The translations under genes and the position numbers were made by a program. Below are positions 1 through 64,000 of a DNA stretch of 64,000 nt, in pieces. The DNA is from Candidatus Latescibacterota bacterium (GTDB lineage Bacteria; Latescibacterota; UBA2968; UBA8231), in assembly GCA_965261395.1 (NCBI GenBank), contig OZ253462.1, forward strand, positions 6,336,001 to 6,400,000, in the 5' to 3' direction. The notes beneath the pieces were generated by a model, which was not told where the DNA came from, ran no database searches, and saw nothing but the letters and a program-made list of their open reading frames with translations. Position 1 is the stretch's first letter; the number at the start of each line of letters is the position of its first letter.

Positions 1-414
1 GGGCGCTCCAAGGCGCGTCACCAGCACCATGCCGTCGCTGGGCCGGCAGTCGAGCACCCACTCGCCGGCTGGGGTCTCAATGTACAAGTTGGCGTGAAAG
101 GTATTGTCCTTGATGCTGTGGACGACGAGGTGCATCACCTCCCCTTGTAGCTTCTCCAGCATCGCTTCCAACAGATCGTACGCGAGCGGGCGCGGGAAAT
201 CCTCGTCCCGCATGGCCCCAACTAACGCCCGCGCCTCGCAGTGGCCGATGATGATGGGTAACGGCGGCACATCGTCCCCTTTGAGCACGACAGCCACCCC
301 ATCGGCACCCAAGTCTCGCACACCGACAATTTGGGCGGGGATGAGGTCAACCGGGGGCTCTCGGCCACAGGCTGCCAGCGCAAGGGCCGCCAAGACCACG
401 AGGAGCTGTTTCAT
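1..414 (-). CDS. Bifunctional nuclease family (DUF151) protein with N-terminal lipoprotein signal; runs off the window start
   Basis: Manual translation, not in the ORF track: MKQLLVVLAALALAACGREP...LPIIIGHCEARAL...RPLAYDLL...IKDNTFHANL...DCRPSDGMVL. Matches the DUF151 motifs LPIxIG, RPLxxDL and DxRPSD; lipobox LAAC. Confidence 0.8.
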   Translation of the reverse strand, partial: MKQLLVVLAALALAACGREPPVDLIPAQIVGVRDLGADGVAVVLKGDDVPPLPIIIGHCEARALVGAMRDEDFPRPLAYDLLEAMLEKLQGEVMHLVVHSIKDNTFHANLYIETPAGEWVLDCRPSDGMVLVTRLGAP

Positions 415-604
415 TATATCGCTCCTGTTTCGGTTTGAGTCTTTTGCACACGGCCAATTATAGGGGCTGTGGCCACGGCCTGCAAAGGTGAACGGGACGC
501 AGATTGTAAAGTTGGAGCATACACTCAATAGCAGGATCATTTTCGGCCTATTGATGGAGCGCTTTACGGCAGTTCCCGCGGTGGTGGTGCTTGCACAGGA
601 GTTC

Positions 605-682
605 AATTACTAATTCAGTATTAATTAGTAATTCATTGACACTACTCCTTTCCTATTGCTAATTTAGTATTAATTAGTAATT
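605..682. promoter_or_regulatory. Two AT-rich 11-7-11 palindromes upstream of the Fic gene, with a TTGACA between them
   Basis: AATTACTAATT-cagtatt-AATTAGTAATT (605-633, perfect) and TATTGCTAATT-tagtatt-AATTAGTAATT (654-682); TTGACA at 636-641. Confidence 0.7.
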
Positions 683-723
683 CATTAGTATTAACTCCTA
701 ATTTACCTATAATTGACTTTCCC

Positions 724-2055
724 ATGAATCTCCCTCAGTCCCCTCCCAAGTTCGAAGACCTGATAGCCGAAGTCACGCCGGAGCGGGTAATTCAGCTTGC
801 CAGCCATATGCGGACTGGCGCAGGACACTACCTGCATTGGGATAAAGTCCGGTATCGCTCGCCGCCCGAGAACTTTTCCCACCGCGAGTGGTGGCTGGCG
901 TTGAAGATCTTTCGCATCAACGCGCTGCAACCGATCAGCCTCAAAGACAAGGAAGGAAGGCCGTTCCAGTTTGCCGTGCCAGAGGGAGTCTTGCAGGAGT
1001 TACACCAGATTGATTTGGGCACGGGCGGGCTGGTGAGCATACCGGAACCCATTGTCAATCCCCAGACTCGCGACCGCTATTTGGTGCGTTCACTGATGGA
1101 AGAAGCCATCACTTCTAGCCAGCTCGAAGGTGCGGCGACCACGCGCAAAGTAGCCAAAGACATGATCCGCACGGGCCGCCGCCCGCGCGATACGAGCGAG
1201 CAGATGATCCTAAACAACTATCTGACTATGCAACGCATCCGGGAGTTAAAATCCTCGGCCCTCTCGCCGGAGCTTGTGTTGGAGATCCACCGTCTGATCA
1301 CCGACAAGACCCTAGAGGAACCGACCGCAGCAGGTCGTTTCCGCAGGCCCGATGAGCGATGCGTCGTCGGCGATGATTTCGGCCAAATCTTTCACGACCC
1401 GCCGCCCGCTAGTGAGCTGGCGGAGCGGATGAACGCCATGTGTGATTTTGCCAATGCCGAAACCCCAGCCCATTTCATTCATCCGGCTGTGCGGGCCATA
1501 ATTTTGCACTTCTGGTTGGCTTACGATCATCCATTTGTCGATGGCAACGGGCGGACCGCAAGGGCGCTTTTCTACTGGTCCATGCTGCGGAGCGGCTATT
1601 GGATCTTCGAGTTTATTTCGATCTCGACTATCCTGCGAAAGGCACCGGTGCAATACGGTCGTTCGTTTTTGTACACAGAGACGGACGACAACGACTTGAC
1701 TTACTTTTTGGTTGCCCAGACCGAGGTAATTTCTCAAGCCATAGGCGAGCTACACCGCTATATCGAGAGAAAAGCGGCCCAACTGCGCCAAGCAGAGCAG
1801 GACATTCAGGCACTTGCGTTGTTCAATCACCGGCAGGTCGCACTCATCCGCCACGCCCTGAGCAATCCAGGGCAACGCTATACCATCGCCAGCCACCAAC
1901 AAAGCCACGCCATCGCCTATCAGACAGCGCGAACCGATTTATTGGACCTCGCCAAACGCGGCGTCCTCGAAATGGGCAAAAAGGGCCGGGCCATGATATT
2001 CGTCGCCCCTACGGACATGGCCGAGCGGTTGGCGGCCTTGGAAAAGCAGTCCTAA
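724..2055 (+). CDS. Fic family protein with C-terminal winged HTH
   Basis: Canonical Fic motif HPFVDGNGRTAR; N-terminal SSQLEG inhibitory-helix-like motif; C-terminal YQTARTDLLDL HTH. Confidence 0.92.
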   Translation: MNLPQSPPKFEDLIAEVTPERVIQLASHMRTGAGHYLHWDKVRYRSPPENFSHREWWLALKIFRINALQPISLKDKEGRPFQFAVPEGVLQELHQIDLGTGGLVSIPEPIVNPQTRDRYLVRSLMEEAITSSQLEGAATTRKVAKDMIRTGRRPRDTSEQMILNNYLTMQRIRELKSSALSPELVLEIHRLITDKTLEEPTAAGRFRRPDERCVVGDDFGQIFHDPPPASELAERMNAMCDFANAETPAHFIHPAVRAIILHFWLAYDHPFVDGNGRTARALFYWSMLRSGYWIFEFISISTILRKAPVQYGRSFLYTETDDNDLTYFLVAQTEVISQAIGELHRYIERKAAQLRQAEQDIQALALFNHRQVALIRHALSNPGQRYTIASHQQSHAIAYQTARTDLLDLAKRGVLEMGKKGRAMIFVAPTDMAERLAALEKQS

Positions 2056-2179
2056 CGCGCCGAGAACCTGTACTCCGTCACTGACCGATAGACCTACATG
2101 CCTAGCTCGGCCGTGTACACTTCCATCATCTGCCCGCTCTCCGGTTCGTACACTTCCGCCACCTCCCCGACCGACAAAA

Positions 2180-2278
2180 GTGAACGGGACGCTATGGTAG
2201 TCCCTCGACAGTGATGCTCGCACGGACGTTTAATTGCTAATTCAATATTAGCTAGTAATTCATTGACATTACACCTTT
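2180..2278 (+). repeat. Diverged direct repeat of the Fic upstream region (488-500 plus about 559-650), including a third palindrome
   Basis: GTGAACGGGACGC at both 488 and 2180; AATTGCTAATT-caatatt-AGCTAGTAATT-cattgac at 2232-2267 matches 605-640. Confidence 0.8.
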
Positions 2279-2365
2279 AGGCGGCAGCGGCACAAAAAAA
2301 TAAACCCGCACGGGAATGAATAGAATCAATCGATGGTCTAATGGGGCGACTACTAATTCTGAATC

Positions 2366-2415
2366 AGAACTGACCAGTCAGTTCTATTGACAAAGATCGA
2401 AGCCTCATCTATACT
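2366..2415 (+). promoter_or_regulatory. Sigma70 promoter of the RND operon with an adjacent TetR-type operator
   Basis: Perfect palindrome AGAACTGAC-ca-GTCAGTTCT (2366-2385), then TTGACA (2387-2392), a 17-nt spacer and TATACT (2410-2415). Confidence 0.8.
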
Positions 2416-2483
2416 CTCTTGACGACACACGCCAAAGAAAGGAACCCCGTGGACAAAACACTCATAACTAGGGCCTGCTCCAG

Positions 2484-3749
2484 ATGACAGCTCGCCAATA
2501 TGCGCTGTACATCGGCAGCGTCTTGCTCCTCGCACTAGGCTGCGGCGACGAGGAAGACGCCCAGCAACCCGGCGGCATGCGCGGCGGTTGGGGCGGACGC
2601 GAAGCGGCGGCCATTCCGGTCAAAGGCGAAAAGGTCACTCGCGGCGACATGAGCGCCTACATCGAGACCTATGCCCGCCTCGAAGCCGAGCGCCAAGTCA
2701 GCGTCTTGGCGCGCACGACCGGCTTACTCGAGGAACTCGCGGCCGAAGAGGGCGACCAGGTGCGCCAAGGCCAAGCGATGATCCGCCTCAACAAGGACGA
2801 ACTAAGCCTAAACTTGCGCCAAGCCGAACAGGCTTTTGCCGACGCCAGCACCAACTACGACCGCATCAAGACGCTATACGAGAGCAGCATGGTCAGCCAA
2901 TCCGAATACGATACGGCCCACCTCCGCTTGGACAACGCCAAGATCTCCCTCGAAGAAGCCCAGCTCAATCTCGCGTACGCAGACGTTACCGCGCCGATTG
3001 CCGGCGTCGTCACCCAGCGGTTGGTCGAAGTAGGTGACTTAGTGCGCGGCAATCAAGAAGTTTTCGTCATCGCCGACCTCCACCCGCTGCTGGTGAAAAT
3101 TTTCGCGCCCGAGCAGCGCATGTACCAGTTACACTCCGGCCAAGAGGCTACTATCGTGGTCGAGGCCCTGCCCGACACGAGCTTCCGCGGCCGCATCCGC
3201 ATGATTAGCCCAGAGGTCAATCCCGCCAGCGGCACCATCAAAGTCACCCTCGAAGTCGCCAGCGACGGCGTCCTCAAACCGGGGATGTTCGCCACGGTGC
3301 GCATTATTACCGAGCAACGGCCCCAGACCTTGGTCGTCCCCAAGAAGGCCCTAATCCTCGAAACCGACGAGGACGACGTCTTCCTCATCGAAGCCGACAA
3401 GGTGCGCCGGGTCTCCGTCGAACTGGGCTTAGTCGAGGGCGATCAAGTCGAGATCGTCTCCGGCCTCAAAGAAGGCGACCAAGTAGTGACCATTGGCCAC
3501 GAGGGCCTCAAGGATGGTGCAGCCGTGCGGATGGCCGGCGAGGGCCTAACGCCCCCGGCGGAGTTGGCCAGCGCACCTCCAAGCGAAGGCTCCCCCCCAC
3601 CCGGGGCTAGGGGCGGCCTGCCCGACAGCTTGCGCCAAATCGTGGCCGAGTACCGCCGCGCGGGCAAGCCCCTGCCCGACAGCTTGCGCCAACGTCTGAG
3701 CGCATTGCGCGAGCAGGGCGGTGGGCGGCGGCAAGGTAGGGGCGAGTGA
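2484..3749 (+). CDS. RND efflux periplasmic adaptor (membrane fusion protein), lipoprotein
   Basis: Lipobox LALGC; APIAGVV, VEVGDLV and LKPGMFA motifs; directly upstream of two RND permeases. Confidence 0.93.
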   Translation: MTARQYALYIGSVLLLALGCGDEEDAQQPGGMRGGWGGREAAAIPVKGEKVTRGDMSAYIETYARLEAERQVSVLARTTGLLEELAAEEGDQVRQGQAMIRLNKDELSLNLRQAEQAFADASTNYDRIKTLYESSMVSQSEYDTAHLRLDNAKISLEEAQLNLAYADVTAPIAGVVTQRLVEVGDLVRGNQEVFVIADLHPLLVKIFAPEQRMYQLHSGQEATIVVEALPDTSFRGRIRMISPEVNPASGTIKVTLEVASDGVLKPGMFATVRIITEQRPQTLVVPKKALILETDEDDVFLIEADKVRRVSVELGLVEGDQVEIVSGLKEGDQVVTIGHEGLKDGAAVRMAGEGLTPPAELASAPPSEGSPPPGARGGLPDSLRQIVAEYRRAGKPLPDSLRQRLSALREQGGGRRQGRGE

Positions 3750-6700
3750 AACTAGTCGAATTTTCCACCCGCCGCCGCGTCACAGTGGCGATGCTCATGG
3801 TGGCGATCATCGTCTTTGGCGGTGTGGGTTTTTCGCGCCTAGCCGTCAACCTCCTCCCCGACATCACCTATCCCACCATCACCGTCCGCACCGAATACGA
3901 GGGCGTGGCCCCCCTCGAAATCGAGCGCCTCATTTCCGAGCCGGTCGAAGGCTTGGTCGGCGTGGTCAGCAACGTGGTCCGCGTTTCGTCGATCTCGCGG
4001 CCGGGCATCTCCGATGTGGTTGTCGAATTCGGCTGGGGCACCAACATGGACTTTGCCTCGCTCGACATCCGCGAAAAGCTCGATTTGGCCAACCTGCCGC
4101 GCGACGCTGGCAAGCCTATCCTCTTGCGCTTCGACCCCTCGCTCGACCCCGTAATGCGCTTGGCGTTTTACGGCAAGTTGAGCCTGATGGAGATGCGGCG
4201 CGTCGCCGAAGAGCGGCTGCGCCCCGATCTCGAAAGCCTCGAAGGCGTGGCCGCGGTCAGGATCAACGGCGGCCTAGAGGAAGAGATCCAAGTCGAGGTC
4301 GAAACCCAGCGCCTGGCTCACCTCGGCATCTCCATTAGTCAGGTCACCAGCCGCCTCGCCGCGGAAAACGTCAACCTGACCGGCGGAATGCTCAAGGATG
4401 GCGAGGCCGAGTTCCTCGTCAGGACCCTCAACGAGTTCCAAGGCATCGACGAGATCGGCGAGATCATCGTCGGCCAGATCGACCGCGCTCCGATCAAGCT
4501 CAAGGACGTCGGTCGCGTCTTCCGCGGCCACCGCGAGCGCGACCTTGTCACCCGTATCAACGGCCGCGAAGGCGTCGAGGTCTCGGTCTTCAAGGAAGGC
4601 GACGCCAACACCGTCCAAGTCAGCGCGGCGGTACAGGAGCGCTTGGACGAATTTCTCGCCGAAAACGCCTCGCTGCTCCAAGACAGCGGCATGGAGGTCG
4701 TCTTCAACCAAGCGACCTTTATCCAGCAGGCCGTTGACGAGGTGCTCAACACCGCCATCATCGGCGGCATCCTCGCCATCGTCGTGCTGTTCCTCTTCCT
4801 CCGCGACCTCAAAAGCACGGCCATCATCGGCCTGTCAATCCCCCTCTCGGTGGTGGCGACCTTTTTCCTGATGTTCGGCTCGGACGTAAGCCTCAATATC
4901 ATGTCGCTGGGCGGGCTGGCTTTGGGGGTCGGGATGCTGGTTGACAACTCGATTGTGGTCTTGGAAAGCGTGCAGCGCTACCGCGCACAGGGGCTTAGTG
5001 CCTTGGCCGCGGCCGTGCGCGGTGCCAGTGAAGTCGGCCGCGCCGTCATCGCCGCCACCACCACCACCATCTGCGTTTTTCTGCCCATCGTCTTCGTCGA
5101 AGGCGTCGCCGGCCAGCTCTTCCGCGACCAAGCGCTGACCGTCACCTATTCGCTGGTTGCCTCCCTCGTGGTGGCGCTAATGCTGATCCCCATGCTCTCG
5201 TCGCTGAGCCTCGAGCGCATGATCTCCGAGGCCGACGAGACCGGCCCCAAACGCGGCGTCAAAGGGCCCGCATTCCTCATCGACCTGATCCGCACCGCAG
5301 CCCGCGGGGCTGGCCGCGTCTTTTCCGTCCTGCTCTTTCCGCTGTACTGGCTCTTCGACCTCGTCTTTAACGCGCTCAACAAAATATACCCGCTCCTTTT
5401 GAGCTGGGCGCTGCGCCGCCGCCTGCTGGTCCTCGCCATCTTTATCGCCCTGGGGGCCTTGGTCCTCGAGCGGGCGCGCAGCCTAGGGCTGGAGCTGATC
5501 CCGGAGATGAGCCAAGGCGAATTCCTCGTCGATTTGGAATGGCGCGCTGGCACCCCGCTGGAGCAGACCGCCGTCCAAGTCGCCGCCATTGACGGACAGA
5601 TCCGCGGTCTCGATGGAATCGCCTCGGTCTTTGCCCTCGTCGGCAGCAGTGGCCAGACCGGCGGCACGGCCGCGGACAAAAAGGAGCACACCGCCAACCT
5701 CCACGTGCGGCTCGCGCCGGCGGCCAGCGAAGACGCGGCCATCGAAGCGGCCCGCGGCCTCCTCGGGGACATTCCCGACCTGAAGTTCAAATTCTCGCGG
5801 CCGAGTTATTTCTCCTTCCGCACTCCGATAGAGGTGGAAATCAGCGGCTACAGTCTGAGCACCCTCGATCTGTTGGCCGATCAAGCGGTTGAGCGTCTGC
5901 ACACCATCCCCGGACTGACCGACATCCGCTCGAGCACGGCCGGCGGCCAACCCGAAGTCCAGATCGTCTTCGACCGCCGGCGCGTCGCCGAGCTGGGCAC
6001 CACCCTGCAGAATATCGGCGAGCTGTTGCGCAACAAGCTGCAAGGCGATGTCGCCACCGAGCTAGCGCGCCGCGACCGCAAGGTCGATATCCGGGTGCGC
6101 GCCCTCGACGAGGAGCGCCAGACCGTTGCCGACCTCAAGCGCATGGTCGTCAGCCCGGCCTCCTACCCCGTGCCGGTCGCGCTAGAATCGGTCGCCGAAG
6201 TACAGGCCGTGGACGGCCCTGCCGAGATTCGCCGCCTCGATCAAGAGCGCGTCGCCGTCATCTCGGCCAACCTCGACGGACGCGATCTGGGCGGCGTAGT
6301 AGAGGAGATTGAAGCCACCCTTGCCGACTTGCCCCTGCCCGAGGGCTTCAGGGTGGCCATCGGTGGCCAGAACGAAGAGATGGTGCGCTCCTTCGACAGC
6401 ATGCAATTCGCCCTGCTACTGGCCGTATTCTTGGTCTATCTGGTAATGGCCTCGCAGTTTGAATCGCTTTTGCATCCGCTGGTCATCATGTTCACCATTC
6501 CCTTGGGGCTAATCGGCAGCGCCCTCGGCCTACTCGCGACGGGCACCACCATCAGCGTGGTGGTGCTCATTGGCCTGATCATGCTCGCCGGCATTGTCGT
6601 CAACAATGCCATCGTCCTCGTCGATTATATCAATCATCTGCGCCGCAATGAGGGGATGGAAAAATTCGTCGCCGTGCTGCGCGCTGGCGAGGTGCGCTTC

Positions 6701-6886
6701 CGGCCAATCCTAATGACGACCTCGACCACCGTCCTCGGGCTGTTGCCCATGGCCCTAGGGCTGGGCGAGGGCTCCGAGATCCGCGCGCCTATGGCCATTA
6801 CCGTCATCGGCGGGCTTTTGGTATCCACCCTGCTGACCCTGGTACTCATTCCGGTGGTCTATACCCTGATGGATCGCAGCGCTTAG
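3746..6886 (+). CDS. RND efflux permease (AcrB/AcrD/AcrF family)
   Basis: 1046 aa; GMLVDNSIVVLE, GIVVNNAIVLVD and RFRPILMT motifs. Confidence 0.95.
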   Translation: MKLVEFSTRRRVTVAMLMVAIIVFGGVGFSRLAVNLLPDITYPTITVRTEYEGVAPLEIERLISEPVEGLVGVVSNVVRVSSISRPGISDVVVEFGWGTNMDFASLDIREKLDLANLPRDAGKPILLRFDPSLDPVMRLAFYGKLSLMEMRRVAEERLRPDLESLEGVAAVRINGGLEEEIQVEVETQRLAHLGISISQVTSRLAAENVNLTGGMLKDGEAEFLVRTLNEFQGIDEIGEIIVGQIDRAPIKLKDVGRVFRGHRERDLVTRINGREGVEVSVFKEGDANTVQVSAAVQERLDEFLAENASLLQDSGMEVVFNQATFIQQAVDEVLNTAIIGGILAIVVLFLFLRDLKSTAIIGLSIPLSVVATFFLMFGSDVSLNIMSLGGLALGVGMLVDNSIVVLESVQRYRAQGLSALAAAVRGASEVGRAVIAATTTTICVFLPIVFVEGVAGQLFRDQALTVTYSLVASLVVALMLIPMLSSLSLERMISEADETGPKRGVKGPAFLIDLIRTAARGAGRVFSVLLFPLYWLFDLVFNALNKIYPLLLSWALRRRLLVLAIFIALGALVLERARSLGLELIPEMSQGEFLVDLEWRAGTPLEQTAVQVAAIDGQIRGLDGIASVFALVGSSGQTGGTAADKKEHTANLHVRLAPAASEDAAIEAARGLLGDIPDLKFKFSRPSYFSFRTPIEVEISGYSLSTLDLLADQAVERLHTIPGLTDIRSSTAGGQPEVQIVFDRRRVAELGTTLQNIGELLRNKLQGDVATELARRDRKVDIRVRALDEERQTVADLKRMVVSPASYPVPVALESVAEVQAVDGPAEIRRLDQERVAVISANLDGRDLGGVVEEIEATLADLPLPEGFRVAIGGQNEEMVRSFDSMQFALLLAVFLVYLVMASQFESLLHPLVIMFTIPLGLIGSALGLLATGTTISVVVLIGLIMLAGIVVNNAIVLVDYINHLRRNEGMEKFVAVLRAGEVRFRPILMTTSTTVLGLLPMALGLGEGSEIRAPMAITVIGGLLVSTLLTLVLIPVVYTLMDRSA

Positions 6887-6896
6887 GAGGTTGGTT

Positions 6897-9800
6897 ATGA
6901 CCCTGTCTGAATTCTCGCTCAAACGACCCGTGACCACCCTGATGATCACCTTGTGCGCCTTGGTGGTGGGTGTCGTCGCCTTAGACCGCTTGCCCATGGA
7001 GCAGTTGCCGACCATTTCCTCTTCGGGGATCACGGCCCGAGTCCAGTACAACAATTCCTCTCCCGAAGAGATCGAGCGCTCGGTGACCTTGCCACTGGAG
7101 CAGACGCTGGGCACGCTCAACAATATCGACCGCATGAGTGCGAGTTCGGGGCGCAATCAGGGCCAGGTGCGGGTGGACTTCAAGGCCGGCACCGACATGG
7201 ATTTGGCCAACATGGAGATGCGCGAAAAACTCGACCAAGCCCGCGCCCTCCTGCCCCCGGACGTCGATCGCGTCAGCCTGCGCCGCTGGCAGTCCGACCA
7301 GCGCGCCGTCGTGGACGCCGATCTGGCTTGGCGCGGCGACGGCGACCGCCTGCTCGACATAATCCAGAAGGTCATCGAGCCGAGGATATTGCGGCTCAAT
7401 GGCGTCGCCAACGTGGCCCTTGACGACTTCGAGGAGAAACAGCTCATCGTCGAGCTGGACCAGGAGCGCTTGCAGACTCACAATATATCGCTGCCTTCGC
7501 TCGGCTGGCAGCTCAACCAGAACAACATCAACATTTCTCTGGGCCGAGTCATGGACGGCGACCAGCGCTACATGGCTCGCGCCGTCGGCGAGTTCACCCG
7601 CGCCGAGGATATTGCCACCATGCCGCTTTTGGGCGGTCAGTTCCGCCTCAGCGACATCGGTGAGATCAACTACGGCTTCCCCGAAAAGCGCCGCTACGAG
7701 CGGCTCAACGGCGTCGATGCGCTGGAGCTAGAAGTTTTCAAAGCCTCTACCGCCAATGTCATCGATGTCGGCGAGGCCATCGTCGCTGAGTTGAAGGCGA
7801 TTGAGGCCGAATACGATGGCAAACTCGAAATCGCCATCGTCCGCAACCGCGCCGAGTCGGTGCTCCAAGAAGCCGGCACGCTCGTCAATTCGGCGCTGCT
7901 GGGCGCGTTTTTGGCAATGATTATCATCTTCGTCTTCCTGCGCAACATCCGCTCGACCATTGTCATCGCCCTCGCCATCCCCGCCTCGGCGCTGTGCGTC
8001 TTTATCGGCATGTACGTCGCCCGCGAGGTCTTTGAATCGACCATCACCCTCAACATGGTCTCGATGATGGGGCTGATGCTGGCAGTGGGGATGTTAGTCG
8101 ATCCGGCGGTGGTGGTGCTGGAGAGCATTTTCCGCCGCCGCCAAGAAGACGGCCTCGAAGCTGATGAGGCTGCCCGCGTCGGCAGCCGCGAAGTAGGCAT
8201 GGCGGTGCTAGCCTCGGCGCTGACGACGATCTGCGTCTTCGTGCCTTTCTTCTTTCTTTCCGATGGTCGCTCGGCCGCGTGGATGAAGGACGCCGGGATC
8301 GCGATATGCCTCGCCGTAGTGGTGTCGATGATCGTCTCGTTGTCGCTGATCCCGCTGGTTTCCTCGCGGCTGTTGCGCGCCGGGGTCGAGCGCTTCGACC
8401 GCTGGCTCAAGCTGCTGGTCGTCGCCATCGTGGTAGGCATTGCCTACTGGCAGATCAGCGACCTTGGCTGGCGAGGGTTGCAGGTTTGGTGGGGCCACTG
8501 GTCCAGGCTGATCGCTATCTCAATCGGTGGGATGCAGTGGCAAACCATCCTCGGCTGCGCGCTCACTGCGCTGGCCGGAGCCGCGCTCGGCTGGTACTGC
8601 TCCCGCCACGGCCTGCGCTCCTCGTACGGCCGCTTGCTCAACTGGACGCTCGACCACCGCTGGGTCGCGCTAGTGGCCACGGTGGCGCTGACCGGCACCG
8701 GCTATTACCTCTACGACCAAATCGAACAGCGCGGCACCCCCTGGACCCCGGAGCGCCGGGTCGATATGTCGGTGGTCATCGACCGCAGCTACAGCCTCGA
8801 TGAGATCCGCGCGCACTTCGACCAGATCGAAGACATCATCTTGGCAAAAAAGGACTCGCTCGACATTGAATCGCTCTCGACGAACTTCCGCCAGCGCCGA
8901 GGCAGCATCCGCGCCTATCTAGTCGATGCCGACGCGGGTAAATTCTCAACTATGGAAGCTGGCAACGCCATCAAGAACCTGCTGCCGGAGAAGGTGGGCT
9001 ACACGTACAAAATGGGCCGCTCGCGCAGTTGGTCGGGCAACCAACTTGGCGTCGAAGTCCAACTCCACGGCCGCAACCCAGAAGTCCTAGCAGTGCTAAT
9101 GGAGGACGTCAAAGCCGGTCTCGAACAGCTACCCGGGGTCCAAGACGTCGATAGCAGCCTCGAAGACGGCGAGGAGGAAGTCCGCGTCGAAATCAACCGC
9201 GCCCAAGCACTCAGCTATGGGCTGTCGCCGCGCGAGGTGGCCCAGGGCATCTCTTCAGCCTTGGGCACCCGTCGCACTAGCGGCTTCAAAAGCGACGACC
9301 GCGAAATCGACATCGTCATGCAGCTCAACGAGGGCGACCGCGCCACCCTAGACCAGCTCAAAAACAGCCGCTACGAGACCCGCGACGGCAACTCGGTCCA
9401 GCTAGCGTCGTTGGCCAACTTCCAGCTTAGCCACGGCCCCCGCGATCTCAGACGCGAGAACCGGGTGCTCAACGTCACCGTCTTCGCCAACACCGAAAAC
9501 CGTCAGGCAGCCCGCCTGCTGATCCAGCCGATCACCCAGATGATGGAAGGGATGCAGCTACCCGCCGGCTATAGTTGGGATCTGGGGCGGGCGGCGCGCT
9601 GGCAGCAGCAGGAGGCCAGCGACAACAGCTTCACCGCCATTTTTGCCATCCTGCTAATCTACCTGATTATGGCCTCGCTCTTCGAGTCTCTGATCCATCC
9701 CTTCACCATCATGTTCGCCATCCCCTTTTCCCTGATCGGCGTGGCCTTGGGGCTGTATATCCTCGACGTGCCCTTTGACAACAACGGTGTCTTGGGGCTT

Positions 9801-10169
9801 TTGATCCTCTTCGGCATCGTCGTCAACAACGGCATCGTGCTAATAGCCCATATCAACCACCTGCGAGCGAGCGGGCTGTCGCGGCGCGAGGCGATCTGCC
9901 TCGGCGGGCAGCACCGGCTCCGGCCCATCCTGATGACCGCCTTTACCACCATCCTCAACCTGATGCCGATCGTGCTGCCGATGGTCTATGGCACATCCGA
10001 AGGCTTTGCCCGCCGCTGGGGGCCGGTGGGCTTGGTCGTCGCCAGCGGCTTGGCCACTTCGACGTTGCTGACGCTGATGCTGGCCCCGACCCTCTACTCG
10101 CTGTTGGACGATCTGGCGCTGTGGTGCAAACGGGTGATGCGCGTGTCGCACAGCACGGCCAACGCATGA
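6897..10169 (+). CDS. Second RND efflux permease, with an extra hydrophobic insertion mid-protein
   Basis: GMLVDPAVVVLE, GIVVNNGIVL and RLRPILMT motifs; AGGAGG RBS before ATG 6897. Confidence 0.93.
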   Translation: MTLSEFSLKRPVTTLMITLCALVVGVVALDRLPMEQLPTISSSGITARVQYNNSSPEEIERSVTLPLEQTLGTLNNIDRMSASSGRNQGQVRVDFKAGTDMDLANMEMREKLDQARALLPPDVDRVSLRRWQSDQRAVVDADLAWRGDGDRLLDIIQKVIEPRILRLNGVANVALDDFEEKQLIVELDQERLQTHNISLPSLGWQLNQNNINISLGRVMDGDQRYMARAVGEFTRAEDIATMPLLGGQFRLSDIGEINYGFPEKRRYERLNGVDALELEVFKASTANVIDVGEAIVAELKAIEAEYDGKLEIAIVRNRAESVLQEAGTLVNSALLGAFLAMIIIFVFLRNIRSTIVIALAIPASALCVFIGMYVAREVFESTITLNMVSMMGLMLAVGMLVDPAVVVLESIFRRRQEDGLEADEAARVGSREVGMAVLASALTTICVFVPFFFLSDGRSAAWMKDAGIAICLAVVVSMIVSLSLIPLVSSRLLRAGVERFDRWLKLLVVAIVVGIAYWQISDLGWRGLQVWWGHWSRLIAISIGGMQWQTILGCALTALAGAALGWYCSRHGLRSSYGRLLNWTLDHRWVALVATVALTGTGYYLYDQIEQRGTPWTPERRVDMSVVIDRSYSLDEIRAHFDQIEDIILAKKDSLDIESLSTNFRQRRGSIRAYLVDADAGKFSTMEAGNAIKNLLPEKVGYTYKMGRSRSWSGNQLGVEVQLHGRNPEVLAVLMEDVKAGLEQLPGVQDVDSSLEDGEEEVRVEINRAQALSYGLSPREVAQGISSALGTRRTSGFKSDDREIDIVMQLNEGDRATLDQLKNSRYETRDGNSVQLASLANFQLSHGPRDLRRENRVLNVTVFANTENRQAARLLIQPITQMMEGMQLPAGYSWDLGRAARWQQQEASDNSFTAIFAILLIYLIMASLFESLIHPFTIMFAIPFSLIGVALGLYILDVPFDNNGVLGLLILFGIVVNNGIVLIAHINHLRASGLSRREAICLGGQHRLRPILMTAFTTILNLMPIVLPMVYGTSEGFARRWGPVGLVVASGLATSTLLTLMLAPTLYSLLDDLALWCKRVMRVSHSTANA

Positions 10170-10172
10170 AGA

Positions 10173-10197
10173 TAGGGGCGTCCCTGTGGACGCCCTA
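10173..10197 (+). repeat. GC-rich hairpin after the RND operon (REP-like element or terminator stem)
   Basis: GGGCGTCC-ctgt-GGACGCCC preceded by ATAG; no U-tract. Confidence 0.45.
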
Positions 10198-10235
10198 GGG
10201 ACTGACGCAACGGGTGTCGCGAATAAGGGGTAAGC

Positions 10236-12581
10236 ATGACGGAAACTGAACGCAGCATAGCAGAACGCGCAGAGCCGCTTTTTCGCGCTACCGTGCCAGC
10301 GCAGGTGCGGCGCGAACTGGCCGAGGTAGTAAGCATCGACGAAGAGTTCCGCCTAGCGGTGGCTACCGATATTAAGCTCGACGGCCAGTACGGCGAGGCG
10401 TGGCTAATGGCCACCGCCGACCATCTGGTGGCCTTCAGCCCCGACGGCGGTGGACCGCCCGATGTGGTCTGCTTGCCCCTGAACGAAATAAAGGGCGTGG
10501 AGGTGCGCGAGGATTGGGGCACCGCGGCCCTCAAGGTGCGCACCGCAGAGCGGGGCGCGACCATGGCCGTATTCTCCAAGAGCTTGGTGCCAGCACTGTC
10601 CGAACTGCCCAATCAGGTCGAGCGCTTGGTCAAGCAAGCAAACCCGACGGACCCCGATGGCCAAGTGCTCCACGGGCGACTGGCCGGAGCTAGAGCCGGG
10701 CGCGAGCGCTGCGACCGCTGCGGCCAAGTCATTCCGAGGCACTACGGAGTATGCCCGGCCTGTCTGGAAAAGGGCAAACTGCTGTTCCGGCTGTTGGGCT
10801 ATGCCCAGCCACATTGGAAGCTCATTGCCCTGAGTCTGTTGCTCATGGTGGTGGCCACGACCATTGGCTTGGGCCAGCCGCTGCTGATGAGAGTCCTCAT
10901 CGACGATGTCTTGAATGCCGGTGCCGTTTCGTCCATGAGCGATGAGGCGGACTTTGATCTGCTGGCTCTTTTGCCGGTGTCCAAGGACGATCCAGTCGCT
11001 GTGCTGGCTTGGCTGGTGGGCTTGTTGATATTCATGAACCTCACCGTCAGCGGCTTGTCGGGTCTGCGCGGCTACATCATGGCCCGCATCGGCCAGCGCG
11101 TCACCTACGGCCTGCGCAACGAAGTGTACACCCACCTCCACGCACTGTCGCTTAGTTATTACAACAAAAACGAGACTGGGCGCATTATGGCCAGTGTCAC
11201 CCAAGACGTGGGCCGCTTGCAGGATTTTATCAGCGACGGTCTGCAAGAAGCCATCCGCGATGTGCTCACCTTGGTCATCATTTGCATCATCCTCTTTGCG
11301 CTCAATCCCGGGCTGGCGGCCCTCGTGCTGCTGCCGACGCCTCTACTGGTGTGGGCGACGCTGAGCTTTGGCAAGCGACTGCACGCCATCTACCGACCTT
11401 TGTGGCACCGCTGGGCCGGCCTGAGCGCCCTGCTGGCCGATACCATCCCGGGCGTGCGCGTAGTCAAGGCATTTGCCCAAGAACAGCGGGAAGTGGGCAA
11501 ATTCAAGGGCCGCAGCCTAGATCTGCTGCGGGGCGAATTGCGGGTGGCGTGGATGCGCAGCCTGTTCGGCCCGGTCATGGCCTTTATAACCTCCATCGGC
11601 ACCATCATCATCTGGTGGGTCGGCGGCCGCGATATTTTGGCTGGTGAGCTGACGTTGGGAGCCTTTGTCGCCTTTACCAGTTACATGTATCGCTTCTACG
11701 GGCCGGTGGAGAGCTTGTGCCGCCTCAACCACCGCTTCCAGCGCGCCGCCACCTCGGCCGAGCGCGTCTTTGAAGTACTCGATACCCACCCAGAGGTGAT
11801 CGACCAGCCCGGGGCTATGACCATGCCGCCCATCGAGGGCCGGGTCGAATTCCGCGGCGTCCACTTCGGCTATGAGGAAGACAAGCCCGTCATTGAGGAT
11901 TTGAATTTCGTCGTCGAGCCGGGCGAGATGATCGGCTTGGCTGGGCACAGCGGCGCTGGCAAGAGCACCTTGATCAATCTCATCTGCCGCTTCTACGAGC
12001 CGCAGGAGGGGGCCATTCTCATCGACGGCCACGACGCCCGCCAAGTGAACCTCAAATCGCTGCGCGAGCAGATTGGCGTGGTCTTGCAGGATCCGTTCCT
12101 CTTCAACGGCACGGTGGCCGACAACATTGCCTACGGCCATCCTGAATCTTCCCTCGAACAGATCGTCGCCGCGGCCAAGGCCGCCAATGCGCACGACTTC
12201 ATTATGAACATGGCCGACGGGTACGACACCTTGGTCGGCGAGCGCGGCACCCGCGTATCCGGGGGCGAGCGGCAGCGGCTGTCCATTGCCCGGGCCATTT
12301 TGCGCGACCCGCGCATTCTCATCCTCGACGAAGCCACCTCCAACGTCGATACCGAGACCGAATCGCAAATTCAGGAGGCGTTGGAGCGGCTCATCCAAGG
12401 GCGCACCACCTTTGCCATTGCCCATCGCTTATCGACCCTCAAAAACTCCCACCGTCTGCTCATTCTCGACAAGGGTAAACTCGCCGAGATCGGCACCCAC
12501 GACGAGCTGATTGAACAGGATGGCATCTACGCCAAGTTGTGCCGCATGCAGGCTGAAATGTCCAGACTGAGAGCTTGGTAA
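10236..12581 (+). CDS. ABC transporter, fused permease and ATPase, with N-terminal extension and Zn-ribbon
   Basis: Walker A GHSGAGKST, signature VSGGERQ, Walker B ILILDEATS; CDRC...CPAC before the TM domain. Confidence 0.93.
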   Translation: MTETERSIAERAEPLFRATVPAQVRRELAEVVSIDEEFRLAVATDIKLDGQYGEAWLMATADHLVAFSPDGGGPPDVVCLPLNEIKGVEVREDWGTAALKVRTAERGATMAVFSKSLVPALSELPNQVERLVKQANPTDPDGQVLHGRLAGARAGRERCDRCGQVIPRHYGVCPACLEKGKLLFRLLGYAQPHWKLIALSLLLMVVATTIGLGQPLLMRVLIDDVLNAGAVSSMSDEADFDLLALLPVSKDDPVAVLAWLVGLLIFMNLTVSGLSGLRGYIMARIGQRVTYGLRNEVYTHLHALSLSYYNKNETGRIMASVTQDVGRLQDFISDGLQEAIRDVLTLVIICIILFALNPGLAALVLLPTPLLVWATLSFGKRLHAIYRPLWHRWAGLSALLADTIPGVRVVKAFAQEQREVGKFKGRSLDLLRGELRVAWMRSLFGPVMAFITSIGTIIIWWVGGRDILAGELTLGAFVAFTSYMYRFYGPVESLCRLNHRFQRAATSAERVFEVLDTHPEVIDQPGAMTMPPIEGRVEFRGVHFGYEEDKPVIEDLNFVVEPGEMIGLAGHSGAGKSTLINLICRFYEPQEGAILIDGHDARQVNLKSLREQIGVVLQDPFLFNGTVADNIAYGHPESSLEQIVAAAKAANAHDFIMNMADGYDTLVGERGTRVSGGERQRLSIARAILRDPRILILDEATSNVDTETESQIQEALERLIQGRTTFAIAHRLSTLKNSHRLLILDKGKLAEIGTHDELIEQDGIYAKLCRMQAEMSRLRAW

Positions 12582-12585
12582 AACC

Positions 12586-13098
12586 ATGCAGCAGCGCCAG
12601 AATTTAGCCGCTGAAGTCGCCTATCTCGACCCGGATAAGGCGCGGTTTTTTGTCGATGCTTTCGAGGACTTGAACCTAGAGTTGACCGGGGACCAGACCT
12701 ATCCGAGGGTCCGGGTCAAACGGGCTTTTCCCCTGAGCTGCGACGACTGCTTTATCGTCGTCCAAGACCGCGAAGGCGAGGAGATAGGCTCGCTGGCCCG
12801 GCTCGACTCGCTAGATCGGGCCAGTCGTCAAGCCCTGGAAGACGAGTTGGAGCGGGCCTATTTCTCTCCGCACATCCAGCGCATCGTCAACGTGACAGTG
12901 GCCAATCGAGTGCCGCGCTGGGAAGTAGAGACCGACCGGGGACCCCGCGCCTTTGAAATCTATTCCAGCCGCCGCGATATCCGCCATTTGGGCGGCGGAC
13001 GGGTACTGGTGCAAGACGCCGACGGCAACCGCTACGAAATCCCTGATTATCGGCTCTTGGAGCCAGCCAGCCGGGCCTTGGTCGAGGAAATGATTTAA
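12586..13098 (+). CDS. DUF1854 domain protein
   Basis: RAFPLS, WEVETDRG and DADGNRYEIPD motifs; usual partner of this ABC transporter type. Confidence 0.85.
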   Translation: MQQRQNLAAEVAYLDPDKARFFVDAFEDLNLELTGDQTYPRVRVKRAFPLSCDDCFIVVQDREGEEIGSLARLDSLDRASRQALEDELERAYFSPHIQRIVNVTVANRVPRWEVETDRGPRAFEIYSSRRDIRHLGGGRVLVQDADGNRYEIPDYRLLEPASRALVEEMI

Positions 13099-13178
13099 CT
13101 CTCTCGCCGCCCCTATTGCCGACACACGTGGATACAGCGTAAGAGCACCCGCATCACCACCAAGAAAAAGGAAATCGC

Positions 13179-14168
13179 ATGCGCCAAGGGATGTTCAAGT
13201 TGTCGATGACGCTGGGCAGAAGCCCACGAGAGCAACCCGAGCGGGTGAAGATCTGCCGGGAAATGGGCGTCACCGGCTGCGTAACATCGCCACCCCTCGA
13301 CGGGATCGGTCGCGATCAGTACGCGGCGGCCATGCGCCAGCAAAAGGAGGGATGGGCCGAGGCAGGGTTTTCGATCCCCGTGTACGAGACCATGACGCCC
13401 ACCCGCTCCGAACACATACGCCGAGGAAGCCCAGGCCGCGACGAGGAACTGTTGGACTTTATCGCCGCTGTGGAGGCCATGGGCAAAGTCGGCATTCCCG
13501 TGCTGTGCTACAACCTCGGCGCTGGCGGCTCGCGCACCGATTGGGTGCCCACGCGCGGTGGTGCCATCTCCTCGCAATTCGACTATGCGGAGTCGCACCA
13601 CGAGCCACCTCTTGCGGAGATCCAAACGGAGAAAGAACTCTGGAACAACCTGACTTGGCTGCTCGAGCGCATCATCCCCGTCGCCGAAAAGGCCAATGTC
13701 CGCATGGGCTATCACCCCAACGATCCGCCGATCTCGCCCTATCGGGGGTCCGCCCAAATCATGGTCAGTGCCGCCGCGTACCGCCGCCTAATCAAGATCG
13801 CACCGAGTCCTTGCAACGGCGTCACGTTCTGCCAAGGCAATTTCAAGGCCATGGGCGAGGATATCTACTCGGTGGCGCGGGAGTTCACCGAACAGGGCAA
13901 GGTTCACTTTATCCACTACCGCGACGTCGAGGGCACGGCGGGAACGCGATTTACGGAAACCTTTCACGACGACGGTCCTACAGATATGGCGCGAATGCTG
14001 GAAATCTACTCCCGCGCCGGCTTCGTAGGACCCATCCGCCCCGACCACGCGCCGACGATGGGGTCCGAGGATGCGGAGACGACCCGTGGCTACGGCATAC
14101 TCGGGAAGATCTTCGCCTTCGGCTACATGATCGGCATGATGCAGGCGCAAAACTTGGCCTACGAATGA
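13179..14168 (+). CDS. uxuA: Mannonate dehydratase family protein
   Basis: VLCYN, HPNDPP, GVTFCQG, FIHYRD, ETFHDDG and RPDHAP motifs. Confidence 0.8.
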   Translation: MRQGMFKLSMTLGRSPREQPERVKICREMGVTGCVTSPPLDGIGRDQYAAAMRQQKEGWAEAGFSIPVYETMTPTRSEHIRRGSPGRDEELLDFIAAVEAMGKVGIPVLCYNLGAGGSRTDWVPTRGGAISSQFDYAESHHEPPLAEIQTEKELWNNLTWLLERIIPVAEKANVRMGYHPNDPPISPYRGSAQIMVSAAAYRRLIKIAPSPCNGVTFCQGNFKAMGEDIYSVAREFTEQGKVHFIHYRDVEGTAGTRFTETFHDDGPTDMARMLEIYSRAGFVGPIRPDHAPTMGSEDAETTRGYGILGKIFAFGYMIGMMQAQNLAYE

Positions 14169-14530
14169 GGAGCGGCGCGTTTCTCCCTACATCGGTGAAT
14201 GGTGATCCTTTGTGGTTTACCTCTAAGGGTCGGGCTTATTTTGTTCTCTGTGGGGGCGATCCTACCCCTGTAGGTTACGATGTTGAAGGCACTCCCGATG
14301 AACCGCGTGGTTGGGCCAAATGGTTAAAGTTTATTGAAAATAGGGCCGATTTAGGTAAGGCGTATTTCAACTGTGCGCCGGGGATTGGAAACGATCAGTC
14401 CAATCGAGCAAGGGCAGTATTAAAGGGCAAAACTATTACAGCTTCAATGACGTATCGTATGAGCGACAATCCCGGTGATAGGGATAATTGGCGTACCGTA
14501 GATGGATTTAGTCTTACTATCGCACCATAA
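14165..14530 (+). CDS. Hypothetical protein or gene fragment at the start of an AT-rich islet
   Basis: ATG overlaps the uxuA stop; composition shifts at about 14190; stop overlaps the next ATG. Confidence 0.45.
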   Translation: MRSGAFLPTSVNGDPLWFTSKGRAYFVLCGGDPTPVGYDVEGTPDEPRGWAKWLKFIENRADLGKAYFNCAPGIGNDQSNRARAVLKGKTITASMTYRMSDNPGDRDNWRTVDGFSLTIAP

Positions 14531-15123
14531 TGTTGAAACTTCTTTTCATACTTTCTTTGATAGCGATTGTCGTTCTTTCTTGCACGGACGACAATCCTAT
14601 CTCAACCCTCTCTTTGCCCGTAGGTGGGTTGTCTGCGGGCAAGGCTCTTTCTACGGATAGTGAAGCGTGTTATTTGATTCAATGGGATTGTGATCCATCT
14701 CTATGGATAGCTCCTGAAGATTCAATTTTCACGATTTTCTATGGTGATAGTTTGCGATTTCAGACGCAAGGAACCTCTGTTCACATAGAGCATTATGTTG
14801 ATTCTAATCGTAAACTAGTTTATTATGCTCACGAAACGGAATCCCCGTATGGTCGATATAAGGCTGCGTTTCGATTTAGTGATGGGCAATGTGGGTTGTG
14901 GAGCGATGCTGTTTTAGATAATTCATTGACTACTCGTATTTATAAAGGCAATGTAAAATTAGTTTATCGAGATTTGCCTGTTCATAAACAATATCAGATT
15001 AAAGAAGGTGAAAAGAGTTGGAAGATAGCTACAATTAAACCGGATGGGACGGTGGTTTCAGTTGACCATAAATATTTGCCTATTAATCGGGATATTGAAG
15101 GAAATTTGATTTTACCGTTTTCA

Positions 15124-16055
15124 GAAGCCGTCTGAAAACTATATTTTTTCTATTTGATCCGTTTGAGCAGCAAGTGGATCATAGCAATCTGGATCAAGGC
15201 TTCGCTATGGTGGGTCAACACCTCATAATCTCGGGCATGTCGGCGAAAATTCATCAACCACGCAAACGTGCGCTCGACGACCCAACGGCGTGGTAACACC
15301 TCAAAGCCGGGGCCTTGTTTGGCGACGACTTCCAAGTCTATTTTGTGCGTCTTTTTTACGTTAGCCACCCACGTTCGGATCGGATCGCCTCGATAGCCGC
15401 CATCGCCCCACAGTTTGCGTAACCGGGCTACGCCGGAGGCCCCCAAGCGGGTCAACACCTGCTTGAGGCCGTCCCGATCCTCTACATCGGCGGCGGTGAC
15501 CACCACCTGTCTAAGCAAGCCCGAGGTGTCGACCAACAGATGACGCTTGCGCCCCTTGACCTTTTTTCCGGCGTCATAACCGGTTGTTTTACCATGGGTT
15601 GCCGTCTTGATCGTCTGACTATCGACTACGCCAGCCGACGGCGTTGGAGCCCGTCCGTTGAGGCGGCGTTCCCGCTGGGTGAGTCGATCCAATACCTGCG
15701 GCCAGACCCCTTGTAGACTCCAGCGACGAAAGTAATCATACACCGTTTTCCACGGTCCAAAACAAGAAGGCAACAAAGCCCAAGGACAACCGGTCTTGGT
15801 CAGATACAAAAGGCCGTTGACGATCTGGCGTCGATCCCGCGGTGGCCGACCCGGACCGTTCGGCTGCCATGTCGAAGCCGGCAGCAACGGTTCGATCCGA
15901 CGCCATTGCACATCGGTTACATCGGTGGCATATTGCCTACTAGGCGTACTCATCATACGAGCCTTTCTGTTCAGATTTTGTCGCGAAACCTGAATATGGC
16001 TCGATGAGTACGCCGATTCAAATACCGGCTACAGCAAGGGTTTTCAGACGGCTTC
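15124..16055 (-). mobile_element. IS5 family (IS1031-like) insertion sequence, 932 bp
   Basis: Perfect 16-bp TIR GAAGCCGTCTGAAAAC / GTTTTCAGACGGCTTC; 3-bp target duplication TCA at 15121-15123 and 16056-16058. Confidence 0.93.
15150..15956 (-). CDS. IS5 family transposase
   Basis: GYDAGKKVKGRKRHLLVD, DGGY and RRWVVERTFAWL motifs. Confidence 0.95.
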   Translation of the reverse strand: MMSTPSRQYATDVTDVQWRRIEPLLPASTWQPNGPGRPPRDRRQIVNGLLYLTKTGCPWALLPSCFGPWKTVYDYFRRWSLQGVWPQVLDRLTQRERRLNGRAPTPSAGVVDSQTIKTATHGKTTGYDAGKKVKGRKRHLLVDTSGLLRQVVVTAADVEDRDGLKQVLTRLGASGVARLRKLWGDGGYRGDPIRTWVANVKKTHKIDLEVVAKQGPGFEVLPRRWVVERTFAWLMNFRRHARDYEVLTHHSEALIQIAMIHLLLKRIK

Positions 16056-16698
16056 TCAGAAAATATTTGTAATGATACGGAAATTTCAGATTCAGAGGAT
16101 GTAGTTGATTCAAATACTTCTGTTGAGGCGATTGAAACTTCGACAAAGGAAGTAGATGAAGCGTTGACTGTTCAATTTGAGTTTGTTGAAGATTTGCAAG
16201 AAGAAGAAATTGAAACTGAGTCTGTGGTTGAAACTGAAACTGAAACTGAGTCGATTTCTACGTGTAATGTTAATGATACTTCTGGTAAAATATATGAATT
16301 TTTGTCCCCTGAGCCGTGTAGTGAAAATCTTACCTATGTCAATTCTTTTGAGTGTGTAGTAGGGGTAGGAATCAAAACGTTGTTAAATGGGGATGTTTTT
16401 TTCGATTGTAGAGCATCGGGATTAAAAAATAGCATAGGTGACGGCGACGGCAATAAAGATGTAGGCTGTAAGCCGTCTTGGGGAAGGTACTATAATCAGG
16501 AATTGGGGGAGTGTGTGGAATGTGATATTGGAACACGTTGTATTGGATGCTATGGACTTGACCCTGATAAACCGATATGGTGGGGGTTTGGCCCTGCTCA
16601 CCCAAGGTATTGCAAAGCGGAGTAGAATTAAATGAGTTGGATTAAGAAAAAAACTTTGTTGTTCGTGCTTTCAGCCGTTGGAGAAAGAAGAAAAGCGG

Positions 16699-16785
16699 GT
16701 GAAGTGTATTAGATGTGAGGAAGAAATACACGAAGAATGTGCAACTAAGGTAGGAGAGGACAATTACTGTCAACCTTGTTTGTAA
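16699..16785 (+). CDS. Putative 28-aa zinc-finger microprotein
   Basis: GTG start; MKCIRCEEEIHEECATKVGEDNYCQPCL with paired CxxC motifs; purine-rich upstream sequence. Below the ORF track cutoff. Confidence 0.5.
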   Translation: MKCIRCEEEIHEECATKVGEDNYCQPCL

Positions 16786-16907
16786 GTAGTTCACCTTTTT
16801 TTTGGGTCGGACTTGATCGATTTCGACTTTCCCACAGTCGTCGAAGTCTCGCTGCCGCTCGTATTCGATTTCTTCGCCAAACACCACCGCTAAAGGCTGT
16901 AATAATC

Positions 16908-17657
16908 ATGGCAAACGATTTGGAATTTCTGCAAAAGTTGGACCATCCCGAGGATCGCACGCGCTCGCTCATTGACCTCATCGATGTGCAGACCGTCGAT
17001 TTGGAATTGGCCGCTTTTTTCGCCTCTCATATCTGGCGCGGAGCTTCCTATATCACCGGCTCAGGTCCCGGCGGTATAGGCAAGACCACTACCATGCACG
17101 CGCTGCTCAGTTTTGTCGCGGCCGACCTTCCCTTTGTCACCGCACTGCCAGGAGAAGTATCCTCTATTGGGGGAGCCAAGTCCTGTGTCATCTCCAACGA
17201 ATTGAGCGACCATCCGCCCCCGACCTATCTGTGGGGTGACGACCTGCGCGCTTTCTTTGCCTTAGGCAGAGCCGGTCATACTCTGGTCAGTAATGTCCAC
17301 GCCGATAACCTCGATGAGATCCACCACCAGATCGTCGAAATCAACCAAGTGCCCGCAGCGCAGTTTCGCGCCATCAACTTGCTCGTTTTCATTTGTCTCG
17401 AAGGGGGTAATCCTCCTCAGCGGCGCATCAAGGATACGACCACTCGTCGCATAATCAACAAGATCTACTACAGCGACGGTAAAGAAGAACACCGCCTAAT
17501 CTACGACCCACAGCAGGGCTTGTTAGATCACGCGCCGCGCGATCGCGATAGAGAACGCGAGCAAAACTGTCGCGCTTTCTTAGCAGAAATGGTCGCGGAC
17601 AAGGAGCGCCGTCTCGTCGAGGTGCGCCGTCGCTTTTTACAGTGGAATAAGGCGTGA
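16908..17657 (+). CDS. Stand-alone short VirB11/CpaF/GspE-like P-loop ATPase
   Basis: Walker A GPGGIGKTT, ISNE (Walker B), His-box GHTLVSNVHAD. Start taken at MANDLE. Confidence 0.7.
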   Translation: MANDLEFLQKLDHPEDRTRSLIDLIDVQTVDLELAAFFASHIWRGASYITGSGPGGIGKTTTMHALLSFVAADLPFVTALPGEVSSIGGAKSCVISNELSDHPPPTYLWGDDLRAFFALGRAGHTLVSNVHADNLDEIHHQIVEINQVPAAQFRAINLLVFICLEGGNPPQRRIKDTTTRRIINKIYYSDGKEEHRLIYDPQQGLLDHAPRDRDREREQNCRAFLAEMVADKERRLVEVRRRFLQWNKA

Positions 17658-17718
17658 CTGACATTCCCACGGTGCGAATTACCGTAGTAAAACTTCATCT
17701 AGCAGATAGGAGATAATT

Positions 17719-18618
17719 ATGGAACGAAAAACCGCTGCTGAGTACGATCCGCAACTGCTCAGCCTCTACGATCGCTATGTCCACGGCGACATTGACCGCC
17801 GCCAGTTTCTCGATAATGCTACCCGCTTCGCCATCAGCGGCCTGACGGCTGCCGCGCTGTTGGACAGCCTCACTCCCAACTACGCCTTTGCCCAACAAGT
17901 AGCCGCAGATGACGAACGCATTGTCACCGAGTGCGTGACGTATCCTTCCCCACAGGGACACGAAAAGACGCGCGCAGACCTTGTACGGCCCACGGCTGCA
18001 GAGGAAAGCAAATTACCGGGTGTCCTCGTCATCCACGAAAACAGAGGGCTAAACCCCTATGTCGCAGACGTCGCGCGCCGCGTGGCTACGGCCGGTTTCC
18101 TCGCCTTGGCCCCGGACGCACTGGAGCCGCTGGGCGGTTATCCCGGCACAGACGACGAAGGACGAACATTGCAAAGGCAACTCGACGGGGAGAAAATGAC
18201 GGAAGACTTCATTGCGGCCGCCAAGTATCTCAAAGCGCATCCTGCCTGTAGCGGCCAAGTGGGCGTCGTCGGCTTCTGCTTTGGCGGTGGCATGTCCAAT
18301 ACGCTGGCCGTGCGCATACCAGAGGTAATCTCGGCGGCCGTGCCCTTTTACGGCCGGCAACCAGCGGCTGAAGATGTGCCCAATATCAAGGCGCGGCTGC
18401 TGATTCACTATGCCGAACTGGATGAGAGGATTAATGCCGGTTGGCCGGCGTACGAAGCCGCGCTAAAAGAAGCTGAAATCGACTATGCGATGTACATGTA
18501 TTTAGGCGTCAACCACGGCTTCCACAACGACACCACGCCCCGCTATGACGAAGCCGCCGCCAAACTGGCCTGGGAGCGCACAATCAGTTTTTTCAACGAA
18601 ACGTTGAAAGCTGGATGA
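17719..18618 (+). CDS. Dienelactone hydrolase family protein (YghX-like)
   Basis: DRRQFL Tat-like motif; HENRGLN; GFCFGG nucleophile; [12 protein letters not shown]. Confidence 0.92.
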
Positions 18619-18677
18619 ATTATAACCTTCACACCCATGACTCAAGTGGACATTTAGGATAGGGTAAGAGGCTCTTC

Positions 18678-21140
18678 GTGAAGCACAACACTTCATCTTT
18701 CTTCGCGTTAGTTTTTTCAAGTATTCTAGCGCTATCTCCAGCCGCTGTCTCCGCGGACACCGCACCTGCAGCGCGCAGCACAACAGCGCTGCGAATCGCG
18801 CCACACCACCTCAAGCCGCCCAAGATCGACGGTCGCCTCGACGACGCTGTCTGGCAGCAGGCCCCTTTTGCTTCTGACTTTCTCCAACTGGATCCGGTCG
18901 AGGGCGAAGCGGCCAGCGAAAAGACGACCGTGCAGGTCGCCTACGACGAAGAGGGACTCTACGTCGGCATTCGCTGTTACGACAGCGATCCCGCCGGCAT
19001 TGTATCGCGGCTGACGCGGCGCGACGGCGAGACAGAAGCCGACTGGGTGTCGATCAGTCTCGATCCGCATCTCGACCGCCAGACCGGGCGCTTTTTTACG
19101 GTCTATGCCTCGGGTTCGGTCATCGACGGTATCTATGCCGACGACCGGAACAAGGACGAGACCTGGAACGGCGTGTGGGAGGTAGAAACCGCGATCGATG
19201 CTGAAGGATGGAGCGCCGAGTTGCACATACCCTATTACGTGTTGCGCTTTAGTCCGCAGGACGAATACACATGGGGCCTGAACGTCGAGCGCCATATCAG
19301 CCGCAAACAGGAGCAGACCCATTGGAACCTGATGCGCAAACAAGAACCCGGTCTGGTCTCCCAATTCGGCTATCTAGAGGGCATCCGCGCTATAGACCCA
19401 CCGCTGCATCTGGAGTACATGCCCTATGCTATGGGACGCACGATCGTCGACGGCGGTGCGGATTATTTTGGCAACGCCGGAGTCGATATCCGCTATGGCA
19501 TTACCTCAAGCCTGTCGCTCAATGCCACGGTCAATCCCGACTTCGGCCAAGTTGAGGCCGATCCGGCTCAGCTCAACCTGACGGCTTTCGAGGATTTCTT
19601 TGCAGAGCAACGCCCCTTCTTCGTCGAGGGAGCGTCGATTTTCCAGACGGCCGGCGACTTCGGGGGAGGGCCGAGGCTCCGCACCGGCGATTACGACCTG
19701 TTCTACTCGCGGCGCATTGGCCGTACGCCGGGATATTTCTCCCTGCCCGACGACGCGGTGGAGTGGGACCGGCCAGAGGCCACGACGATCCTAGGGGCGC
19801 TCAAGCTGACGGGCAAGACCGCCGGCAAGACCGCCTTCGGCCTGCTCCAAGCGGTCACCGCACCCGAATACGCCCATATCGGCGCGGCGGCGCGGGAAGA
19901 ATTCCGCGTCGAGCCACTAACCAATTATCTAGTAGGCCGCCTGCGCCAAGACGTACTCGACGGCACTTCGGGCGTAGGGCTTTTCGCCAGTTCGGTGAAT
20001 CGCCGCGACGGGCACAGCGCCTATGTCGGCGCAATGGATTGGGACTTGAAGTTCCGCAGGGACACCTACAATCTCACCGGCACCCTAGCGACCAGCCACG
20101 CCGGCGCGCTGGCCGACCGCAAGAGCGGTTATATCGCCCAAGTCGAGTTCGACAAGCGCGGTGGGTGGGTGGAAACCGAAGCAGGTTTTACCGCGCTGTC
20201 GCCCGACGTAGACATCAACGACCTCGGCTTTTTGCGGCGGGGCGATCTGCTCCAGAGCCAGGGGCAGGTACAGTTTTTCCGCTATACACCGATGGGGTCG
20301 TTTAGGGAATTCGACGTCCGCCTGCAAGGCGGGGCACAGTGGAACTACGACCGCTTGCTGCTAAATCACAGCTACAACCTTTCCAACTGGGGGGATTTAC
20401 GCAACTACTGGCGCGTACACCTGCACTTTGGCCGCGAGCTGGCGGCGATGGACGACGACGATGTGCGGCGCGGCGGGCCGATCATTAAGCGTCTAGCGGA
20501 GGCCTGGGTCCACGCCCGCATCGAGACCGACCCGCGCAAGGCGCTCAGTTTCTACCTGCATCCCGATTGGCGTCGCCACGACAGCGGGCGCTCCTACATG
20601 CGCGGTCTGCGCTCGGGCGTGGAGTGGCGGCCTCTGCCCAGCGTGCAACTCTCGATGGAGCCTCGCTACGAGCACAGGGTCACCGACGCCCAGTGGGTGG
20701 AGGCGATCACTGGGGCCGACGGCATCCACTACGTGTACGGAGAATTGGACAACCGCACCCTCGATTTGACTACGCGCGCCGAACTAAGCTTTGCGCCGGG
20801 TCTGAGCTTAGAACTGTACCTCCAGCCTTTTATTGCCATCGGCAATTTCGGTGAGTTCAAGGAACTAAACGCGCCGCAGAGCTATGATTTCAGCCCCTAT
20901 GTGCTAAACGAGAACCGCGACTTCCACCGGCGCTCGCTCAAGAGCAACCTAGTGCTGCGCTGGGAGTTTTCGCCCGGCAGCGCGCTCTTCGTCGTCTGGT
21001 CGCAATCGCGCAGTGCCAGCCTCGACGATCCGACCTCCGACGATTTGGAATTTCGTCCCTTGAGCCGAGTTGGCAGCAGTTTCTCCGACGATGGAGATAA
21101 TGTGTTGCTCATAAAGGCCAGCTACTGGGTCGGTAGGTGA
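18678..21140 (+). CDS. CBM9-like / DUF5916 outer-membrane protein
   Basis: Signal peptide; IDGRLDDAVW, NPDFGQVEAD, EQRPFFVEG and LFYSRRIG motifs; C-terminal KASYW. Confidence 0.85.
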   Translation: MKHNTSSFFALVFSSILALSPAAVSADTAPAARSTTALRIAPHHLKPPKIDGRLDDAVWQQAPFASDFLQLDPVEGEAASEKTTVQVAYDEEGLYVGIRCYDSDPAGIVSRLTRRDGETEADWVSISLDPHLDRQTGRFFTVYASGSVIDGIYADDRNKDETWNGVWEVETAIDAEGWSAELHIPYYVLRFSPQDEYTWGLNVERHISRKQEQTHWNLMRKQEPGLVSQFGYLEGIRAIDPPLHLEYMPYAMGRTIVDGGADYFGNAGVDIRYGITSSLSLNATVNPDFGQVEADPAQLNLTAFEDFFAEQRPFFVEGASIFQTAGDFGGGPRLRTGDYDLFYSRRIGRTPGYFSLPDDAVEWDRPEATTILGALKLTGKTAGKTAFGLLQAVTAPEYAHIGAAAREEFRVEPLTNYLVGRLRQDVLDGTSGVGLFASSVNRRDGHSAYVGAMDWDLKFRRDTYNLTGTLATSHAGALADRKSGYIAQVEFDKRGGWVETEAGFTALSPDVDINDLGFLRRGDLLQSQGQVQFFRYTPMGSFREFDVRLQGGAQWNYDRLLLNHSYNLSNWGDLRNYWRVHLHFGRELAAMDDDDVRRGGPIIKRLAEAWVHARIETDPRKALSFYLHPDWRRHDSGRSYMRGLRSGVEWRPLPSVQLSMEPRYEHRVTDAQWVEAITGADGIHYVYGELDNRTLDLTTRAELSFAPGLSLELYLQPFIAIGNFGEFKELNAPQSYDFSPYVLNENRDFHRRSLKSNLVLRWEFSPGSALFVVWSQSRSASLDDPTSDDLEFRPLSRVGSSFSDDGDNVLLIKASYWVGR

Positions 21141-21188
21141 GAATCGAGAGAGACATTCTATCGCCGCCCCGCGCAAAAGTTTGCAACC

Positions 21189-21650
21189 ATGACTGTCGAT
21201 AGTAAAAGAGACGGTGGAGCCATTTCCTTGCGGCGGGGCATCCTGCTGATCTTTGTCCTAGGAACCGTAGGGCTAGGCACCGAATTGCTGCTACTCGGAC
21301 ATTTTGAAGAATGGCGTCAACAGGTACCCTTGGTATTGTTGGCGCTTGGGTTAATCTTGTTGGCGGCGCGGATGCTCTACCGGGGCGCGATTATCCTGCG
21401 CCTGTTCCGCTTGACTATGCTGGCTTTCGTCTTAGGCGGCATGGTAGGCCTTTGGTTTCATCTTAGTGCCAATATGGAGTTTGAATTGGAGATGTACCCG
21501 ACGCTGAGCGGGTTGAAACTACTGTCTAAGGCGTTGGGCGGCGCTATGCCGGCGTTGGCACCTGGGGCGCTGGTCCAGCTAGGACTGGTTGGGTTCCTTT
21601 ACACGTACCAACACCCGGCGCTGAGCCGAGAGCAAACAAAGGAGCATTAA
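21189..21650 (+). CDS. Four-TM membrane protein of unknown function
   Basis: Hydrophobic segments; ELLLLGHFEE, GLWFH and PALAPG motifs. Confidence 0.75.
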   Translation: MTVDSKRDGGAISLRRGILLIFVLGTVGLGTELLLLGHFEEWRQQVPLVLLALGLILLAARMLYRGAIILRLFRLTMLAFVLGGMVGLWFHLSANMEFELEMYPTLSGLKLLSKALGGAMPALAPGALVQLGLVGFLYTYQHPALSREQTKEH

Positions 21651-21653
21651 TCA

Positions 21654-22286
21654 ATGCAGCGAGTCATTTTAGCCGTGGTTTTAGCCGTCTGCCTCTATGG
21701 CAGCAGTGCCCAAGGACAGGTGGGTAAAAACGAAACGGTTCTCAATCCCAACCGAGCTGGCACCGAACAACTGTTGACCCTAGCGCAACTCGATTCGGCG
21801 TTGGTCGAGAGGATTGTGGCGCGGCGGCCTTTTATCGGCATGGAAGCGTTCGACGCCTATTTGGATTCGACCTTGGCGGACTCGGTCCAGGCCGAACTGT
21901 ATGTCAAGCTCTTCCTGCCGATCAACCTCAATACCGCCAGCGACGCCGAAATGAAACTGGTGCCGGGAGTAGGCAAGCGCATGGCGCACGAGTTTGACGA
22001 ATACCGACCCTACAAGAGCATGGACCAGTGGCGACGAGAAATCGGCAAATACGTCGATGACGACGAACTGGCGCGACTAGAGCAGTACGTCTTCGTGCCG
22101 CTCGAACTCAATAGGGCCAGCGAGGCAGACTTCCTCACGATCCCAGGGGTTGGCAAGCGCATGGCGCACGAGTTTGACGAATACCGACCCTACAAGAGCA
22201 TGGCCCAATGGCGACGAGAAATCGGTAAATACGTCGATGACGACGAACTGGCGCGACTGGAACGGTATGTGTTTCTTGAGGAATAA
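21654..22286 (+). CDS. Secreted helix-hairpin-helix repeat protein (ComEA/PsbU-like fold)
   Basis: Signal peptide; repeated NLNTAS...VPGVGKRMAHEFDEYRPY units. Confidence 0.82.
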   Translation: MQRVILAVVLAVCLYGSSAQGQVGKNETVLNPNRAGTEQLLTLAQLDSALVERIVARRPFIGMEAFDAYLDSTLADSVQAELYVKLFLPINLNTASDAEMKLVPGVGKRMAHEFDEYRPYKSMDQWRREIGKYVDDDELARLEQYVFVPLELNRASEADFLTIPGVGKRMAHEFDEYRPYKSMAQWRREIGKYVDDDELARLERYVFLEE

Positions 22287-22303
22287 GCCCTAGGCTTCTA
22301 TCC

Positions 22304-22882
22304 ATGACCAAAACCGACCGCAAAAAACAAATCATCGAGCAGGCGGCCCGCCTCTTCGCGTCCAAGCGCTTCGACGAAGTGCTGATGGACGACATCGCCC
22401 AGCAAGCCGGCGTCGGCAAGGGGACGATCTACACGTACTTTGCCGACAAGGAGGGACTCTACTTCGCGGTGGTCTTCGACGGCATCTCCCGCCTCAACGA
22501 GAAGCTCCAATCGCACACCGACCGCCAACAGGATCCCGAAGAGGAACTCCGCCGGATGGTCCACGCCATCGTCTCCTTCTTCAGCCAGAACCGCTTCTTC
22601 TTCCGCCTGATGTCGCAGGAGGACGGCAAGAGCGAGGACGGCAGGGGCGAAAACCGCAAGCGCTGGCGTGAAGAACGGCACATCCAGTTCGCAGCGATCG
22701 AGACGGTCCTGCAAAAAGGTGCTGAAGAGGGTGTCTTCTCCGTCGAACACCCGGAGGTCGAAGCCGCTATCCTCCGCGACATGGTGCGCTCGGTGATGAT
22801 CCACGCGAGGGGCATGGGCGTCGAGGCGATGGTCGATACCATCATGCGGATCTTCCTCCAAGGCGTGCGCAAGATGCCCTGA
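22304..22882 (+). CDS. TetR/AcrR family transcriptional regulator
   Basis: DDIAQQAGVGKGTIYTYFADKEGL HTH. Confidence 0.93.
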   Translation: MTKTDRKKQIIEQAARLFASKRFDEVLMDDIAQQAGVGKGTIYTYFADKEGLYFAVVFDGISRLNEKLQSHTDRQQDPEEELRRMVHAIVSFFSQNRFFFRLMSQEDGKSEDGRGENRKRWREERHIQFAAIETVLQKGAEEGVFSVEHPEVEAAILRDMVRSVMIHARGMGVEAMVDTIMRIFLQGVRKMP

Positions 22883-22945
22883 GCGACGCTCGCTTATCTA
22901 TGTATATTACCACACAAACGTCTCTCGGCTAAAGGACTTTCTGGT

Positions 22946-23653
22946 ATGGGATTTATCGCAATAGATGATATACGTTCAATGCCCTGTTACAGCTTTCCCG
23001 AAGTTGCTCACTACCTGCGCATTCCCGTGACTACTCTTCGCTCTTGGGTGCGAGGCCGCAAGTATCCTACTAGCGAGGGAGACCAGTTCTTCCAGCCTGT
23101 GATCGAGCTGCCAGACGATAGCCAGAATCTTCTATCCTTTATCAATCTGGTCGAAATTCACGTGCTTGATGCCATTCGCCGCGACCATCGCATATCACTG
23201 CACAAAGTCAGAACTGCTATCGATTTTATCAAAGAAGAGCTAACGTCTGATCACCCTCTCGCATATCACAAGCTCGAAACCGACGGCTTGGACCTTTTTG
23301 TCGAGGAATACGGTCAGCTCATAAATGTTTCTCAGGCTGGGCAACTGGTACTTCGGGACCTGTTGCAGGCGCATCTGCGGCGCATTGATAGGGATTCGGC
23401 TGGTTATGCCCTGAGGCTATACCCTTTCACGCGCAAGCGCCTACAACTTATAGAAGAGCCCAAAGCAATCGTCATTGACCCTCGCATATCTTTTGGTCGC
23501 CCGGTGCTAGCAGGCACTGGGATTCCTACAGCTATTATTGCCGAACGCTACAAGGCTGGGGAGGCAATCGGTGCATTAGCGGACGACTATGGCCGCCCGA
23601 CGCTCGAGATCGAAGAAGCGATCCGCTGTGAGTTATACACCCGAGCAGCCTGA
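22946..23653 (+). CDS. DUF433 / HTH antitoxin (VapB45-like)
   Basis: N-terminal HTH, LSFINLVE, IDPRISFGRPVL...LADDY DUF433 motif. Confidence 0.85.
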   Translation: MGFIAIDDIRSMPCYSFPEVAHYLRIPVTTLRSWVRGRKYPTSEGDQFFQPVIELPDDSQNLLSFINLVEIHVLDAIRRDHRISLHKVRTAIDFIKEELTSDHPLAYHKLETDGLDLFVEEYGQLINVSQAGQLVLRDLLQAHLRRIDRDSAGYALRLYPFTRKRLQLIEEPKAIVIDPRISFGRPVLAGTGIPTAIIAERYKAGEAIGALADDYGRPTLEIEEAIRCELYTRAA

Positions 23654-23750
23654 TCCACTTGTTTTCTTTATCGACCGTTCTCTAGGGAAGAAGACGATTG
23701 CCGATGCCCTCAAGCAAGAGGGCGCTATAATCTTGGGGATCACCCCTTAG
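23628..23750 (+). pseudogene. Truncated PIN-like toxin (VapC45-like)
   Basis: GTG start overlaps the antitoxin end; ...PLVFFIDRSLGKKTIADALKQEG then a stop after 40 aa. Confidence 0.7.
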
Positions 23751-24047
23751 ACGGCCTGCGTCCCGACATCTAAGCCGCGTTTTAACCTAGACCACTGCCC
23801 GCAGCCAAAACTTGACGGGACCTGTTGTCCCTTCTGCCTTCTCCGTGCCGACATCAACCGCGCAATAGTCGTCACCCTCGGTGGCCATTGCGCCCCTAGG
23901 GAGTACCGAAAAGCGGGTTGAACGGAGCGGAATACGCCCACTTGCAAAGATTCCGAGCCTAGAATACGATGAAATCAAGACCTTTCACGGCTCCGTACTG
24001 TGCAGTGCGGGACCTGATCTCTAACCCTACACTAGGAGGAATTCCTT

Positions 24048-25568
24048 ATGACCGTGCTTCTCGTTGTACTCGCGCTGACGTTGGCCGCTTGTAGCAGTCA
24101 AGAAAGCATCACCGCGCCCGTCCAAACACACCCACAGGCGGCCAAGTCGGGAGAAGCGGCTCTATCAGAAGGGTCAGCGGCTACGGATCGGGCCACGCTG
24201 GTGGATCTCTATGAGACGACTACCAGCAGCGACTTCGGCTGGGATAATTGGCTTTGCAAGGGTTCCCTAGACCTTTGGGCCGGCGTTACTACGGATGAAA
24301 ACGGCCGCGTTAGGGGTCTCGACCTCAGCGACAACGAATTGCGCGGATTTATACCGCCCGAATTGGCCCAACTCGACAATCTGCAACACCTCGACCTCAG
24401 CGATAACGAATTGCGCGGATTTATACCGCTTGAGTTTGGGCAACTCGACAACCTACAATACCTCGACCTCAGCGATAACGAACTGCGCGGCGAGATATCC
24501 CTCGAACTAGGCAAACTCGACAATCTGCAATATCTCAATCTCTTCTATAACGAGTTATGCGGGCCGATTCCGCCTGAGTTGGGCAACCTCGGCAGCTTGC
24601 AATACCTAAGCTTCCAAGCCAACCAGTTGAGCGGGCCGATACCCCCCGAACTGGGCAAGCTCAAAAATCTGCAAATCCTCAACCTCTTCGGCAGCGGGGT
24701 AAGCGGACCGATTCCGCCCGAGTTGGGCAACCTCAGCAGCCTGCAACGTCTCGACCTCCTAAGAAACCAGTTGAGCGGGCCGATACCCCCCGAACTGGGC
24801 AACCTCAGCAGCCTGCAAGACTTGGAACTCAGCGAAAACCAGTTGAGCGGGCCGATACCCCCCGAACTAGGCAAGCTCGACAGCCTGCAATACCTAGACC
24901 TCAGCAGTAATCAGTTGAGCGGGCCGATACCCCCCGAGTTGGGCAACCTCAGCAGCCTGCAACGTCTCGACCTCAGCGGGAACCAATTGAGCGGGCCGAT
25001 ACCCCCCGAGTTGGCCCAACTCGACAGCCTGCAATACCTTGGCCTCAGCGGGAACCAGTTCAGCGGCTGCATACCGCCAGCCTTGTTTGACGTAGAACAT
25101 CATAGTTTGATCGGAACGGGGCTGTTCGCGTGTTTCGACGACACTGACATCGACCTCGTCACCTTATACGCCGCGATGGTTCCCAGTTTTGAACAAGGCT
25201 TCTTCGTGACGCTGAATCCCGCTGAACGGCCTCCCAATGATGTGATCGGCTGGATTGGAGGGCCGGGCGGTGGCGCTGTGGAAATTACAAGCAACAACTG
25301 GACATTTCAGGATTATTCGCCTGATGGCGAACTGAGAATCAACGGCACCTTAAGCGTCGGGATAGACCGGATGTCGATGTCGACTCCATTGACCGGGACA
25401 GTTGCCCTTACCCCGTCTGGATCAAATCCCGTCAAGCCCGTCGAGTTGATATTCAATATGGCACTTTCGCTTGGGGACGAAGGCTTTTCTTTTACCGGGA
25501 CGCTAACCATCAACGGCGCAGAATTTGACGTCGCGGAACTCTCGGCTGCTGTCGAGGCTGCTGGCTAG
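24048..25568 (+). CDS. Lipoprotein with plant-type 24-residue leucine-rich repeats and a non-LRR C-terminal domain
   Basis: Lipobox LAAC; N-cap DRATLVDLY...W.GVT; about 11 LxxLxLxxNxLSGPIPPELGxL repeats with 72-bp DNA periodicity. Confidence 0.92.
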   Translation: MTVLLVVLALTLAACSSQESITAPVQTHPQAAKSGEAALSEGSAATDRATLVDLYETTTSSDFGWDNWLCKGSLDLWAGVTTDENGRVRGLDLSDNELRGFIPPELAQLDNLQHLDLSDNELRGFIPLEFGQLDNLQYLDLSDNELRGEISLELGKLDNLQYLNLFYNELCGPIPPELGNLGSLQYLSFQANQLSGPIPPELGKLKNLQILNLFGSGVSGPIPPELGNLSSLQRLDLLRNQLSGPIPPELGNLSSLQDLELSENQLSGPIPPELGKLDSLQYLDLSSNQLSGPIPPELGNLSSLQRLDLSGNQLSGPIPPELAQLDSLQYLGLSGNQFSGCIPPALFDVEHHSLIGTGLFACFDDTDIDLVTLYAAMVPSFEQGFFVTLNPAERPPNDVIGWIGGPGGGAVEITSNNWTFQDYSPDGELRINGTLSVGIDRMSMSTPLTGTVALTPSGSNPVKPVELIFNMALSLGDEGFSFTGTLTINGAEFDVAELSAAVEAAG

Positions 25569-25574
25569 TAGGCC

Positions 25575-25721
25575 GTGCCGTTTTGGTGTTTGGTCGTGGC
25601 TCTATCCTTGTGCTGGGGCTGCGACCGCGGTCTCGATGCCGAGGTCGCCGAGCAGGCCGGAATCGCCGGTCGGCTGCACTCTGTCGGCGAGTGGCCCCGC
25701 GTAGGGGAAGTGGCCGTCTAG
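25575..25721 (+). pseudogene. Probable truncated lipoprotein gene
   Basis: MPFWCLVVALSLCWGCDRGLDAEVAEQAGIAG... stops after 48 aa, just before the lower-GC insert. Confidence 0.4.
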
Positions 25722-26085
25722 CGCGAAGCGGGCGGCAAGGGCATGAAATCTGGGCGAGAGTACCAGAATCTGACGGGGCTAGTTGGCCCTTCTATCCTCA
25801 GTAGTGTATCCGTTTGAAATTTAAGGGGTATCCCATATAGAGAGGGAGATGTGCGGCGTCAACGGCGTCTACGTATCTTGGACTTGATCCACAGATAGAG
25901 CACGATAATCAAGATGAGGAAAAACAGTTTTTCCTCTACTGTGTCAAATAAACCAAGCATAATTCCGTTTCCTTAGAGGACCCGACTGAAGCACGAGTTC
26001 TCCACGAGAATGTAAACGCCCCATTGTACGTATCGCATGGCAGGAAGGGACGCTGATGGTTCCAACTAGCCTACTACCCAAAATG

Positions 26086-26490
26086 TTAGCTCTCGAAGGT
26101 CTCTGGCCCTAGCCTAGGGACCCATTTAGCTTCCTTACTCAAGATGAGCCGAATTGCGGTTTCGTCACCGGATACAGAACTATGGGCGCGGTTATCAGGC
26201 TCAGGAGTATGGTCTACCTTGTGGCCATCAGCCCGTATAGGAGACGCAATAAAATCAACTATACCATTATCTTCGGGCACCTTGGCTCGATTCCTAGTTT
26301 CTTCCGGCGTCGCATACTTTGACCAATCAACAGATAGGTCGCCTCCTTGGAATCTGAACACGCTGCTTGGCAACTTGCCTAGGGGAATTTCTGCGGCCCT
26401 CACCGTGGCCATGTATATATTTTTATGGACGCGATAGTACAATCGAGCTGTATCGGGGATTTCTTCTATACCGTAGTTACTGACTTGCAT
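26086..26490 (-). CDS. Hypothetical protein, possible ADP-ribosyltransferase/RES-like fold toxin
   Basis: LYYRVH...F...LSVDW...NRAHSSV motif spacing; start overlaps the upstream gene end. Confidence 0.6.
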   Translation of the reverse strand: MQVSNYGIEEIPDTARLYYRVHKNIYMATVRAAEIPLGKLPSSVFRFQGGDLSVDWSKYATPEETRNRAKVPEDNGIVDFIASPIRADGHKVDHTPEPDNRAHSSVSGDETAIRLILSKEAKWVPRLGPETFES

Positions 26491-27136
26491 GGCTCATCCA
26501 GCAAGAGATATATCCCGGTTTAGGATGGCTATCTCCACGGATGGAATGCCCGTACGTGTCCTTTCCGTAGTAAGTTACATTACCGTCAGAACAGAAGTTA
26601 ATCAAAAGGTCAAAGTGTTCTGTCTGCCACTGCAGATCTATGCTGCCTCCACTAAATGGAACTATCCATACCTGCTTTACTGCTCTCAATTCAGACTCCG
26701 CAACTAGCTCGAAGAGAAAATCGCGAATAGCATCCAGTGTTTGTTTTTCAAAGGCCGGCGATCCCTCCCCATCCCAATCCTCTCCGAGAGCTAATATCCG
26801 TTCGTCAGCTTCATCTACAATTTTGTCAATGGCTTGCCTGTTGGTAAGTTTTATATCCTCCGCCTTCATCATCAGAATGGGCAATTTCCGCGACTGGACA
26901 AAAATATCCAGCGCATCCCGCACTTGGTGGGGGTCGTCTTCTACGAGGAAGACAGGATGGGAAACGCCCCCTCCCTGATGTTGTGGTGGTACGCGATCAT
27001 CCTCTAAAAGGATGCCAGGACAAGAAATAAAGTCGCCTAGCGAACGGACGGGATCGTCTGAATCGGACGGTCCAAGCAACTCCTGTGTGGGAGAGGAGTA
27101 TATTCGATTTAGGATTTCTTTGACGTTTTCAGTCAT
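26477..27136 (-). CDS. Hypothetical protein with DWDGEG...P..GGSIDLQW domain
   Basis: 219-aa ORF with ATGA overlap to the upstream gene; low-complexity N-terminus and globular C-terminus. Confidence 0.7.
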   Translation of the reverse strand: MTENVKEILNRIYSSPTQELLGPSDSDDPVRSLGDFISCPGILLEDDRVPPQHQGGGVSHPVFLVEDDPHQVRDALDIFVQSRKLPILMMKAEDIKLTNRQAIDKIVDEADERILALGEDWDGEGSPAFEKQTLDAIRDFLFELVAESELRAVKQVWIVPFSGGSIDLQWQTEHFDLLINFCSDGNVTYYGKDTYGHSIRGDSHPKPGYISCWMSHASQ

Positions 27137-27804
27137 TTCAAAAGCCTATCTAGTAGGGAAATGAAGAACGTCTGCTTTTCTGGCCAATGGCTAACGGCTT
27201 CTCGAAGAGTCGGGGCATCCATCGGCTCACCATATTCAAAGGCACCGTTGACGACAACCAACTCTTCAGGTTCAGATTCTCCAGTTGGGTCTCTGTACTC
27301 TCCCACTCGAATCTCTGCTTGACACAGTGCATCAACGGCCTCGAAGAACAACGTTGGGATCGTAGCGAATACTTTAGGCTCGGATTCATCCCCTAGCCAA
27401 GAAGGCAGAAATCGTTGGGCAATCCACGAAGTCGGATTTTCCTGCTTGATAGAAGCGCTGTAGCAAAGTCTTAGAGTTCGATATGGAAGAGAGACGTTTG
27501 ACAAATAAGCTTCAGCCGGCTTATAGATCGGGTAGTCCTCTTGAAAGGGACCGCCAATATATTGACCGATCTGGAGGCTTTCGGGATCCATTCTCCATTG
27601 AACGCCATTCTCATATCGCAGAACCGACTCTGCCAAGGAGGTTCTTGCACTCTTGATAATCCAGCCAGCAGGGACAATCTGCTTGGAGGCGAGGAAATCT
27701 GGAGTAAAGGCCGAAGGGTTGTGAGAGTTCGCGGAGATTTCGACCGTAACAAAATGGAGCAGATAAGGACGGTCTTGGCTGGAACCTTCATTTTTCATCT
27801 GCAT
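27133..27804 (-). CDS. Hypothetical protein, TIGR04255-like
   Basis: HNPSAFTPDFL...IVP.GW...YENG motif resembles TIGR04255-related proteins (recalled, not searched). Confidence 0.6.
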   Translation of the reverse strand: MQMKNEGSSQDRPYLLHFVTVEISANSHNPSAFTPDFLASKQIVPAGWIIKSARTSLAESVLRYENGVQWRMDPESLQIGQYIGGPFQEDYPIYKPAEAYLSNVSLPYRTLRLCYSASIKQENPTSWIAQRFLPSWLGDESEPKVFATIPTLFFEAVDALCQAEIRVGEYRDPTGESEPEELVVVNGAFEYGEPMDAPTLREAVSHWPEKQTFFISLLDRLLK

Positions 27805-28031
27805 TGAGTCCCGGGTCGCTTAGGTTTTCTTGGGTAGTTTTTGGCAGAATATGAACCGAATGACGATCATTGCGCGGTCAATGTTGGCTATTATTCAAGG
27901 TAGAAGTCTCCCCAGCCACGTCAAGGCTGACCGAACAGCCTCTTGTTTTCGACCTTTCCGGGGTGGAACCGCCCTGCGCCTCATTGCGGCGGATAGCCCC
28001 ATAGCCTCCGCGTCGGCACTCCATAAACCCC

Positions 28032-29788
28032 TCAAAACTGCCGCTCGCCGTCGATAGCGGCGTCCCAACGCTGCGAATAGAGGTAGTCCATCGCGGCCTG
28101 CGTCGCTGTGGGCGAGCCAATCTGTTGCAGGGCACTCAGCGCGAACGCGCCCACGTGACCGCAGGAATCGTCGAGTGCCCTGAGAAGCCGTCTGAAAACC
28201 CCCTGTCGGGCTGTTTTTCGGGTGGTCAAGCGATCTAGGCGTCGAGCGTTTTTCATAGGGCGAGACGCCCTCGATCCCAGCGGCTTGGAGTCAAAGCAGA
28301 GATCGAAACCCTAGTTTTCAGACGGCTTCTGAAGAGCTGGGCTTCTAACGGAGCAGCGGCTTGGCCGAGCTGGGCGCACGCTATTGCGGCGTTGGTCCGC
28401 ACTTGGTCACGGGGCACCCAACGGCGGCCGGCTTCCTCCCGCCAGTCTGGGCGGTCGGCCGAGAGCATTCGTCCTAGGGCTTCCACTGGTACGCCTTGCG
28501 CGATATTGCCCAGCGCGACGAGGGCCGTGCGCACTAGGCGATGCGAGCCATCTTCGAGGCTCCGCGTCAACGCTGGGACCGCTGTTACCGCGTGCGAATC
28601 CATCTCGCCGAGGGCAAAGGCGGCGTTGACTTGGGTCCACTCGCTTTCGTCGTCCAACAACGCGCAGAGCGCCTCGACCGCGGGTTCGCCAACGGCCGCC
28701 AGGGCCTGCGCCGCATCTTCCATGTTAGTCGCTCCCTCATTCCAGGCGGGCGGGGCCTCGGGTTGGTCGGCCTCACGCCCTGCTGCGCGCAACGCTTTGG
28801 CCAGCGTCGCAACCGCTGGCTCGCCAATCGCGCCCAGCGCGTAGGTCGCTGCCGTGCGCATGGCTTGGTGATCGGTGCTCAAGCACTCGACGAGCGTTGG
28901 CACGGCTGCGGCCGCATCGACGCCCCAGCCAGCCAACTGTTGTGCCGCCGCCAGCCGCTGTGCTAAATCCACCTCTGGGTCGAGTTGAGCGATGAGTGCC
29001 GGCACATCCCCAGCGGCCTGTGGCCAGCTAGCGTAGCGATCCCGCTTGCCGCACAGCCAGTCCCAAGTGTGCGCCCAAGCCAGTTCCAGATCGTAGGGGG
29101 AGTCAATGCGTTGGGGCTTTTGCCAGTGCATGCTTTTACAATCCCAAGTCGGTGCCGTTGGCTCGGAGGCCCGCATGTAGATGAACTTGATCATGTGCCG
29201 ATGCATCGGCAGCAGGCTGACGCCGGCGGCGTGGCCCACGTCAAAGTGCGTCAGCGACACCGTGCCAGCTCGGCCGGCCAATGGCAAGGCGCGCGCCCGG
29301 TCCTCGTCGGTCAGTCCGCGATTGAACTGCGTGCCCGGGATCACGTGCGTCGGCCCCAACTCGACCGGCGAATCCTGCGGGTAGTACATGATCCGCGCAT
29401 AGCGCAGATAGTGCTGGCGCGGATGGCCCATCGGCGTGTACCCATCCTGATGGCAGTTGCGGCGCAGCCTTTCCGCGGCCGCGGCCGCGGGCACGGGTTC
29501 CTCCGTCGGCTTGAGCGGATGGCAGTAGCGGTGCGGATGCTCCAAGTAGTTCGGGCCTAAGACGCTGATGAGCGCGCCGCGCACCTCGGGCGAGTTGAGT
29601 ACGTGGCGCATGGCGGGCACGCGCGGCAGGATGTTGTTGCCCGGATTAGGCTCGGAGTCGATGATTTGGTTGAGCCGCTCATAGCACGCTTCGTGCGTCC
29701 CCTCGGGCACGGTCGGCTCAAAGACCAAATAGCCGTTGACGATAAACTCGCGCATCTGCTCGTCAGTGAGCAGGATCGGGTCGGTCAT
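28032..29788 (-). pseudogene. Phytanoyl-CoA dioxygenase (PhyH)-like plus HEAT-repeat protein, C-terminus disrupted by a MITE
   Basis: LLTDEQMREFIVNGY, HQD facial-triad motif, HEAT repeats. Removing the MITE restores ...EAQLF-RALDDSCGHVG...GERQF*. Confidence 0.85.
28184..28329. mobile_element. 146-bp MITE with the same TIRs as the IS at 15124-16055
   Basis: GAAGCCGTCTGAAAAC ... GTTTTCAGACGGCTTC; TGA duplicated at 28181-28183 and 28330-28332; no transposase. Confidence 0.93.
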
Positions 29789-29822
29789 AATGCAAACTCC
29801 TTTATGGAAGTGTCCATGCCAT

Positions 29823-31718
29823 TCAAATCCGCACCTTCAGGGCCTCGGCCTTTAGCTGTTCGCAGCGGCGCGGCGCGTACGGGGGCTGTTGGGTCTCGCG
29901 CAAATCAAAGCCAAAGGCGCGCTTGCTCAAGACGATGACTGGTGGCGCTTGAATCCGCTTGAAGTAGTTGATCCGCACTTGGCGCTCCACCCATTCGAGA
30001 TCTTCGATCCAACGGCGCGCATCCGGGAAGTACGCACGGAAACACGCCGCATCGTCCCATCCCAACCGCTCTAGCAGCACGCCCTCTATAAACCACTGCA
30101 ACAAATCGCTGCTGTGCCGCCGGTATTCGATGAACTGCCGCAGCACGGCGTCGTGGTAGCCGTACTTGATCGGATCGCCCAAACCCTGCGTCACGTCTTG
30201 GGCCGCAGACAGCTCGGCACTGGGCACCACCGAGCCATCGAGCAGATTCTCCGGCACTACGGCGCGGCCATAGACATCTTCGTTGAGAAAGCGCGCCAGC
30301 GCGAAGACCTGCACCTTGTACAGGTCGGCAATCGGAGCCACCGCGCCGCTGATGTCCCCGTAGAGCGTGGCATAGCCCAAGGCGACCTCGGTCTTGTTGC
30401 CATTGGACGTGAACACGAGTCCGTATTTGGCCGCTAAACCGGCGAGCACATCGGCAAAGCGGATACGCGCCTGCACGTTCTCATCCACCAACCGCGTGTA
30501 CTCGCCCCGGCCCACGGAAAATTCCGCACCCTGCACGAGGGCGGCTACGGCCTCGTACAGCGATTCGATCGGACAGCACAGATAATCAACGCCCAGCGCA
30601 GCGCACAGCGAGCGGGCGTTGTCTTGGGTGACAGCGGCGTTGAAGCGCGTCGGCATATTGACCGCAAACACGCGCGCTGAGCCAAAGGCGCGCTCCAGCA
30701 GACAGCAGACCACGCTGGAGTCCACGCCGCCGCTCGTCGCAATGAGGAACTTGCTTTCCGCGCCGCGCACGTCATCTAGGTGCCGTAGCCCGGTGAGGAT
30801 GCCCGCGTACTGAGCTTCGATTTCGCTTTGGGGCGGCGCAATCTCTGCACGGCCCGTGAGCACGAGCTGTTCCCGCCACGGACGAGCGCGGCACGCGATA
30901 TGCCCGTCGGTCGCGTACGCAGTGCTGTCGCCGTCAAACACAATGATGTTCTTGCCGTTGTTTTGCGCCCCGACTTGGTTGACGTAGAAAAACGGCAGGG
31001 GTGAGCGCGCCAGTATCTGGCGCACCACGCGGTTGCGCTTGTCGCTTTTCTGCCAAGTAAAGGGCGAGGACGAGAGGTTGAATACGGCTTCAGCGCCGCG
31101 ACGGCGATACAGCGCCAGCGTGTCGAGGGGCTCACCGCTGTGGCAGTAGTCCTCGCACCACATGTCCTCGCACAGTTGCACGCCAAAGCCAAAGGACCTT
31201 CCGTCCTGGAGCCGCACCTTGTATGGGTGCAGCCAGTCCTCCAGCGACCGACCCTCGGCCTCGGCCAAGTGGCGCAGCGAGAAGAAGTGCCGGTCGTCGT
31301 CAAAAAATCGATAGTTGGGATGCAGGGTTTTGGGCTGGACGCCGCAGGGCAGCCCGGCGGGCACGGCTTCGCGCACCGCGTATTCGCCGTTGGAACACAC
31401 ATAGACAGCATTGTACTTGCGCCGCCGTCCATCCTGGCCCTGGTGGACGGGGTCCACCGCCACATTGCCAAAGATCACGGTCAACTCAGTGCTGGCCCGG
31501 CAAATCTCATCGCTGTACGCGGCAAAATCCTCGACATACGCGTCCATCTCCCACAAGTCGCCGAGGATATAGCCGCTAATGCACAGCTCGGAAAAGACAA
31601 CGATCTCAGCGCCAGCCGCCCGCGCCTGCTCGATAAAGGCCAGCATCCGCTCCGCATTCAGGTCGGGTCGCCCGGGCTTGACCTCCATCTGCACCAAGGC
31701 GATTGCGGGCAGGCCCAT
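29823..31718 (-). CDS. nadE: Glutamine-dependent NAD+ synthetase
   Basis: Nitrilase domain (FSEL, K, LCED) plus SGGVDS, ENVQAR, NKTE and GYATLYGD. Start at MGLPAIAL, overlapping the upstream TGA. Confidence 0.92.
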   Translation of the reverse strand: MGLPAIALVQMEVKPGRPDLNAERMLAFIEQARAAGAEIVVFSELCISGYILGDLWEMDAYVEDFAAYSDEICRASTELTVIFGNVAVDPVHQGQDGRRRKYNAVYVCSNGEYAVREAVPAGLPCGVQPKTLHPNYRFFDDDRHFFSLRHLAEAEGRSLEDWLHPYKVRLQDGRSFGFGVQLCEDMWCEDYCHSGEPLDTLALYRRRGAEAVFNLSSSPFTWQKSDKRNRVVRQILARSPLPFFYVNQVGAQNNGKNIIVFDGDSTAYATDGHIACRARPWREQLVLTGRAEIAPPQSEIEAQYAGILTGLRHLDDVRGAESKFLIATSGGVDSSVVCCLLERAFGSARVFAVNMPTRFNAAVTQDNARSLCAALGVDYLCCPIESLYEAVAALVQGAEFSVGRGEYTRLVDENVQARIRFADVLAGLAAKYGLVFTSNGNKTEVALGYATLYGDISGAVAPIADLYKVQVFALARFLNEDVYGRAVVPENLLDGSVVPSAELSAAQDVTQGLGDPIKYGYHDAVLRQFIEYRRHSSDLLQWFIEGVLLERLGWDDAACFRAYFPDARRWIEDLEWVERQVRINYFKRIQAPPVIVLSKRAFGFDLRETQQPPYAPRRCEQLKAEALKVRI

Positions 31719-32845
31719 CAGACCATCACGGGGACCCGCGCCTGATGGATGCACTCGGCCAACAGCGGCACGCCCTCGCGGATGGCCTCCAGCGAGGCAA
31801 AGCCAAAGGCGAGGCGGATGGCTGGCACGTCCTCGCGCTGGATGTGGAAACCCTGCCCCCGCGCCACCACAATGCCGCGCTCGGCGCACAGGGCCATCAG
31901 GCGATCGCGATCCACCCCTTCGGGGAACTCGATCCAGATGAACATGCCGCCCACGGGCCGCGACCACGTGCACAGGTCGCCCGCGTTCTCTGCGAGGCCG
32001 GCGAAAACCGCGTCGCGCTTTTCCTTGAGAATGGCGTTGGTCTCGGCCAAGTGCTGCCACAGCCGGTCGCGGAACAAGGCCGCGCAGCTAGCGGCTGTCA
32101 GCAAGCTGTTGCCCCCGTCGTAGCGGCGGTCGAGGATCCGCGCCAGCATGGGTGGCTGGGCCAACAAATAGCCCATCCGCACCCCAGGACCCAAAATTTT
32201 GGACAGCGAGCCGATGTACAGGACGTTGGGGCTGTCGTCGAGCGCGTAGAGCGCCGGCTCTTGCGGCCCCTCAAAATGCACATCGCCGTAGCAGTTGTCT
32301 TCCACCACTATGGTCTCGTAGTAGCGCGCCACTTCGAGCAGTTCGAGGCGGCGCTGCCGTGGCATGACCGAGCCGGTGGGGTTTTGGTAGGTCGCCAAGG
32401 TATAAATAAAGCGCGGCCGGGTACCTTTGCGGCGCAAGTCCGCCAAAGTGTCGACCAGCGCATCGACGCGCATGCCCTGCTCGTCGAGCGGCACCCCGAC
32501 CAGCTCGGCCCCCAACCGCTTGTACGCGGCAATCGTCCCGGAATACGTCAACTCTTCGGTGACGATCACATCCCCCGGACCTTCCATCAGCGCCTCGGCG
32601 ACCAGCGTAACCGCCTGCATGGAGCCGTTCATCAGCGCGATGTGGTCGGCGGACACGTCCACGCCCTCGCGCCGCGACTCACGCAGGGCCATGACCTCGC
32701 GCAACCCCTGATGGCCCATGTCACCGGGATAACGCACCAGCTCCGCACCCAGCTCGCGCACGGCCGCGCTAGCGGCCTCGGCCAACGCTTCCGTGGGAAA
32801 CGAGCCGGGATCGGTGCGTCCACTGCCAAAATCGTATGTGCTCAT
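31718..32845 (-). CDS. PLP-dependent class I/II aminotransferase (LysN/MocR-like, no HTH)
   Basis: YQNPTG, EDNCY and GSLSKILGPGVRMGY motifs. Confidence 0.9.
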   Translation of the reverse strand: MSTYDFGSGRTDPGSFPTEALAEAASAAVRELGAELVRYPGDMGHQGLREVMALRESRREGVDVSADHIALMNGSMQAVTLVAEALMEGPGDVIVTEELTYSGTIAAYKRLGAELVGVPLDEQGMRVDALVDTLADLRRKGTRPRFIYTLATYQNPTGSVMPRQRRLELLEVARYYETIVVEDNCYGDVHFEGPQEPALYALDDSPNVLYIGSLSKILGPGVRMGYLLAQPPMLARILDRRYDGGNSLLTAASCAALFRDRLWQHLAETNAILKEKRDAVFAGLAENAGDLCTWSRPVGGMFIWIEFPEGVDRDRLMALCAERGIVVARGQGFHIQREDVPAIRLAFGFASLEAIREGVPLLAECIHQARVPVMV

Positions 32846-32857
32846 AACATTCTCCTT

Positions 32858-33859
32858 TTAGAGTTCCAATGGCTTGAGCCGGGGGTTTTCAGTAAGCCCC
32901 GGTATCCGTCCCCGCTTGGCCACGGGCCGACCGTCTACTTCCTTGATGTCCGCAGTGAAATCTATCGCCGAGGCGGCACTAATCGCGCTGCCGACCCCAA
33001 AGGCATCCACCGGCGCTCTTGCCGCCCGGAAATAGCCAATCCGCTCGGCGTCCAAGCCGCCGGAGACCGCGATCTTTATATGGCTATGCCCGGCTTGGTC
33101 CAGTCGCGCGCGCACCTCCGCGACTAGCTCGGCTGTAACGCGACCGCGCTCGCTAGGGGTGTCCAGCCGCACGCCCCCCAGCTTATCGCCTAGGGCTTCT
33201 GCCAGCCGCAGGCTCTCTTCGGCTTCGTCCTTAAAGGTGTCAACCAGCGCGATGCGCTCAACCTTGGCGTCGATGTGGCGGTCAAATGCCTCGGCCGCCT
33301 TGAGCGTGTCGCCGAGGCACAGGATCAGGGCGTGGGGCATGGTCCCGGTTGCCTCAATGCCGGCGAGAGCGGCCCCTTGCGGAGTAGCGCATCCGACGCA
33401 CCCCCCGACGATGGCTGCGTATTCCATCCGGGCGCTGACCTCCGGGTGGATATGCCGAGCGCCGAAGCTGATGATCGGCACTCCGTCGGCTGCGGCCACG
33501 CACTCGGCTGCGGCCGTGGCCCACCCCGTCTCGCTGCTGAGCATTCCCAACAGCGCCGTCTCGTACAGCCCGAACTGCCGGTAGGGCGCACGGATCCGCA
33601 AGACGACCTCGCGCGGCTCGATCCAATCCCCTTCGTCCAAGCTCCACACCTCTGCCTCCTCGCCGAGTACCTGCCGCAAGAGGGCCTGCGCCTCGCGCAA
33701 GCCACAGAGCAGGGCGCGCCGCCGGGTAAACACCTCCATCGCCACGACCGGATTGAGCTGTTCGGCCGCGAGGATGTCGCAACTGCGGCGGAAGTAAATA
33801 TCCGCATTGTCGCCCGCCAGCGTCGCAGCCGAGGGCGCGTATGGGTCGCGCTCTGCCAT
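32858..33859 (-). CDS. pncB: Nicotinate phosphoribosyltransferase (NadC-like type)
   Basis: DIYF, SFGARH, GTMPH, LVDTF, VRLDTP, SGG and FGVGS motifs. Start at MAERDP overlaps the pncA stop. Confidence 0.85.
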   Translation of the reverse strand: MAERDPYAPSAATLAGDNADIYFRRSCDILAAEQLNPVVAMEVFTRRRALLCGLREAQALLRQVLGEEAEVWSLDEGDWIEPREVVLRIRAPYRQFGLYETALLGMLSSETGWATAAAECVAAADGVPIISFGARHIHPEVSARMEYAAIVGGCVGCATPQGAALAGIEATGTMPHALILCLGDTLKAAEAFDRHIDAKVERIALVDTFKDEAEESLRLAEALGDKLGGVRLDTPSERGRVTAELVAEVRARLDQAGHSHIKIAVSGGLDAERIGYFRAARAPVDAFGVGSAISAASAIDFTADIKEVDGRPVAKRGRIPGLTENPRLKPLEL

Positions 33860-34386
33860 CAGCGGTTGGTGACCTGTGCCCCGAGGATTTTTTCTATATG
33901 CCCCAAGGCCCATTCGTGTTGTTGGGGATCAAAACTGGCGACGCAATCGGCTGGCACCTCGACCGGATAGTCGCGGTTGCGCAGCCCGGCCACAGTGTGC
34001 AGGACGCAGATATCCGTGCAATCGCCCATCACCACGACCTTGTCCGGCGCTAGCTCCTCCAACATTGCGGCCAACTCGGTCTCGAAAAAGGCACTGTAGC
34101 GCCGCTTTTTGACAATCTGCGCGTCTTCGGCCAACGGTGCTAGCTCGGCGATGATGTGCTCTTCTTCGCTGCCTTCGATGCAGTGGGGAGGGAACATCTC
34201 GAACTCGCGGTCGTTTGCGCTGTGGCTGTCTTGGGTAAAAAACAGCGCGGCCCCAGCGGCTTTTTCGCGTTCGACCCGCGCGGCGATTCGCGGGATGATC
34301 TCCCGCGCGTGGTCCCCGCAGTAGAGCGTTCCGTCTGGGCGCATAAAGCCGTTCTGCATATCCACGACAATCACGGCATTAGCCAT
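33859..34386 (-). CDS. pncA: Nicotinamidase / isochorismatase family cysteine hydrolase
   Basis: VVDMQNGF, QDSH, PHC, KRRYSAF and TDICV motifs; NAD salvage context. Confidence 0.82.
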   Translation of the reverse strand: MANAVIVVDMQNGFMRPDGTLYCGDHAREIIPRIAARVEREKAAGAALFFTQDSHSANDREFEMFPPHCIEGSEEEHIIAELAPLAEDAQIVKKRRYSAFFETELAAMLEELAPDKVVVMGDCTDICVLHTVAGLRNRDYPVEVPADCVASFDPQQHEWALGHIEKILGAQVTNR

Positions 34387-34431
34387 CGCCTAATCCTCCT
34401 ATCCGCAAAAATACAATCCGCACAGAGCAAT

Positions 34432-34857
34432 TCAAACCGGTTCGAGCCGATCCCCCACGAGCCTCCGGTAGTAACACCCCGACCGCGCCCGACCGGCAGC
34501 GTCCAAAGTGTGGCAGGCCCCCTCTCCTTTGAGCCGGACGCGATACAGCAGCGAATTTTGCTCGCAGTTGACGCGGATTTCTACCAGTTCGAGCACATTG
34601 CCCGAGGTCGCGCCTTTGACCCACAACTCGTTGCGCGATGTGCTCCAAAATGCGGCCACGCCCTCGCGCCGCGTATAGTCGACGGCCTCTTCATTGGCAT
34701 ACGCCAAGACCAGCACCTCGCCGCTATCCACGTCCTGCGCCGCCACCGGCACCAATCCCTCGCCACAGGCCGCAGCCCGCTGCAACTTGCCAAAATCCAA
34801 GGCCAACTGCTGCCCTTCCTCCACTTCCTCAAGTGTCATATTCGCTCGTTCAACCAC
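34432..34857 (-). CDS. hisI: Phosphoribosyl-AMP cyclohydrolase
   Basis: FWSTSRNELWVKGATSG, NCEQNSLL, ACHT and CYYR motifs. The start may be 34839. Confidence 0.88.
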   Translation of the reverse strand: MVERANMTLEEVEEGQQLALDFGKLQRAAACGEGLVPVAAQDVDSGEVLVLAYANEEAVDYTRREGVAAFWSTSRNELWVKGATSGNVLELVEIRVNCEQNSLLYRVRLKGEGACHTLDAAGRARSGCYYRRLVGDRLEPV

Positions 34858-34948
34858 GACGATCTCCCATAGTCAAAGCCCTTTTAACTAGACCTTGCCT
34901 CCCTCTCCACGTCAAGCCTATATTCCCCGCCTAAAAGGACGACGCCCT

Positions 34949-36223
34949 ATGCTTCTCGACACTGCCTACGAAATCGCCACCTCCAACATCCGCTTCGGCC
35001 CAGGCACCACCAAGGAGATCGGTATGGATCTAAAGGACCTGGGGCTGCAGCGGGTCATGGTTTTGACCGACCCTAACTTGCGCGAGCAAGCGCCCGTGCA
35101 GACGGCCTTGGCGGCCATTGCAGAGGCGGGCGTCGAGTACGCGCTGTTCGACCAAGTGCGCGTCGAGCCGACCGACGCCTCGTTCAAGGCGGCGATTGCG
35201 TACGCCCAACAAGGGTTTGACGGGTTCGTCGCCGTCGGCGGGGGGTCGGTGATGGACACGGCCAAAGCGGCCAACGTGTACACCACTTACCCGGCCGATT
35301 TCCTCACCTACGTCAACGCGCCCATTGGCCGGGGTGAGCCAGTGCCCGGCCCGCTCAAGCCGCTGATCGCCGTTCCCACCACCGCTGGCACCGGCAGCGA
35401 GACCACGGGCGTGGCGATTTTCGATTTCGTCGAGATGAAGGCCAAGACCGGCATGGCCCACCGCTACATGCGCCCGACCTTGGGCATCGTCGATCCAGAC
35501 AACACGCGCTCCATGCCGCCGCAGGTGGCCGCTGCAACCGGCCTCGACGTGCTCTCACACGCCTTGGAGTCGTACACGGCCCTTCCGTTCGACCAGCGGC
35601 CCCGACCCGACCGGCCCCAACTGCGACCAGCCTACCAAGGCTCGAATCCCATCAGCGACTTGTGGGCGTTGCAGGCTTTGCGGTTAGTGGAGCAATTTCT
35701 GCCCCGCGCCGTGGCCGACCCCAGCGACGACGAGGCCCGCAGCGCGATGAGCTTGGCCGCGGCCCTCGCTGGCATTGGCTTTGGCAACGCGGGTGTCCAC
35801 TTGCCGCACGGCATGTCCTATCCGGTGGCCGGCATGGTGGAAAGCTATGTGCCCGAGGGATACGCCATCGATTACCCGCTGGTGCCGCACGGGTTTGCCG
35901 TGATCGTCAACTCGCCTGCGGTCTTCCGCTTCACCGCGCCAACTTGCCCCCAGCGGCATCTGCGGGCGGCTGCGGTCTTGGGGGCCGATTGCAGCGGGGC
36001 GCAAGACGAGGACGCAGGCCCGATCTTAGCCGACCGCATCGTCTCGCTGATGCGCCAACTCGGCGCACCCAACGGCCTCAGCGCCCTCGGCTACGGGAGC
36101 CAGCACATCCCGGCGCTAGTCGAGGGCACGCTGCCGCAGCACCGGGTGACCAAGCTCTCGCCGCGAGCGGCAGATGCTGAGGAACTGGCGGGGATTTTTG
36201 CGGACGCGCTGAGTTATTGGTAG
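34949..36223 (+). CDS. Hydroxyacid-oxoacid transhydrogenase (Fe-ADH family)
   Basis: GGGSVMDTAK, PTTAGTGSE, RPAYQGSNP and GVHLPHGMSYPV motifs. Confidence 0.9.
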   Translation: MLLDTAYEIATSNIRFGPGTTKEIGMDLKDLGLQRVMVLTDPNLREQAPVQTALAAIAEAGVEYALFDQVRVEPTDASFKAAIAYAQQGFDGFVAVGGGSVMDTAKAANVYTTYPADFLTYVNAPIGRGEPVPGPLKPLIAVPTTAGTGSETTGVAIFDFVEMKAKTGMAHRYMRPTLGIVDPDNTRSMPPQVAAATGLDVLSHALESYTALPFDQRPRPDRPQLRPAYQGSNPISDLWALQALRLVEQFLPRAVADPSDDEARSAMSLAAALAGIGFGNAGVHLPHGMSYPVAGMVESYVPEGYAIDYPLVPHGFAVIVNSPAVFRFTAPTCPQRHLRAAAVLGADCSGAQDEDAGPILADRIVSLMRQLGAPNGLSALGYGSQHIPALVEGTLPQHRVTKLSPRAADAEELAGIFADALSYW

Positions 36224-36355
36224 GAAGCTGCCGCCAAGCAGAGAGTGGCGACCCTAGCTTTCCGCAGCGAAACCGCCACTAATCAACCTGAAAAATTCCA
36301 TCGCACAGATAGGCCAGACAGTATCGACGGTCAAATTGCGTTGCCTTGCGATTTA

Positions 36356-36433
36356 TTCAACAGATTTGTTGACAACGATTTCGTTGAATAATATCTTTTC
36401 AACAGATTTGTTGACAACGATTTCGTTGAATAA
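36356..36433. repeat. Exact 36-bp tandem duplication (period 42) containing four CAAC-N6-GTTG palindromes
   Basis: TTCAACAGATTTGTTGACAACGATTTCGTTGAATAA at 36356 and 36398. Confidence 0.9.
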
Positions 36434-36443
36434 GGGAGACGCC

Positions 36444-36593
36444 ATGAGATCATCGACCGGCCGCTGGGTAAGCGGCGGCGACTTTTTCAATCGCGAGCGC
36501 GAGTTGCGGATACTGGAGACGCTCGGCCGCGACCACCATAGACCCCTCGAAAGCCGCCGTTCTGAAGACGAATCACTGGGAGACGCGCAATGA
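36444..36593 (+). pseudogene. Internally deleted ATP-binding protein gene
   Basis: MRSSTGRWVSGGDFFNRERELRIL is the typical pre-Walker A segment of STAND/AAA ATPases, joined to a short tail overlapping the next ATG. Confidence 0.6.
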
Positions 36594-38140
36594 ACAAATC
36601 TGATCGACCGATCCGCAAGTTCAATCCGGGAACGTTCCAATTCGACGAGGAGGTGAAAGAGCAGTTCGTGGTCAGAGAACGCGAACTCGACATCGTTCTT
36701 GAGGTCCTCCGTGGGAATATTGATTCTCCATCGTGCCAGCACGTTCTGGTCGTTGCGCCTCGCGGTCGGGGAAAGACTATGCTACTGGCTCGAGTCGCGG
36801 CGGAGTTGCGTACCGACCGTGAATTTTCTGGGGACCTGTTTCCGGTTCAGTTGATGGAAGAGAGTCACGAAATATTCAATCTCGCCGATTTCTGGCTCGA
36901 CATCTTGTTCTATCTTGCGCGGGAGAGCGCCAAGCACGATCCCACACTCGCTGGAGATTTGCGAGAGACGCACGCCGACCTGACCACTCGCTGGCAAGAA
37001 GAGGCTCTCGCGGACCGCGGCCGAGCCGCTGTCTTGGAGGCGGCGGCGCGGCTGGGCAAAAAACTCGTCCTCATGGTCGAGAACCTACAGGCGCTCTGCG
37101 GAAACGTGGACAAAAATTTCGGCTGGGAGTTGCGCGGCGCATTGCAATCGGAGCCCCAGATCATGCTGCTCGCCACCGCCACGAGTCGTTTCAAGAGTCT
37201 GGACGACGCGGAGCAGCCGTTCTTCGAGCTATTCCGGATAGTCTCTTTGGAGCCGCTAGCCACCGAAGAATGCCGTCGCCTGTGGCAGGTCGTCAGCGGC
37301 GACGCGGCGAGCGAGCACGAGATTAGGCCGCTCGAAATCCTGACCGGTGGCAGCCCTCGCCTTCTGGTCATAGTCGCCGAGTTCGCGCAGCACCGGTCGC
37401 TGCGCCAGTTGATGGAAGAACTGGTGATGCTGATCGACGACCATACCGAGTATTTCCGTGGTCACCTAGAGGTCTTACCCAAGGGCGAACGCCGCGTGTA
37501 TATCGCGGTGATCGACCTTTGGCAACCGTCGAGCACGGGCGAGATCGCGGCGCGGGCGCGCATGGATGTCCGACCCGTATCGACCCTGCTCGGCCGACTC
37601 GCCATCCGGGGTGTGGTCATCGTGGAGGGGAGCGGCAAGAAGCGGCTATACGCCGCAGCGGAACGTCTCTATAGCATCTACTACAAGCTACGGCGCGAGC
37701 GCGACGAGGCGGCCGTGGTAGAAAACCTGATCCGCTTTATGGTGGCGTTTTATGGGATGGGCGAATTGTACCATATGTCCGGGCGACTGACTTCGGAAGC
37801 AGCGGAGTCGAAAGTCATTCGCGAGGGAATAGAATATCCGGCCACCATGGAGGCGTTCCGCTCCGCGTATGCCGCGTTCCTACCTAACGACGAAATTACG
37901 ATGCACGAGATACTACGGCTTGTGCCTAACTTGATCGCAACCAGTGCGTCGGCGCATGAACTTGTCGATATCCTGTTGAGCGACAGGGACAAATCCGGCA
38001 CGTTAGTACCCCTCATCGTTGCCCTGCGCCAGCATACCGGCGAGGAGGTTCGTGCGCCTGTGGAAATCCTTGAGGTCGCGGCGGATATTCGCGAACGCAT
38101 CAAGGTAAGAGCGGCGAAAGATGCTCCCGTGCCTTCCTGA
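36590..38140 (+). CDS. AAA/STAND-like ATPase with winged HTH
   Basis: Walker A APRGRGKT, Walker B LMVEN, TGGSPRL, HTH STGEIAARARM...VSTLLGRL. Confidence 0.8.
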   Translation: MNKSDRPIRKFNPGTFQFDEEVKEQFVVRERELDIVLEVLRGNIDSPSCQHVLVVAPRGRGKTMLLARVAAELRTDREFSGDLFPVQLMEESHEIFNLADFWLDILFYLARESAKHDPTLAGDLRETHADLTTRWQEEALADRGRAAVLEAAARLGKKLVLMVENLQALCGNVDKNFGWELRGALQSEPQIMLLATATSRFKSLDDAEQPFFELFRIVSLEPLATEECRRLWQVVSGDAASEHEIRPLEILTGGSPRLLVIVAEFAQHRSLRQLMEELVMLIDDHTEYFRGHLEVLPKGERRVYIAVIDLWQPSSTGEIAARARMDVRPVSTLLGRLAIRGVVIVEGSGKKRLYAAAERLYSIYYKLRRERDEAAVVENLIRFMVAFYGMGELYHMSGRLTSEAAESKVIREGIEYPATMEAFRSAYAAFLPNDEITMHEILRLVPNLIATSASAHELVDILLSDRDKSGTLVPLIVALRQHTGEEVRAPVEILEVAADIRERIKVRAAKDAPVPS

Positions 38141-38374
38141 CCACCGCAGCCGGACGGCCCCGTTGCGGATCAGCCAAAAGTAGGCAAGATGGGCCGCTCT
38201 GCGGAGAGGATCGGATGTCCGCGGCTTTTTACAACTAAGGGCTACTCGCCCAAGGGCAAATGAGCACAGAGGGTTTACGTTTGGCTCAGATAGTATATAA
38301 TTATTTGAAAAATCCCGATTTAGGGGTTTTTGAGTCTCTCTTAAGTTCACTTGGGTGCTAGGAGACAATCCGGC

Positions 38375-39001
38375 ATGAGCAGTGTTTTCATTTATTGGGA
38401 CAACTCCAACACCTTCCACGAGGCACAACGGCTGGCGGAAGAACGACGCGAAGGTGCCAATGCCCGTTACCGCGTGCGCGTCAACTTCGACAATATACTG
38501 CGCCTAGCGCACGCCGATCGCCCGCTAAAAAAGGCACTTGCCACCGGCTCGGTGCCGCCAGAAATGCGCCAGTTGTGGAATCGACTGGAAGGCAAGGGGG
38601 TGGAAGTTCAACTGTTTGACCGAGGCAGCTCCGGGCGCGGCGAACAGGAAATGCCCGACCGGGTATTGCAGTTGCGCATGCTGGAAGATGCGCTGGATTA
38701 CAACGGCACTCCCGGCATCGTAGTGTTGCTGACCGGCGACGGTGCTGGCTATCTCGAAGGCGCGGGTTTTCACAGCACTTTGGAGCGCATGCACAAGCGC
38801 GGGTGGCGGGTGGAAATCCTGTCATGGGCGCATTCTTGCAACCAGCGGATGCGCAAATGGGCGCAAGAAAACGGCATATTTGTCGCGTTAGACGACTTCT
38901 ACGAGGCCATTACGTTCATGGAACCGTCCAGGCCGGGAGCGGAGCTTGCGTCCGCACGCGATTCCGCGGAACTGGACCTGTCGCAGAGGCCGACGGCCTA
39001 A
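38375..39001 (+). CDS. NYN domain (PIN-fold) protein
   Basis: FIYWDNSN and VLLTGDGAG...GWRVEILSW motifs; GGAG RBS. Confidence 0.85.
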   Translation: MSSVFIYWDNSNTFHEAQRLAEERREGANARYRVRVNFDNILRLAHADRPLKKALATGSVPPEMRQLWNRLEGKGVEVQLFDRGSSGRGEQEMPDRVLQLRMLEDALDYNGTPGIVVLLTGDGAGYLEGAGFHSTLERMHKRGWRVEILSWAHSCNQRMRKWAQENGIFVALDDFYEAITFMEPSRPGAELASARDSAELDLSQRPTA

Positions 39002-39042
39002 TTGGGGAAGCGATGGCGGCGTGAATCTTTTGCTCTATCCGT

Positions 39043-39684
39043 TCAGCTAGTTCGGGTCGGCGGCGATTCGGTTGCAGCTATTATCCGTAGAAAATCGCGG
39101 ACCGTGCTGAAGACGCTGTGGTCCAAATTCCAGTAGTCATTCTTTGCTGCCACACCTACGGAAAAATGAGGGTTGGGCTTTGTTGTCAGATAGGCATGGG
39201 CACGGGCCTTGTCGGATCTCTCGATGGACACGTCCGGCAAAGATTCGACACACTTGAAAAAGTCATCGATACACTCCTCCACCGGCGCAGCCGCAAAGCT
39301 CTCGCAAAGTAGCGTCTCAAGCATCCCTTGACGATTGTCACCGGGCAGTATCAGCACCGCCACCGCCGGGCTATCACCAGTGCGCTCTGTGGGGCTGTCC
39401 GGCACAGGCAGCTTGGCTCTCTCCAACGAAGACTGAACACTTTGGAACGCCCTCTCAGCGGATGTCTCCGCATCGCGAACGATGCCGATACTCTGGACGG
39501 TCTGAAACCCAGTCGCGCTTACGAGTCCCTCTAGGAAATCGCGCAGTTGGCTGACCCCGCCAAAGTCCTGAATCTGGACATTGGTAATCGAGAGATGACT
39601 AGTGAATGCCTCAAAGAAATTGCGCTGATCATTGCCCTCGACGATAAGCTGGATTGCCGATTTGATTTCTTTTGGCTTTGGCAT
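39043..39684 (-). CDS. DUF3226 / TOPRIM-like protein
   Basis: LIVEGND, GIVRDAE, GMLETL and DKARAHAYL motifs. Confidence 0.78.
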   Translation of the reverse strand: MPKPKEIKSAIQLIVEGNDQRNFFEAFTSHLSITNVQIQDFGGVSQLRDFLEGLVSATGFQTVQSIGIVRDAETSAERAFQSVQSSLERAKLPVPDSPTERTGDSPAVAVLILPGDNRQGMLETLLCESFAAAPVEECIDDFFKCVESLPDVSIERSDKARAHAYLTTKPNPHFSVGVAAKNDYWNLDHSVFSTVRDFLRIIAATESPPTRTS

Positions 39685-39686
39685 AC

Positions 39687-40736
39687 CTATCGAACCTCAA
39701 GCCCGTGCCGAATCGCGGCACTGATTCCATTTGGCTTAAAGGTAACACAGCGATTTTCCGCGTCGCTGGCTTCGAGCCGGTGTAGGAGAAAGCCGTCAGG
39801 GCCAAGGGCTTGATGCGCCGCTTCTATACATTCAAAACTATGCGTGGTCGCAAATATCTGCGTGCGGAACTGCTTGGCCGCTTCATCAATAGCTCGCCAG
39901 ACATCGGACAGTACCGAGTGGTGAATGCCGTTTTCAACCTCATCCACTAGCACGACACCATCCGGTACGGAAGCTATGGCCAAAACAAGCCGGGCAATTT
40001 GGGTCATGCCTTCGCCCATTGCTGACAGCGGCACCAGTTCTGATAACCCAATATCCCCCCAGATCATGGGTATGCCGCTAGAGGAATTTTCCTCAATGCT
40101 TTGCAATCTCGGCTCGACAATCTGTAGTGCTTTTAATAGTAGAGCTCCCTGTTTCTTACGTCTCAACATTCCCAGCCTTGTGGCATCTCTGCGGATATTC
40201 CTAGTTCGAGACAAGAGAATTATTACACCAAGCGAGGCATTTGTAGTAGGCTGATTGATTTCAAATTCCTGTCCCTTCACACGTATCTGACTTTCGACGC
40301 GCTTCCCCGAAGGATCGATATACTGGAATGAGAGTGAACGTTCGCTGAAATCTGGCACCGAAGTTTCTTCCATAAGATCAAGAGCAGTCTCAGGAGTGGC
40401 TTGTCGCTCCGATGTGATTTTCAAAGCCAATTGACCATGCGACGTATGCTCTCCCTCAATCTCAATGGCCCGTTCCATGTCCAGATCAGAGAAGAGCTGT
40501 TTCCACAAGGGCCCAATCATAGCTGGCGATACTCTATTATCTAGTTCCAGGCCGCGAATAATGTTGACATTTCTTGCTAGACGTGCGTCTCCGGCTCCAA
40601 CTAGCAGAGAAATTGCCTCAAGTAAACTGGTCTTGCCGGAATTATTCTTGCCAGCAATGAGGTTAATGCCGCTCAATTGGTCGATTTCAAGCGCGTTGAA
40701 GCCGCGGAAATTCCGTATCTGCAAGCGTTTCAACAT
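39687..40736 (-). CDS. ABC-type (AAA_15/AAA_21) ATPase
   Basis: IRNFRGF, GKNNSGKTS, MGEG, LVDEVENGIH and TTHS motifs. Confidence 0.9.
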   Translation of the reverse strand: MLKRLQIRNFRGFNALEIDQLSGINLIAGKNNSGKTSLLEAISLLVGAGDARLARNVNIIRGLELDNRVSPAMIGPLWKQLFSDLDMERAIEIEGEHTSHGQLALKITSERQATPETALDLMEETSVPDFSERSLSFQYIDPSGKRVESQIRVKGQEFEINQPTTNASLGVIILLSRTRNIRRDATRLGMLRRKKQGALLLKALQIVEPRLQSIEENSSSGIPMIWGDIGLSELVPLSAMGEGMTQIARLVLAIASVPDGVVLVDEVENGIHHSVLSDVWRAIDEAAKQFRTQIFATTHSFECIEAAHQALGPDGFLLHRLEASDAENRCVTFKPNGISAAIRHGLEVR

Positions 40737-40805
40737 AGCCTTGGCTCCTCGCTTATATCTGATTCCCCGGATTACTTCTACGCTAATCTAGAATCTTGAG
40801 CATGT

Positions 40806-41003
40806 TTATACAGCCAGTTCGATTTCTCGGACTTCGGCATCCTCCAAAAGGTCTTCTACGACGCTGAGATATTCTCGGATAGCGGCTTCGATATTAACGA
40901 GGACCTCTTCTTCTGTTCTTCCTTCAGACCAACAACCTGGAAAGCCAGGGATCGAGACACTATAGCCCTCGTCAGATCGGTGAAGGGCAATTTTGTACCT
41001 CAT
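40806..41003 (-). CDS. hicB: Orphan HicB-family antitoxin
   Basis: GYSVSIPGFPGCWSEGRTEEEVLVNIEAAIREYL. Confidence 0.8.
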   Translation of the reverse strand: MRYKIALHRSDEGYSVSIPGFPGCWSEGRTEEEVLVNIEAAIREYLSVVEDLLEDAEVREIELAV

Positions 41004-41161
41004 AATGGTCTCTTTGCGGTTATTCATTTGTCTCTACTTCTCATGCGTCATTGATTGGTGGCGAGCGGATGTGTCAGTCGTTTACGGAGTCCCATCCTTC
41101 ATCCACGGTTCGCCTCTTCCTCTATTTCGCCCATGTTGTACTGGAATAAGGAGACCTTGAA

Positions 41162-41347
41162 CTAGCCTAGCGCCGAGATAAATTCGCTGCGGGATAAACC
41201 CGAAATTTCGGCCGCTCGGCTTTGGAAAACTATCCCCATCTCGCACCATCTCACAGCGGCCAAACGCAATTCTTGGGTGAAACGTTCGAGGGCTTTCTGT
41301 ACCGACGAAAACATATCTTCTGGCGGTTCGAAAGTAACCGTTACCAT
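41162..41347 (-). pseudogene. Truncated UPF0175-family antitoxin
   Basis: ELRLAAV.W...G...SRAAEISGLSRSEFISAL then an early stop. Confidence 0.6.
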
Positions 41348-42086
41348 AGTGTACCTGTTAGTCAAAATTAAGCTCGTCGGCGATATCCTCGACGGTTGCT
41401 CTGTGTTTTTCTGCCTTCTCGCGTTGTCGCTCTTCATCTTGTCGCCTACTCTCTAGGATTCTAGCTTCTTCCTCGTTAGTCTTACTAACACACAAAATCA
41501 AGGTTTCCCTATGATATTTCTTCACTTCGTCAATCGTCGTACCATCCAAGATAATCTTAGAACCGACCACTCTTGCAATACCCGGCCTATGCATCGTGGT
41601 AAATCTTGGTGGTGCGTTCCAGGTACTTACAAAAACCTCGGACCAAAGTGAAGAAGGCTGTCTGCTCAGACGAAAAGGCACAGTGTATAGTGCCGATCCC
41701 GGTGTACCATCCATAGTTGGTTCGGTGACTTCGTCGACAATGACGCCAACAATTTTGAGCGCATCGCTCGGAGACGATTCCTTCGTTTGCGGCTCTGAGC
41801 TAGTTTGCGAAGATCTCCGTAAAGGAGGAGCGATCGGCCTTTCCCCTAGCAATGTAGTAATTAAGTCTGAATAGTTCTCTTCGTACTTATCGGGTGAACT
41901 TAAGTCAATATAGTACTTACCCTTCAACCGTGAAGGGGCAGCATCTTCCCATGTCCCCCGAGCTAGGATCGGAATGAATTTTCGGTGATTGCGCCGGGAG
42001 TAAACCTCTGCCGTCATTATGTCCCCTTCATATCCAACGCCGCCCCTGCGTCCATCGGACCTAAGCCGGTAGTTAGGAGTACAAAC

Positions 42087-43271
42087 GGCTTTGTTGCATG
42101 AAAACCGGTCGGGGCCGTGTTGGCTTCTTTCGCGTGTGATTTACGCTTTTTTGGTTAGCGGATAGGACTCAGGTTTCGCCAACGCCCGCATCCGGTTGAG
42201 CAAGGCACAGCCCAACCGCGCTTCGGTCTGTTGGTTGGTTAGGGTTCGGGTGCGCAAGGTGTCACCAAGTATCTGTTTGTAGCGGCCTATCTGCGTTTCG
42301 GCTACCGAGCGTCGATGATAGCCGCTCTCGTGTTTCCAACCTCGACGGCCCCGTTTGCGGATGGCTCGAATCGTCTCATCGCGGGGCAACGGCTCGGCGT
42401 TGGTGTTGCCATGTTGCTCGATTTTGGCGTCCTTGCGCGGCGGAATGATCGGATGAATAGGTGCCCCCTGCTCGGGCGCGGCCAACGCCTTGAACACCTT
42501 GCGTTTGTCATAGGCCCCATCGCCGCCCAACGCCTCCACGGGGGCCTCGATCTGTGCCAGCAACGGCTCCACCTGCCCCGCATCATCGTGGCTATTCGTC
42601 GTCAAGGTCTGCGCGACGATCTCGCCGGTGGCTTCATTAACCCCGAGGTGCAATTTGCGCCACGTGCGCCGCTTGCTCCAGCCGTGCTGACGCACCTTCC
42701 ATTCGCCTTCGCCATACACTTTCAGCCCGGTCGAATCCACCACCAAGTGCATCGGTTGGTCTCCCCGCTGGGGCGGCCACGCCACGGCTAAACCCGCCTG
42801 ACGGCGCGACAGGGTCGTGTGATCGGGCACCCGCAGATCCAAGCCCATCAGGGCCAACACCGAAGCGACAAACCCCTCGGTTTGGCGTAGGGGCAAGTGA
42901 TACAAAAGACGCAGCGTCAACGCCGTTTGGATGGCGACCTCCGAAAAGGTATATTGCGCCCCCCGCTGAGGCGGCCCTTGATAATACCAAGCTTCGACGG
43001 CCTGGGGCGTGAACCACACCGTCAGACTACCGCGCTGTTGCAGCCCGGCCTCATAGTCGGCCCAATTACGTACCCGGTACACGACGTTGGAGCGACGGCG
43101 AGGCGAGCGACCAGGCTTGACGGAAGAGGGGCAAGACGATAGGTTGGCCATGACAGGTTCCTTGGACGAGAAAGCATGGGTTTTTTGGCGAAAGTCGTGC
43201 TCAATCTACTGAGGAGCCTGTTTTTATTCAACCGATCAACCGAAAAAAACACCAATTCATGCACCAAAGCC
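42087..43271 (-). mobile_element. IS5 family, IS903 group insertion sequence, 1185 bp
   Basis: TIRs GGCTTTGTTGCATGAA / TTCATGCACCAAAGCC (one mismatch); 9-bp target duplication AGTACAAAC at 42078-42086 and 43272-43280. Confidence 0.93.
42141..43151 (-). CDS. IS903-group transposase
   Basis: RGSLTVW, DSTGLKVYGEGEW, WRKLH, DGAYD and GYHRRS motifs. Confidence 0.95.
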   Translation of the reverse strand: MANLSSCPSSVKPGRSPRRRSNVVYRVRNWADYEAGLQQRGSLTVWFTPQAVEAWYYQGPPQRGAQYTFSEVAIQTALTLRLLYHLPLRQTEGFVASVLALMGLDLRVPDHTTLSRRQAGLAVAWPPQRGDQPMHLVVDSTGLKVYGEGEWKVRQHGWSKRRTWRKLHLGVNEATGEIVAQTLTTNSHDDAGQVEPLLAQIEAPVEALGGDGAYDKRKVFKALAAPEQGAPIHPIIPPRKDAKIEQHGNTNAEPLPRDETIRAIRKRGRRGWKHESGYHRRSVAETQIGRYKQILGDTLRTRTLTNQQTEARLGCALLNRMRALAKPESYPLTKKA

Positions 43272-45437
43272 AGTACAAACGATCAGTACATAGTCGTTCT
43301 CGCGGATATGTCTTTCCATAAACTCTGGTAGCTGATCTCCCGGTACGGCATGCCACTGATCGAGGATTGTTTCGACGCCGTCATCTCGAAGATTCGTCGC
43401 CAATTTTGCGACCCACTCCTTGTGCTGATCATCATCCCATGAGTATGACATAAAGGCTTTAGGGGCACTCATCTGCCTTTGCTCCTTTCCGTATCTGCTA
43501 ATAGTTGATCTGAAAAATGCAATCCCCGCCCACGCTTCGTCTATCATCCCCTGATACCCCTCAATCTTCGCCACAATCTCTCGCTGCACTTCCAGAGGCG
43601 GCAGGGGAATTTTCAGCTCACAAAATTTTGATTTGGAAATTTCTTTGAACGTGCCACTGGCCCAAGCATTCATAGTGGGCACGAGTTCCGTCATAGCGAG
43701 AGCAATATATTCAGGTATCGCCCGCGATGGGTTTTTGATAATAATATTTTTGAACCCCTGATTCGTAGCCAACGGTATTCGATTGATGCCAATTCGACCT
43801 ATAGTGGCACGAGTTGAAACAATAACGGAGTTTTCTGGAATCAGCTTCGCTGACGATTTAGCAAGGCCGATCTCGCTAATTGTGCGCTGCGTAGTTCTAA
43901 TCTCAGCGACAAGCTCAGTTGGCGGTAAATCGACTAATGTAGCCCACGGTACGCCCCCATCCCAGTATTCCTCTACCCTGGACTTCGGCGTACCACCGCT
44001 TTCAATGCAAAAAAGCTCTGAATCACCTAGAGAAACCAGAGGAAATGAATGTTCGCTACGCTCATTCTCCCGGTACCTTTCCCTACTCAGACTATACTCC
44101 CCTCCCTCCGCAATCTTCTCCTTCTCGGCAATCAGCCCAAGCGCGGTTGTGTAATCCACTTTAGGTTCCGCCACACCACCGGCTAGCACCGACTCGCCCG
44201 CCCGCAGCCGCCCCAGATATTCGCCAAGCTCCTCCCTCACCTTTGGCAAGTCATTCTCCGCAATCTCCCGCCGCTGCGCCCCCAAATCAAACCCATCGTT
44301 CTCCACCTTAAAAAAGGCAATGCTGTCCGTCTTTTGCGCCAGCGCCTTGTCCAGCAGCAGAATGGATGTCTTGACCCCCGAATAGGGCTGGAACACGCCC
44401 GCCGGCAGCGAGATAACAGCCACCAGATAATTCTCCACCAGCATCTTGCGTAGCTGCTTATAGGCGGTCTGGCTCTGAAAGACAATGCCCTCCGGCACAA
44501 TGATACCGGCGCGCCCCGTAGGCGTCAGATGCTCGGCCATGTAATCGACAAACAGCACCTCGCTGCGTTTGGATTGCACTGAAAAACGACGGTGCGGACG
44601 GATGCCACCCTTCGGCGACATAAACGGCGGATTGGCCAAAATCACGTCGGCATACTCGTTCCAGCGCTCCTCGCTGGTCAGGGTGTCGTATTCGGAGATA
44701 TGCGGCTCGACAAAGCCGTGCAGATACAGATTCACCAGCGACAACCGCACCATATCAGGCGAAATGTCATACCCCTTGAAGTTAGCCGCGAGGGTCCCTT
44801 TTTCGTCCGGCGTCAGCGTACTGTTACCCTCGTCGTCAATATTGGACTTGAGAATGTGCTTGTACGACGAAATCAGAAACCCGGCAGTACCGCAGGCCGG
44901 GTCGAGAATGGTTTCGTCTTTCTTCGGGTCAACGACGGAGACAATGAAGTCGATGATATGGCGCGGAGTGCGGAACTGCCCGGCATCCCCCTGCGAGCCA
45001 AGAACCGAGAGCAGATATTCAAAGGCATCGCCCAGCCGCTCGCTGTGATCGTACGTAAACTCGTCGATAACCTTGAGAAAGGCGCGCAAAGTCTCTGGGT
45101 CGCGGTAGGGCAAATAGGCGTTGTTGAAGATGTCGCGGAACAGCGGCGGAATGCCCGGATTTTCCGGCATCCGGGTGATCGCCTCGGCGTACAGACTCAA
45201 AGTCTCGTGGCCGCCCAAACCAGCGCGCACCAGTTGCGGCCAGCCATAGCGGGCAAAGTCGCCGGCAAAAAACGTGCGCTGCCCGCCCATCTCCTCGCTC
45301 GCGGCGTCAATATCATCCATAAACTTGTAGATGAGCGCGATGGTAATCTGCTCTACTTGGCTTTTGGGATCGGGTACCTTGCCGACGAGGATGTCGCGGG
45401 CCGTGTCAATGCGGCGTTTGGTAGCGGTGTCGAGCAT
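43257..45437 (-). CDS. hsdM: Type I RM methylase-specificity fusion, copy 2 (one TRD), reading in frame into the TIR gene and stopping inside the IS
   Basis: GQFRTP, DPACGTAGF and NPPF motifs; one TRD plus IPLPPLEVQ; no stop before MSAPKAF. Confidence 0.85.
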   Translation of the reverse strand: MLDTATKRRIDTARDILVGKVPDPKSQVEQITIALIYKFMDDIDAASEEMGGQRTFFAGDFARYGWPQLVRAGLGGHETLSLYAEAITRMPENPGIPPLFRDIFNNAYLPYRDPETLRAFLKVIDEFTYDHSERLGDAFEYLLSVLGSQGDAGQFRTPRHIIDFIVSVVDPKKDETILDPACGTAGFLISSYKHILKSNIDDEGNSTLTPDEKGTLAANFKGYDISPDMVRLSLVNLYLHGFVEPHISEYDTLTSEERWNEYADVILANPPFMSPKGGIRPHRRFSVQSKRSEVLFVDYMAEHLTPTGRAGIIVPEGIVFQSQTAYKQLRKMLVENYLVAVISLPAGVFQPYSGVKTSILLLDKALAQKTDSIAFFKVENDGFDLGAQRREIAENDLPKVREELGEYLGRLRAGESVLAGGVAEPKVDYTTALGLIAEKEKIAEGGEYSLSRERYRENERSEHSFPLVSLGDSELFCIESGGTPKSRVEEYWDGGVPWATLVDLPPTELVAEIRTTQRTISEIGLAKSSAKLIPENSVIVSTRATIGRIGINRIPLATNQGFKNIIIKNPSRAIPEYIALAMTELVPTMNAWASGTFKEISKSKFCELKIPLPPLEVQREIVAKIEGYQGMIDEAWAGIAFFRSTISRYGKEQRQMSAPKAFMSYSWDDDQHKEWVAKLATNLRDDGVETILDQWHAVPGDQLPEFMERHIRENDYVLIVCTGFGA

Positions 45438-45438
45438 A

Positions 45439-46329
45439 TTAGGTCCGGTAAACGAATCCCTCTCCGATCTTCCACACCCCCTTCTCGCGGAAAGCGGGAA
45501 TGGTCTGGCGACGGGCGGCGTTGGTGACCGCAGGTGCCGAGAGCCCATGCTGTTTGATATAATCCGACAGCCGGATAATGGCCTCCCCCTGTAAATAGCT
45601 CAGCCTCTTATGCAGCGACTCTACGAGCGCCAACGCCATAATATCTTCCATCGTCCTAGTCGTTTGGCGGTCCCCATAGTCCCTGAACGCCTGATAGTAC
45701 CGCTCCTTTTCCGAGTTGCGGACAATAAGGCGCGGCAGTCCGAGCTGGATAAGTTGAAAATTGATGAAAACCCGCCCCAAGCGGCCATTGCCGTCGCAAA
45801 AGGGATGGATGGTCTCAAAATCCAAGTGGAATCGGGCAATCTTATCGAGGAAGTAGGTGCCAAGGTCGCTGGAATACTCGACGAGGATGTCATCTATCAT
45901 GCGCTCCACATGCTCGGGTGCCGGCGCGATATGAGTCCCCACCCGCACGTATTCCCCCTGCTCGCGAAAGCGTCCGGCGATGGCATCATTAATGCCGTCG
46001 ATGAGCATCTGATGCAAGAGTAGTATCAGGTCTTTGTTCAGTTCACTGTCTTTAGCTTTGGTGCGTTTGTATTCCGTGACGCGGGCTAGATTTTTCGCCT
46101 CGAAGACTTCCCGCACAGACACGTTTCGGGACAACATCTGCTCCAACAGGATTTTCTCTGTCTCCTCAAGGGTAAGAGTTGAATTCTCAATCGCGTTCGA
46201 GTTGTACACGCTCTCGGGGATCTCCACTTCGTCGATCATCGACAGCAGCGATTCCTTGCCTTGGCGCAAGGTATCGTACGTTCGTTTCAAGTCTTGGATG
46301 CGGCTTTTTATCGGCTGTGTGGTCGCCAT
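45439..46329 (-). CDS. Fic family protein with short C-terminal HTH
   Basis: SNAIEN and HPFCDGNGRLGR motifs; stop lies 1 nt before the methylase ATG. Confidence 0.92.
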   Translation of the reverse strand: MATTQPIKSRIQDLKRTYDTLRQGKESLLSMIDEVEIPESVYNSNAIENSTLTLEETEKILLEQMLSRNVSVREVFEAKNLARVTEYKRTKAKDSELNKDLILLLHQMLIDGINDAIAGRFREQGEYVRVGTHIAPAPEHVERMIDDILVEYSSDLGTYFLDKIARFHLDFETIHPFCDGNGRLGRVFINFQLIQLGLPRLIVRNSEKERYYQAFRDYGDRQTTRTMEDIMALALVESLHKRLSYLQGEAIIRLSDYIKQHGLSAPAVTNAARRQTIPAFREKGVWKIGEGFVYRT

Positions 46330-46353
46330 GTCGTTATTGTATCGTATTCACTA

Positions 46354-46430
46354 TATATTGTCAAATATCCGTGAATGAACCGCGAAAAATGGGAGCTATT
46401 CACGGTCTTTTGGGATAAATGCATTAATCG
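46354..46430. repeat. 77-bp diverged repeat (other copy 50695-50771) carrying the -35 box of the Fic promoter
   Basis: TATATTGTCAAATATCCGTGAATGAACCG shared exactly. On the minus strand TTGACA-17-TACAAT ends 6 nt before the Fic ATG, implying a leaderless transcript. Confidence 0.85.
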
Positions 46431-46557
46431 TGGATGAGAAAACCGAGTTAGTAACTGACGTTACTACGCAGCTTTTGTCCCCAATCCCCCCATCCCTGTA
46501 TCCCTTCCGCGACACTCCAACGCCTCATATCCCCTCCGCCCCTCTGAACCGCCGCCG

Positions 46558-46572
46558 TGGCACGATTCTTGC
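46558..46572 (+). promoter_or_regulatory. Sigma54 (-24/-12) promoter upstream of the Rpn gene
   Basis: TGGCAC-gattc-TTGC, matching the consensus, ending 42 nt before the ATG. Confidence 0.65.
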
Positions 46573-46614
46573 CCGTTGCGGATACCACCCCATCCGCAAC
46601 CCAAGGCATGACTC

Positions 46615-47514
46615 ATGGCCGAATTCGACACCATCGCCAAACATCTCATCCACACCTACCCCCACGACTTCGCCCGCTTCGCCCTCCACCAAGACGACGT
46701 CGAAATCCTCGACGTCATCGACACCGAACAACCCACCGTCGAAGCCCACCGCACCGACAGCCTCATCCGCGTACAAGTCGGCGACGAGGAATCGCTAGTC
46801 CATCACGAGTTTCAAACCACCGACAGCAAACCGCCCATGCCGCAGCGCATGGCCGGCTATATCGGGCGCGGTATCGAACAACACGGCCTACCCATCTACT
46901 CCAACGTCATCTATCTGCGTCCCGACGCCGGCCGGAACGATCCGGGGCACTATCTCCAAGAGCGGCACGGCTACCGCGTCTTGGTGCAATACAAAGTGAT
47001 TCGGCTGAGTGAACTAGACGGCCAACGCATGCTCGACGCGGGGTATTCGGGCTTGCTTCCGTTTGCGCCGTTGATGCAGCGGCCAGTGGGGGTGGATGCC
47101 GAGGCATGGTTGCGCCAGTGTGTCAACCGGGCGCAAGAGGTGCCGATGGACGAGACCGTCAAGGCCAATTATTTGGCCGATCTTGCCATTTTGAGCGGTT
47201 TGGTGTATAGATTAGAAACGATTATGACCATCTTCTCGGAGGCGACCATGTACGAATCGTCGGTAGTGCAGTATTTCACAGAAAAGGCCCTTGAACAAGG
47301 CATTGAGCAAGGCATCGAGCGAGGAGGCCGAGAACGCGCGGTTGAAGATCTGCTCGACGTGCTGGAGATTCGCTTTGAACTAGCCGCGTCGGATCCGTTG
47401 GCCGCTCGCATTGGGGCCATTGACGATATGCAGCGCCTCAAGCAGTTGCATCGGGCGGCCATACAGGTGCCGAGCCTCGAAGCCTTTAGGCACCTGTTAG
47501 ATGAAGCCGAGTAG
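46615..47514 (+). CDS. Rpn-family PD-(D/E)XK nuclease (recombination-promoting nuclease / putative transposase)
   Basis: FDTIAKHL, RTDSL, HHEFQT and MPQRMAGY motifs; EQGIEQGIERG repeats. Confidence 0.85.
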   Translation: MAEFDTIAKHLIHTYPHDFARFALHQDDVEILDVIDTEQPTVEAHRTDSLIRVQVGDEESLVHHEFQTTDSKPPMPQRMAGYIGRGIEQHGLPIYSNVIYLRPDAGRNDPGHYLQERHGYRVLVQYKVIRLSELDGQRMLDAGYSGLLPFAPLMQRPVGVDAEAWLRQCVNRAQEVPMDETVKANYLADLAILSGLVYRLETIMTIFSEATMYESSVVQYFTEKALEQGIEQGIERGGRERAVEDLLDVLEIRFELAASDPLAARIGAIDDMQRLKQLHRAAIQVPSLEAFRHLLDEAE

Positions 47515-47638
47515 ATCACGGTTCACTTCCTCCACTATCCGCGTCTCTACCCCACACCCGCCCAATCGCCGCCCGAATCTTCCCCGCCATCCGCGCATCA
47601 AGGACGAATTGTGCGCGGACAACGGCAAATGATGTACT

Positions 47639-47857
47639 TTACTCGAATAGTGATCTGGGCAGCCCCGATTGCCTAATAATTGACATCAGCGTTCCCATCC
47701 GCAGTTCCCTGTGGTCAGGAACTGGGATGGTAATAGTGCTGCTGGACTCGACTTTTTGCATGATTACATGGCTGCCCCTGCGCCGGACCTCGGTAAATCC
47801 GTGATTCGCAAGTATTCCACAGACTTCCCGGCCCGATAATACTCGCAGTCTAGCCAA
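47639..47857 (-). CDS. hicA: HicA-family toxin
   Basis: GFTEVRRRGSHVIM...VPDHRELRMGTLMSIIRQSG. Confidence 0.9.
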   Translation of the reverse strand: MARLRVLSGREVCGILANHGFTEVRRRGSHVIMQKVESSSTITIPVPDHRELRMGTLMSIIRQSGLPRSLFE

Positions 47858-48074
47858 TCGCGACCTCCACCTGCGTTACGTACACTTCCTCGTGCAGCCG
47901 ATGCTCAATCTCGGTGGCTGAAGCTGTCTCGAAAAACAACTCCAATGCCTCCTTCAAATTTTCCCGAGCCTCAGTCACGGTTGCGCCCTGACTAGCGATG
48001 TCCAACTCAGGGCAGAGGGCGACGTAGTCATCGCCCTCTCGTTCGATAATTGCTGTCCACTGTCTGGTCATCAT
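47850..48074 (-). CDS. hicB: HicB-family antitoxin
   Basis: YVALCPELDIASQGATVTEARENLKEALELF. Confidence 0.9.
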   Translation of the reverse strand: MMTRQWTAIIEREGDDYVALCPELDIASQGATVTEARENLKEALELFFETASATEIEHRLHEEVYVTQVEVAIG

Positions 48075-48131
48075 GACCTCCCGTCTTCTGGTTTGATGTG
48101 ATTCACATGGCTAGACAGGATTTTAGGGTTT

Positions 48132-50639
48132 TCAGGCCCCATCCCGTTTATCAATGTTACTCGTCCCCCACACTCGTCCAATCGCCACCCGAATCTTCCC
48201 CTCCATCCGCTCTACCAATTCCCGGTTAGCGGCGACAAGAGACTGCTCGGCTTCGATTTCGGCGACGATTTGATTCTGTTTGGTGATGGGCGGTAGGGGA
48301 ATGCGGTACGCAGCCAGTGATTTTGCGTTTATATTTGACTGACCGATGGAGCGGCTTGCATATTGCTTGATTCCAACCTGAAAGCGTTCAGTGTTCATGA
48401 AAGCATTTATGTAAAATGGATTCGCGCAGTCTTTGGATATAGAGAGTCGAATCAAATAGGACGCGAAACAGTATATTCCCTCCAAATCAAATATGCCTGT
48501 CCGTCCTACATGCTCGAAGCTGTTGGTGCGATTGAAAAGGATGTCACCTCGAATAAGCCGATATTTCTCAAACTCTTCAGCAGAAATATCGGCACATTTC
48601 ATATCCCCACAGTCAACACATTTCCCCTCCACAAGCTCATTCATGCGAAACGTTTTGTAGCCTGCCTTCTCTGTATTTAGTCGTACAGATAGACCATACT
48701 GAAGTCTTTCGCATACCTTCCCTAGCTTCACCATCGGCCACTCAGGATCAACCACAATCTGCGGCCGATAGTTGTCAATCACCGCCCGCGCCCCGTCTAT
48801 CACCCGCTGATACCCCTCTATCTCCGCTACAATCTCCCGCTGCACTTCCAGCGGCGGCAGGGGGATTTGGATACTCTTCAGCTTCGCTTGATTGAGCTTG
48901 GGTACCGTGACGCCAGTAATATACAGTGTCAAATCCAAAGAATTTATTATCTCAATCAGAAATCTGTCGAGAAGACGCTCTCGTTTAGGCCGCAAGACGT
49001 GTGCATGGTTATTAACCCAAACCTTGCCTTCAACAGCATAAGCGCTCTGTTCTCCAGATCCCCATTTTGCTCCATCTTCACCGACAAGTACTAAAGGTTC
49101 ATCGAATAGGTAATTATCAACATAATCAACGACTCCCGTCGCTCCGTAGTAAGGATACGGCCCCGGTCTTCTCTCGTGTTTGGTTATCGGTCGCCGCAGA
49201 GAATCCAAGATTTCTACAGTTTCACCCAACTCCACCATCGACCACTTCATACTGGCGTAATTAGTCGTTTCCCGATACCGTTCCCCACTCAGATTATACT
49301 CCCCACCCGCCGCAATCTTCTCCTTCTCGGCGATCAGCCCAAGCTCGGTTGTGTAATCCACTTTAGGTTCCGCCACCCCATCGCTCGTCACCGACTCCCC
49401 CACCCGCAGCCGCCCCAAATATTCGCCAAGCTCTTCCTTCACCTGCGGCAAGTCATTCTCCGCAATCTCCCGCCGCTGCGCCCCCAAATCAAACCCATCG
49501 TTCTCCACCTTAAAAAAGGCAATGCGATCCGTCTTGTTCGCCAGCGCCTTGTCCAGCAGCAGAATGGATGTCTTGACCCCCGAATAGGGCTGGAACACAC
49601 CCGCCGGCAGCGAGATGACAGCCACCAAATAATTCTCCACCAGCATCTTGCGTAGCTGCTTATAGGCGGTCTGGCTCTGAAAGACAATGCCCTCCGGCAC
49701 AATGATACCGGCGCGCCCCGTAGGCGTCAGATGCTCGGCCATGTAATCGACAAACAGCACCTCGCTCCGTTTGGATTGCACTGAAAAGCGGCGATGCGGG
49801 CGAATACCACCCTTCGGCGACATAAACGGCGGATTGGCCAAAATCACGTCGGCATACTCGTTCCAGCGCTCCTCGCTGGTCAGGGTGTCGTACTCGGAGA
49901 TATGCGGCTCGACAAAGCCGTGCAGATACAGATTCACCAGCGACAGCCGCACCATATCAGGCGAAATGTCATAGCCCCTAACGTTGGCCGCGAGTGTCCC
50001 TTTTTCGTCCGGCGTCAGCGTATTGTTACCCTCGTCGTCGGTATTGCCTTTGAGAATATGCTTGTACGACGAAATCAGGAACCCGGCAGTACCACAGGCC
50101 GGGTCGAGCACAGTTTCGTCTTTCTTCGGGTCAACGACGGCGACAATGAAGTCTATGATATGACGCGGAGTGCGGAACTGCCCGGCGTCCCCCTGCGAAC
50201 CGAGAACCGAGAGCAGATATTCAAAAGCATCGCCGAGCCGCTCGCTGTGATCGTACGTAAACTCGTCGATGACCTTGAGAAAGGCGCGCAAGGTCTCCGG
50301 GTCGCGGTAGGGTAAATAGGCGTTGTTGAAGATGTCGCGGAACAGCGGCGGAATGCCCGGATTTTCCGGCATCCGGGTGATCGCCTCAGCGTACAGATTC
50401 AAGGTCTCGTGGCCGCCCAAGCCAGCGCGCACCAGTTGAGGCCAGCCATAACGGGCAAAGTCGCCGGCAAAAAACGTGCGCTGCCCACCCAACTCCTCGC
50501 TCTCAGCGTCAATGTCGTCCATAAACTTGTAGATGAGCGCGATAGTAATCTGCTCTACTTGGCTTTTCGGATCGGGCACCTTGCCGACGAGGATGTCGCG
50601 GGCCGTGTCAATGCGGCGTTTGGTAGCGGTGTCGAGCAT
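48132..50639 (-). CDS. hsdM: Type I RM methylase-specificity fusion, copy 1 (complete, two TRDs)
   Basis: N6-MTase motifs DPACGTAGF and NPPF, followed by two TRD/IPLPP units. Confidence 0.92.
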   Translation of the reverse strand: MLDTATKRRIDTARDILVGKVPDPKSQVEQITIALIYKFMDDIDAESEELGGQRTFFAGDFARYGWPQLVRAGLGGHETLNLYAEAITRMPENPGIPPLFRDIFNNAYLPYRDPETLRAFLKVIDEFTYDHSERLGDAFEYLLSVLGSQGDAGQFRTPRHIIDFIVAVVDPKKDETVLDPACGTAGFLISSYKHILKGNTDDEGNNTLTPDEKGTLAANVRGYDISPDMVRLSLVNLYLHGFVEPHISEYDTLTSEERWNEYADVILANPPFMSPKGGIRPHRRFSVQSKRSEVLFVDYMAEHLTPTGRAGIIVPEGIVFQSQTAYKQLRKMLVENYLVAVISLPAGVFQPYSGVKTSILLLDKALANKTDRIAFFKVENDGFDLGAQRREIAENDLPQVKEELGEYLGRLRVGESVTSDGVAEPKVDYTTELGLIAEKEKIAAGGEYNLSGERYRETTNYASMKWSMVELGETVEILDSLRRPITKHERRPGPYPYYGATGVVDYVDNYLFDEPLVLVGEDGAKWGSGEQSAYAVEGKVWVNNHAHVLRPKRERLLDRFLIEIINSLDLTLYITGVTVPKLNQAKLKSIQIPLPPLEVQREIVAEIEGYQRVIDGARAVIDNYRPQIVVDPEWPMVKLGKVCERLQYGLSVRLNTEKAGYKTFRMNELVEGKCVDCGDMKCADISAEEFEKYRLIRGDILFNRTNSFEHVGRTGIFDLEGIYCFASYLIRLSISKDCANPFYINAFMNTERFQVGIKQYASRSIGQSNINAKSLAAYRIPLPPITKQNQIVAEIEAEQSLVAANRELVERMEGKIRVAIGRVWGTSNIDKRDGA

Positions 50640-50694
50640 ATTGTCCAGACTGTGAGTTACAGGATTTTGGGTAATCTGATTAATCCATTCACGC

Positions 50695-50771
50695 TATATT
50701 GTCAAATATCCGTGAATGAACCGAAAAAAATGGGTGCCATTCACTGTTTTTTCGGATAAATACGTTAATCG
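50695..50771. repeat. Second copy of the 77-bp repeat, between hsdR and M-S copy 1
   Basis: Aligns without gaps to 46354-46430. Confidence 0.85.
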
Positions 50772-50780
50772 CGGGGCTTC

Positions 50781-53318
50781 CTAGGCGACGAACTGGTTCA
50801 AGGACACGTAATCCTTGACATACTCGGGAACGAGCCTGCGGTACGGCTCCGGCACCGCGCGAAAGTCGCGGGAGGAAAAGGCCGAATTGGTTGCCAGCTC
50901 GGCGAAGCTCCGATTCTCAATGATGTCTCGGGTCTGTCCACTGGTCAGGTACGCCTTAAAGTACGCCCTAATCGCCGCGATGGACTCGGCCTCGTCGGGC
51001 TTGTAATCAGCGACAAATTTGGCGAACTCCTCTTCAAGCAGCTCGTCCCTAGACTTAAAACGCGGGATGAGGTCAAAGACCTTCTCCAGTATCTCGCGCA
51101 AGGTTACGCGACGATCCACCGCAGCGGCTTGGCGCAGCTTGGCGAGGGAGTAGTACTCCTCGGGCTTGTCGAAGACTTCCTGATTCACATAGTCGATGGC
51201 GCGATCCCATTGCCCCGCCTCAATAGCTTGGGCAATGAAGTCGTTGTCGCGCACCTCGTCGGCAAAGCGGTCGAAGAACATCCGATCAATTCTCATCCCC
51301 TCGGAGCCGACCTGCTCTTGCTTGATCGTCGAGAGAAAGTCGCTTCCCAAGTGCTCGTAGGTGTCGGCATATACAACCGGCCTTGGATCGTCCCCGTCTT
51401 CTCTACCTCTATCTCGCAGCCGAGGCAATTCCAATATCTCGTCATAGTTGAACTCGTTCTCGAAGTATTGGCAGTTGCCGAAGAAGTCGAACAGCTTGAA
51501 GGTGGTCTTCTCCGGCTCGGCGTCATCGCCTGTGGAGCGGTGCCCTATCATCTGGTCGAGGAAGTTGTGCTTTCTGGTGCCGCGCCCCTTGATCTGGACG
51601 AAATCCGTCGGCGAGAATATCGGCCTAAACAGGCCCAAATTGAGAATGTCGGTGCAGTCGTAGCCAGTGGTCATCATGCCGACGGTTACGCATACTCGCG
51701 CCTTGCTCGTCCGGTACTCGCGCATAAAGTTGCCGGACCCCAAGAGATTGTTGTTGGCAAAGTTGACCGTGAATTGCTGGGCATCCCTCACATGCGACGT
51801 AACCTGAATCGCAAAATCCGACTGGTACTGGCCCGGAAACATGCGGTCGGCGATCTCGTTGAAGAACTGCGTTAGCTTAGCCGCGTGGTCTTGGCTCACC
51901 GCGAAGACGATGGACTTCCCAATCTCCCCGCTAATCGGATCGCGGAGCGCATTCTCCAAAAAGGTCCGGCAGAAGACCGCGTTGGTGGCTTCCGAGAAGA
52001 ACTCCCGCTCGAAATCGCGCTTTTTGAACGCTTCCTCCTGCTGTTCTCCTTCGTCATCGGTAAAAGACACCACAAAGCCCTTATCGGCGAGAAGCTGGGT
52101 AGTCACCTCCGTTCGTGCGTCAACGACCCGAGGATTGATCAGATACCCATCGCTCACCCCGTCGAGCAGCGAATAGCGGAACGTCGGCTCGCCACTCTCG
52201 CAGCCAAAAGTGCGGTAGGTGTCGAGCAACAACCGGCGCTCCACCTCGCGCGGGTCGCGCACATGCGGGCCGGTCACTTGGGTGCCTCTGAGGTAGTCTC
52301 GGGGCGTCGCAGTCAGTCCCAGCTTGTAGCCGACGAAGTAATCGAATACGGCGCGGGCGTTGCCGCTGATGGACCGGTGCGCCTCATCCGAAATCACCAA
52401 GTCGAAGTCCGTCGGCGAAAACAGCGACTGGTACTTGTTGTTGAACAGCAGCGACTGAACAGTCGTGACCACAATGTGCGCCCGCCGCCAGTCGTCGCGT
52501 TTCTCCTTGTAGATGACCGTGTCAACGTCGTTCGCCAAGTACGGGACGAAGGACTTGCTCGCCGCTTGGTCTTCTAACTCCAGCCGATCTACCAAAAAGA
52601 GGACGCGGCGGGCGTTGCCGGTGCGGAGAAACAGCTTGATGGCGGCGGCGGCCACTAGCGTCTTGCCGGTGCCAGTAGCCATCTCTAACAGGAACCGGTC
52701 GCGTCCATCTCGGACGGCTCGCTGCAAACGGTAGATCGCTCGTAGCTGATAGTCGCGCAAAAAGCGCAGACCGTGCGTCTGAATGTATCCGGAACGCTCG
52801 GCCTCGTTGCGCCATCCAGCCTCCGCCGCATAGCTAGGTCGCTGCGTGAGGACGATGTAGTCGTCGCCAACCCGTTCATCGATCAGGCGCTGTGAGTTAG
52901 GCTCGACCTGTTTGTACCCTTCCACCGAATCCGGCGATGGGAACGCCGTAATGATATGCGGATTACCGCGCTCTAGGTCCCAGAAGTAGTGCAGATTGCC
53001 GTTGGAGAGGATGACGAAGCGGCAGTTCAGCGAGCGGGCGTAGCGGCGGGCCTGCTCCTTACCGACCAACGGGTCTTTGTCCTCGGACTTGGCCTCCAAC
53101 ACGATCAACGGAAAACCCCGGTCGTCGATGAGCAGGAAATCGACAAATCCTCGACCGGAACGCTCAAAATTATCGCCTAAGCTGTCGAGGTCGTCGCGCT
53201 TGAGGGCGACATGCGCCTCCAAGCGGATATTGGCCCGTCCATTGTCGTCGTTGAAGAATCGCCAACCAGCGTTTTCGAGCAACTGGTCGATTTTATGCCG
53301 AGCAGCAGCCTCACTCAT
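50781..53318 (-). CDS. hsdR: Type I restriction endonuclease R subunit (EcoAI-like)
   Basis: D..LEAK nuclease motif, MATGTGKT, DEAH, TATP, MMTTGYD and QIKGRGTR. Confidence 0.92.
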   Translation of the reverse strand: MSEAAARHKIDQLLENAGWRFFNDDNGRANIRLEAHVALKRDDLDSLGDNFERSGRGFVDFLLIDDRGFPLIVLEAKSEDKDPLVGKEQARRYARSLNCRFVILSNGNLHYFWDLERGNPHIITAFPSPDSVEGYKQVEPNSQRLIDERVGDDYIVLTQRPSYAAEAGWRNEAERSGYIQTHGLRFLRDYQLRAIYRLQRAVRDGRDRFLLEMATGTGKTLVAAAAIKLFLRTGNARRVLFLVDRLELEDQAASKSFVPYLANDVDTVIYKEKRDDWRRAHIVVTTVQSLLFNNKYQSLFSPTDFDLVISDEAHRSISGNARAVFDYFVGYKLGLTATPRDYLRGTQVTGPHVRDPREVERRLLLDTYRTFGCESGEPTFRYSLLDGVSDGYLINPRVVDARTEVTTQLLADKGFVVSFTDDEGEQQEEAFKKRDFEREFFSEATNAVFCRTFLENALRDPISGEIGKSIVFAVSQDHAAKLTQFFNEIADRMFPGQYQSDFAIQVTSHVRDAQQFTVNFANNNLLGSGNFMREYRTSKARVCVTVGMMTTGYDCTDILNLGLFRPIFSPTDFVQIKGRGTRKHNFLDQMIGHRSTGDDAEPEKTTFKLFDFFGNCQYFENEFNYDEILELPRLRDRGREDGDDPRPVVYADTYEHLGSDFLSTIKQEQVGSEGMRIDRMFFDRFADEVRDNDFIAQAIEAGQWDRAIDYVNQEVFDKPEEYYSLAKLRQAAAVDRRVTLREILEKVFDLIPRFKSRDELLEEEFAKFVADYKPDEAESIAAIRAYFKAYLTSGQTRDIIENRSFAELATNSAFSSRDFRAVPEPYRRLVPEYVKDYVSLNQFVA

Positions 53319-54346
53319 CCCCCACCCTCCACCAACACCGGCTCCCGCTCCAAACGAATCCCAAAGGTCTGCTCCACCGCGTCCCGAATCTCACCGGCCA
53401 AAGCGAGAACTTCGCGGGTCGTGCCGCCGCGATTTACCAACGCCAGCGCGTGTCGCTCTGAGATGCCAACCCCGCCCCTTTGCAACCCCTTGTGAAATCC
53501 CGCTTGCTCGACGAGCCAAGCGGCGGGAACCTTGACGCCAGCCGAATCGGGAAAGTGCGGAACATTGGGATAGCGGTCCTTTAGCACAGCAAAAGCCTCG
53601 GCGTCAATGACTGGATTTAAAAAGAAGGAGCCGACTGAGCGGGAGTTGGGGTCTTGCGGGTCGATGACCATGGACTTGCCGCGACGGAGCCCAAGCACAG
53701 CGTCGCGCACAATAGCCAAGGTCGGGCGGCCGTCGTTCACGTGCCGGCGCAGCTCTGGGTAGCGGATTTGCGGCTGGCCGCTATCATCCAAGCGATACGT
53801 CACCGAGGTCACAATAAAGCGGTCGCGGTCGGCCCCTTTAAAGCGGCTCTGACGGTAGGCAAAGCCGCACTCGGCAGGGGCAAACGCGATTTCCTCCAAG
53901 GTCTGCCGGTCGAGCGCCCGCACCTCCACAATGGTGTCTTTTACTTCTTGGCCATACGCGCCCACGTTCTGGATGGGCGTCGCACCCACCGACCCAGGGA
54001 TGCCCGAAAGACACTCCACGCCGGCCAAGCCGCGCTCCACACAGCACTGCACAAAGCCATCCCAGTCCTCGCCAGCCGCTACCTCGACGGTTGCGCCATT
54101 GAACACCACGCCGCTAAGTCCCACTTTGAGCACTAAGCCGCTGTATCCCGCATCGGCAAAAAGCACGTTGCTGCCGCCGCCGAGCACTTGCACGGGCAAG
54201 CCCTCAGCCGCCGCCCACGTCAAGCAGGAGCGCATCTCGTCTAGGGAGGTACACTCGGCCAAGTAGCGCGCAGGGCCGCCGAGGCCCATAGTGGTGAGGG
54301 GAGCGAGTGGAGTATGCTCGCGGAGGATGTGGGACGGCTTTTCCAT
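53315..54346 (-). CDS. murB: UDP-N-acetylmuramate dehydrogenase
   Basis: GGGSN, IPGSVGATPIQNVGAYG, YRQSRFK, GSFFLNP, HALALVN and LEREP motifs. Confidence 0.95.
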   Translation of the reverse strand: MEKPSHILREHTPLAPLTTMGLGGPARYLAECTSLDEMRSCLTWAAAEGLPVQVLGGGSNVLFADAGYSGLVLKVGLSGVVFNGATVEVAAGEDWDGFVQCCVERGLAGVECLSGIPGSVGATPIQNVGAYGQEVKDTIVEVRALDRQTLEEIAFAPAECGFAYRQSRFKGADRDRFIVTSVTYRLDDSGQPQIRYPELRRHVNDGRPTLAIVRDAVLGLRRGKSMVIDPQDPNSRSVGSFFLNPVIDAEAFAVLKDRYPNVPHFPDSAGVKVPAAWLVEQAGFHKGLQRGGVGISERHALALVNRGGTTREVLALAGEIRDAVEQTFGIRLEREPVLVEGGG

Positions 54347-54439
54347 GAAGAGACGCTTCGTTTCGCATGTATGAGCATTTGCGTTGCACTGCCTATATAC
54401 AGAATATAGGGCGCACACTGCACACCGTCGGAGCGTACG

Positions 54440-54910
54440 ATGAAAAAGACCCTCTATCTCGCCAGCCCGTATGGATTCTCGCTCCAGTGGAAGGAGCGGC
54501 TCCTGCCCCAGTTCGTCTCTGCATTAGAGGCGTTGGGAGCTGAGGTCTGGGAGCCTTTTGCCCGCAACAACCAAGTCGATTTTTCCGCGCCGGGCTGGGC
54601 CTACCAAGTCGGCCAAGCTGACTTGCGCGACGTGGTCGAGGCCGACGCGATCTTCGCCATTGTCAATGGGACGCCGCCGGATGAAGGGGTGATGGTCGAG
54701 TTGGGAGCGGCCATTGCCCTCGGCAAGCCGACCTTCCTCTTTCGCGATGACTTCCGCCGCTGCACGGATTCCGAGAACTACCCCCTGAACCTGATGCTGT
54801 TCACCGGCCTGCCAGAAGACGGCTGGGAAACCTACTACTACACATCGCTCGCGGAAGTTAGCGCGCCGGACAAGGCCCTAACGCGCTGGCTGCGGGACGA
54901 ACTGAGCTGA
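54440..54910 (+). CDS. Nucleoside 2-deoxyribosyltransferase family protein
   Basis: YLASP, DEGVMVELG, DDFR and NLM motifs. Confidence 0.85.
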   Translation: MKKTLYLASPYGFSLQWKERLLPQFVSALEALGAEVWEPFARNNQVDFSAPGWAYQVGQADLRDVVEADAIFAIVNGTPPDEGVMVELGAAIALGKPTFLFRDDFRRCTDSENYPLNLMLFTGLPEDGWETYYYTSLAEVSAPDKALTRWLRDELS

Positions 54911-54913
54911 CCT

Positions 54914-56194
54914 ATGCGCACGACCATTCCCCCCCATCTGCTGCAAGACCCAGAGGTTGAAGCATCCGAAAAGGTCTTGCGCACCTGCGTCCACTGCGGC
55001 TTTTGCAATGCCACCTGCCCCACCTACCTGCTCACCGGCAACGAACTCGAAGGGCCGCGCGGCCGCATTTACCTCATCAAAAGCATGCTCGAAGAGGAAA
55101 TCCCCCCAAGCCGGCAGACGGTCGAACACATCGACAACTGCCTCGGCTGCCTCGCGTGCGAAACCACCTGCCCGAGCGGCGTAGATTATTCGCTCCTCTT
55201 GGAAATGGCCCGGCCACGGCTCGATCAGCTCGTCAAGCGGCCCTTGATGGACCGCCTGCTGCGCGCCCTGCTGACGCGGATGCTGCCCTACCCCGGCCGC
55301 ATGCGCTTGGCGCTCAAAATGTCTGGCGTGGGTCGCGCATTCTCCTTCCTGATGCCCCGCGCCATGCGGCCGCTGTTGGCTATGGCACCCAAGCGATTGC
55401 CGCGACCGGCCGCTGTAGCCCGGCCCGGAGTCGTGCCAGCCGAGGGCGCGACGCGGCTGCGCGTGGCCCTGCTCACCGGATGTGTCCAACAGGTGTTGGG
55501 ACCGCAGATCAACGACGCGACCGTGCGGCTGCTGACGCGGTTGGGGGCCGAGGTGGTCATTCCGCCGGATATGGGCTGTTGCGGCGCGCTGACTTTTCAC
55601 ATGGGAGAGCGCAAGCGCAGTCTGAAGCTAATGCAGCGCGCCATTGCGGTTTGGCATCGCGAGCTGGAAGCGGGCTTGGACGCGATTGTGCTCAACACGT
55701 CGGGGTGCGGCACGGCCATCAAAGAATACGATCACATCTTTCGCCACGATCCCCAGTGGGCCGACAAGGCCAAGGCGGTAGTGGAGCGGGTGCGGGACGT
55801 TTCCGAGGTGGTGGCGCAATTGGGGTTGGGCGCGGCCAATCACGCGCCGGCCCTGAAGGTGGCGTATCACGACGCCTGTTCCCTCCAACACGGCCAGCAC
55901 GTCACCGAGCCGCCGAGGCAACTGCTGAAGGCCGCGGGCTTTGAGGTCGTCGAGGTACCCGAGGGTCATATCTGCTGCGGCAGCGCGGGCACGTACAACA
56001 TGCTGCGCCCCCAGTTGGCACAACAGCTACAAGCGCGCAAAGTAGAGCACATCGCCAGCGTTGCGCCGCAGATAGTGGCGGCGGGCAACATCGGCTGCAT
56101 GGAACAAATTGCCGCCGGCGCCGAGGTCCCGGTCGTCCACACCGTCGAGCTGTTGGATTGGGCGACGGGCGGGCCGCGGCCGATGGGGGTGTAG
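54914..56194 (+). CDS. glcF: Glycolate oxidase iron-sulfur subunit
   Basis: CVHCGFCNATCPTY, CLGCLACETTCPSGV and two CCG domains. Confidence 0.88.
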   Translation: MRTTIPPHLLQDPEVEASEKVLRTCVHCGFCNATCPTYLLTGNELEGPRGRIYLIKSMLEEEIPPSRQTVEHIDNCLGCLACETTCPSGVDYSLLLEMARPRLDQLVKRPLMDRLLRALLTRMLPYPGRMRLALKMSGVGRAFSFLMPRAMRPLLAMAPKRLPRPAAVARPGVVPAEGATRLRVALLTGCVQQVLGPQINDATVRLLTRLGAEVVIPPDMGCCGALTFHMGERKRSLKLMQRAIAVWHRELEAGLDAIVLNTSGCGTAIKEYDHIFRHDPQWADKAKAVVERVRDVSEVVAQLGLGAANHAPALKVAYHDACSLQHGQHVTEPPRQLLKAAGFEVVEVPEGHICCGSAGTYNMLRPQLAQQLQARKVEHIASVAPQIVAAGNIGCMEQIAAGAEVPVVHTVELLDWATGGPRPMGV

Positions 56195-56244
56195 CGGGGC
56201 GCTCAGGAGGCGTTTTTCTGACTATGGAGGATAGAGGCGGGCGC

Positions 56245-56709
56245 TCACACCGCCAAGGCTGCCAGTATCTCTTCCGGCGTTCGGTCCGGCGAGGCAAACG
56301 GATTGACCACCTGAACCGCGCCGAACTCTTGGCCGTGTTGCAGGTCCTCGGTCAGCAGAACCTTGCACTCGCAAGTCTGCGCGGCGGCGATGATGAGCGC
56401 ATCCCACCAAGACAAGGGAAAGCGGTCCTGCAAGACCCAAGCTCGTTCCAGCATCGCTATGTCAATGGCTATCGGTTGCCACACCACCAGTTCCCGTACG
56501 ATTAATCGGGCCTCTGCCACATCGACCTTCAGCCGCCGCTTGCTTGTGAGGGTGGAGTAGAGTTCCTGCAGAACCTGAAAACTCACGCGACCAGAGCGGC
56601 CACGTACGAGCAGCGAGATCCACTCGTCCGCGCGAGTTTTCTTTTGGGGTTCCGAGTCGTCGTGCAGATAGACGAATACGTTGGTGTCAACGAAGACCGG
56701 GCCGGTCAT
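56245..56709 (-). CDS. PIN-domain toxin (VapC-like)
   Basis: FVDTNV, WWDALI and LLTEDL motifs. Confidence 0.9.
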   Translation of the reverse strand: MTGPVFVDTNVFVYLHDDSEPQKKTRADEWISLLVRGRSGRVSFQVLQELYSTLTSKRRLKVDVAEARLIVRELVVWQPIAIDIAMLERAWVLQDRFPLSWWDALIIAAAQTCECKVLLTEDLQHGQEFGAVQVVNPFASPDRTPEEILAALAV

Positions 56710-56935
56710 ACAGTTCCTCCCGCGTCGGCTTGCGCCCGTCGATCCACTCGATTTTTCGGGGTTTCCGCGCCCGCGTCAAAAAGCGTTCCATTGCGACCTC
56801 GTACTCGTCTTCTTGGCGCTGCATGCTTTCCAGCAGTTCGGCCAGCCATTTGGAGACGCTGCGCTCGTTTTCGGCAGCCTTGACCCGCAGCCACCGGGCG
56901 ACATCCTCCGGTAGGGTGATAGTGATGTTCTTCAT
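56687..56935 (-). CDS. CopG/RHH-type antitoxin
   Basis: MKNITITLPEDVARWLRVKAA...TREELYDR; overlaps the toxin start. Confidence 0.85.
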   Translation of the reverse strand: MKNITITLPEDVARWLRVKAAENERSVSKWLAELLESMQRQEDEYEVAMERFLTRARKPRKIEWIDGRKPTREELYDRPGLR

Positions 56936-57007
56936 CCTAAGACCTCCAATATCCGCAAAATATAGGTGCCAACGAGGACCGGGAACGGTCCGTGACGATC
57001 TCTATAA

Positions 57008-57109
57008 CGCAAGAATAGTGGAACACGGAAATTGTGTCAATAAAGCGGAGATTGTTGACAATAAGAGGTGTACGGCTTAATATGGTCATATAAAATGACT
57101 ATATAGTCA
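57008..57109. promoter_or_regulatory. Back-to-back sigma70 promoters of two TA operons, with palindromic operators
   Basis: Minus strand: TTGACA (57040-57035), 17 nt, TATTCT. Plus strand: TTGACA (57055), 17 nt, TAATAT. Palindrome TGACTATATAGTCA at 57096-57109. Confidence 0.78.
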
Positions 57110-57121
57110 GGAGTTGAGACC

Positions 57122-57361
57122 ATGCAGATGTCCATCAGTGAGTTCAAAGCCAAATGCACCCAAGTCGTGCGCGAAGTCGGCACCAAATACAAGACCGTGG
57201 AGTTGACCAATCGCGGCAAGGTCGTAGCGCGCATCGTCCCCCCTGAGCCAGAGACCAAACCCGACCCCCAATCCTTCTTCGGCTCGCTCCGAGGTACGGT
57301 CGCGTACCAGCCCGGTTGGGATGAGCCGCTCGGCGAGGATGATTGGGAAGCTTGCCAGTGA
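57122..57361 (+). CDS. Phd/YefM antitoxin
   Basis: SISEFKAKC...TNRGKVVARIVP. Confidence 0.88.
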   Translation: MQMSISEFKAKCTQVVREVGTKYKTVELTNRGKVVARIVPPEPETKPDPQSFFGSLRGTVAYQPGWDEPLGEDDWEACQ

Positions 57362-57756
57362 AGTACTTGCTCGACACTAATGCGTGGATCTGGGCCTTGG
57401 AGGCACCGGAAAAACTGCCCGATCCTATAAGAACGGTGCTGATGGAGCCGGATCACCTGCCCTTTGGGCTAGCGGCGATCAGTCCTTGGGAAGTGGCAAA
57501 AAAAGAGTCCAAGGGGCTCTTGCATTTATCTATGCCTGTGCGCCAGTGGGTAGAGCGCGCCACCCAAGCCCCGTTTATAGAGCTTCTGCCTCTTTCGGTG
57601 GATATAGCCCTCGAATCGGCGCATTTGCCTGGTTCCTTCCACAAAGACCCGGCCGACCAAATGATCGTCGCCACAGCGCGAGTGCACAGTCTGGTGCTGA
57701 TCAGTGCCGACCAACGGCTGCGCGCCTATCCACACGTGCAAACAAAGTGGGAATAG
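57358..57756 (+). CDS. vapC: VapC PIN toxin
   Basis: YLLDTN, ISPWE, HKDPADQMI and ISAD motifs; GTGA overlap. Confidence 0.9.
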   Translation: MKYLLDTNAWIWALEAPEKLPDPIRTVLMEPDHLPFGLAAISPWEVAKKESKGLLHLSMPVRQWVERATQAPFIELLPLSVDIALESAHLPGSFHKDPADQMIVATARVHSLVLISADQRLRAYPHVQTKWE

Positions 57757-57866
57757 TAAATCAATCTATTCGGCGAACTTGCCCTTGAGTACTCCCCAGC
57801 TCTCGGCAGCAACCGCGCTGGCCGGGCTGGATATTTCGGTGAGGCGAGCGATTTGTATTGCTTGCG

Positions 57867-58940
57867 TCAATTGTCGATTGGCACCTTTGCGCCCGTTTCC
57901 GCGCTCGCGTAAATCGCGTCCAGCAACTTCATGAAGGTCAGCGCCTCAGCGGGAGAGACATCGGGCGGCTGGGCACCGCGAATCGCGCCGGCAAAATCGC
58001 GGATCTCCGCGTTGAAATCACCGTCGCCGTGTTCCACAAATTCACCAGCGGAATCGTCGCCTTCCGTGTAGATGGCACCCAGCAACCGGCGCGTCCCCGA
58101 ACGTCTCTTGCCCTCGGGCAGCGAAGTGGATTCCATCTCAATGGTGCCATCCGTCCCTAGGATGCGCAAGCGCAAATCCCACACCCGGTCCGCCCAGGTG
58201 GGAATGACCGCGGAAGTATCCATCTGAATGGTCATACCGCCGGCGCAGCCCACCAGAAAACTCATGTAATCCTCGGAGTGACGCTCCACTTCGAGGGTCG
58301 TTGGAAACGCGCTATGGCTGATGGCAAAGGCCCATTCGGGTTGCGGACAACCCAGTAAAAACCAGGCCTGATCGAGATAGTGCGAACCGTGTTGGCCCAA
58401 TGCACCGCCCTTAAAACCCCACCGATATAGCCAGCTCCTGCCCGGCGGCGGCTCATAATTGACTCCACGCTCGCGATAGTGGTAGTGGACGCGCGCGTGG
58501 TACACGCGCCCAATCCTGCCAGCGGCGATGATTTGACGGTTCTCTTTGTTCTCCGCTTGGTGCCGCATGAAGTAGGAGTACACGAGCATTTTTCCAGTGC
58601 TTGCTGCAACGGCGTTGATCTCCGCGACATCGGCGGCATTGCGACCGTGCGGCTTCTGCACCAACACGTGCTTTCCCGCCTCCAGCGCCTCAATGACCAT
58701 CGGCTTCCGCACATCGGGTGCGGTGGCGACTCCAACGGCTTCAACCTCGTCATCGGCGAGCAGCTCTCGATAGTCGCCATAGACTTTGGCGACATCGTGC
58801 TCCTCGGCGACCCGTCGAGCCAAATCTCGATCCAGATCGGCGACCGCCCAGGCGATGGTATCTTCGCCGGCTCGGGCACCTGCCACCCAAGCCCTGCCAA
58901 CTCGGCAACCGATTACGCCCATTTTAATTTTGTCTATCAT
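57867..58940 (-). CDS. Gfo/Idh/MocA oxidoreductase
   Basis: GVIG, AGKHVLVQKP and GGAL..HGSHYLD motifs; GGAGG RBS before MIDKIK. Confidence 0.88.
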   Translation of the reverse strand: MIDKIKMGVIGCRVGRAWVAGARAGEDTIAWAVADLDRDLARRVAEEHDVAKVYGDYRELLADDEVEAVGVATAPDVRKPMVIEALEAGKHVLVQKPHGRNAADVAEINAVAASTGKMLVYSYFMRHQAENKENRQIIAAGRIGRVYHARVHYHYRERGVNYEPPPGRSWLYRWGFKGGALGQHGSHYLDQAWFLLGCPQPEWAFAISHSAFPTTLEVERHSEDYMSFLVGCAGGMTIQMDTSAVIPTWADRVWDLRLRILGTDGTIEMESTSLPEGKRRSGTRRLLGAIYTEGDDSAGEFVEHGDGDFNAEIRDFAGAIRGAQPPDVSPAEALTFMKLLDAIYASAETGAKVPIDN

Positions 58941-58942
58941 AA

Positions 58943-59986
58943 TCACCTCCTTTGCAACCGCTCGAGTTTTGCCCGCAATCCGGGCTTTTCCAGCACCTCT
59001 CTGTTGACCACGTGCTCGGGGATTTCGCCGCGCCCAATTCGCGCCACCTGCCCGAGTCTGCCCCCCCAGGCCTGCATGTAGTACTCGTCGGTGTGGCACA
59101 GGGAGTGCGGCGAAACCACGACATGGTCCATTTTGAGGAGGGGATTGTCCGCAGCGACGGGCTCCTGCTCAAATACATCCAGCCCAGCGCCGCGGATGCG
59201 CCCGCTCTGCAGGACCCGTATCAGGGCTTGCTCATCGACGACGGGGCCCCGCGAAGTATTGATCAGGTACGCCGTCTGCTTCATCAAGTTCAGTTCCCGC
59301 TCGCCGATCAGATGGCGAGTCTGCTCGCTGAGCGGGACGCTGATGCTAACGAAGTCGGCCTCGGCCAGCAGGGTATCCATAGCGACCAGTTCCACGTCCA
59401 CATCGGCCACATCCTCCTCGCTCAGCTTGGGATCGCAGCCCAAATGCCGCATGCCAAAGGGCTTGGCCAGCAGAAACAGCTCGTGCCCGATATTGCCCAC
59501 GCCAATGGAACCGAGCGTCTTGCCGGTCAGCCCTTCGCCGCGGTAGAGGCGCTGATCGGCCCAGCGCCCCTCGCGGGTGATCCGATCCTTGTTGAGCAGG
59601 CGCGTGGCCAGGGCCAGCATAAAGGTGATGATGGTGCAGGCCATGGGCCGGCGCACGGCGTCGGGAGCCAAGCAGAGCATGGCATTGGCCCGGGTCAGGG
59701 CCCCGACATCGATGTGGTCGTACCCGACGCCGGTGAGGAGCACGGCCACGAGTTGGTCGTTGCCAACCAAGGAGCGCTCGCTCCAGCGGGACGCGCCCGA
59801 GATGACCGCGTCGCAGCCGCGCACTTGCTCGGGGGCGATTTCCGCGCGCTGCTCGGCCAATATTCGGTACTGGATCCCGGGCATTTCAGCGAATAATTCC
59901 AAGCCGGGGCCGGGCAGGTTGAAGTTCCCCTCCGCGTCGAAGAAATCCCGGGTGAGGCCAACCGTAACTTTAGCGGTCATCTGCAT
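58943..59986 (-). CDS. D-isomer-specific 2-hydroxyacid dehydrogenase
   Basis: GVGYD, GVGNIG, INTSRG, LDVFEQEP and SPH motifs. Confidence 0.9.
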   Translation of the reverse strand: MQMTAKVTVGLTRDFFDAEGNFNLPGPGLELFAEMPGIQYRILAEQRAEIAPEQVRGCDAVISGASRWSERSLVGNDQLVAVLLTGVGYDHIDVGALTRANAMLCLAPDAVRRPMACTIITFMLALATRLLNKDRITREGRWADQRLYRGEGLTGKTLGSIGVGNIGHELFLLAKPFGMRHLGCDPKLSEEDVADVDVELVAMDTLLAEADFVSISVPLSEQTRHLIGERELNLMKQTAYLINTSRGPVVDEQALIRVLQSGRIRGAGLDVFEQEPVAADNPLLKMDHVVVSPHSLCHTDEYYMQAWGGRLGQVARIGRGEIPEHVVNREVLEKPGLRAKLERLQRR

Positions 59987-60779
59987 CCTCTCGGTATATG
60001 GAAAAAGCTTGCACCGCACCGTCGCGGAGCAGGTCGTATTCGCTGTGGCGGAAGCGTCCCACTAGCTGGATACCGGCCCGGCGCTGGTCTAGGTACTCCT
60101 GGCGGTTATGCGGATAAATCGCCGGCTCGGTGGCGATTCCCCTAGCCAGGGCGATCTCGATGACGCGCTCCATGGCCCGCACCACTTCCGGGTGTTGCCA
60201 ATCGCCGTGAAAACCCATGGTCGCCGCCAGATCGCCGGGGCCAAATACTACGGCGTCCACCCATTCGTTGTCGAGCATGGCCTCGGCGTTTTCGACGCCG
60301 CGCCAGGACTCGATTTTGAGGATGAGCATCGTGGCCTCGTTGGCCTCGCGGCAATAGCGGGCCGCCTCGACCGCGGCGTACTCCGCATTGGCACCCATGG
60401 CCAGCCCCCGCTCCCCGTCCGGCGCGTATTTCATCCAGCGCGCCAGTGCCGCCACTTGCTCGGGCTCTTCGGCGTGGGAGAGGCAGACCCCCAGCGCGCC
60501 AGCATCGAGCAGCCGCGATACAAAGGGCCGCTCGGGCACCAGGACCGTCACCGCCGGACAAAGGCCGTTGTCCCGGGCCATGACCAGGAAGTTGGTCAGG
60601 GTTTCGTCGTTGTGGATCACGTGCTCGTTTTCGACCAGCAGCATATTGTACCCCGCCTGAGCCGCGATCTTGATCACCGAAGGACGTAGCGACTCGAAGA
60701 CATTGAAGCCAAAGAGCGGACCACCGCTGCGGAGAATTTCCTTGGCCGGGTTGCGGATGAGGGGACCTGCTACCGCCAT
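59970..60779 (-). CDS. HpcH/HpaI aldolase family protein
   Basis: VENEH, LLDAGA, KIES and FGPGDL motifs; start at MAVAGP. Confidence 0.85.
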   Translation of the reverse strand: MAVAGPLIRNPAKEILRSGGPLFGFNVFESLRPSVIKIAAQAGYNMLLVENEHVIHNDETLTNFLVMARDNGLCPAVTVLVPERPFVSRLLDAGALGVCLSHAEEPEQVAALARWMKYAPDGERGLAMGANAEYAAVEAARYCREANEATMLILKIESWRGVENAEAMLDNEWVDAVVFGPGDLAATMGFHGDWQHPEVVRAMERVIEIALARGIATEPAIYPHNRQEYLDQRRAGIQLVGRFRHSEYDLLRDGAVQAFSIYREDADDR

Positions 60780-60780
60780 A

Positions 60781-62952
60781 TCAATCCATTTCTGCAAAGC
60801 GGCGCAACACGTTCTCAGTGATGCGGGAGACATTGTTGTCGCCGCAGTTGTACGAAAGGCAACTGCACCAGCTAATAGAACCCACCGAGAACACCGCGCC
60901 ACCCTTGGGGCCTTCAAAGTACACCATGTCGGACCGCACCAGAGGGTTCTGGCTGCCGCCGGTATTGGGGGCCGAGACCAACTGGTCCTCAATGGCCACC
61001 TGGTACAGGTCGGTGAAGCCCTCGGCCGCAGCGAGCAACAGGGCGTGGTCGGGCGTACCCTGGCCGCGGTCGATCCGGTCGATTTCAAAGCCGCCAGCGC
61101 CGTGTTCCAAGACCAAGGCGGGAAAGTCGCCGATCAATTCCCCGGGGGCCAGGCCCGCAAAGATAAAGGCCGCCTTCGGGTCCAAACTGTCCGGCTGCCG
61201 TCTATAGGGGCGGTTGCGGCCTCCGCCCTGGGAGGTAAAACCAACGCCGACCATTTTTTGCGGTGCCCGGTTGCGAAAGCGCCAGAGGCCACCCATCTCG
61301 CCCGTGGTGCTGTGAAAGCACTCGCCGGGGGCGGCCTCCCAGGCGCGCGAGCCTCGCCAGCGCCTGACTTCGACGATGTGCGGACGCCGGGGATCGAAGG
61401 AGGCGATCCAGTAGAAGCCGTTGCCGCCCAGGTACATCAGGCGGCCGCCGCCCGCCTGGTACGATTCCAGCCCTTTGAGCATGGACGCCGTCCAGTACTC
61501 TGGATGCGTGCCGGTGAGGATCACCTGGTACGGCTCCAACAACTCGCTGCCTTCGCAGTGCAACTCGTCGTCGGTGATCACATCGTAGGCAAAGCCCTTG
61601 GTGTCCAGCCAGTCGAGCAGATGGAGATCGGCGTTGAGCAGGCGGGGCCAGTCCGCGGCCAAGGAGCGAGAGGGCATGCGGTACAGGGGACGAAAATTGA
61701 CGATCGGCCGCCGGCGCGACGAATAGCAGACACCCGTGCCGTCGCTGTGCAGGTCGTAACAACTCAAGAGCCGCTGGTCCTGCATGTACTGGTCTTGCGG
61801 GGTGGTGTCGCTGCTTGCGCGCAGGTCCAGCATGGCGCGGATCGGATCGTTAAAGCGCTGGTTGGCATAGACCAGGTACGTGAGGGTGGGCGCGAGGAAG
61901 GCGATGCGGGCCTGGGCCTTTGCGGGGACGACGATAAAGGGCAGGTAATCCTCGGCGTCGGCGCTGGTCAAGTGGGCCGCGTACACGCCGCTCGGCCAGT
62001 CTGAGGGCACGGTCCACTCAAAGGCGGCATCCCACTGGGCGTCTTCGAGATCGTCGTCGTGGAAGTGAATGGCCCCGTACTGGCTGGGGGCGACTTTGAA
62101 ATCCGCCTCGTCGCCGGTCCAGTTGTGCCCGGTCACGGCCCGGGTCGGCAGGTTGACCGTGTGGCCGTGGAGTTGGTTGGCCTCGGTGTCGCGCACTATT
62201 TCCGCGCCGATATCTAGGGAAAAGTCCCAGCTAGCGATCGGGGTGTCGGCGTCGGCCTCCACCATGGAGAGAGCGCGTCCGTAGAGCTGCGGATTGTCGA
62301 TCTTGCCATTGAAGTGGTGGGTGGCCACCGGCCCCGCTGCAGCGCAGGCCATCAGCAAATCTTCCTCATTCTCTCCCACAGCCAAGGGGCGGATGGTTTT
62401 GCAGACCCTTGCTCGGGCACGGGCCACCGGCCAGTTGGACTGCAACTCCTCGTAGAGGCAGACTGCGCCAGTGGCCGCGTCGTAGCTGGCGGCGATATAG
62501 TGCCATTGAGCTGGGTGCAAGGCCACGCCGGTGCTCACTTTTTCCAGCCGCGTCCCATCACCGACCCACAGGGCCAGCGACCCGTCCTCATCGATAAAGA
62601 GGCCATAGCCCGATTGGCCGGACAACTTGGTCAACAGCCCTTGCAGGCCCTTTTGCGGCGTGGTGGGGTAGATCCACGCCCGCAGGGTAAACCCATTGGG
62701 GCAATTCAACAAAGGGTGGTGCAGCACGGCCGCGTACGAGCCGCTGTGGATGGCCTGGTACCGGCCCGGGTACTCACCGCTGATCGAGGATGCGAGCGCT
62801 TCGATTTTGCAGCCGGGACCCTCGGGATTGGCGTCCGTATGCCGCAGGCGCACGAGTTGGGCGCGGTACGCGGGCGCTTCGCTGCTGACCATAAAGCGTA
62901 TAGTCTGCCCGGGCCGCACACTGAAACGGTCGCTGTACCCGACGATTTTCAT
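60781..62952 (-). CDS. N,N-dimethylformamidase large-subunit family protein with LamG-like insert
   Basis: GYSDRFSV, AIHFHDDDL, TYLVYAN, YDLHSDG, HPEY and YLGGNGFYW motifs. Confidence 0.85.
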   Translation of the reverse strand: MKIVGYSDRFSVRPGQTIRFMVSSEAPAYRAQLVRLRHTDANPEGPGCKIEALASSISGEYPGRYQAIHSGSYAAVLHHPLLNCPNGFTLRAWIYPTTPQKGLQGLLTKLSGQSGYGLFIDEDGSLALWVGDGTRLEKVSTGVALHPAQWHYIAASYDAATGAVCLYEELQSNWPVARARARVCKTIRPLAVGENEEDLLMACAAAGPVATHHFNGKIDNPQLYGRALSMVEADADTPIASWDFSLDIGAEIVRDTEANQLHGHTVNLPTRAVTGHNWTGDEADFKVAPSQYGAIHFHDDDLEDAQWDAAFEWTVPSDWPSGVYAAHLTSADAEDYLPFIVVPAKAQARIAFLAPTLTYLVYANQRFNDPIRAMLDLRASSDTTPQDQYMQDQRLLSCYDLHSDGTGVCYSSRRRPIVNFRPLYRMPSRSLAADWPRLLNADLHLLDWLDTKGFAYDVITDDELHCEGSELLEPYQVILTGTHPEYWTASMLKGLESYQAGGGRLMYLGGNGFYWIASFDPRRPHIVEVRRWRGSRAWEAAPGECFHSTTGEMGGLWRFRNRAPQKMVGVGFTSQGGGRNRPYRRQPDSLDPKAAFIFAGLAPGELIGDFPALVLEHGAGGFEIDRIDRGQGTPDHALLLAAAEGFTDLYQVAIEDQLVSAPNTGGSQNPLVRSDMVYFEGPKGGAVFSVGSISWCSCLSYNCGDNNVSRITENVLRRFAEMD

Positions 62953-63027
62953 TTATTTCTCCGCGGCACTAGGGCCGTGCAACGCCCCTGCAACCAAGAC
63001 CGGGGACCGTCCCGATGGTCTCTAGCG

Positions 63028-63061
63028 CGCAAGAATAGTGGAACGCGGAAATTGTGTCAAT
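63028..63061 (-). promoter_or_regulatory. Sigma70 promoter nearly identical to the TA promoter at 57008-57041
   Basis: 34 bp with one mismatch; TTGACA-17-TATTCT on the minus strand. Confidence 0.8.
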
Positions 63062-63096
63062 TTCAGGTAGTGGGCTATTTTGAAATTATCGCGAGG

Positions 63097-63999
63097 TTAT
63101 CTACCTAGCGGTCCAAACGGCCCAACATCTTCCCTTCTGAGTGCTCGGTAGACTCGTCCATCCTCGCCGGTCATCGTTGGTCTTTTCGCTTGGGGCTTTT
63201 CAACGATCTGATTGCCTCCCCATTGACAACAGGTGCCATACGGGTCTGTGAGGGCGCGGCCAGAAAGCGCCTCGAAATAGTTATTGGACACGCGATGGCC
63301 TTTACCCAGTGCTCTGACGCCCCTTGTTTTGGGCTTACCATAGCCTAAGAAGAAATTGCCCTCGACGATGCTGTTGTCGCCTTTGCGCAGTGTTAGGTAT
63401 CCCATAGACCGCACAAAGGTATTGCCCCGAAAAATATTCTCGCTGGATTTATTGCTGATAATCTCGGCGTCTTCTCCATCGCATTCCTCGAACATATTGT
63501 ACTCAACAACCGTCCGTGAGGGCGCATGGCGCAGTGAGTCGGTGGCTATAATGCGGATCGTCTCCGCCCCATTTATTCTGATTAATTCAAATTGCCCGAA
63601 ATAGTTGTGGTCGATGCGATGGTACTCCGGGTTTTCTTGCGACGCGACCCGCATCAATGCGGTCTTGGCGCGCCGGCCAGTAAATGAGCAGTGGTCAATC
63701 CGGTGGTGAGTACCCTTGACTGAAACCCACGTGGGAGGATCTGGATGGGCAGGGACTGCATTGTAGTCTACAATCGCACAGTTGGTGATACGGCAATGCG
63801 TAGTGCCTGCGCGGAGTACGATAGGTATGGAAGAAGGAAACCCGTCCGTAAACGTTAAACCATCCACGACGACCCAACTGCCGTGGATGTCCAGCTTCGA
63901 GTTTCCTACCAATCTCACCTTCCCCCGCTCTTGGGCGCGGATCGTTATCGGATTTCCCTGCCCCCCTGAGCGCGTGACCTTTAACCTGAGATCCGTCCA
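63097..63999 (-). CDS. Polysaccharide lyase family 6 (chondroitinase B / alginate lyase-like); 5' end beyond the window, C-terminus looks shortened
   Basis: NPITIRAQ.GKV, RIDHNYF, NGAETIRI, EIISNKS and LTLRKG motifs. Confidence 0.82.
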   Translation of the reverse strand, partial: WTDLRLKVTRSGGQGNPITIRAQERGKVRLVGNSKLDIHGSWVVVDGLTFTDGFPSSIPIVLRAGTTHCRITNCAIVDYNAVPAHPDPPTWVSVKGTHHRIDHCSFTGRRAKTALMRVASQENPEYHRIDHNYFGQFELIRINGAETIRIIATDSLRHAPSRTVVEYNMFEECDGEDAEIISNKSSENIFRGNTFVRSMGYLTLRKGDNSIVEGNFFLGYGKPKTRGVRALGKGHRVSNNYFEALSGRALTDPYGTCCQWGGNQIVEKPQAKRPTMTGEDGRVYRALRREDVGPFGPLGR

Positions 64000-64000
64000 G

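Follow-up and report, generated by a model that had tools for sequence, protein, structure and literature searches.

A coupled three-gene locus of a Latescibacterota bacterium as a candidate toxin-antitoxin-like module with a predicted Tpt1-like effector

Three small, overlapping genes in a low-GC stretch of a Latescibacterota genome were read in a first-pass annotation as a possible defence system, in which a toxin, an antitoxin and a chaperone-like protein would act together. What do these genes encode, which of them belong together, and how does the unit that they form relate to systems already described? The pairing of two of the genes, the ADP-ribosyltransferase (ART) fold predicted for one of them and the variable slot in front of the pair lead us to regard the locus as probably an undescribed toxin-antitoxin-like conflict module.

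The locus and its setting

Within the window (the whole stretch of 64,000 nucleotides analysed here), positions 26086..27804 hold three minus-strand ORFs of 223, 219 and 134 aa, here called A, B and C. The features of the region are as follows.

27133..27804, minus strand: gene A, the first gene (223 aa), an ORF of a small orphan family that fills a variable slot (position A)
26477..27136, minus strand: gene B, whole ORF (219 aa)
26861..27136, minus strand: N-terminal extension of B (residues 1-92), variable and found only together with gene A
26477..26860, minus strand: conserved C-terminal domain of B (about 130 aa; DWDGEG ... GSIDLQW ... LLINF ... YYG), the predicted C-binding partner
26086..26490, minus strand: gene C (134 aa), a protein with a predicted minimal ADP-ribosyltransferase fold and a putative NAD+-dependent effector
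26861..27860, no strand assigned: presence/absence unit of about 1 kb (A with some 55 nt of its upstream sequence, and the 5' part of B), from blastn against eight syntenic sister-species loci
25916..25936, minus strand: terminator-like hairpin about 150 nt downstream of C (weak evidence)
24048..25568: leucine-rich-repeat (LRR) gene, a 506-aa ORF, the lipoprotein neighbour
28253..29788: PhyH/HEAT gene, between A and nadE
Between A and nadE: a HEAT ORF of 74 aa

Read base by base, the ATGA at 27133-27136 is common to the stop of A and the start of B, and the ATG of C (26490) precedes the end of B (26477), giving a 14-nt overlap of the B and C frames (26477-26490). The first-pass annotation had described these overlaps correctly, as it had the lower GC content of the insert, which is 0.486 in the module against 0.639 in the nadE/PhyH flank, 0.563 in the LRR gene and 0.582 in the window as a whole. 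Its account of the neighbours needs amending: the supposed truncated lipoprotein is the LRR ORF, in which we noticed no sign of truncation, and the module does not sit beside the tail of the NAD operon, since the PhyH/HEAT gene and the 74-aa HEAT ORF separate A from nadE. A functional link to the adjoining nadE/nadC genes was dropped, the arrangement being local synteny of the genus with the PhyH/HEAT gene in between; in the 28 diverse loci sampled, no NAD-synthesis genes lay beside the module.

Scans for promoters and terminators gave results not above those of shuffled sequences, and no minus-strand promoter-like site was seen upstream of A. Terminator-like sites in 25500-28300 numbered 4, against 2.7 +/- 1.2 in shuffles, and because this is not above chance the hairpin downstream of C counts for little. 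A tRNA scan of 15000-40000 found none. Positions 26896-27087 were uncovered by RNA-library contigs in all four runs, which proves nothing.

All three genes are under purifying selection, with dN/dS against sister species of 0.14 for A (one pair, against L023, the syntenic sister locus that retains A), 0.18-0.38 for C (7 pairs) and 0.23-0.51 for the B domain (7 pairs). The same genome carries all three genes a second time, in diverged form and unchanged order (G000:C1:2127245-2128771), with identities of 32% for A, 51% for B and 43% for C, and one of the two copies adjoins a DDE transposase. The module occurs in 14 of the 30 genomes of the genus and in 33 of the 168 genomes of the phylum; in its sporadic distribution, its two copies here and its low GC it behaves as an accessory element. 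Plasmid and phage collections gave no match by tblastn with two queries (C and the family member P0123), and a viral-contig scan, made with a profile from a 12-sequence subset of the 116-sequence C-family alignment, found only two loci, one of them weak. In an uncontrolled count by our own labelling, nine of the 28 diverse loci have a defence, toxin-antitoxin or mobile-type gene among their six nearest neighbours; the remaining neighbourhoods hold housekeeping genes, and the defence-island signal is weak.

The paired genes B and C

Gene C belongs to an uncatalogued family of 879 clusters (50% identity) at E<=1e-3. C itself found no Pfam family at E<=1 and no PDB entry by sequence, and none of the 116 family members gave a Pfam match at E<=0.01, the Tpt1/KptA family (PTS_2-RNA) included. 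A first model of C, from a 14-sequence alignment, was unusable (pLDDT 43.9); the model from a deep alignment reached a pLDDT of 95.8 and a pTM of 0.89. In a search independent of Foldseek, ADP-ribosyltransferase-superfamily domains made up nearly all of the best 50 matches listed, the best listed being TkoKptA (Z 7.9), of which chain residues 86-180 align with 92 residues at an rmsd of 3.0 A. A second structural search gave 23 chains at Z>=5 and included 14 Tpt1/KptA entries, which align over 91-104 residues at an rmsd of 2.7-3.9 A and score Z 6.6-8.2, with CC0527, AvrPphF, a RES-type toxin, DarT and TreTu under them at Z 4-6. Foldseek itself returned probabilities of up to 0.97 with E 0.05 or weaker, and none at E<=1e-3. 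The structural scores of C are middling, and the tool warns that a Z below 8 can reflect only a common arrangement. With that reading of the scores, the model points to an ADP-ribosyltransferase-superfamily fold that is nearest to the NAD+ lobe of Tpt1/KptA. The proposal that C is an ART or RES-fold toxin is therefore supported by the model as regards superfamily and not as regards branch, RES and R-S-E toxins being more distant.

C aligns only with the C-terminal NAD+ lobe, residues ~85-180 of the ~180-residue Tpt1/KptA chains, so that the substrate lobe is missing and the two-lobe architecture is absent from its 134 aa. Conserved residues are E9, I11, P12, R20, H22, F45, S53, W56, Y59, R86, V92, H94, P96 and H103. 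In the 116-sequence alignment S53 and W56 are found in every member, H103 in 115, H94 in 114, R86 in 112, H22 in 106 and R20 in 105; R20 and H22 lie on strand 1 and S53 on strand 2, with H94 and H103 later in the protein. The motifs picked out at first reading (LYYRVH, LSVDW and NRAH in C, DWDGEG and GGSIDLQW in B) are all present and coincide with conserved positions of the two families. The alignment has no conserved acidic residue where classical transferases carry their catalytic Glu. [quoted passage not shown]

Gene B ends in a conserved domain in which, across 64 aligned sequences, W170 is invariant and A137, G164, D167, L178, N180, Y190, G191 and G201 are conserved at 90% or more. B has no match in Pfam and lacks a DNA-binding domain such as type II antitoxins often carry; a PDB sequence search returned nothing, and the protein atlas gave only unnamed clusters for the domain.

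In 95 of the 98 loci with enough upstream sequence, B is the gene immediately before C, and the two are adjacent in 26 of 28 genome loci. Together the two genes are a widespread, nearly always paired unit, found from bacteria to Asgard archaea (including Flavobacterium, Abditibacterium and Promethearchaeota), and in one natural fusion, P0133, a B domain at 121-233 (E 5e-36) is followed by a C domain at 253-369 (E 2e-49). Prediction of the B-C complex gave ipSAE values of 0.89, 0.87 and 0.89, against 0.05 for the best of three controls; of 157 solved complexes 116 attain the ipSAE mark, as do 2 of 215 mismatched pairs, counts that are only rough because our own alignments were used for the B-C prediction. 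The runs agreed in at least 93% of contacts, with a partner pLDDT of at least 84 and 76-78 contacts, and B is on this basis predicted to bind C. The predicted interface names H22 and not S53, W56, Y59, H94 or H103; residues left unnamed are uncertain according to the tool, so we draw no inference on occlusion of a putative active site. Type II toxin-antitoxin pairs consist of small, co-directional, translationally coupled genes with products that bind each other, a pattern that B and C follow in their overlap, their adjacency and their predicted contact, and the original description of a coupled module, in a three-gene layout that is common in the family, was borne out. Of 92 loci, 3 have a broken C next to a B that is intact, with the reverse never seen in a sampling centred on C, an indirect hint of a toxic C neutralised by B.

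So close a pair might also be a single enzyme in two pieces, the main rival reading, which we consider unlikely on balance. The complex would then be the active form of a Tpt1-like enzyme, in which C is the NAD+ lobe and B supplies the substrate-binding lobe in trans. Its substrate would be a nucleic-acid end bearing a 2'- or 5'-phosphate, or else a small molecule, and the repair of damaged RNA is one example of a process in which it could act. Such an enzyme would account for a C that matches the NAD+ lobe and lacks the other, and for the B-then-C order of P0133, which is the N-to-C order of the Tpt1 lobes; the extensive predicted interface with most putative active-site residues unlisted, the leaning of the KptA clade towards RNA repair and soluble ADP-ribose products (consulted part of PMC9503650) and the mostly housekeeping flanking genes are also consistent with it. 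However, sporadic occurrence, multiple diverged copies per genome, low GC, transposase neighbours and frequent pseudogenes typify selfish or defence modules rather than repair enzymes, and the Tpt1 Pfam family is matched by none of the 116 family members. Toxin-antitoxin fusions exist too, the fused Thermosipho DarTG (7omu) being in the fold-search list.

The front gene and the slot it fills

Gene A has very few relatives: only five homologues among 5.8 billion proteins, all at least 90% identical, plus the 32% paralogue. Beyond the two copies of this genome, the family was found in a single sister species. A gave zero matches to Pfam (SecB included), NCBIfam and PADLOC, a PDB sequence search with its family found nothing, and the protein atlas placed it in unnamed clusters only, with a score under the tool's recognition mark.

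A had at first been likened to TIGR04255 proteins. With membership set at 30 bits or more against the NCBIfam model, A had no match at E<=1, nor had its paralogue or its L023 orthologue at E<=0.1, and a six-frame search of the whole genome gave 0 matches. Alignment by hhalign of A with TIGR04255 profiles of 3, 7 and 27 sequences gave probabilities of 0.1-0.2%, a result at the sequence level with a shallow A profile (Neff 1.6), and all probabilities among A, TIGR04255 and a large family of ~220-aa position-A proteins stayed under 1%. The likeness fails for A itself and survives as one of position, since genuine TIGR04255 genes lie directly upstream of B-C in seven other loci (L034, L041, L042, L063, L078, L122 and L124; E 2.6e-28 to 2.8e-39). 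More generally, 41 of 70 loci have a front ORF of 150 aa or more on the same strand that ends between -60 and +110 nt of the B start; in one of the 41 it is a neighbouring PhyH/HEAT gene. At least three or four families, mutually unrelated by profile comparison, fill the position, and judged by their sequences the first gene appears to be a slot that different families occupy in other organisms.

TIGR04255 is itself sporadic, occurring in 24 of 61 relatives and in none of 14 control genomes. Among 20 further TIGR04255 loci, 11 have another small coupled pair in place of B-C as the next two genes downstream, and a Pfam search of 21 such alternative cassette proteins gave one DUF7689. A PDB search with TIGR04255-type proteins returned one chance-level match (E 0.23), and a full-text literature search found no paper on TIGR04255.

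The front gene varies together with the adjoining part of B. In blastn comparisons with eight syntenic sister loci, seven (L018, L019, L021, L022, L024, L025 and L026) skip window positions ~26861-27860, that is A and the N-terminal part of B, jumping from ~27861-28028 to ~26830-26860. Across loci, the B extension has a median length of 62.5 aa in the 32 that have a position-A gene, against 19 aa in the 24 that lack one. A and the N-terminal extension of B are thus gained or lost together. The B-C pair is kept without A in 9 of 10 syntenic sister loci, so that A is dispensable for whatever B-C does.

A front gene tied to an extension of the middle protein invites comparison with toxin-antitoxin-chaperone (TAC) systems in the strict sense, in which A would be a SecB-like chaperone that shields the antitoxin B from proteolysis until a phage protein competes for A, as in CmdTAC. 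The three-gene layout with a predicted ART-fold effector agrees with this, as does the co-occurrence of the extension with the first gene, which recalls a chaperone-addiction element, and CmdTAC shows that the logic works for an ART toxin (consulted part of PMC11618068). Yet neither A nor any of 28 position-A proteins, searched against Pfam (E<=0.01) and PADLOC, gave more than sub-threshold matches, with no SecB among them. The slot is filled by at least three or four families unrelated in sequence, against chaperones that are SecB homologues; the extension is N-terminal where TAC addiction elements are C-terminal (same part of PMC11618068); and the gene order differs from toxin-antitoxin-chaperone. 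We regard the strict form of this reading as quite improbable.

A preferred reading and its place among known systems

The reading that we prefer, at a rough probability of 0.55, is that of a toxin-antitoxin-like module in which an exchangeable front gene accompanies a Tpt1-like, NAD+-dependent effector and the partner that binds it. This conflict module would be built on the invariant two-gene core B-C. B would be made just before C, from the overlapping frame, and its conserved C-terminal domain, predicted to bind C, would neutralise or direct it. C, which we infer to be toxic, would bind NAD+ and then transfer ADP-ribose to a target or consume NAD+; by analogy with Tpt1/KptA, our leading guess for the target is a phosphate on RNA or DNA. 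The front gene (A here, TIGR04255 or others elsewhere) would act through the N-terminal extension of B, as a stabiliser or as the sensor of a trigger, possibly phage infection, in which case the module would serve in defence.

In favour of the toxin-antitoxin-like reading we counted the coupling of the genes, the fold of the C model and its strongly conserved polar residues, the B-C linkage, the one fusion and the predicted B-C complex, the co-variation of A with the extension, the sporadic, accessory distribution and the distant link to the defence candidate PDC-M32. Counted against it were the repair ties of the KptA clade, the want of a conserved acidic residue and the middling structural scores; a B without a DNA-binding domain, the weak defence-island signal and the lack of relatives in the plasmid and phage collections; and an interface without most of the putative active-site residues and an A dispensable in 9 of 10 sister loci. 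Very improbable, finally, is a C that is a non-catalytic ART-fold binder of NAD+, ADP-ribose or a nucleic-acid end in a regulatory or sensing module: the absence of a conserved acidic catalytic residue and the very small size (134 aa, no substrate lobe) would suit it, whereas near-invariant polar residues over 116 diverse sequences are more typical of catalysis, and Tpt1-type chemistry, with its phosphate nucleophile, is not known to need a catalytic Glu.

If the toxin-antitoxin-like reading holds, a function would be gained for three families, namely C with its 879 clusters, its obligate partner B and TIGR04255, and the Tpt1/KptA branch of the ADP-ribosyltransferases, usually concerned with RNA repair, would prove to have been drawn into conflict modules of a toxin-antitoxin-like kind. 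A front gene that is exchangeable and co-varies with the extension of the middle protein offers a testable model of how sensors could be exchanged while the effector pair stays constant, and the module is of broad relevance in that Asgard archaea and several bacterial phyla carry it. Bolder, and offered only tentatively, is the proposal that B-C is a conflict effector of a new class, widespread in bacteria and Asgard archaea. In it a Tpt1-type NAD+ lobe standing alone, from the 'RNA-repair' clade of ADP-ribosyltransferases, would serve as a weapon that ADP-ribosylates RNA or DNA phosphate ends, held by B and armed by interchangeable front sensors including TIGR04255, which would then also drive other, unrelated two-gene effector cassettes. 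Were the pair instead a split enzyme, it would be a two-piece version of a well-known one and would help to explain the purpose of bacterial Tpt1-like proteins.

Among known systems, the Tpt1/KptA RNA 2'-phosphotransferases are the best structural match of C, with which they would have the NAD+-binding ART fold in common, and a phage 'putative RNA 2'-phosphotransferase' is also among its matches in a viral library. C differs from them in sequence (10-14% identity), in lacking the N-terminal substrate lobe, in its obligate partner gene and in its sporadic, accessory distribution. DarT-DarG, RES-Xre (VPA0770/VPA0769, 8gug) and ParT-ParS set a small ART-fold effector beside its cognate binder, as our models would have it for C with B, and appear among the structural matches of C at Z 3.3-5.4, below Tpt1/KptA. 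C has no sequence match to the DarT, RES or ParT families, and B, with no Pfam match, is not a macrodomain, Xre or HTH antitoxin; unlike in those pairs, the partner gene here comes before the effector and a variable third gene is usually present.

CmdTAC is alike in being tripartite, in its ART effector and, conceptually, in its chaperone-addiction element, which the middle-protein extension here resembles in tracking the third component. Its chaperones, like those of TAC systems at large, are SecB homologues and the addiction element is C-terminal, whereas here no SecB-like sequence was found and the variable extension is N-terminal; CmdT was aligned to exotoxin A, whereas C is closest to Tpt1 (all from the consulted part of PMC11618068 as regards CmdTAC). 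The order here is front gene, binder, effector, as against the toxin-antitoxin-chaperone of the TAC name. For the front gene, the nearest counterpart is TIGR04255 ('sporadTIGR04255'), with the same position upstream of B-C, a similar length and a sporadic distribution.

The only catalogued relative is PADLOC PDC-M32, through weak and partial matches. The PDC-M32A profile is matched by the window B (E 9.8e-5), its paralogue (2.1e-7) and the B of L095 (4.8e-6), over ~246-365 of its 375 positions (83 of 375 for the window B), and PDC-M32B by 9 of the 116 C-family members (best E 4.6e-4), with no match at E<=1 for the window C. The description of the system as unnamed is qualified by these weak links to a candidate. 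PDC systems are, in the consulted part of their source, untested candidates that lie within BREX, DISARM and type I RM loci (bioRxiv 10.1101/2024.01.29.577857), and in the literature we found PDC-M32 only as a listed PADLOC hit in prophages. PDC-M32 is at best a distant relative of B-C, and probably a two-gene cousin.

Gene layout and surroundings

Three overlapping genes make up the module, as the first-pass annotation had described:

27133..27804, minus strand: gene A, ORF of 223 aa
26477..27136, minus strand: gene B, ORF of 219 aa
26086..26490, minus strand: gene C, ORF of 134 aa

Read directly from the sequence, the stop of A and the start of B share an ATGA, and the start ATG of C lies 14 nt ahead of the end of B. 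The low GC content noted earlier is also borne out (0.486 in the module, versus 0.639 in the PhyH/HEAT–nadE flank, 0.563 in the leucine-rich repeat (LRR) gene and 0.582 in the whole window). Against sister species, dN/dS was 0.14 for A (one pair), 0.18–0.38 for C (seven pairs) and 0.23–0.51 for the conserved domain of B (seven pairs); thus all three are real genes.

The flanks differ from their first description. The adjacent lipoprotein gene, thought to be truncated, is a full ORF for a 506-aa lipoprotein-like protein with 11 leucine-rich repeats (24048–25568), and the module, rather than abutting the tail of the NAD operon, is separated from nadE by a PhyH/HEAT gene. An LRR protein adjoins the module in an Asgard locus too (L042, 3094–4245). 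Behind the PhyH/HEAT gene (511 aa), and overlapping it, comes a 74-aa HEAT ORF (28032–29788); sister species have a single 535–549-aa ORF in their place, and blastn alignments to the sister loci are interrupted between 28184 and 28328, so in the window this gene may have been broken or rearranged towards the 3' end. Just upstream lie nadE (glutamine-dependent NAD synthase, 745 aa) and nadC (QRPTase; 29823–33910), an arrangement kept within the genus and absent from the other lineages sampled, and its proximity to a putatively NAD+-using module is therefore probably coincidental. Less than 12 kb from the module are an IS4/IS5-family DDE transposase (15150–15953) and a 516-aa AAA_16 ATPase (36590–38137). 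At 22946–23750, a 53-aa ORF that matches nothing in Pfam runs over the end of a gene for a 235-aa DUF433 and HTH_66 protein; since DUF433 proteins are antitoxin-like, this pair may be a toxin–antitoxin remnant next to the module.

The window's genome, a single 6.55-Mb contig (C1), carries a diverged second copy of A-B-C in the same order (C1:2127245–2128771), with 32% identity in A, 51% in B (C-terminal half) and 43% in C, and a GC content of 0.453 versus 0.522 for the surrounding 19.9 kb. Upstream of this copy (L128, 10237–11769) are a DDE transposase, a DUF6602 protein and a DUF4429-SHOCT protein, and downstream is an SbcCD-like pair of a Metallophos protein and an 804-aa SMC-like ATPase.

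The fold of C and its pairing with B

Neither A nor C matched Pfam, NCBIfam or PADLOC; B matched neither Pfam nor NCBIfam and had no named relative in the PDB or the protein atlas. A word-indexed search found 15 relatives of C. A profile run against 1.84 billion cluster representatives gave 879 matches at E ≤ 1e-3, of which 435 had E ≤ 1e-10; among the 148 new matches listed, 139 were 110–160 aa long and just one exceeded 200 aa. The 116 aligned members matched no Pfam family, save for one chance-level DHO_dh match, and no PDB sequence. S53 and W56 are invariant among them, and conservation is 90% or higher at E9, I11, P12, R20, H22, F45, Y59, R86, V92, H94, P96 and H103.

A model of C built from 14 sequences was unusable (pLDDT 43.9), whereas 116 sequences gave pLDDT 95.8 and pTM 0.89. 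With this model Foldseek returned nothing from the PDB at E ≤ 1e-3; its best rows were Tpt1/KptA (E 0.05, probability at most 0.97), then DarT, a RES-type toxin, TreTu and AvrPphF. An independent structure search, which aligned 48,161 chains, gave 119 at Z ≥ 2, six at Z ≥ 5 and none at Z ≥ 8, with nearly all of the best 50 rows being ADP-ribosyltransferase (ART)-superfamily domains; TkoKptA came first (Z 7.9, rmsd 3.0 Å, 92 residues aligned), with a match confined to chain residues 86–180. In a second comparison 14 Tpt1/KptA entries scored Z 6.6–8.2, above CC0527, AvrPphF, a RES toxin, DarT and TreTu (Z 4–6), and in a viral structure library a phage 'putative RNA 2'-phosphotransferase' ranked third. 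Because this list is uniform, rather than because of its middling scores, we conclude that C is, at the level of predicted fold, a minimal ART protein nearest to the NAD+ lobe of Tpt1/KptA. The first-pass likening to ART or RES-fold toxins thus holds for the ART fold, with the RES toxin the more distant match.

Conservation of the neighbourhood and modelling of the complex, both proposed at first pass, favour a B–C partnership. B lies directly upstream of C in 26 of 28 genome loci found via the C family (the exceptions being L043, with a C fragment, and L045), including those of Flavobacterium saliperosum, an Abditibacterium and three Promethearchaeota contigs. Adding 80 metagenome and two viral loci gave 109 loci with a C ORF; among the 98 with at least 450 nt upstream, a B-domain ORF ends beside the C start in 95 (L119 being the further miss). 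The conserved part of B is its C-terminal ~130 aa, in which W170 is invariant and G164, D167, L178, N180, Y190 and G191 are at least 90% conserved. Predicted complexes of C with B residues 85–219 reached ipSAE 0.89/0.87/0.89, versus 0.05 for the best of three controls. Of solved complexes 116 of 157 attain this mark, and of mismatched pairs two of 215, counts that apply only approximately here, as we supplied our own alignments. Across runs at least 93% of contacts agreed and partner pLDDT was at least 84, the predicted interface comprising conserved motif residues of B and, on C, H22, helix 23–35, residues 39–46 and helix 109–119. These predictions support binding of C by B.

An exchangeable front slot

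The A family is tiny: besides the paralogue it has five close homologues and a single locus in a sister species (L023). Front ORFs, taken as same-strand ORFs of 150 aa or more whose ends fall between -60 and +110 nt of the B start, are present in 41 of the 70 loci where 700 nt or more of sequence precede B, one of them being the PhyH/HEAT neighbour (L018).

Front-slot ORFs grouped by blastp single linkage
Large family of ~214–277 aa: 27 members, including L078
TIGR04255: 6 members
A family: 3 members
L121-type: 3 members
Singletons: four

NCBIfam TIGR04255 matches at seven front-slot loci (E 2.6e-28 to 2.8e-39), among them L078, yet blastp linkage places L078 in the large family. Gene A had been thought TIGR04255-like; the A family, TIGR04255 (3, 7 and 27 sequences) and the large family, compared with one another by profile–profile alignment, gave probabilities below 1%, and TIGR04255 was not found in the window's genome. 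What stands is the position: TIGR04255 is not A, but occupies the same slot elsewhere, and the first position is thus exchangeable. Among relatives, 24 of the 61 have TIGR04255; it was found in none of 14 control genomes. At twenty further TIGR04255 loci in relatives (L129–L148), the next genes downstream are B and/or C homologues in nine cases. In the remaining 11 they are other pairs of small, tightly coupled genes, for example 141 + 187 aa, 125 + 224 aa and 150 + 192 aa, the last with DUF7689. This regular succession suggests that TIGR04255 is a general first gene placed ahead of two-gene cassettes that can be swapped.

The front gene is linked to the N-terminus of B. Ten loci (L018–L027) are syntenic with the window (nadE, PhyH/HEAT, module), and A is found in L023 alone. 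By blastn, seven of eight syntenic loci miss ~26861–27860, exactly A and the first ~92 codons of B, while the flanks align at 90–93%. Among de-duplicated, phylogenetically non-independent loci, the extension preceding the conserved domain of B has a median of 62.5 aa with a position-A gene (n = 32) and 19 aa without (n = 24; Mann–Whitney p 2e-7). As remote three-gene relatives carry the long form of B, loss of A and the extension in the sister species seems likelier than gain in the window.

Distribution, proposed function and known systems

Within the genus, 14 of 30 genomes carry C-family genes, as do 20 of the 61 relatives; across the phylum the figures are 33 genomes out of 168 and nine genera out of 49. 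C is shortened next to an intact B in three of 92 loci (L026, L027, L034). Searched with two C-family queries, plasmid and phage collections yielded no relatives; an 88.8-kb IMG/VR contig classed as viral (L126) carries all three genes (3446–5500; 287 + 228 + 164 aa), beside a staphylococcal-nuclease-domain protein. Among the six nearest genes at 28 diverse loci (109 proteins), nine loci had a neighbour that we took to be defence-, toxin–antitoxin- or mobile-related (GmrSD_N, McrBC with SIR2_2, PIN, Fic, N6_N4 methylase, PDDEXK_3, P63C, DUF5131, DUF4062), a raw count; the remaining neighbours were housekeeping genes.

Metatranscriptome-library contigs overlap portions of the module. Those identical to the window come from runs X15 (26148–26356, 27593–27844) and X17 (26019–26184); two other runs carry relatives, among them X19, where one contig bridges the B/C junction (26310–26681) and another the A/B junction (27093–27825). 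Such libraries can hold DNA and assembled contigs are not single transcripts, so this is a weak hint of transcription. X15 and X17 are labelled 'sponge metagenome', an origin consistent with the many eukaryote-like repeat proteins (LRR, HEAT) around the module.

We propose, with a probability of about 0.55, that A-B-C is a toxin–antitoxin-like conflict module, in which C would be an NAD+-dependent effector of Tpt1-like ART type, B its cognate binding partner, produced just ahead of it, and the first gene an exchangeable stabiliser or sensor working via the N-terminal extension of B. A natural fusion, P0133 (370 aa), joins a B domain (121–233, E 5e-36) to a C domain (253–369, E 2e-49). This order also suits the main rival reading, a split Tpt1-like enzyme whose missing substrate lobe would be supplied by B, which we consider rather unlikely.

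As a putative conflict module, A-B-C is not new in kind, ART-fold effectors with neutralising partners being well known; new are the two families B and C, the invariable way in which they are paired from bacteria to Asgard archaea, and the modular front slot, TIGR04255 included. CmdTAC has a SecB-like chaperone, which is displaced by capsid protein, and an antitoxin whose addiction region is C-terminal (PMC11618068). [quoted passage not shown] The closest catalogued relative is PDC-M32, one of 145 untested 'phage defence candidates' that were drawn from genes lying inside BREX, DISARM and type I RM loci and entered into PADLOC (bioRxiv 10.1101/2024.01.29.577857); one other paper names it, as a PADLOC match in Sinorhizobium prophages (PMC12429752). 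B matches PDC-M32A weakly (E 9.8e-5; residues 91–181 on profile positions 246–328 of 375), B-type proteins match just its last third, and nine of the 116 C-family members match PDC-M32B, weakly; from these partial similarities PDC-M32 appears to be a distant cousin of the module and a different system.
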